This document shows positions 1-64,000 of a DNA stretch of 64,000 nucleotides, piece by piece. The stretch's first letter is position 1, and each line of letters starts with the position of its first letter. The notes beneath the pieces were generated by a model. The model worked only from the letters and a program-made list of their open reading frames with translations, was not told the origin of the DNA and made no database searches. A program made the position numbers and the translations under genes. Origin of the DNA: Vicugna vicugna (taxonomy: Eukaryota); NCBI GenBank assembly GCA_013265495.1, contig MU058045.1:655986-719985 (forward strand). The letters are read 5' to 3'.

Positions 1-74
1 CCTGGGAGAAAGGAAATGTGAGAAAATCTAGATTATGAAAAGTGGGAGGTAGGTCTGGAATGGGTTCAGACTAG

Positions 75-12712
<12,638 letters not shown>

Positions 12713-13174
12713 GAGACCCTTTGCCTCTCTACAACTCTCTTCAAGAAGGGCCCTTTGTCCTCCAACCCTTGCACCATTCCCACCGCGCTTTGATGATTGT
12801 GCTGGTGAGAAGAGGCCTAGGTGGGAGGTGGTTAGCAGGGTCTTCCAAGTACCTTTTTCCCCCACTGCCAAACATACACAGCTTCCCAATAATAGTTGTG
12901 GGGAGAAAGGAGGTGGAGCCTCCCTAGTTTTCATTCCTGCAATATAAGCTCCATCTCCTGCAGAAGTTGGGGGTTAGCCTTGCCTGGCCTGTAGGGACTT
13001 TGGTGGGGAAAAGAGCTCTGAAGAGAGGAGGGGGACTTTAGAGAGGGGTGACAATGAGCCCTGGGAGGGTGGAAGGGAAGAGGAGGGGCAGCTGCATGTT
13101 TCCTTTCCCTACCTCCCCCCAAATGGAGGGTGGAGCAGTTGCAAGGGAGGGAGTCCATTGCTGTTCAGCCTCAG

Positions 13175-13180
13175 AATAAA
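13175..13180 (+). terminator. CHD3 proximal polyadenylation signal AATAAA
   Basis: Canonical hexamer in the 3' UTR. A second variant signal TATAAA (13725-13730) has an upstream TGTA and a downstream GT/T-rich tract. Confidence 0.65.
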
Positions 13181-14805
13181 GGCGCCGTTCACTGGCTCAG
13201 TTACCTCCTGTGTACCGGCATCTTGTGTTGGGAATCTTCCCTCCTCCCTAGGGACCAAGGACCACTCCTACAAGAGAGTAATATTTGGGTGATACTCCCT
13301 TAAGCCAAAGAGGAGCTCCCCAATCTGTCCTAGGGACTCAGGTAACCTAGAAAGGGTGGCAAAGAACACAATGGGCCAGACGTTGGGGGATCCCCCAGTT
13401 TTGGGGCTCAGGTTCTCAGAGGACTTGTACCCTCCCTCCTGAAGACCTGGATATGGACTAAACTTGAGTGGGTCAGGCAGGGGGGCCTAGTCAGGGGACT
13501 ACCTTGCCTTTGGGACCAGAGCAAAATAGTGGAGGGCAGGCTGGGGAGACACAGGCACATCCTCCTCCCCAGGAGGGGCTGGGGAGAGTGGCAGTTTGCA
13601 TGGCGAACCCCCCACTTCCTCTTTGCTCCCCTTCACTTTCTTGCTGCCCCTCTCCCCGTCTCTTCACACCCACTCCTGGGTCTGTCCCAGTCCCCTCTTC
13701 TGTATCAGGTTTATTGGTTGTACATATAAATTATACTTTCCTTTCTGTGTGCTCTGTTATTTTTGAGTGGGGGAGTTCTTTGGTTAGGGGGAGGGCTAAG
13801 GGAAGGAAGGGTGTTGCTTCCTGCCATTTCCTATTAGCCATTTCTCTCTCGCTCTCGTTTTAAATCTTGTGACTTTTCCTTTTTCTCGTTTTTATTTTTT
13901 GGGTCATCAACTAAAACTCTGAGGCTCTTTTTCCAACCCTAACCCCGGTGTGATGAGCTCAGCATAGAGATGGAGGATGAGCAGCAGGATACCTACACAG
14001 GCCTCAGGTGGAGGGCAGAGAGCGAGCAGGGCTTACTGCACAGAAGTATAGTGGGAGGGGTGCCTGACAAGGTTCAGAACTGCCTTGCATTCATCCTTTT
14101 GATCACCCCATCCACCTTCAAGTTGCTTAGTTCCCCCAAGAGTCAGTAGAGGTCACTACAGCTTCACAGGTTCAGTTCCAAGTTTGCAGAAGCACTGTTT
14201 TTTGTTTTGTTTTGTTTTTTAAGGAGTTGGGGGGTTAGGCTTGCATAGCTTGCCAAAGATTTGAACTGCTAGACACTACACCTTGACATGTATTGTTCAC
14301 TACTAGAGCTTCTCAGAGGTTTAGAGACCGGACACTTAATTTTTGAGGCTATTAAAAAATAAAAGGCAACTCCCACAAGCATTTATTGAGCATTTGCTGT
14401 TGTTGTCCTTGGGGATACAACAATCACAAGTGAATCATTGCTCTCATGGAGCTTAAATTCTACTGGGGGACACTGACAGAACACATACTATCACAAAATC
14501 AATGAAAAAGTTAAAACAAGGCATTATGTTACAGAAGGTGAGGGAGGAGGCTACACCAGGTTCAATGCTGAGAAAGGCCTCCCAAAGAGGGTATATGGTT
14601 ACAAAAATTGAGGTTTATTCTTCATTTCACATTTTTAACTTAGAGGAAAATGCAACACAGTAACTTATCCACACAAAGAGTTTAAATTTCTTCAGTAACG
14701 GAGTGTCACTTTAGAACCTTCAGTAAATCATATCTTTTATACCAAGTGTGTTTTTAAGTATTCCACCCACAGATAGTGACATCCTACATAGTCTCAGACC
14801 TGGAC

Positions 14806-14960
14806 CAATGCTTCTTAAGTTTTTATTTAAATAGATTACCTGGGATTCTTCTTAAAATGCAGAGTCTGATTCAGTCAGTCTGAAGTGGAATCCTGAGATT
14901 TTGCACTTCAAACAAGTTCCCAGTGATGATGATGCTATTGGTCCTTGACTATATACTGTT
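14806..14960. mobile_element. MER5-type hAT DNA transposon remnant
   Basis: Recognisable segments such as cttaaaatgcagagtctgattcagt and aacaagttcccagtgatgatgatgct; family from recall, boundaries approximate. Confidence 0.6.
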
Positions 14961-15029
14961 GTAAGATATTAACAGGATTTTAAGTAGAACCCATGCCTTA
15001 AAACAAGTGATGGTACACAAGTTTATCTT

Positions 15030-15295
15030 ACCTTTTTTTTTTAATACCTTTATTGTGGTATGGTTCCTGTACAGTAAACTACACATATTGCAAATACACA
15101 ATTTGATGAATTTTCATAGATGTATATACACCAGTGAAACTACTACCACAATCAAAATAGCTAGCATTTCCATCACTCCCCAAGAGGTGCAATTTTTGAA
15201 TTCCTAACTTACCCTTCCCACCCCCCTTTACTCCCTGGTAAGTTTGTTCTTTATGTCTGTGAGTCTGTTTCTGTTTTGTAGATAGGTTCATTTGG
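15030..15295 (-). mobile_element. LINE-1 3'-end fragments
   Basis: T-rich tail followed by typical L1 3' UTR text (aagtttgttctttatgtctgtgagtctgtttctgttttgtagataggttcattt). Confidence 0.6.
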
Positions 15296-16086
15296 GGACA
15301 CAAGTTTAAAACTGTGATGTGCATCTTTCTGCAGTAGTAACAGTGTTTTCTTATGACTGTAAAGATAACAGATACTGTCAGAAGTTTACAAATTGATGCC
15401 TCTGCCAAATGGCCTCTCCCTCCTATCCTTGATAGGCTCTAGTGAGGTGACTCAGATAAGTACCTTTTGGACCTTCTCATATTTGCCCTAGATTCTGAAA
15501 TGAAGTAAGGCTCCTAACCTCATAGGTAGGAATGTATCTCCATAATTTTAGGAATACAGCACTGAGAGTGGGGAGACGTCAGGCATGTCAGCAAGGGGTG
15601 GGGTGGAGTATGGTTTATTTTTCTAGTTCTCTTAGGTGTTAGAGAAATGAGATTAATGTTAACATGAAAATCAGCTGTTTCTCTCCTATTCCATCTTTTT
15701 TAAACTTTGAAATCATTGACACAGAATTGCTAAAATGGGACCTGTTGCTCCCACACACCAGAGCTGCCCTGGACAAAAGCCAAAGACCTAGCTAGGGAAA
15801 CAGTCTGTCCTCCTCCCACGGGAACATCGTAGACTTTGTATCTATCATTCCTGGGCCACTCCATCCTGAATATGCAATGCTGGCACAGTCAATAGATGGG
15901 GGCGATTCGTCTAGGAGCCTCCCCAGCTCAGTATCAACACCTCCCAGGGCGTTCCCTCCTGCCCTTGGCTCATCTCCCCCATCAGTGCCAATCCGGGATG
16001 TGAGAGGGGGTAGTCTCGGCACCAGCCCCCTGTACTACAGCACGCCCCGTGGATGCAGCTCCCACCTTCCTTCTGCCGCAGCTTCA

Positions 16087-17080
<994 letters not shown>

Positions 17081-20000
17081 CTCTTTAGCTCCGTGTGCAA
17101 AGTTGAGCCCTAGCCCGAGCCACTGGCATAGGGTTTCTCACTCTTTCATAACCGCACCCAGACATACTTCCTAAGTCCATTCTGCCCAATCTTTAGTGGG
17201 CTCCTGGGTGTCTGAGCAGATGCTGCTCTCAATTTTCTTTATTATAGGTGACATCCCTGTGTTCTTGTAAGACTGGCTTCTCAAATTTCATTCTCAAACT
17301 GCTTGATTCCCAGCTGATATCTCAGCTTAAGGAGGGACCTGAATTCCAGGACTACGGTGTTAGGAATGCTGGGAATCCTTTCCATCCTGAGTAGCCGGGC
17401 CTGGACACCCACACACCATTGTGGCTGCAGCAAAGCTGCCCAGCCTGAGTTATGACTCAGAGGTCTGACGTCCCCCACAGGTAAACAGGACATAGTACTC
17501 ACAGCCCACATTTCCTTGAGGTGTCACACCCACCCCCCAGCTGCCTCCTCACCCTCCTCTCCTGGACTTGGCGTCCACGTTGTGTTGTGGAGGTTCATCG
17601 CAGACTCTAGAGCCAGCTTACCAGTTGTGACATTGAGCAAGTTACTCAACTTCTCTGGGGCCTTGGTTTCCTCTTCTATAAAATGTGGATGATAATAGGA
17701 TTGAATCAGTTTATACATGTAAGGTGCTCAGAAAGATGCCTGGCATATGGTAAACCCACAGCCTGTATTGTGTTCACTGCATCTTCTCAGTACCCAACGT
17801 TTTCAACACCCATCTCTTCAGGTCAATACGAGATGGGCTTCTCCACACCCATGGTATGTATTTACTGGCTGTAACAGGCAACATAAAGCTGGTTCTGTTT
17901 TTCAACTAAACCGTTAAAACCTTTGAGGTTAATGTTTTGTGAGGAGGTAGATTATAATTTTAAATTACTTTACATCTTTTTTAGAACTTCTGAGTTGTAT
18001 AATCTTTATTGGGGAAGCTATCTGCTTATTCCAGTGATGCTGTCGTAATTCAGAACTTTTTTGGAACTTCTCTTTGAAATGGTGCTTAGAGATCTCACAT
18101 CCTTTCATATCTTCATTTGGTAATTAAATCTTAATCTTGCCAGATAGATTTGATTATATAAATGCTCCCAAAGTGTTTGACAGCCAAAGTCCTTCTAAGC
18201 TCCAGCCCTGGATATCCAGTCACCTGCTTGACTTCCTTTCTTCTTTATCAAGAACCCAAACTGATGATCTCGCTGTCCAAAGCAGCTTCTTTTCCAGTGT
18301 TTCCTACGTGGGCCATCAACCCACAGAATCATGGAGAAAAATAGTTTTAAAAAGTTGTTTCAAGCCACTAAATTTTGGAGGTAATCTGTTGTATATCAGT
18401 AGATAACTGATTTAGAGAGGGCTTCCTACTGTCCTGAGGATAAAGATAATATTCTAAAATGCCCTATAATGCCCAATATGTTCTGAAGCCACCCTTGTCT
18501 CACATTCCGCTTCCATCCCCTCCTTAGACACTGGCTTAGGAGACCTTTGGCTTGTGTGTTCCTTTCTGCCACCAAGCTTTCTTGTGTGCTGTTCCCCTAA
18601 CCCGCTTGCTTTTACCTTAGCAATACCCACTCATCCTTCAGCTCTCAACTCAGCCTCACCACGTCAAATACCCATTATAGACTCTGGTAACATCACGTGC
18701 TTTCCTCTGGACTTTGGACAACCACAGCCGAAGTTTGTATGTGTTTGGTGGGCTGTTTGTTTGCCTTTCTCATCTGTAAACTCCACGAAGGTTGTGCTGA
18801 GCCTGGTTTTGTTCACCACTGTGTTCCTGTCCTATACTATAGTAGGACTCAATAAATAAATACTTGTTAAATTAATGAACGAGGTAAGTGATAAATGGTA
18901 AATGAGGTGTGACAATAACGGAAGGTTTCTTACAAGGGGTTTCTAACTGCCTCTGAAGGTAATTCTAAGAGGACTTTTTGGCATGTTCTGAGCAATAGAG
19001 GAGGCATCATTAAAATAAGATCATCATCCTCCAAGGTAACTATTTAAGGAGAGTACTATTTCGAATTTAAAAGTGTATGTTTGTTACAGAATAACTAACC
19101 ATAGTTTAGTCATCCATTTCACCTCTTTGTTTCCTCTGCAGTCTTCCAAAATGAGTGGGAGATGGAAGGAGTGGATGTAAGTATTCATTAGTTGATCCGG
19201 TTGGTTGCTAATCCAGTAAATGGCAGGATGCTGACGTCTCTCTTTTGGAAATTGGTTTTACTCTGCTCTCCCAGCTTCAGGATCAAGGAAGGGTGAGGAA
19301 GGGGAAAGGGAGATGGTGAGGTTGTATTTTAAGGAAAGCAGAGCTCATCCTCCCCTGCCTTGTGATGTTTAAAGGTTGTAACTTCCCACCCACTTTCTGT
19401 CCCAGGGAAATCAGAGTTCTTGGGGGAAGAAGAAGGGTAATTCCGTTTGATTCTTCTTTTCTGCCACCCTCACACCTGATCACTCACTTATTTTCTTTTT
19501 TACTTATAATAACTCCTTTCCCTCTCTCTGTATCATTTCAACCATAGACTGGTTTTCATTTTACCACTCCTTCACCAAATCCCAAAGCTTCAACCTCTGA
19601 AGAGCCCCTCCCACTCAGCCCTAAGAAAACCACCCAGATAGTTTTCCTTGGCACATGTGTGGGTATCAGGCAAGAGGAAAACAAGCATGGCTACTATAGC
19701 TTTCAAAACAAAGTAAGGATAAGAGTGTCAGAGGGAGGAGCAACAAAGCTATGAAGCCAGGCCTCTGGGTTCTAAGGCACATGGTAACTGAAGGACAGAA
19801 GAAAACTGGCCTGAAGTATCTGGTGCCTGGGTTCTTCCTGAAAGCAGTGACCAGGAGCCCAATGGCTGGGTCACTAAGGTAAACGAGCAGTGGAGAGAAA
19901 GGTAGTGCTCGCCTTTCTAATGGCAGGGGGTTAGGGGGGCAGATATGTGATCCTGAGATCCTAGCCTCTCAACTCCCAGCAATTTCAGATGCCATGAGTG

Positions 20001-20934
20001 ATGATCAAGCTGAGATTTTATTTACAGTTCCCTGGGAAGTCTTACACAAGAGGGGCCATCATTATTGCTTTAAGATTATTGTCAGAGGAAGACTACAGCC
20101 CTCCACTGCCAGGTAGGAAGTCTTGCTCAAGGCTTAAAAGTTTATCCCCAGGCCTTTTAATGTCAACCCCATTTCTCTGTCGTGACCGAAAGGCTGTCAC
20201 TGTTTCCTGTGAAGCGTGGCCCAACTGCTTTCCAAGGGCGACCCGGGCCACTTTTGCCAGGATACGCTATACATGGGCCATCAAAGCTCCCTCATCAGTG
20301 CTATGTCATTGTATGCCCTACCCTACCCCTCTCAGCAAGAACAAAGTATCAACACTGGTTCTCGTTTTCAGCCCTCCTCCACCTGAAGCAGAGGCAGGCT
20401 CCTGGTTTCCCAAAGATTATCATTTACTTCATGCAGGATCAGCCCGGCTTCCTTTGTACTGAATAATGTAAGAGCCCCATTTCCTTTGGCCGTGATGACA
20501 TCACAGCTCATTTCTTATTAGGCTGTTATTACCCCTTGATGACATTTCAAGGGCCACTTCTGAGGTACTCTGCGTGTGTTTTTGTATCTGCCTTTTTTTC
20601 CCCTGGACCTTGGCGATTAGGGGAAGAGGAAAGGGAGCAAGACCAAGTGGCAGAGAGGGCACGGCCCAGTAGCTCATAACCAGGATTAGCAAGAAGACCT
20701 CGGAGAACGCAGCAGTGGGCGGCGGACTACTTTCCTTCTCAAGCCCCACTGCGGGAGGATATGGCTTTGTTCATGCTATCGCTACTTGAAGCCGGAACTC
20801 GTTAGTGGGCGGGGACGCCCCACCTCAGCCGCTAAATGGAGGGATCCGGAGCGGGAGGGTCTCGGGGCGGAGGCGGGGAAGTGTTTCACAGACTTGCAGC
20901 GGCTCTGTCTTTGGGTTCCTGCGCTCCCGACGAA

Positions 20935-23900
20935 CTATTTCTTGGGATGCGGTTTGCTGCCCAAGAGCCCATCTATCTCCATCACCGTCTGCGGGGTCAG
21001 CTGGCTCAGCACCTGGAGGAGAATGGGGTGGTGGAGAGGGCAGGACATGCAGGGTCCCTGAAGAAGGGCAGGAGGTTTGAGGACTCTGGGAGCAGCACAG
21101 CCAGGACAAGTGGCAGGGAAAAAGTTGCAGCGGTGCCCCTGCCTTGCCTTCTCGCCCTAGGACTTCTTATCTGCAAAGCGAGGACCTTGTAGTGGGTGAC
21201 CCTCACAGGCCGTTCTGGGTTGGACAGCAAGGCCTTTACCGCTGGGGAAGGGGAGAGAGATGGGCTCTGCCTGAGACCCCACTCACCTGTAGGGCGCCCA
21301 GATGTTCTATCAGCTGCTCTGCACTGGACACCCCCAGCAAGACTGAGCTGACACCCTCACTGCGGAGACACCACGCTGAGACAGAGGAGGAAAAGAGAGA
21401 GAGAGAGAACTGATGGGAAACAGCACATAGACTTCAAAAGTGTCTCTGAGGAAGAGGGTCCTCCCTGAGGACAAACCCATCTGTGGTTTGGCAGCATCTC
21501 AAGAGATGACAAGGCCCCTGCAGGGTCTAGGGCTGGCAGTGTCTTACCAATCGCAAGCTGCGCCACAGTGCAGCCCAGCTGGTGAGCGATGGGGAGAAGG
21601 TCCATGACTTTGGCTTGTTGCTTCTTGCCGTCGTCACTCTGCACTTTGTCTTTGAGCCACTGGTAGCCCTGGAGGCCAAGAAGAATTAGCAAAAGACCAC
21701 TCCTCAGATAGTCCGCTCCTGCCACCCTGACCCCCAGATCTCACCTTGATGGTGACCCTGCATGTATCTGGGACTCGCCCATCATACTTGCTAGTGATGA
21801 GGCCACAGGCCAGAGGGGACCAGGTGACTGAGCCAACACCTAAGAGGAAGAGGACTGAATGTGGGAAAGGGATCTAGGTGATGGTGAGGCCGAGGGAAAG
21901 GTAGGGATGAGGGGACTGCAAACCAATCTTGTGGTAGAGCTCTGGCAGCTGCATCTCCACTTTCTCTCTCTGAAACAGATGGTGCTCAGCTTGTTCACAC
22001 ACTGGAGGAATCAGATTGAACTGTCTGGCCATGGAGTAGGCCTCCTAGGTTGGGGTAAGGAAGAGTTGGGAGTCAGAGCACTCCTTCCATTTTCTCCCAT
22101 CCCCCTCCTCCAGTGGAGTGAGGTTTGGAGTGGCTGTGTGAAAAGTGGGAAGAGGTTGTGGGATAGGGGGAAGTGGGTGGAACACTCACCATGATTTCTG
22201 CAGCCCCCCATCGAGACGTCCCCCAGTATAGGGCCAGGCCCTGGTTGATGACGTAGGTCATGGCTCGCACAATCTCTAGGCACATAGGAGAGGAAAAGCC
22301 TCACTGTCAGACCCCTGGCATCCGGGTTCCAGATCTGCAGACCTCTGCCTGCTCCACCAAGACCCCACTCATCCCTGTGGAGTTGGAGAGGTTGGTATCT
22401 GCTTTTCACTTCCCTCCCTGTCCAAGTCCTGGGGTCTGAGCCTCCACTGTGGAGCTTGGGAGGCCTCCTGAGCAAGGGCTGGCTTCATGCTGAGGGTTTG
22501 AGAAGTGCTTAGTTTTGAAGGGCTGTCAGGGTTGGGGTGATTTTACCCTCCATAGGACTGTTGGGGTCTGAGCGATTGGCAAAAACAATGTCCACATATC
22601 CCAACTGGAGGCGTTCCAAGGATCCTCGCAAGCCTGGGGTAAGGATGGGGAGAGGAAGGTAAGTGCTAACGCTTCAGTTTTCTAAAGATTCAGACCTTAC
22701 CTCTTTGCCATGGCCACCTAAATCCAAGCTTTCCTATTCAAAGTCTTAGACTCAGAGCTTCAGAGAATGTTCCCAATGCCTCTGGCTTCCATCCCCAGCC
22801 TCCTCAGGTTCCCAGCCCCTAATTCTCACCCTCGATGATGTGTTTGCGGCTCAAGCCTCGCTCAGTTTCTGCCCTGTAGGAAAAGGTAAGTCAAAGATGA
22901 GGTGTGTCAAAGATAAGGGACCGAGGCTGGCCTGGAACCATGAGGAACTGGGACTGCAAGGGTTCTCACAGGCAAAATACAGACAGGGGTAGCAGGTACA
23001 GGGACTGCTGTCCCCACCCCCATCCCTTGCACCTTCACACAGTCTCTGTAGATCTCCCCAATTACAGTGAGGCAGCCACTTACTGTCCTCCCCAAAAAAT
23101 CTTGGTGGTGATGACATAGCTTGATCTCCTGGAAAAAAACAGAAATGGGAGAACCAAGAAGAAAAGGATTTTTGAATGATCATGTCTCCAGCAAGCCCCG
23201 CCTCCCCCAAACATGCCTTACCTCCAACCTTTGCTCTTGAGGATGTTGCCTAGGGTTCTTTCAGCCCTGGAAGGAAGACAGTGCAGAAGAATTGACCCCT
23301 CCAAGGTGGATCAGTTTCTTCTCCTCCTTTCCACCTTTCCTTTCAACTAACTTCCTCTCTTGTAATATGGAGCATAAATCCTCATCCTAGACCGTAAGAG
23401 GGGTTCCCGGAACTAGGATATAGTCGTATTGTTTTCATTCATTCATTCAACAAATATCAGTTGTGCATCAACTGTATTCCAAGCTCTGTTCTGGGTGCTG
23501 AAGGGACTGGATAGGATGAGAGGAGAGAGGGACCAGCTATGGCAGAGCCAGGGAGGACACTGCTTCATCCAGTTCCAATCATCTGCTTTGCCCTCCCCCT
23601 TATAGCCTCTGCAAAATCCCACCCATCCTCCAGAGTTTAGCTTGGACTAGGCCTAATTTTATGGAAAATGTTCTCTGATTGCTATAAGCTATGTTCAGTC
23701 CTTGTCAGCTTCCATAGGTCTTACTGGCTACACAATTCTTTGGCACTTAATTATGAGTTAATTTGTGACAAGTCTTAAATCATGGTGGGCTGTTACTGAA
23801 GTGTTTCATTGTTATTTAATCTTTCATATCTCCTTGTCTTTTGATTTGTTTAACCACTTAGACTGTGAACTTTTTAAGGGCTTACTGATGGCATCCCATC

Positions 23901-26572
23901 AGTGCCTGTTCTGTGCTAGGCTCTGTGCAAGTACTTAGGTGACATGGGGAAGAGCAAGACAAGGCCTGTGGAAGGAGGAGCCTCCCAGTTGAGCAGCGAA
24001 TGTGGTTTGTAAACCAATAATTGATGAACTATGTGCCAGAGGGCATATAAAGTGCTTTGGGAGCTGAGGGGGTTGGTGACCAACAGTGGGGAGTTGGGCA
24101 AAGACTTCTCAGAAGAGCTGACATCTGAGCCAAGTCTTAAAGAGAAGCAGAAGAGTTTGCCAGAAGGGGAGGAGGCAGGGGTAGGTTATCCTAGGTTTTG
24201 GCTATTCCCAGTGTGAAACCATGTGTGATGTGGTTCAGTGTGTTTGTCATTTAGGTTTGTCATCCTCACATAGTTGCACATAACTGATGTCCAGGAAATA
24301 TTTATTGGTTTTATTTTATTTTGACCACACAGTATGCCCCATTGCTCTCAAAGATGGAGAGAGGCTGATGTTGGGACTACAACTCCCACTGGCCGAAAAG
24401 TTGGAACTTAGTGAGGCAGAGTTCCTGGGGTTCTTTAGGGGGAAAACCAAGAAGCCCTGATGTTCTCTCGGCCTTCCTAATGTAACTTAGCTCTTTGACC
24501 CTGGTCCTTACTTTCCCGCTGCGTACACTTCGGCGGTGTCAAACAGGTTTACACCATGCTCATAGGCTACTGTCAGCACATCCTCTGCTGTCTAGGATGG
24601 TAAGAGAAAGAGTTGAAGATCAACCACTGGCCTCTCAGTTACCTTCCTCACTGCACCCTAGCCCATCACATGCCAACCTTGGTTTCCATGTTCACTCCCC
24701 TTTCCCCATCCTCCACCCTCAGGTCCACCATTCTCCATGCTTGTTGTCCAAACCCCTATCCAAGTCCGTTTCCCCCCTTTTTGGTTCCCTCACACCCCCT
24801 CACCCTGTCTAGGCCCCATCACTTATACCTCATCTGAGATCTGAGAACCAAATGTGACCCAGGTACCTGGAAGAGAGAAGCCAGGCAAGTGAGACCTGTG
24901 GGGGCCAGCCATGAAAGAACACCCCTTCCTTTCATTCCTCCTCTTTCTGACTCACCTAGGCCAAGACAGGATACCCGAAGACCAGACTTTCCTAGGTTCC
25001 TGCAGGATATAGAAGCAGCAGGAAGGGGTGGAGACTCCATTAGGGACATAGATTATCAGCCTCCAGCTCCTCTCCTTCCAGACTGAGATGCCCTCAGGAT
25101 GTCTCAGGCCAAAGAAACTAGACTCAGTGGGCCCACTGAGTTGGGCAGTGCTATGGCCGTAGTGTAAGTGAACAAATGACTATTCGTCTGGAGCCACTGT
25201 CCAATGCCTCTTTTCCCTCCTATCACATTGAAGATGTGCTGCCTGCTTAGCGTTTCTTCTGGTAGGTCTTGTCTGTGTCTGAGTCATCTCTGGGATGTGT
25301 GGAGTCCAGATGGGGGGGTGGGGGTGGCTGGAAGGGATGTAACTGGATGATCGTGATGTTTGTGAAAGCAGGTCCTCAGAGTGCTGTGCTAAAGGGCAGA
25401 CCCTGGGGTGGAAGGGGTAAACCAAGTCAAGTTCAGGCACTCAGGCAGGAAGGGTCTTTGGGTAGGCTAGGCAGATGGGCCTCCAGCAAAGGCAAATAGG
25501 ACACCTGGGGAGGGGCCTAGCAGGAAAGGTAAGTTCTCCCTGTTCCCCTCTGCAATCCCTCTGCTCCTGTTGGCTTGGGAAGTCTGTCTTCCAACCAGAA
25601 GCCCCCTCTTCCCAAGACCCACACCCAGGTAGTCGGCTCAGCTGCTGGATCAGGACCACCACACCAAGGGGATCAGATTCCTCAAGTGACAAAGCCAGGT
25701 CAAATCAGTGACCTCTGCTCACTCCCAAGTAGGAGTCCCTCCCCTGCCCCCTACTGCTAGTTCTGAGAGCCCTGCAGTTCTCCGAGATAGTCGGTTACAT
25801 TTCAGTCCACCTTCCCCACCTGGCCCCTGTCCCTCAGCATGGGGTTGAGAGATGTGGTCCATCCTTCTTAGGGCCCCACTGCCCTCCCAACTAAGAAAGG
25901 TTGCAGGAGACCTTGGGGCAGCTGGGGTCAGTATCTGGGTCAGGCACCCTGAGCAGGCCAGAGTGAGAAGCTGTTTCCTTCCCCTCTCTTCCCAGGACAC
26001 AGACCCAAGGACGCTCCAGAGGGGTGCGCAGCCTGGAGATCCATGCATCCCTGGCCTTCCTGGGGGTAAGGAGGGAAGCTTGGGAGCATTGCCTGGTCTG
26101 ACAGGACCCGGTCAACCTTGGCAAACTTGATTTTCTACTAGTCAGGGGTATCGATGGAGACCAAGAGAAGGAACACGGAAAGGAGTGATGGCAAGAAGAG
26201 ATAGAATGAGCCGGGACCTTCTTAGTGAAGTCTGAGGGGGTCCTGGCAGCATCCCAGGAAGCTTCAGGGGTCAGGAAAGGGGAGGGCTCAGGAGATGTGG
26301 CGGGCTGCCCGGCCACCGCCATACCTGTATTTCATGCCAGTGCCTCGGCCGGTGCTCTCTCGGAGGGCCCCAGCGGGTGCTGGGGGTCGGGGGACCACTG
26401 CGGCCCGAGCCTTGGGGCCCGACCCTCCTCCCCCTCCACCCGGAGGGTTCCCATGCCCCCCGCCGACTGGCCCGCCATTACCGCCCCCGGGGCCCGGCCG
26501 GGGTCCACACAGACGGTCCTCACTGCTTCGGCTGCGAAGGTTCTGCTCGGTACAAGCGATAGACACCTGCAT
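20935..26572 (-). CDS. KCNAB3: Voltage-gated potassium channel subunit beta-3 (Kv beta 3, aldo-keto reductase fold), 406 aa
   Basis: 14 exons: 26572-26325, 24999-24956, 24866-24829, 24591-24512, 23266-23222, 23128-23084, 22873-22830, 22633-22547, 22275-22190, 22044-21924, 21839-21745, 21668-21548, 21375-21287, 21012-20935; 1221 nt, in frame. [17 protein letters not shown]-terminus, [29 protein letters not shown]. PolyA AATAAA (minus) at 20022-20017. Confidence 0.97.
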
Positions 26573-27070
26573 GCCGGCTGGCCAGGGCCGGGGAGGGGGC
26601 TCCGAGGGGGCGGAAGGAGAGAACCGGGAAGCCCGAGGGGAGACACCCGCGGGTGTAGTGGTGCGAGCCCTGGGAGAGCGGGAAGGGTGAGGAGGCTGCG
26701 GCGGGAGCCGCCAGGCAGGATCGGGCCCGCGGGGGCGGGCTGCTGGAGGTCGCGGGGTTTGCGGCGGGAGAGGAGAAACGCGGGGGGGCGCCACGAGTGG
26801 AACGATTAGGATACGGGGGCACTGCCGCGGGGAGCAGAGGGAGAAACGGATGAGGGTAAAGGTCGAGGGCGATCCTCTGTGGGTAGGAACCTCGGGTGGG
26901 GGGGTGAGCAAGGAAGAGAGAGGCCACCTTAGCCCGAACCGCAGCGGGACCTGCTAGGCTCCCAGTCGCGTCGGCAGCGGGCCCAGCTAATCAACATGCA
27001 GGCACCGCCCCCTTATCTGCATAAGGCCGCCTCCTCCCTGCCAAAACCTGCCGCTTATCTGCATAAGCTC
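26290..27070 (-). promoter_or_regulatory. KCNAB3 CpG island and promoter
   Basis: CpG-dense region spanning exon 1 and upstream sequence; GC boxes; duplicated CTTATCTGCATAAG motif. Confidence 0.7.
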
Positions 27071-27188
27071 CACCTTCCGAAGCCCAGCAGCTTGATTGTT
27101 CAGTGGGCTCTGAGGAACTAGAGAGTAGAACCAGGACGGTGGTTCTCCACTTCTCTGGACCTCGAGGCAGGTCGGCCTTACTCCAGCC

Positions 27189-27423
27189 CAGTAGTTTTCA
27201 ATACGGGGGTGACTTTGTCCCCTAGGGGATATTTGGCAAGGTCTGGAGACATTTCTGACTATCACAACCTTGGGGAGAGGGTGGGTGTGTGTGTGTCTGT
27301 GTGTTATGTGCCGCCAGCATCTAGTGAGTGGCAGCTAGGGCAAAGCATATGGCAGCCCCCTACATATACACACAAGATATTACCCAGCCCCGAATGTTAA
27401 TAGTGCCTCCACTAAGAAACCCA
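27189..27423. mobile_element. MER20-like hAT DNA transposon
   Basis: cagtagttttcaa...gggtgactttgtccc...ggggatatttggcaaggtctggagacattt...aatgttaatagtgcc...aagaaaccc matches the MER20 consensus as recalled. Confidence 0.7.
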
Positions 27424-27782
27424 TGGACAAAGCCTCTTTGCTGGCTCAGGGGATGTGGACACCCTGGTTCACACCTTCATGAGTGGGGCAGGCCTAATCG
27501 ACCACTCAAACTGCAGAGGGTGACAAAAAGTTTATTCTGTACTTCTCGCAGCGTCAGACAGGATAAAACTGGAGAGAGGACCAGGTTTGGAGGTGAAGGG
27601 ACTCCTGTAGCCTGCCTTCCTTTGATGCGAGGGCTTTAGGCTGTTCCCCTGGGAGGACTGCCAAGGCGGCTGGGACGAGGGTGGGGCAGCAGGGCTTGCA
27701 GTGGGGGCCCTCAGGTGAAACAGGTTAGGAAGGGCCCCGGACAGACAGGGATTCTTCTGAGGAGTGAGGTAGAGTGCTTCCT

Positions 27783-29002
27783 TCAGCCAGCCCGGGCAGA
27801 GAAGAAGGGCAGAGAGCGGACGTAGGAGTCCAGTCGAGAGCGGAAGAGCTCACTTTGCACAGTTTAGCCCAGCGGGCACAGGGGATTCTTCACCACTAGT
27901 TCCACATACAGCTGTGGAGGGGGAGGGTGTTAGAGCCAGGCTTTGGAGACTTCTTGTTTTCAACCCCAAATCTAGTATAACCTCAAGGGTATGTGAATGC
28001 ACGGGGATTAAGGGCTGGGAGGCAAACCCTCCTTGGGGAGAAAATGGTGGTGGGAGTATATAAGGACCTAAAGGGTCCCGAGAAAACTGACTTCAATAGA
28101 GAAACAATAAATTAGGATTGGGACAGGAAAGCTGAAGGAATCCTGGGACTCTAAGTGGCCATGGCTGTTGAGGCTTTAGGGGAAGGGTCCAAGGGGCTGG
28201 CACTGACCGCACTGTAGATGTGGTGCAGCACATCTCAGATGGGTCCCACGCCCAAGTCAGTATTCATGACAACCTTGATCCCAGTGGGTGTCTCGTAGTA
28301 ATGGAGTTTGTAACGGCTAGTTTGGAAGGCCAGGAAGCCGTCCTTCCTGCAGAGATGAGGATGTTAAGGAATGGGAGCGTAATCTCTCCCAAAGAGATAC
28401 TTCTGATACCCTCTAGGTTGACTCCCTCTTTAAACAAAATCGTTTGTAGGAGCCTGGGTGAGTAAAGACACCTCCCATCTTCACCCCTCAATTTAGCTCC
28501 TGCACCCAACCTCTAGGTTCAGATCTTCCCCACCACCGTTCCTGCCAGCTTCAGCACTCTCTCTGTCTTCTTACCCTCTAATGTCACTAATGTGACTAAG
28601 TGACTAATGTCACTTCCACTCCAGAAAGTTTCCCCCACCCCCAAATTCCCTCCTTCCCTCAACATCCCCTCAGACTCCACGTACATGTCTAGCGGGGACA
28701 TCTTGCTGACAAACGAGCGGATAGAGAAGAGCATCCCGTACATCAGCTTGTATTCCTGAAGGGAGAGGGGCAGTTAGTTCTCGGTTGTTAAAAAGAGACG
28801 GGGCAGGGGTGGGAACGAGCCAGGGTTGGAGAGGAGGGCTGGTCGGGGCTATGTGCATTTGGATATGCGAGGTCACCCAGGTTGCGCGGGGCCCTCTGAT
28901 CACCTCCTCCTTGGGGATCCCCGCTTCCTTCTTGCGGTGCCACTCGCTGTAATGCAGACACACTCCATTCCGGTCAAACAGGTACAGGTTGTGGACAGTC
29001 AT
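27783..29002 (-). CDS. TRAPPC1: Trafficking protein particle complex subunit 1 (Bet5), 145 aa
   Basis: Exons 29002-28904, 28755-28685, 28346-28208, 27911-27783; 438 nt; [21 protein letters not shown]...LPFFSARAG*. PolyA AATAAA (minus) at 27536-27531. Probable 5' UTR intron starting at GTGAG 29112. Confidence 0.97.
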
Positions 29003-29099
29003 CTGCAGGTCAGAGAATGTGAGCCTCGCTGCGGAACTGCCCACACTCCCTGGGCTCCAGTTCTCAGTCCCGGATCCCTCCAACCAGAGGGGTACCCAG

Positions 29100-29420
29100 C
29101 CCCCGGACTCACCGGAACTACTCGGAATGCCCGTCATTGGATACTTCCGGTTTCGCGGAGCCCCGCCCCCACCATATCCTCACGCTACAGCTCCACCCCT
29201 CTGTCTCCCTCAGCCAATCGTGGCCTCCGGATCTGCGCGTGCGTGTTTAGGCTCGGGCTCCAGAAGTTGAGAGCCGCGGAGAGTTTTCCTGTGCAGGTGA
29301 CGTCATCAAGGCGAGCGAGGCGGGGTTACGGACGGTGGGCGGGAGGCTGCCAATGGTTTTGAGTGCAGGGAAGGGCGCGAGAAAGGGGGTGTCTTGGTCT
29401 TCCTGGACCGGAGTTTAGAG
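29100..29420. promoter_or_regulatory. Bidirectional CpG promoter shared by TRAPPC1 and CNTROB
   Basis: Head-to-head genes; ETS site ACTTCCGG near 29143-29150, CCAAT boxes near 29214 and 29351, full CRE TGACGTCA 29298-29305, GC boxes. Confidence 0.8.
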
Positions 29421-30200
29421 GAAGAGGGCAATCCCTCGTTCCCAACTTGGCAAATTGCAGGGCTGAGGACTGGAAGTGTGGCGAGTAGTCGGAACGGTGT
29501 GGTCGAGGTAGAGGATCTCAGGCTAGGCTTCAGGCCCTGTACATTTTACGGACGTCTGAGGGCGTGATTGAGTGTTCACAGAGATTCTTGCGGGTAGTAG
29601 GGTGGGAGGGATTCTGGGGAGCCTTGCTATGGCTTTCTTGCCAGGAGGGGTCGGAAGGGATGTATGAGAGGGTTGACCCTGGGTAGAACGGGTGCCGTGG
29701 ACGGAGGGTTGTGGGGAGGTGGGGAGCGTGAGCCCAGTAAAGGGCCGATAAGCCAGCTGGACGAAAATTAGGCCCCTGTTGAGTTTGAGTCTGTTTCACT
29801 TTGCATAGTCTGGGTGTGAGAACTTAAGAGCTCGGTTGACCAGTGATAGCCTGTGCCAGAGGTTGATCTGCAGCTTTGGGCACTCTAGAGGAACTGCAGT
29901 GGTGCTGTTGCCCCGCAGTAGGTCTTCTGTCCCCACCCCTTCCTTGCTGCACCCTTCTTTCCCACCATTCCCAGGAGCTACGGAAAGAAAATCCTTTGCC
30001 CTCTCCCATGGCTTCTGGGAAATTTGGAAACCTTTCCTTTAACCAGAAAGCCTCTGTACCTTCATTCAACAAGGATCCTTCACTTGGAGTCTTCCTCCTT
30101 TTTCCCAAATCTTCCTTCTAGTACTTTTCCCCTGGGCTCTCCTAAAGCAGAACCAGGAGTTCCCAGCTTTGCTGTCTGCAGTTGTCTCTTCCCTGTACTC

Positions 30201-33200
30201 ATGGCAACATCAGCTACCAGCCCCAGCTCACCTCTCAGGGCCAAGGATCTCCTGAGTGATTCATCAGAAGCCCCTGGGCTGAACCAAGTGTCCTCTGAGG
30301 TAACCTCCCAGCTCTATGCTTCTTTGCACCTCAGTCGTCAGGCGGAGACTACAGCCCGAGCCCAGCTGTATTTACCCTCCACCTCCCCACCTCCCCACCT
30401 CCTCACGAGGTGTTAGATGGCTTGGCACAAGAGCTGAGTTGCAGCTTGTCGGCTGGACTGGAGAACAACTTGAAGAAAAAGGTGAGGGAGATGTGTCTTG
30501 GGGACCTCTGGGGTCTTGGGATTGGGGATGGTTAAAAAAATTAGCTTTACTGAGGCTTGAACTTCTATTTTTGGATTCCAATTTCCTTTTAACTACATAG
30601 TCAGCCATGCTTGTGCCTGGGAGCAAATGTTTATGAGGGGGAGAGTGGCCTGGGCCACCATAATTTGGAAAATTGTGAAACTTCCTAATATTGTTTGTTT
30701 GCCAGAGACATCTGTGGGATGGGTTGCTGTGCTTTGATTGGGACATGGATGCTGGGAGTGAGGATAAGGTTTCTTCATCCCAGGAGGCAGCTAGGGACTT
30801 AAGGATAGCAGCAACATAGGCTAAGATCCTTCCAGCTCAAAACTATTTTGATTGTATAGCTCAAAATTTGGCATGTAAGTCATTAAAACATAGTTTAATC
30901 AATTATACGTGTTACAGAGAAGGTAGTGTTGGACAGAACAGGTGTCATAACCAAATTGCAGACTAGTTAAGCCTCCCAGAGTTTGAAAAACTGATAGCCA
31001 TGGACTGCAGAGTCTTTAGATAGGGGAAAGGGACTTGCTGTCTAGCTGGCAGGAATCCTCACTATTCTTGTCTTAAGGTGCCCAGTTAATTCATTTACGC
31101 TACTTGTCTGGCTTCTGTGAACATTTGAGTTTCTTATTGGGTCAGTTCTGTTTTTTTCTTGCTTTCCCAGGTGCTACAGTAAAAATTATTGGGCTTTAGA
31201 GGTTACTGGATGCCATCTACCCTGGCAGTAGGTAAAATATGGATTATTGCATCTGATTTCCACATGGCTCTTTTCTAGGATGGTTCCAAGCATATCTTTG
31301 AGATGGAAAGTGTTCGGGGTCAACTCCAGAGCATGCTCCAAACCTCACGTGATGTGGCCTATCGTGAGTAAACCCCTTGCCTATAGAGGAGAATCTAGAT
31401 TTAAGGGATGAGAAAAAGTAGAGAAAGGAAGTGGAGTATGTGTGAGCTGGGGACCTAGACCTCTGAGAAAAGAGACTTCAGGAGGAAAGGCCCCAGTTCT
31501 TTGGGAGAGGGGTGGGAGGAGAGGGTAAAGGGGAAAGGAAGGACCTCTCCTCTCTTCTCCTTCAAGTGGTCCCTGTTCCCATCCTTACCTGACCCTGCCT
31601 GTGGATCCCTCTGGCTGCCTGCAGGGGATGCCCCTACTCCAAGCGCTGACTCGGAGGGACGGGAAGAGGATTCCTTTGACAGTGACTGTACAGCCACCTT
31701 GCTTAAGTGAGTTCTCCTTGGGGTTCTTCTGGCTGGTTCACTTTCTTTCCTGGAAGGCCAAGTGTTCTATCCATTAGTCTCCCTTTACTGCTTTTGTACC
31801 TCTTAGGGACCTAAGATGCTTGTCACTTAGCTTTCAGTTTTCATCCTTTCTCTCCTCTGTTCTATCCACTTTACTCCTTCAGGTAAATGGGTATCTTCTG
31901 CCTAGTACCTGGCTTTCTCGCAGCTTCTAGTCCTTCCTCCTCCAGAGGAGTTAGCTTGTTTCTGCTGAGACTTGTACTTAAGGCAGTATGAGACGGAGGA
32001 GGGAGCACTATAGGGCGAATCACAGAACCTGTGTGCTGTCTGTGGCCCTGTCACTTATCTCTGAGCTTTTGACTTTCGGCAAGTCTCTTGCCCTGAGTTT
32101 CAGTTTCCTCATTTGTAAAACGTCGCAGTCGGACTAGTGGATCTCAAAAGCTTTCCCAACCCTAATATTTTCTACCTGATTTGCTCAGCACCCGGCCGCT
32201 GCAAGACTTGTCTCCATCTAGCTCAGCCCAAGCCCTGGAGGATCTGTTTCCCCGCTATGCCAGCCTTCGGCCAGGGCCCCCACTCAATCCCCCGGATTTT
32301 CAGGGGCTGAGAGAGGCACTGGATTCAGAGCATACTCGTCGCAAGGTGAGATATAAAGCCTTCCTTCTGAAAGCAGCAAAGATTAGAAATAGGGCCGAGT
32401 GCTGGTAGTTAAGAGCCTACCAGCTGGGACTTTGCACACATGGCTCTTGGCTCTTCAGGGAGGCCTTCTTTGACCATCCTGTCTAGAATGGTACACCTCC
32501 CCTCCACGTATTCATTCAGATCATTCTGTTATTCCCTTCATATAGTTTATGAAAGTCTGATAGATCTTGTTTGTTTCTCCCCTCTAAAATCTAAGCTCCA
32601 TGCGGGTCATATCGAATCTTGTTCAGCACTGTCCTCCTAAAGTCTAGACTATACCTAACACATAGAAGTACTCCATACATGTTTGGTGAATGAACAACCA
32701 ACTTTGTTGGCTTGTGCAAAGCTTTTATAGCTATCGGTGAAATAATGAGCTTTATCTCTCTGAGCCCCAGCCTGTCTGAAAGGGACAGAGAGAGGGACGA
32801 GACAGAGGAAAAGTTGAAATCATTGGCTGTGCTGTCATTTTTGAAACTCTTTCTTCCTCTATTTTAAACTGCCGGGGCATGAATGAAAGGTTCTCCCCTT
32901 TCTCCTTGTTCTGTTGAATCATTGTGCCCAATAAGCTTATTAAGGCAGGAATAACTTCCCACTCTGCAGCGTGGGCTGCTGCAGCCCTGCCAAAAGGATC
33001 CTGGAAATTTTTCTCAGGAGATTTGGGAAAGGGAAGAGCCTGGAAGCGAAGCCCCTGCTTCGTGAGGTGGCTGAAGAAGATGTTGGAGGTCTCAGGCCTC
33101 AAGGTTCCTGCTCTAGAATTCCTGATTCTCCTGCTCCAAACCTATTCTGTTCTTGGGACCCAGGCTCCCTGTCTCCAGCCCATTTCCCCATAGAGATGCT

Positions 33201-36200
33201 GGAAAGTTTGGTGCTTTGGTCAGACTAAGGATAGTAACACCTAGACTCCCCACCCTTCTTTTCAGCATTGTGAGCGCCACATTCAGAGCCTGCAGACCCG
33301 AGTGCTAGAGCTTCAGCAACAGTTAGCCGTGGCTGTGACTGCCGACCGCAAGAAAGATATCATGATTGAACAGCTGGACAAGGTGCCAGGGTAGCGGAAG
33401 GTGGGTGGGTCTTTCCATGGGGTGGGGCACCAGTCAATAGTGAATAGGAGGAGTCCACCCAGTGTTTCTTTGTTCACTTTAGGAGCTGGGTATGGGGTGG
33501 GTTTGCTGACTACTGGGAGAAGGTGGCTGTTGACCCTGCTCCTGTGGGTGGAAAGAGGGCAAAAAAATTATTTGAAATTCTGTCTGACTTTCCTCTCCTG
33601 AGACCCTGGCCCGCGTGGTAGAGGGCTGGAACCGGCATGAAGCTGAGCGGACAGAGGTGCTTCAGGGACTCCAGGAGGAACGCCAGGCCGCTGAACTCAC
33701 TAGAAGCAAGCAGCAGGAGGTGGGCAACGTGGATCACGCGGCATTAGAACCTAGTCACTGATGGCTGGGTGGAAGAGGGTAGAAATGGCTCTGGGATCAG
33801 GGTTCCCAACAGATTGACCTCAGTCTTGCAGTAGCGGGCCTGACAGTTCTCCCATTTCTTCTCCCTTCACTGTTTCTGCTGTGAAACTTGCATCATTGAT
33901 CATCTTCCCAGTTTTCCTCACACCACATGGTCTTCTCTTTGGCCTGCAAGTCGTTTAGTTAATTCTTGCCTTTAAAGTTTACGTTGTTAATTATTTTTGA
34001 AATATAATGTACAGGGATTCCCCTCAGTTCCTCTGTCCTGCATTCCTCTCTCCCCGAAAGACAGTAACCCGCCTGGAACAAAGCCTTTCTGAGGCCGTGG
34101 AGGCCCTGAATCGTGAGCAGGAAAGTGCCAGACTGCAGCAACGGGAAAGAGAGACCCTGGTGAGAACGCTGGGCAGGGTTAATTCCAGTAGAGGCTGTTA
34201 ATTACTTCGAGAGGGATATGGGGTTTTGGTGGATTGTGGGAGTTCATAATTTGAGATGCACCAGGGCAAAGTGTGCGTCTAGTTCTGCTAGTTCTGCTAG
34301 ATACACTATAGAAAGTGAGCTCTTTCAAAGTAAGTTTGAAAGACTCTGCAAATTGTACCTGCACTAAAATTATCTGTGGAACTATTGTAAAATATAGATT
34401 TCTGGGACCTTTCCCCAGAGGTTTTGATATATAGGAGGCTGGGGAACCTAAGTATTTTCAGGAATTTTCTAGGTGATTTTGTTCAGCCAGGTTTGGGAAC
34501 TCTGGTCTAGGGCATAGCCAAAAACGGTATGGGATGAGCAAGTTTCTAATTGCTGAAAGGATGAGATGATTACCCCTATGAATTAGTAGCCAGGTTTCGA
34601 ATTTCTTGCATGCATGACACATGCTTGCTACATGCATGCTGTTACTTGTATTCTTAACAGGCTACATCCAAGAATGCTGATGACCTAATTACCTCTCCCT
34701 CATAAAACAAAATAAAATAAAACAGAACAAAACAAAAAAAGAGTGCTGATGATGGCTGCCGATTGGCTAATGCATAGGTGTAGGCTGGATTTTGTAGTCT
34801 TTCTGGAATTTCTTTTGATGATGATGGTGATCGCTGTTGTATGTTGAGTGTTTACTACATGCCAGACACTGTGCTACATGCTTTACATATGCTTTATAAA
34901 TCTTTTGTTTCATTGAAGCACAATATTGTGTCAATTTCATATGCTTTTAACTTTAATCCTTACACAGTAGACTTTACTGTTATGCCCATTTTACAGATTA
35001 GGATGTCTGCCTGAGAACACATAGTAAATGCAGAGTTGGGATTCATCTGAGATTTGACCCCAGATCTACCTAATTCTGGAACAGAAGCTCTTATTTACTA
35101 CATTATAATCCTGCAGGCTTGTTAAGTGTTGCATTTTAATGGATATAATTCTCAGTGGTCACATTGTGTGGGAGTGAGGGGCAGATTGCTGGTCTCTTGA
35201 GGACATGCTAAGGATCTTGGTTTCCTCATGGGGCTATAGGAAGAGGAAAGGCAAGCGCTAACCCTGAGCTTGGAGCTAGAACAGCAGCGGTGCCGGGCCC
35301 TGCAGGACGAACGGGATGAGGCTCGGGCTGGGCAACTCAGTGAGCGTCGACAGTTGGAGACCCTTCAGGTGGCCCTAGAAGAAGAGCGGCAGACCCGGGC
35401 CCAGCAAGAGCATCAGCTTAAGGAACGCTACCAGGCACTGCAGGAGGAGAGCCAGGCTCAGCTGGAAAGGGAGAAGGTAAAAGCGGCAGTTGGAGAATGG
35501 GGAACAGGTTAGGGACAAAATAATTGAATGAGGTGGATGTCAGAATATGTGGCACAGGGACTGGGATGGAGAGGGAAGAGAACTGTATGTGGGAGAGAAG
35601 ATTGAGAGTATAGGGCCTGCAGGAAGGGCTGGGGCATCAAATGCATGGGAGGACGAAGGGTGAGATTAAACAGAGATATCAGGAAATAGGTCAAATGTGA
35701 AGAGAGAGGAAGCTTGGGTTTTAGGGTTTGGAAGGATGAATCGGGGAATTGAGGTAACCAGGAGACAGGAAATGAGGTACGAACTTCAGTTTGATTTCCC
35801 GTTCTTAGGGGAACACCCAGAGGGAGTCGCAGGCAGCCCGAGAGGCGCAGCAGCAGCTGGCCTTGGTGCAGTCTGAGGTGCGGCGGTTGGAAGGAGACCT
35901 GGATACAGCTCGCAGAGAGAGAGATGCCCTGCAGCTGGAGATGAGCCTGGTGCAGGTCAGGAGGCAGAGGGCTCCTGAGGAGCGTTCCTGGTGAGGAGAA
36001 GTGGGTCTGAGGCAGAGGGACTTTTAGGAGTCATGGCAGACACTCCCATTTCTAACTAGAATTTTGACCTTTATGGACCTCTGTTTTTTTGTGTGTAAAG
36101 GGCAAATTAATGAGTTTCTAAGAGACTTTTTTTCCTTATTAATGATTGACTTAAGGAGATACCCAATTTCTGAGTTAGTGAGGCCAGTGTTTGAAAAAAC

Positions 36201-39200
36201 ACACTCTTTACTTTTCACCTCGCCCATTGAATTGGAGGACTGACCACGTGGAGACTCATTTATCACGGAGGGCCAAGGGCAAAGACGTTAGTAAACAATT
36301 CAGTAGCAATTTATAAGCTGCTGTGTCCCCTGAACCGGCGCTAGCTGTGTGTGTGAACGCGTGCATTCAGTAAGCCTGTTGAAGGCCCGTCTATGTTAAG
36401 CTCTGAGTTAGGAGCTGGGAACAGTCCTGGCCAACAGGGAGCTTACCAGCTAGCTGGGAAGTCTGTCTAGTAGTTGTGGTTGCTGGATATGTGGTAAGGA
36501 TATGTTTAGTTTTGTAAGAAATCACCACAGTGTCTTCCAAAGTGACTGTACCGTTTTGTATTTCCAACACCTATGAATGAGAATTCCTGTTGTTCCACAT
36601 TCTCACCAACATTTGGCGTGTCAGTGTTCTGGATTTTGGCTTTTCTAGTAGGTATATAGTACTATGTAGTGAATTTTTTATATCGTCAATTGTATTTTTC
36701 AGCTCTAGAATTTCTATTTTGTTCCTTTTTATAATTTCTATCTCTTTATTGACACTTCCTATTTGTTCTTACATTGTTCTGATTTCCCTTAGTTTGTTGT
36801 CCATATAGTGTCCATAGTTAAGACTCTTGACTTAATGTCTTTGACTAGTAATCCCAATGTCTGGGCTTCTATAGGGAGAGTTCCTGTTAGAGTCTCTTTT
36901 TTCTTTGAATGAGGCATATTTTCCTATTTCTTTGCATGTTTTATAATTTTTTGTTGAAATCTGGATATTTTGAGTACTGTAGTAACTCTGGAAATCATAT
37001 TCTTTCCCTCCTCAGGGATTTCTTTTGATGGCCACAGCCATCTGTTTGTATAGTGACTTTTCCAAATGGTTTTTGCAAATAGTATTTCTTGTTGTGTGTG
37101 GTAATTGACATTTCTGTTCCATTGTCTCTGTGATTATCCTGTGACCTAACAGATTTTCTTAAATGTCTGGGTTCCCCTTCCCCTTGCCCCAAAAATTTTT
37201 TAAAAAGAGTATATATGTCTCTTTAAATCTTCTGATGGATTGAACCAGAGAAGTCTCTGTAGCCCAAGGAGCTCAAAGCAAAAGCAGTTGTCCTCTCTGG
37301 TTCCTCAGGGAACTGCCAGACTGACCAAGACTTGCAGTCCCACATTTTTGGAGGATAAGGTCCTTACTGCCCTTGCTTCAGGCAGCCACTCTAGTAACAT
37401 GGGGCTAGGGATAGGGGATGGTAGCTGGTTCACACACGCAGCTCTCTTACCAAAGTTCAGCAGCCTCTTCCTTCAACAAGCACTCTCCTGGTTGCTTCAG
37501 GCATCTGATCAGGTTTCAGAATTCCCAAATAGTTGATTTTGACAGTTTTTTCTGAGCTTAATGGTTGTTTTGGTATAAGGACTGACCCCTGATGTTTCCT
37601 ACTCTGTGTGACATTACTCTTTTTTTCTTTTTATGTTCACTCTTTTTTTTTAATTCTATTTTTTAAAAGTAAAAAACCACCATGAGACATTATTAATTTG
37701 TTTTATAAAGTCAGTATTCATTTAGAGGTATCCATATAATTTACTACTTTCTTTGCTTTTCTTCCCTTCTTTGAACTCAGACCTTCTGTCTGGCATGTTC
37801 TGCTTGGTGGCAAAATCCATCTTTCTTTCTTCATTCATTCATCTATTCATTTATTAATTTGCTTTTGAAAATGTCTTTATTTCACATTCATTTTTGAAAT
37901 AGTTCCTGGGTGTGAAATTCTAGGCTGGCAGTTATTTCAACATACTGAGAACATCATTCTGGCTTCCATTATTGCTGTTGAGAAGTCAGCTCTCAGTTGA
38001 CCACTCTTGCTTTTGAAACTTTCTCTTTGTAGTTTTTTATCAGGTTTACTGGGGTGTGGTTCATGTATTTTTAAAAAAAAAAAGAAAAGAAAAGAAATTC
38101 TTTTGGGGATTCTTTAGTCTTCTTGCCTAAGTGGAAGTTGTCTTTCTTCGATTCTGGAAAATTCTGTCATTATGTCTGCATATCATTTCTCCTCCATTAT
38201 CTCTGCCATCTCTTTCTGGAATCTGATTGAGTATATTTGAGCCCCTTTCCCTGTATCTATGTTGCTCATCCTCTGTTTTGTATTTTCCATCTTTTGTATT
38301 TTCATGTTCACTCTGGATAATTTCTTGTCTTCCAGTTCACCAATTCTCTGTCAACTTTGTCTAGTCTACTGTTCTATCCACTCATTGAGTTTAAATTTTC
38401 ATGTATTATATTTTTTATTTTACAACTATTATTTTTATTTTCAAATCTTTATTTTTCATAGTTTCTTGTTCTTGATATTTTCAAGTTTGCCTTTGATTAC
38501 TTTAAACTGTTTTATTATCTATAGATGATAATTCCAATTTCCGAAGTGTTTGAGGATCCTTTTCTGTTGTCCCTTGTTTTTGCTGGTTCCCATGGAGTTT
38601 AGTTTCTTTAGGCCCTGTTAATTTTTTACTGTGTGCTGGACCTTGTATTTGAAAAATCATAGTCATAATTTGAGGCCTATAATGAAAGTATTTTGCTCCA
38701 GAGAAAATTTGCATTTGCTTCTACCAAGCCCTGAAAGACACTGTAAGTCCAGGATCAATTTAAACCAAACTTTCCAGGTTGGGATTCCTGGGTGACTCAA
38801 ACTGAGCTTTAATTTTATGTAGACTCTTCCACTCAGGTTCACCTTCACCCTGAGGGTGAAGCTCATTGAAATCTCAGTTTTTTTTGTGGGGAGTATCTCC
38901 AGTTAGACTCTGTAACTGAAGTGGGCCTTGGCCTTTGATTTCTGTTCATTTGCTTTTGAAAGGCAGTCAAAACAAAGGTTTCAATTTCCTAGGATAGGGC
39001 AGATAACCCCAAGGTAAAAATGGCTACCTACCACACTTGCTAAGCTGGCCAGGCTCCCATTTTTCCTTTACTTTGGCCTAGTAATTCCGTACTATTTCGT
39101 TACCTCTTTGATGCTTTTTAGGAAGGTACAGATATAGATATAGATATAGATATAGATTTAGATTTTTTTTAGTATTTTATTCAGTTTGTTTGTTTTTGTT

Positions 39201-42200
39201 CAGCATTAGATAACTTAATCTGCCAGTACTAGAAACATGATCTAATCCCCCTCTTCTTATACTTCAAAATAGTTTGTAAGGTTAGATTTAATGTATTTCT
39301 TGAATACTTGATATTTGATTACTGACTTTGTTTCTTTAATATTTATAGAAATATTTAGGCTTTCTATTTATTCTTGAATTTTTTTGGTGCTCTCTCTATA
39401 TATATATTTAGTCTATATTTTGTAATCTGTTGACTTAAAGTTGTTCATAATTTTAACCTTTTAATGTCCATGGCATTTTTTCTATGGATATTATTCTGTC
39501 ATCCTCTCATCCTCTTTTTTTAAAACCGTCTTACTTGTGGTTTAATTGAATATATTTTCCAGAGAATTAACTTTTGGCTTTGTTGATCTTTTTTAATTTC
39601 TATTTTATTTTTTTTTACTTTGGGTGGTGTAATTAGGTTTGTTTGTTTGTTTGTTTGTTTATTATTTTTGGTGGAGTTACCATGGATTGAACCCAAGACC
39701 TTGTGTATGCTAAGTATACACTCTACCATAGAGCTATAGCCTCCCCCTACACACACCCACACTGTAATCCTGTGTGATATTTATTGTTTGGTTCTGAATA
39801 ATACTGTTTTTTTATATAATTACTCTTTGATCTCCTGGGTTATTTCCAAACTATAGGGTGTTTTTTATTATTGATTTATAGCTTATCTGATCTGNNNNNN
39901 NNNNNNNNNNNNNNNNNNNNNNNNNNNNNNNNNNNNNNNNNNNNNNNNNNNNNNNNNNNNNNNNNNNNNNNNNNNNNNNNNNNNNNNNNNNNNNNNNNNN
40001 NNNNNNNNNNNNNNNNNNNNNNNNNNNNNNNNNNNNNNNNNNNNNNNNNNNNNNNNNNNNNNNNNNNNNNNNNNNNNNNNNNNNNNNNNTGAGTATTTCT
40101 TTTTGTGTCTAGTTTGTTAACTATGCTGTTTAAATCATTATGTTCTTTTTTATTTTCTTCTGTTAAAATCTCACTGAGTATGGATTTGTCTGTTTCTCTT
40201 GTAGTCTGTCAGATTTTGCTTTATACATTTTGAGGTTATTAGATGCATATAATTTAAAAAATTGCTGTACCTTTCCTGGTAAACTGAATGTCTTATCCTT
40301 GTGATTACTCTCTTTATCTCTTATAAGGCTTTTTGCCTTAGAGTCTATTTTTGCCTATATTGCTAGATCTATATTAGTCTTTATTTTGCATTCTTTTTTT
40401 AGTGAAGTATAGTCAGTTTACAGTGTTGAGTCAATTTCTAGTGTACAGCATGTTTCAATCAAGCATTTTTTTAGATAGAGTTTCCCTGACAAATATTTTT
40501 CTAACCTTTTTACTCCAACCATTATATATTTGCCTTTTAGCTGGAACATTAATTTAATTTATTCATAGCTGAATCTATGTCTTAACTTTCTATCTTATTT
40601 TGTCTTGCCTATTCAGTGTTTATTTTCTTCTTTCTTGTCATATTTTAGATTTACTATTTTTTCCTCGTTCCACTTTTTTCAAATAGCTTGGGTGTTTCAG
40701 TGGAGAGAGGTGCCATTAACTCAGGCAGGAAATACAGCAAAAGAAGGTTTTAGGGTAGAAAAACAAATGAGCTCACTTTTGGATGTGTTTTATTTGAGCT
40801 ATTCGGTAGATTTCTGGGTATATGGGCTTAAAGCTTAGAAGAAAGTCCAGTTTAAAGAGAGAGATTTACAAAGGGTTTTAAGGTATATACGGTAGCAAAA
40901 AAAAAACATGGCCTAAAAGCATCGGTGATGCAGAATGGTAGCATATGGTCAGAAAGAAAACTGAGGCCAGAACTCAAGGAATCATTTGGCTTTGATGGGC
41001 AGCTGGAGGAGAAGCAATCAGCCAAGACTGAGGAACAGTCGGACAGGATGAGATGCAGGGCTGCTGGTCCCATGGGAGTGAAGGGAAAAATGATTTTAGA
41101 AGGAAAAAGGCAGGTGTTGCAGTGAAATCACGTAAGATAAAAGACTGAGAAATAACCACTGTGAGATTTAGAAATTAAGTTCTTAGTTGTGAGTGGAAAT
41201 GTCAGTGAGTTGAAGAAGGAATATGAGGTGAGAAAACAGAGACAACGATTCTGCTTTAGGAGGAAGGAACGTGGACATTTATTGAACCCCTGTCCTGGGG
41301 GGGTTTCAGGAGCTGCGCCAGAAATACTGCATGTGTTATCTCAGACGTGGTAACAGACTTGGTTGTTCTGCCTATCATTTCTTTTGGTTAAAAAAAAAAA
41401 CATTTTTTTGGTCCAAAGTCATTTTTACTTTTGTACACATATAAGGTGTGAGCATCTTAATGAGGAAAGGAAACCTCTTCCACTCCTTGTGGCCGAATTC
41501 TTGTTCTTGATCCTTTAGGCTTATGAGGGAATGTTGGTATGTGGGTTTTTTGTCTACCTTGTATCCTCCATCCTCTTCTAAGCCAAACAGAACTGAGCTA
41601 TTACCCCACCTCCCCTTACCCCCAGGCTCGGTATGAAAGCCAGCGGATCCAAATGGAGTCGGAGTTGGCCGTGCAGCTGGAGCAGCGAGTGACAGAGCGG
41701 CTGGCGCAGGCTCAGGAGAGCAGCCTGCGGCAAGCAGCCTCCCTGAGGGAGCATCACAGGTACCCCGGGCTGGAGGGGTGCCACCTCTCCCCCCAGCAGC
41801 AGCGGGTGTTGGTGCCCTGCCCAAACCCTCTCAGACCCCTTTGCCATTTTCCAACACACCGGTGCTGTCAGTCTCTCCGTGAGAGAGCTGCCTTCGGGTT
41901 CACAGGGAGAGCCAGACATGCTTGGGAATTTTCAGTCTTCATCCCGTGGGAAGCAGCACTTAACCAATAACTGGTGGGTACAGGAATATAAATTTCCAGC
42001 TCCCTAGCCCCTGGTGGGCACAATGCTAAGCTGTGACCTACAGCATCTCCAGAATTACCCTGTGGGATTGAGCCTCCTCTGCCTACTCCCCTACCAGTTT
42101 TTTTCTGGAAATGCTTCTTAATTGAATCATTTCCCCATAAATCCTCACCTCAGTCTCTGCCTCTGGGGAACTCATCCTAAGACACCAGCTGTCCTTACCT

Positions 42201-45200
42201 CTTTCCTGAACCCCCCTGTGCCGGGCCCAGGTTGGCCAGCTGGCTGGCTGACTCTCACAGGCACACATTCTGGTTTTCCCTTGTTTGATTACTTCTCCTG
42301 TCTCCAGACTCAGTCCTCCTTTCTCACCTGTGTCCCCTCAGGAAGCAGCTGCAGGAGCTGAATGGACAGCACCAGCAGGAATTGTCCACCCAGTTGGCTC
42401 AGTTCAAGGTGGAAATGGCAGAACGAGAGGAAAGGCAGCAGCAGGTGGCTCAGGACTATGAGCTCAGGTACCGGTCCCTGGAGCATCCCTGTTAGGCCTC
42501 AGCCTCCGTGGGAATGGTGACAAGTTGCCTCCCCTGAGACCTGTCCTTTCTGCATGGGCCCAGCTCCTTTCAGAATTTCACATGTCACCTTCCCTTCTGA
42601 CTCTTCCTGTTGTCCGAGTCTCTGCTTTCTCCAAGGCCCCACATCACCCCTCTGGCTTCTCTTTAGACTGGCCCGGGAGCAGGCGCGAGTGCGTGAACTG
42701 CAGAGTGGGAACCAGCAGCTGGAGGAGCAGCGGGTGGAGCTGGTGGAGCGACTCCAGGCCATGCTGCAGGCCCACTGGGAGGAGGCAAACCAGCTGCTCA
42801 GCTCCCCTCTCCTGCCGCCCAACCCCACGGTAGGCCTCGCCCTTGACCCAAGCTGCTCAGAGCTGTGTTTTGATCCTTTCTGTGGAAATCGAGCTCCCTC
42901 CCAAGGGAAGCCTGTAGTTCAGTTCCTGGGACCTTCGTCAGGAAAAATGTCCATGGACTTCTGCAAAGAATAACTGTTTCATCCAAAGAAACCTTTTTGC
43001 CGTGGCCATAGCTCACTCAGACTGGCTCCACTGCCTTGGGCATAATTTCCTTCTCTCTGCCCAAGAGGGGGTGAGTAACATGTGGTGCTAGTTTTGCCAA
43101 AGGGCAACTGAATGAATTATGATGGTCAGGGCCAGAAATTGGTTGGGATTCTCACCCTTAATCCTCATATTGGCATCACCTACTTCCTTCTTTTAATTAT
43201 TAAATGTTTATTATGAGCTAAAATAATTTTTGGAATAGGTAATAATATGCACATGGTTTCAAAAAAACTGTTCACAAATGCATACAGTGAAAAATGATCT
43301 CCACACTATGCTGGCACCTCATTCTCCCAGTCCCTCCCCGCCCCGAATCAGCCACTGTTCCTAGTATCTTGAGTGCCTCCCCTGCCCCCAAACAGTAGCC
43401 TTCAGAAAAACTGTTCACAAATGCATACAGTGAAAAATGATCTCCACGCTATGCTGGCACCTCATTCTCCCAGTCCCTCCCCCCCCGAATCAGCCACTGT
43501 TCCTAGTGTCTTGAGTGCCTCCCCTGCCCCCAAACAGTAGCCTTCCATTCACGGTTATATGACTTTTTATTTAACCAAGTGCCTATTGGTGGATATTAAA
43601 TTTGCTTCCTATATTTTGCTTCTGCAAACAGTGCTGCAAGCAGTATCATGAATATATGTCTTCATACAAGTATATGTATAAAATTTCTAGAAATGGAATT
43701 GTAAGATGAAAAATAAGGATGTTAATATTTGATAGAAATTTGGTAAATGTCCCCAGATCTCCTTTTAAGGACACTATGCTAATTTGTAATCCTATTAAAG
43801 CGTCTGTACCGTGTCTTGACTCCTCAAATGCACTCTCTCTCATGCCCAGGTTCCTCCAGTCAGCCCATCCAGCCCTGGGCCTCAGGAACTGGAGAAGGGG
43901 GAGAGGAGGATGTGGACTGTGCCCCCTGTGGCTGTGGCCCTAAAGCCAGTGTTGCAGCAGAGCCGGGAAGCAAGGGAAGAGCTGCCTGGAGTGCCGCCTG
44001 TTCTCTGCAGCCCCTCCCCAGATCTTAGCCTCTTGCTGGGCCCCACTTTCCAGAGCCAGCATTCCTTCCAGCCCCTGGAGCCAAAGCCTGATCTCACTTC
44101 ATCCTCAGGTGACTGGGGACGGAAGTTACTGGGGTTCCCTTTGCACACACTGATTTGCTCCCTCTTGTCTAGCTTCCTTTCTGTCCGAGACTTGAGCATT
44201 TAGTTTCCCAGATGTCTAGTGACCATAAGTTGCAAGGAGCAGAAATCCACTCAAGTTGGTTCAAGTAAAGGGAATGAGAAATGTGATGTATCTGTGGTTA
44301 ATGAGAACTGGGGTTGGCATCAGGGATGCTGCCGGGAACTGGGGCAGCTGTTCCTCCTCTCTTTGGGCCTGTGTGGGCTCTAGACTCTGCCATCCGGGCA
44401 TCTGCTCCTTCCTCTTGGTCGACCAGCCCTCTCTCACTCTGGTTCTTGCTCTCACAACTTTGGTTCGCTTGAGCAGCTGTGACTCTGACTCCAGCCGAAA
44501 CTCCAGACAACCCTGCAGAGACATTGGTGTCTCTGTTTCTTAGGTCCAGTTTAAAGAGAGGCAATCTGATGGGTTAGTAACCATCCCTTGGATCAGCTGA
44601 CCTTGAGTGGTGGCCACCCCTGTGACAGGTGGATGGGGTGCTCTGTGTGGTGTAAATATGACAACCCAGGTCAAAATAAGAATGAGCGTGTGATCCAGTG
44701 AAGGATCCGGAACAAGTCTATTGATTTTTACTTTTAATTTTATTTATTTATTTATTTACTTACTTATTTACTTATTTATTTAAATTGAGAAAGTGTCAGT
44801 TTACAATGTTCTATTTCTCATGTACAGCATGCTTCAGTCATGTATACACGTACATATATTTATTTTCATATTCATGTGGTTACCGGAGGGGAAAGGGGGT
44901 GGGAAGGGATAAACTGAGAGTTCGAGATTCGCAGATACTAATTACTATATATAGAATAGAAGTATAAGTTTCTTCTGTCCTGCACAGGAAACAATATTGA
45001 TCTTAAACCATTCTGTGCTGTGGTGGCGTTTATTTACTCAGAGTCTGAGCACCACAGCTTTCCCCTGACTGCACTTCTGTCGCAGAATTCAGCTGTGCCA
45101 TCTTTCAGTTGCCGTCAACCCTTCCCTCTCCAGCTGTTTTCAACTTTGATCATCTCCTAGTTGTGATACTCTGCTTATACTAAATAGGCTCCTTCCTTCC

Positions 45201-47301
45201 AGGCATTTGGTGAGTTGATTTGTGGAGGGGCCCCTTCCCTCTACAACACACACCCCTGTTTCACTTGACAGCGGAGGCCTTCTCTGCAGTCGGAACCTTC
45301 CATCCCGATCACAGGGCTGAACGGCCGTTCCCTGAGGAAGATCCTGGGTCCGACAGGGATGGCTTCCTAAAGCAAGGGCTGCCGCCCGCTTCCCAGCTTC
45401 AGGGCCTCAAGCATTTTTTGCAACAGGTAAAAGAGGGCCCACCTGTGCCACCTGGTTATCTCCACCCCTTCCTCATTTCCTCTTTCTGCTCTGGGAGTCC
45501 TGCACTGTGGCTTCGTCCACCTTTTAGGACTAAACCTTCCAACTAGCTTCTGCCTCTCCCAGCCCATCTTATTCTTACTACGGCAGTCCCTTCTGGAACT
45601 TAGGTGACCAGTCCGAGCTCTTACTCTCCCAAGACACAGAGGTCTCTTTCTTCATCAGTCCTCAGGGAACCTTACTGTCTTGTCCCCCCAGCTGCTGGAG
45701 ACAGCACCCCCAAGCAACGAGAACCCCTCTGCCGACCTGCTGCCCACCAAGTCCGGTGAGTGTCAGCTCTGAAGAAGGTCGGGGCTGGGGCTGGAAAAGG
45801 TGGGAGCTGGTTATCAGGGATGGCGTTGTAGGAGCCGGCAAAGGAGACAAAGCTTCATGAAGGCTAAGGTGGCAGGACTTCCTTGGCTGTTTGCCCCATT
45901 TTCTGATCTTGAATCTCTTCCCTTGTGCTAGGTCCTCTGACTGTCCCAACTTGGGAGGAAGCCCCTCAGGTGCCACGCCTCCCACCTCCTGTCCATAAAA
46001 CTAAAGTGCCCTTAGCCATGGCGTCCAGTCTTTTCCGGGTCCATGAGCTTCCCTCAGCCCATTCACAGAGCGGTGGTCCCCGCGGTGGCTCCCCAGAGAG
46101 AGGTAAGAGGTCACAGTTTACTGGCAGATAAGAAGGGAAAGTCTCAGGCGTAGAGCTGGTACCTGCAACTGAAGGCTCTCCGGGATTTGGAGAGACGGGA
46201 CACAGCCTGGGGAGAGGCCCTGGGATGACGACCTTTACTGATGTGTCTCAGGTGGAGATGGGCTCGCATCCTCAAGGCAGCTGATGGAGGTGTCTCAGCT
46301 GCTGCGACTCTACCAAGCTCGGGGCTGGGGGGCGCTGCCTGCGGAGGATCTGCTGCTCTACCTGAAGAGGCTGGAACACAGCGGGTACCAGCCTGGAGGG
46401 ACGGGAGGAAAGATTAGGTGGATGGAATCTGGATTGTGGCCAGGCAGATGGGTCAGGCAGGGAAGAGCGGAGTGTGCATGTTGTCCATTGAGTAGCATCG
46501 TTTGTCCTTTTCTGGGGAAGAAGTGAGGGCAGATCAGTGGCTCCTCCTCTTCCTCCCTCTCTCACTCCTTCCCACCTCTCTTTTGTTTCTACCTTTCTGT
46601 TGTTTCTTAAAAGAAAAATCTCTTCTTCATGTCTTTCTGCCTTAATTTTTTCTTCTTTATTCTGTGACTCAGAACTCAGAATCCTAGATTGTGACCATCT
46701 AGTATGTCAGTATTTGATTCCACTAATGTCTCCTCGTATTTGATCCCTGGGTTTGTCTTGTTTGTTTGTTCTTATTCTTAAGAGACAGAACTGGGGAATA
46801 ATTCTTCCACCCAGTGTTGGGGAGAGTGGGAGGACCAGCTCCCCCATCCTCATCCCTTGATTTGCATGGCAGGACTGACAGCCGAGGGGATAATGTCCCC
46901 AGAAGGAACACAGGCTCCCGCTTGGGTGAGATCCCCCGGAAAGAGGTGAGGGAAAGTAGGGCAGGGGCGAGGGGGGTGGAAGGGCTCTCACTGACTCGTC
47001 CCTCCACTTCGCACACTCCTCCATCGCCTGAACCCTCCATCCCTGTTCCATTTTCTGTGGCTTGTTCCTTGCCCTGTGCCAATTCTGGCCCTCCCAACGC
47101 ACAACGCCTTTCCTCAATGGTGGGGGACTGAGAGGACACGACGCTGAGTTTTCCTTCTTTTCCCTCAACTCTCAGATTCCTTCCCAGGCTCTCCCTCGCC
47201 GCCTCGCTACAGCCCCTAAGACTGAAAAGCCTCCAGCTCGGAAAAAAAGTGGGCACCCAGCCCCTGGTAGCACGCGGAGTCGGGGGGGAATCTGGAGATA
47301 A
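30201..47301 (+). CDS. CNTROB: Centrobin (daughter-centriole protein), about 905 aa if the exon-1 frameshift is corrected
   Basis: 19 exons: 30201-30481, 31279-31363, 31625-31706, 32189-32345, 33266-33382, 33603-33719, 34061-34159, 35240-35476, 35809-35955, 41626-41759, 42342-42467, 42667-42829, 43850-44108, 45272-45426, 45692-45755, 45932-46102, 46252-46384, 46873-46945, 47176-47301. Starts MATSATSPSSPL, coiled-coil middle, ends RSRGGIWR*. Exon 1 has 8 extra nt (see findings). PolyA AATAAA 47351-47356. Confidence 0.95.
39610..39747 (-). mobile_element. tRNA-derived SINE (camelid-type)
   Basis: Minus-strand head GGGGAGGCTATAGCTCTATGGTAGAG...GGGTTCAATCC with A/B-box-like motifs and an (AAAC)n tail. 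Confidence 0.8.
39895..40089. other. Assembly gap (195 N)
   Basis: Run of n characters. Confidence 1.
43258..43542 (+). repeat. Two-copy tandem duplication, unit about 143 bp
   Basis: 43258-43400 and 43401-43542 differ by about 3 substitutions and a 1-nt indel. Confidence 0.95.
44730..44995. mobile_element. Short 5'-inverted LINE-1 3'-end insertion with (TTTA)n tail
   Basis: Antisense L1 3' end (to about 44873) fused to a sense L1 3' UTR piece (gtggttaccggaggggaaaggggg...); flanked by TATTGATTTT / TATTGATCTT. Confidence 0.65.
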
Positions 47302-47879
47302 GCCCCTTGCCTTCTCCTCTTCTTTGTTCTCTTCTTCTTTTTATTATTTTAATAAATGCTCAATAGTCTGTATGAGAGTCTCTGACTCATAGAAATCTGG
47401 AAAATGGAGGTTTTATAAGAAACCACTTTGTGAAGAAACTCATTCTATTCTATTTGGGTATGTTTTTATCTGTTTCTGTTTTATATTCTGTGGGAAAAGA
47501 CATGAATGCTTTGAAGGAAAACTGTCCGTGGCTGGGTTTGAGAAGTTTCAGTGAGCCTAGGCTCGGTGTTGAAGCGTGACTGGCTCTGGCTCGTAGTGGA
47601 ATTGTGGGTGATTCCTATTTCCTTCTTTATTCATTTCTGTATTTTCCAACTTTTCTAGAATAAGACTGTATGGCTTCATAACCAGAAAAATACTTTTAAT
47701 AAAAGAGTAAGTTATTGTATAAAGAATTTGAGTAAAAATTTGATTGTTGGGGAGACAGTTTTCTCTTTTTTAAGGAACAGGTAATTCTTCCAGATTGCAT
47801 TAGTAGGATTCTGATGGACAGATTCTGCCCCAGCCAGCCTGTATATTATGCTGTAATTGTCACTCTTTTTAAAATATTT

Positions 47880-48024
47880 CATTTATTTTTATTATTTAAC
47901 TGTTTTATTTTGGCATGGGGGAAGGTAATTAGGTTTATTTATTTTTAGAGGAGGTACTGGGAATTGAACCCAGGACCTTGTGCATGCTAAGCATGCACTC
48001 TACCACTGAGCTATACCCTCCCCC
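47880..48024 (-). mobile_element. tRNA-derived SINE (camelid-type)
   Basis: Minus strand GGGGAGGGTATAGCTCAGTGGTAGAGTGCATGCTTAGCATGCACAAGGTCCTGGGTTCAATTCCC plus tail AAACCTAATTACC. Confidence 0.85.
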
Positions 48025-48511
48025 TTGTAATCTATCTTGTGGTTTTAAAACGTGTAAAAGACTAGAGCTCTGGCAAGAAAAAAAGACATGATTGTGAAAA
48101 CTTCCATCCTAATACCAAAATGAACAAAGAGAAACAATATTAGAGAAGAAATGACATCAGTGTGAAACTATGAAAGGCCCCAGCTTCATAGCACCAACAC
48201 TGAAAAACCCATAGTATAATTTAGATTAAATTGAAGGGCGATACTGCGGGACCCACACACAGCTTTCCAGCTCTGGAGCACAGTGCGAGGCGGGGATGAT
48301 GGCAAATACGATTCTGAAGGGCCTGGTCCTGGCTGTTTGGTTGAGGGACAGTTTACTGGATTCTGTGAGGAGGATGAGGTTCTTCTTTTTGCTCCTGAAT
48401 TGTTTGGTTAGCTCCAGAATAGACTTGGTAAGTATTTCATAGTAACAAATGTTTAGATATTATAGTCAGCCCTCCATATCCGTGGGTTCTGCATCTGCGA
48501 TTTCAACCAAA

Positions 48512-48885
48512 AAAAAAAAAAAATAACCCCACACTCCAGGGCGCACTCACTTTCTGAGAGGGTCTGCATTCTCTCTGTGGACTGTGTATCTCTCTAAATA
48601 AACTCGCTGTCACTTTACTATGGCTCACTCTTTTTTTTTGTCCAGAAATGGGCAGAAGACCTAAACAAGCAATTCTCCAATGAAGACATATGAATAACCA
48701 ATAGGCACATGAAAAAATGCTCAATATCACTAATTATCAGAGAAATGCAGATCAAAACTACAATCAGGTACCGCCTCACACCAGTCAGAAGGACCATCAT
48801 TCAAAAGTCCACAGATGTTAAAACTGGGGAGGGTGTGGAGAAAAGGGACCCCTCCTACTATGGCTCATCTTGAATTCTTTCCTAC
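48512..48885 (+). mobile_element. ERV LTR fragment interrupted by an L1 ORF2 fragment
   Basis: LTR-like R/U5 text with AATAAA (48598-48603); L1 ORF2-like piece at about 48640-48855; direct repeats TACTATGGCTCA at 48616-48627 and 48856-48867. Confidence 0.65.
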
Positions 48886-49219
48886 TCCCTTGTTGCAGAG
48901 ACCTGCTGGAGGCCTGGCATGTGACGGTTCTCTCCTCCAGCTCCTGCAACGGTGTGCCAAGGGGCTCTGCCTGCCAGCTCTAGAGGCCGCAGGGTGGTGC
49001 TGAATTCTGGGACAGAGAGCTGTCCTCAGCAGTCCCTTTCTCCATAGGGCGAGGCAGGCCTTGGGATTCCCCATTTCTGGGAGCCTGAGAACCCTGCTCA
49101 AAGCACCAGGCAAAGGTGAGCGGTCTTACCGGACACCCGCTCGAATTACCCCATCTTCCAGAATGGATAAACAAATCGTGGTCTGGCCACACAATGGAAC
49201 ATTATTCAGCCTTTAAAAG

Positions 49220-49640
49220 TGTCACCTGCACAGCGAGGCCCAACAAACCGAAATGCTAGAGTTTGGAGCAGAGGAAGGTTTATTGCAGGGCCCAGTGGTC
49301 GGCTCATGCCCAAGTTTGGCCCCCCAACTCCCCAGAGGGTTTCAGCAAAGCAGTTTTAAAGGCCAGGTGAGGGAGGGGTGTCCCAGGATATGTGGTCAGC
49401 TGTGCACAATTCTCTGAATGGTTAATAGTGATCAATCCTTAGGCTCCAGAAGGTCTGGGAGCTCCGCTGATGATCACCACGTAGCTAATTTCTTCCCTCC
49501 CCTGGTGGTTTTAGCATCTGAAAAACTCAGGAAATACACATCAGATACCATTATCTAGGTATTTCAGAGAGGTGCTACAGCAGAGAATATGTGAGGGAGT
49601 CTGTGCCAGGAAGGCCCCTTAAGGGTCTTTCTCAGATACA
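49220..49640 (-). mobile_element. Solo ERV LTR (421 bp) inserted into an older L1 3' end
   Basis: TG...CA termini; 4-bp target-site duplication AAAG (49216-49219, 49641-49644); AATAAA on the minus strand near 49279; flanking L1 text is continuous once the LTR is removed. Confidence 0.8.
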
Positions 49641-49926
49641 AAAGCAAGGAGATTGTGACACCTGCTACAACACAATGAACCTTGAGAACATTAAGCTGCA
49701 TGAAATAAGGCGGTCACAAAAAGAGAAGTTCCACATATAGCTAGAGTGACCGAATCCCTAGAGAATATAAGGGGTCGGAGGAGCTTCCAGGGGCCGGGGG
49801 AGGAGGGTTGGGGAGTTCGTGTTTAGTGGGGATAGAGTTTCAGTTGCACAAGATGACAAAAGTTCTGGAGACTGGTTGCAGGACGTGAATGTACTTCACC
49901 GTGCACTTAAAAATGGTTAAGATGGA

Positions 49927-50073
49927 TGGGGGGAAGGTACAGCTCAGTAGAGAACAAGTGTAGCAGGCACGAGGTCCTGGGTTCAATTCCTAGTACATCC
50001 ATTAAATAAATAAGTAAACTTAATGACTTACCCCATCACCCCAAAAAACACAACAGAACAAAACAAAAACACA
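49927..50073 (+). mobile_element. tRNA-derived SINE inserted in L1
   Basis: Head GGGGGGAAGGTACAGCTCAGTAG...GGTTCAATTCC; flanking direct repeat GTTAAGATGG at 49916-49925 and 50074-50083. Confidence 0.8.
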
Positions 50074-50194
50074 GTTAAGATGGTCAATTCTATGTTATGT
50101 GTATTTCAGCACCATTTGAAAAGAACTAAAACAGAAAGCCACGCCCCGCAGCACTTCTGCATGGTGGGAAGGACCGAAGGGCCGGCGGTGTTGA

Positions 50195-61947
<11,753 letters not shown>

Positions 61948-63204
61948 CCAGTGCTCAAAGCTGCCAGATCTGCAGAAGCAGGCAAGCTAGGCACCATGTC
62001 CACAATGAATATCTCTGGGGTGAGCTTCACAAGGCTGTAGTCCAGGTAAATCTTCCACCTGCCATCTCACTCATCACTAAACACCTTTGGCTTCATCTTC
62101 TGATTCTTTTTAAATTGCCAGTACCTTTAAGTGAGATAGCATTTACAGAAGATATCAACCAATGACACTGTAGTATAAATGAGCATCTCAAGCTTTCCTG
62201 ACACTTTAACAAGGGTGACAAAAAAAAGGGAGCGTGTGAGTGCCAAGGATAAGAGAAACTGAAGAAAGAGGAAAATGAGGCTTTGACTACAAAGGATGTA
62301 AATTTGTTGCCCACACAGTTTTATTCACAAGAAGGGTCCAGACATTTTTTTCCCCTTAATTGATAGTATGTATAACTACCCCATATTTTCTTTTTTAAAA
62401 TTTTCATCAAGAAGAAATGAATTTAAAAATTAGTTTTGCTTTATTTTTTAAATATACTTTCTCCTCAATTTCCTAATTTCTACCTATAGGAAAATCAATT
62501 TGGAAGGATAATCAAATAGTGAAATAAAATGAGAGAAGTAGAATGGAATGACATCTTATCAGAGTGAAGTGGAACAAATGTTTGAATTGTTGTGCTTAAA
62601 TGAAATTGCCAGGCACTTTTGCTTCTAAAAATAAACCCTGCAAACCTGCAAGTCTTGTCTGAAGCAGTGGGGCACTGCTTCTTTCCTCATGTGTTCAGTT
62701 ACAATGTTATATAGATCATCTTGTATTTTAAATGAACATGTTACTGAGGTCACAGGTCAGTAGATACATAATTTGGGTTTTTGAAAAAAAAAAAGAAATG
62801 GACTGACAAATTCTAACAGCCCTAAATGCGTTCTCGCTTAGATTCATTTAAAAAAATGTATTTATGTGTTTAGTGAACACATTATTTCTGGAAAGGAAAT
62901 CCTGAATGTTTCAAATAAAATTACTCAATCTGCTTATGCTGAACTGTAACACGTATGCTGTCATAGAATAAGGGACAACCCAGCTAACTTCATATTTGGG
63001 GCTCCTGTTGAGTGCCTGCCTAATGAAGGATAGTCCCATGGAATTTTGTGTTTTATGGAACCAAGCATATTTGAAGTGATACTAGATCGATTTTTACCAG
63101 AAAAAAACCAACTCAGAGAAGGCAGGCTGAGATCCCCTGGACCATTTCCTCACTTGGAGCAGAAGGGTTTGTACCCAACAACCTCTGCCTTCCACAGTCT
63201 GCAT

Positions 63205-63580
63205 GTTCTTTTTTTTTTTAATCGAAATATAGTTGGTTTACAATGTTGTGTTAATTTCTGATGGACAGCATACACACACATATATATATATTCCTTTTCA
63301 TATTCTATTTCATTATAGACTCTGACAAGATACTGACTATAGTTCCCTGTGCTGTACAGTAGGACCTTGTTTATATATTTTGTATATAGCAGTTTGTATC
63401 CGCTAATTCCCAATCTCCTCATTTATCCCTCCCCACCTTTCCCCTTTGGTAACCAGAAGTTTGTTTTCTATCTGTGAGTCTGTTTCCGTTTTGAAATGAG
63501 TTCATTTGTGTCATTTTTTTTAAATTCCACATACAAGTGCTGTCAGGCGGTGTTTGTCTTTCTCTGCCTGGCTGACTTCA
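63205..63580 (-). mobile_element. LINE-1 3' end
   Basis: Poly-T followed by typical L1 3' UTR antisense text (tagttccctgtgctgtacagtagg, cccctttggtaaccagaagtttgttttctatctgtgagtctg). Confidence 0.75.
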
Positions 63581-64000
63581 GTGCGTGTGCTCTCCCGTGC
63601 GATTCTCACCCCCGTGTGTCTGTGTAGGTGGGCTCTGTGTCACCGTCACAGAGACAGGCTCTGATCCTAGAGGAAAGGAAATCCACTAGGAAAGTTCCCA
63701 CAGAGAACTCCGTGTTCTCAGGAAAAATAAATCTTGTAAAGACTGTGGCTGAAGGTGCCATGGAAGAAATGAATTTTCTGGAGTCACGTGAGAGAAGCGG
63801 ACATCGTCAGACAGCACAGGTGGCATCTGGGGAAAGCGGCCGGTGATCGGTTAGACACCGGGGCGGGGCAGAGGCCGGTGGGCTCCTGAGGTTCAAGGCA
63901 AAACTGATTTCTTGCTACATCCTCTGACCTCCCGAGGCCTTTGCTTCCTTCTAAAACTTTTAAATGTTGATTTTATGTGAGTCTGACACACATGCAGAAA

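Follow-up and report, generated by a model that had tools for sequence, protein, structure and literature searches.

We find that the centrobin gene (CNTROB) in a 64,000-nucleotide stretch of Vicugna vicugna DNA, hereafter the window, carries a frame-breaking third repeat unit in its first coding exon, and we favor the reading that the TRAPPC1-CNTROB block is multiplied, that its assembled form is probably a collapsed mosaic, and that the extra unit belongs to a spare copy. The gene is laid out as follows.

30201..30481, plus strand: CNTROB coding exon 1, placed by comparison with camel and alpaca proteins
30379..30402, plus strand: three CCACCTCC units, the third of which shifts the frame (from the sequence)
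30414..30416, plus strand: premature TAG after 71 codons (from the sequence)
31279..47301, plus strand: CNTROB exons 2 to 19, with canonical splice sites and 815 open codons, modeled from camelid proteins

The 19-exon model was built on camelid proteins, and the dromedary centrobin XP_031323571.2 (Camelus dromedarius; 905 aa, with a long coiled coil) is the same protein that these exons encode. Each of the 18 introns begins with GT and ends with AG, and the 815 codons of exons 2 to 19 contain a single stop, the terminal one. Among the best 120 of 272 matches to exon 1, the top ones are camel and alpaca centrobins. Over 905 aa (871 aa for alpaca protein P0134), the window protein shows 8, 8, and 10 differences to three alpaca proteins, 14 to 16 to Camelus, and 71 to peccary, and in the tree it clusters with the alpaca sequences (support 91/89). 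Pfam holds no model for centrobin. Identity thus runs along the full protein, whereas the frame from the first ATG does not pass through a normal exon 1 but closes after 71 codons; in this the window departs from mammalian centrobins such as the dromedary protein.

The lesion itself is simple. Three perfect CCACCTCC units lie in tandem at 30379-30402, and from the ATG at 30201 the frame runs for 71 codons to the TAG at 30414-30416. At 281 nt the exon is 8 nt longer than the 273 nt that fit the camel and alpaca proteins, whose match follows frame 1 over residues 1 to 66 and a shifted frame beyond; a two-unit exon would read through 91 codons and reach the donor after 30481 in the correct phase. 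A preliminary description of this DNA had reported the three copies, the 71-aa frame, the restoration of phase on removal of one copy, and the integrity of the other 18 exons; these readings all hold, as does its assignment of the gene to CNTROB. The window contains two perfect period-8 runs of at least 24 nt, this one and a GTTT microsatellite (a raw count, with no shuffle control). The frameshifted tail occurs in 0 of 231 fetched proteins. A stop well upstream of an exon junction is a criterion for nonsense-mediated decay (NMD); the premature TAG sits 65 nt 5' of the exon 1-2 junction, and a normally spliced three-unit mRNA should be an NMD target.

The repeat units encode part of a proline-rich linker between two predicted helices. 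In 206 of the 208 proteins that could be scored (18 of 226 could not), the anchors of this linker stand 37 to 51 residues apart, every change being in frame; the remaining two are alpaca forms that skip the region. Judged from these sequences, the CNTROB linker is indel-prone. We consider it probable that the extra unit is a real, paralog-specific insertion. In 14 of 24 sequencing runs listed, 0.89 to 0.92 of 211 sampled words were present; the third unit covers only 22 of 1,971 31-mers, too few for this sampling to bear on the repeat.

Next to CNTROB, the window holds a second damaged gene, and open genes lie on both sides of the pair.

27783..29002, minus strand: TRAPPC1, four coding exons with two in-frame stops, head to head with CNTROB
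28235..28237, minus strand: TGA as codon 94 of TRAPPC1; the residue in PDB chain 2j3t_C is Arg
27864..27866, minus strand: TAA as codon 119 of TRAPPC1; the residue in PDB chain 2j3t_C is Gln
20935..26572, minus strand: a gene we take to be KCNAB3, 14 exons, 407 aa open, the left limit of visible decay
50396..61947, plus strand: GSG1-family gene, presumably GSG1L2, five exons, 289 aa open, the right limit of visible decay

Apart from the stops, TRAPPC1 aligns near-identically with 2j3t_C (E values of 2e-26 and 3e-21), and each stop is a single C-to-T step from the expected Gln or Arg codon. As TRAPPC1 is essential and doubly stopped here, an intact TRAPPC1 presumably exists elsewhere in the animal, and the two stops are the window's own strongest evidence for extra copies. 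They also weigh against another explanation, namely that CNTROB is single-copy and that the sequenced animal carries a recent loss-of-function allele of it. Such an allele would suit exons 2 to 19, which are intact and near the ancestral sequence, and a null animal is conceivable, since centrobin-null mice are viable, with sterile males (PMC11920255). However, the same haplotype would need two stops in an essential gene, and the alpaca, a close relative, has three distinct centrobin loci; we regard a single-copy null allele as very improbable. Because KCNAB3 and the GSG1-like gene are open, the damage is limited to a block of about 20 kb, and exon-by-exon inspection of the window's CHD3-like exons found no break.

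Alpaca RefSeq contains three centrobin loci, identified by cluster look-up, and one record length of 63,315,279 bp is given for all of them (from 15 of the 16 members in the larger cluster).

Alpaca locus A: XP_072796485-7
Alpaca locus B: XP_072796727-8
Alpaca locus C, named "centrobin-like": XP_072796805

Pairwise, loci A, B, and C differ at 14, 18, and 10 residues, and each differs from dromedary at 18 to 22; three distinct sequences are too many and too divergent to be two haplotypes. In contrast, each Camelus species has a single near-identical centrobin set. Full-length models of 905 aa are present for two alpaca loci and for all three Camelus species, so an intact copy exists in the lineage and the locus is not a unitary loss. 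It has instead the marks of segmental duplication, with several distinct copies in the lineage (at the protein level, the three alpaca loci) and retained introns accompanied by disabling changes. At locus C the only form found (XP_072796805.1, labeled isoform X1) is 871 aa long and lacks residues 34 to 67. One would expect a gene model to bypass that stretch only where the copy is broken, which points to a lesion of locus C in the repeat region, although, as deduced from annotation, this lesion may differ from the third-unit insertion. The alpaca proteins P0121, P0002, and P0134 carry 6 to 10 changes each since duplication, at least as many as the shared South American stem; either an old duplication or relaxed selection across all copies would account for such numbers.

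Among known systems, the block is close to unprocessed duplicates in segmental duplications, and to the alpaca-specific multicopy blocks reported in PMC13751797, such as the NEK10-like genes, which number 19 in alpaca and are single in camels. It resembles these in its retained introns and promoter, in its disabling changes, and in being multicopy in alpaca and apparently single in Camelus. It departs from them in having two or more full-length, open copies in alpaca and in that a two-gene block stands between open neighbors, rather than fragments within satellite blocks. One published duplication call was set aside. Data S3 of PMC12127551 places a CNTROB duplication at node N6, which we infer to be the New World camelid node, but this could be one gene split in two, as Data S1 projects two adjacent VicPac3.1 models over all four New World species. 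The VicPac3.1 centrobin proteins that we fetched start in exon 10.

How many copies the assembled block represents bears on how its residues are read, and two further features of the sequence are relevant.

39895..40089, no strand: run of N, an assembly gap in CNTROB intron 9 and the only gap in the window (from the sequence)
43258..43545, plus strand: two 143-bp copies in tandem within CNTROB intron 12, with 4 differences between them

With camels and peccary as outgroups, we count 8 derived residues in alpaca locus A, 6 in B, and 10 in C, against 2 in the window, which has the shortest branch of the four; the Poisson P is 0.014 for a mean of 8 and 0.062 for a mean of 6. Of these two, G131 is shared only with A and Q259 only with C. 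More changes, not fewer, would be expected of a separate copy in decay, and the low count in the window is what a consensus would show. Bearing on whether the block is a duplicated pseudogene, under relaxed selection and with no functional product, are the possibility of an in-frame spliced form and the changes in exons 2 to 19, which are fewer in the window than in the alpaca copies. G372, E390, and Y760, which are common to B and C, are all absent from the window; this is unlike a majority vote of A, B, and C, and so the set of copies here differs or the mosaic is patchy. Most likely, the assembled block is a collapsed mosaic of several copies. Real copies with gene conversion between them would give a similar residue pattern, and R259Q is a CpG-type change that could have originated twice. 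Older alpaca models combine A and C residues, and those models (XP_031527485-8) start just past intron 9, the intron that is gapped in the window. Chromosome 16 is fragmented in VicPac3.1 (PMC6598621). The 143-bp pair is either a real duplication or an assembler's join of two variants. CNTROB, we assume, lies on chromosome 16.

The same features fit a different account, in which the locus is multicopy but the third unit is an artefact of assembly or gap filling among merged paralogs and is in no real copy. The N run in intron 9, the 143-bp pair with its 4 differences, which resembles joined variants, the mosaic residue pattern, and the absence of the shifted tail from all 231 proteins would be as expected. 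Yet locus C, independently, lacks any full-length form among those found and skips exactly the repeat region, and a 71-aa product is rarely annotated, so its absence among proteins says little. A repeat of 24 nt falls below the length of reads and of the usual k-mers, which also counts against an artefact. We hold this account to be unlikely, though it keeps an appreciable share of the probability. The preliminary description had offered a recent allele, an assembly error, or re-initiation; assembly error survives at that same low weight, while all three had presumed a single copy.

A third-unit transcript could still yield an open frame by splicing within exon 1.

30300..30409, plus strand: predicted internal GT-AG intron of exon 1, leaving an open 871-aa frame, with a junction as in alpaca models
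30371..30375, plus strand: candidate branch point with A at 30374, for which AG 30408-30409 is the first AG downstream

This intron is 110 nt long here and 102 nt (34 codons) with two units, and its removal takes out the repeat and leaves an 871-aa open frame lacking residues 34 to 67. The same junction is present in alpaca models XP_072796728.1 (P0127, centrobin isoform X2) and XP_072796805.1 (P0134), which like the window product lack exactly these residues; P0134 also shares Q259. The window nevertheless differs from P0134 at 10 residues and from the locus of P0127 at 8, and so is not simply either locus. Among 25 frame-restoring GT-AG routes, scored with a crude matrix built on 38 introns in the window, 30300-30409 ranks first (13.3, against 7.9 for the next). 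Of the 38 true donors, 20 score below its donor, and a single decoy among 77 does as well as it; its acceptor outscores only 7 of 38 true acceptors, is matched by 11 of 222 decoys, and has G at -3, seen in 1 of 38 true acceptors. By this crude matrix, then, the donor is average and the acceptor weak. The branch point at 30371..30375, chosen by the general consensus, would be used in such a reaction. The frame stays broken if donor 30300 is paired with the TAG acceptor at 30415-30416, and splicing from donor 30300 to exon 2, which gives 847 aa, has no counterpart among the scored proteins.

Introns lying within coding exons have been described as exitrons (Marquez et al. 2015, PMC4484396). The two-unit allele has the form of one, with a GT-AG intron in a coding exon, a length of 102 nt that is divisible by three, and no stop upon retention, and alpaca locus B has RefSeq models of both spliced and retained forms. 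With exitrons (PMC4484396), and with splice rescue of frameshifts (PMC8893660), the case here shares a GT-AG intron within coding sequence, its acceptor looking weak on the crude matrix. Unlike an ordinary exitron, the three-unit allele contains a stop when the intron is retained, which would turn the intron into an obligatory one and its predicted splicing into the chief in-frame path from the first ATG. GAGGT stands at both ends of 30300-30409, and repeats shared by the ends of a segment carry a risk of reverse-transcription artefacts; the internal junction could be such an artefact or one of annotation. Among 208 scorable proteins, the skip form is confined to 2, both from alpaca. Its junction was found in no cluster representative among the best 120 of 251 matches and 22 of 22 matches, the two known cases being non-representative members. 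Enrichment by NMD in a broken copy, or an annotation artefact, would explain this rarity.

What the 871-aa form loses is conserved. Residues 34 to 57 are the best-conserved N-terminal stretch (mean of 0.96 over 105 distinct sequences), and a helix is predicted at 27 to 56 with modest confidence (pLDDT of 63 to 72 over residues 31 to 50 in a model of P0002). NEK2 phosphorylates centrobin at T35, S36, S41, and S45 (PMC12564199), although the methods of PMC11920255 give the last site as 54; these residues are conserved in 106, 104, 105, and 100 of 106 sequences, respectively. The deleted stretch holds all four sites and most of the first predicted helix, while the PLK1 sites T3, S4, S21, and S22, the coiled coil, and the C terminus are retained. 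In interphase HeLa cells, a NEK2-resistant centrobin mutant gives fewer centriolar signals (PMC11920255), and the 871-aa form is probably a weakened or deregulated protein. A bolder and rather doubtful proposal is that the 8-bp slip made a latent exitron obligatory in one copy, producing a NEK2-blind centrobin beside normal copies, with the duplicated TRAPPC1 switched off. If true, a copy forced to splice out its four NEK2 sites would be a natural regulatory-site knockout that keeps the PLK1 sites and the tubulin-binding tail, equivalent to the NEK2-resistant mutant that is mislocalized in HeLa cells (PMC11920255).

Re-initiation or leaky scanning offers another route to protein, as a fixed lineage change rescued by an 806-aa product.

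31303..31305, plus strand: in-frame ATG in exon 2, Met100, flanked by G at both -3 and +4

As the preliminary description had said, this ATG is in frame and in strong context. It lies 89 nt past the premature stop on the mRNA, Met100 is conserved in 161 of 162 full-length homologues, and the Camelus RefSeq isoforms P0135 and P0138 begin there. Against rescue, however, out-of-frame ATGs precede it at 30417 and 31280, the latter with A at -3 and G at +4, and two alpaca loci retain a full exon 1. A 71-codon upstream frame is long for re-initiation. Human RPE1 cells that lost 7 bases of exon 1 show no centrobin signal with an antibody raised to residues 113 to 361 (PMC5881496), which argues against re-initiation; if that deletion sits inside the internal intron, efficient splice rescue in human cells is disfavored as well. 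The suggested rescue at 31303 is therefore poorly supported, and we consider it the least probable of the explanations.

In the favored reading, the TRAPPC1-CNTROB block would have been multiplied in South American camelids, allowing spare copies to gain changes fatal to a single copy, such as the two TRAPPC1 stops, and in CNTROB exon 1, slippage within the C-rich linker would have duplicated one 8-bp unit. The assembly would display one block between open flanking genes, likely merged from several copies. With normal splicing, the three-unit mRNA would meet its stop at 71 codons and undergo NMD, so that the remaining in-frame product would most plausibly be the 871-aa centrobin without residues 34 to 67, made by splicing out 30300-30409, and normal centrobin would be provided by intact copies. 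The frameshift, the TRAPPC1 stops, the three different alpaca proteins, and the openness of the spliced frame are observed; we infer the copy number in this genome, the collapse, the NMD, and the use of the internal intron. The hd rat, with a C-terminal centrobin truncation, has limb and sperm defects (PMC3620055); given intact paralogs, defects of the mouse or rat type are not expected here, and the fertility effect that had been foreseen for a real allele would probably be buffered.

The apparent CNTROB null should thus not be taken as a true null, and in camelid genetics, a CNTROB or TRAPPC1 variant called on a collapsed assembly may reflect divergence between copies rather than a fertility allele. 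To have centrobin in three copies is unusual for the mammals fetched; loss of this gene causes male sterility in mice (PMC11920255). The extra alpaca loci are already visible in RefSeq; what is new is the remark that centrobin is three-copy there and a testable NEK2-blind form. No paper on copies of CNTROB or TRAPPC1 in camelids came up in our literature searches, although the VicPac4 genome paper, which lay outside the results, may describe them. The supplements of PMC7331169 and PMC13751797 contain no match for the locus, the parts consulted of PMC13535496 and PMC13322075 add nothing further on it, and the available part of a copy number variation preprint (10.1101/2025.08.28.672513) does not name the gene, its supplement being a possible source on copy number.

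Several smaller observations concern the surroundings of the block. The GSG1-family gene begins 3 kb past CNTROB (47301-50396), where we take the next human gene to be GUCY2D; a rearrangement may have broken the gene order in this interval, at the border of the multiplied block. In Data S2 of PMC12127551, one gene run closes at TRAPPC1 and GUCY2D opens another. Five ATGs with short frames lie 5' of the CNTROB start, at 29353-30119. TRAPPC1 codon 25 is Glu in the window and, we presume, Gln in other mammals. KCNAB3 exon 1 (26325-26572, minus strand) has an in-frame run of six glycines, and the human protein is presumably three residues shorter than 407. Between CHD3 and KCNAB3, at about 15800-16780 on the minus strand, lies a small GC-rich gene with a RING-like CxxC pattern, which we take to be RNF227.
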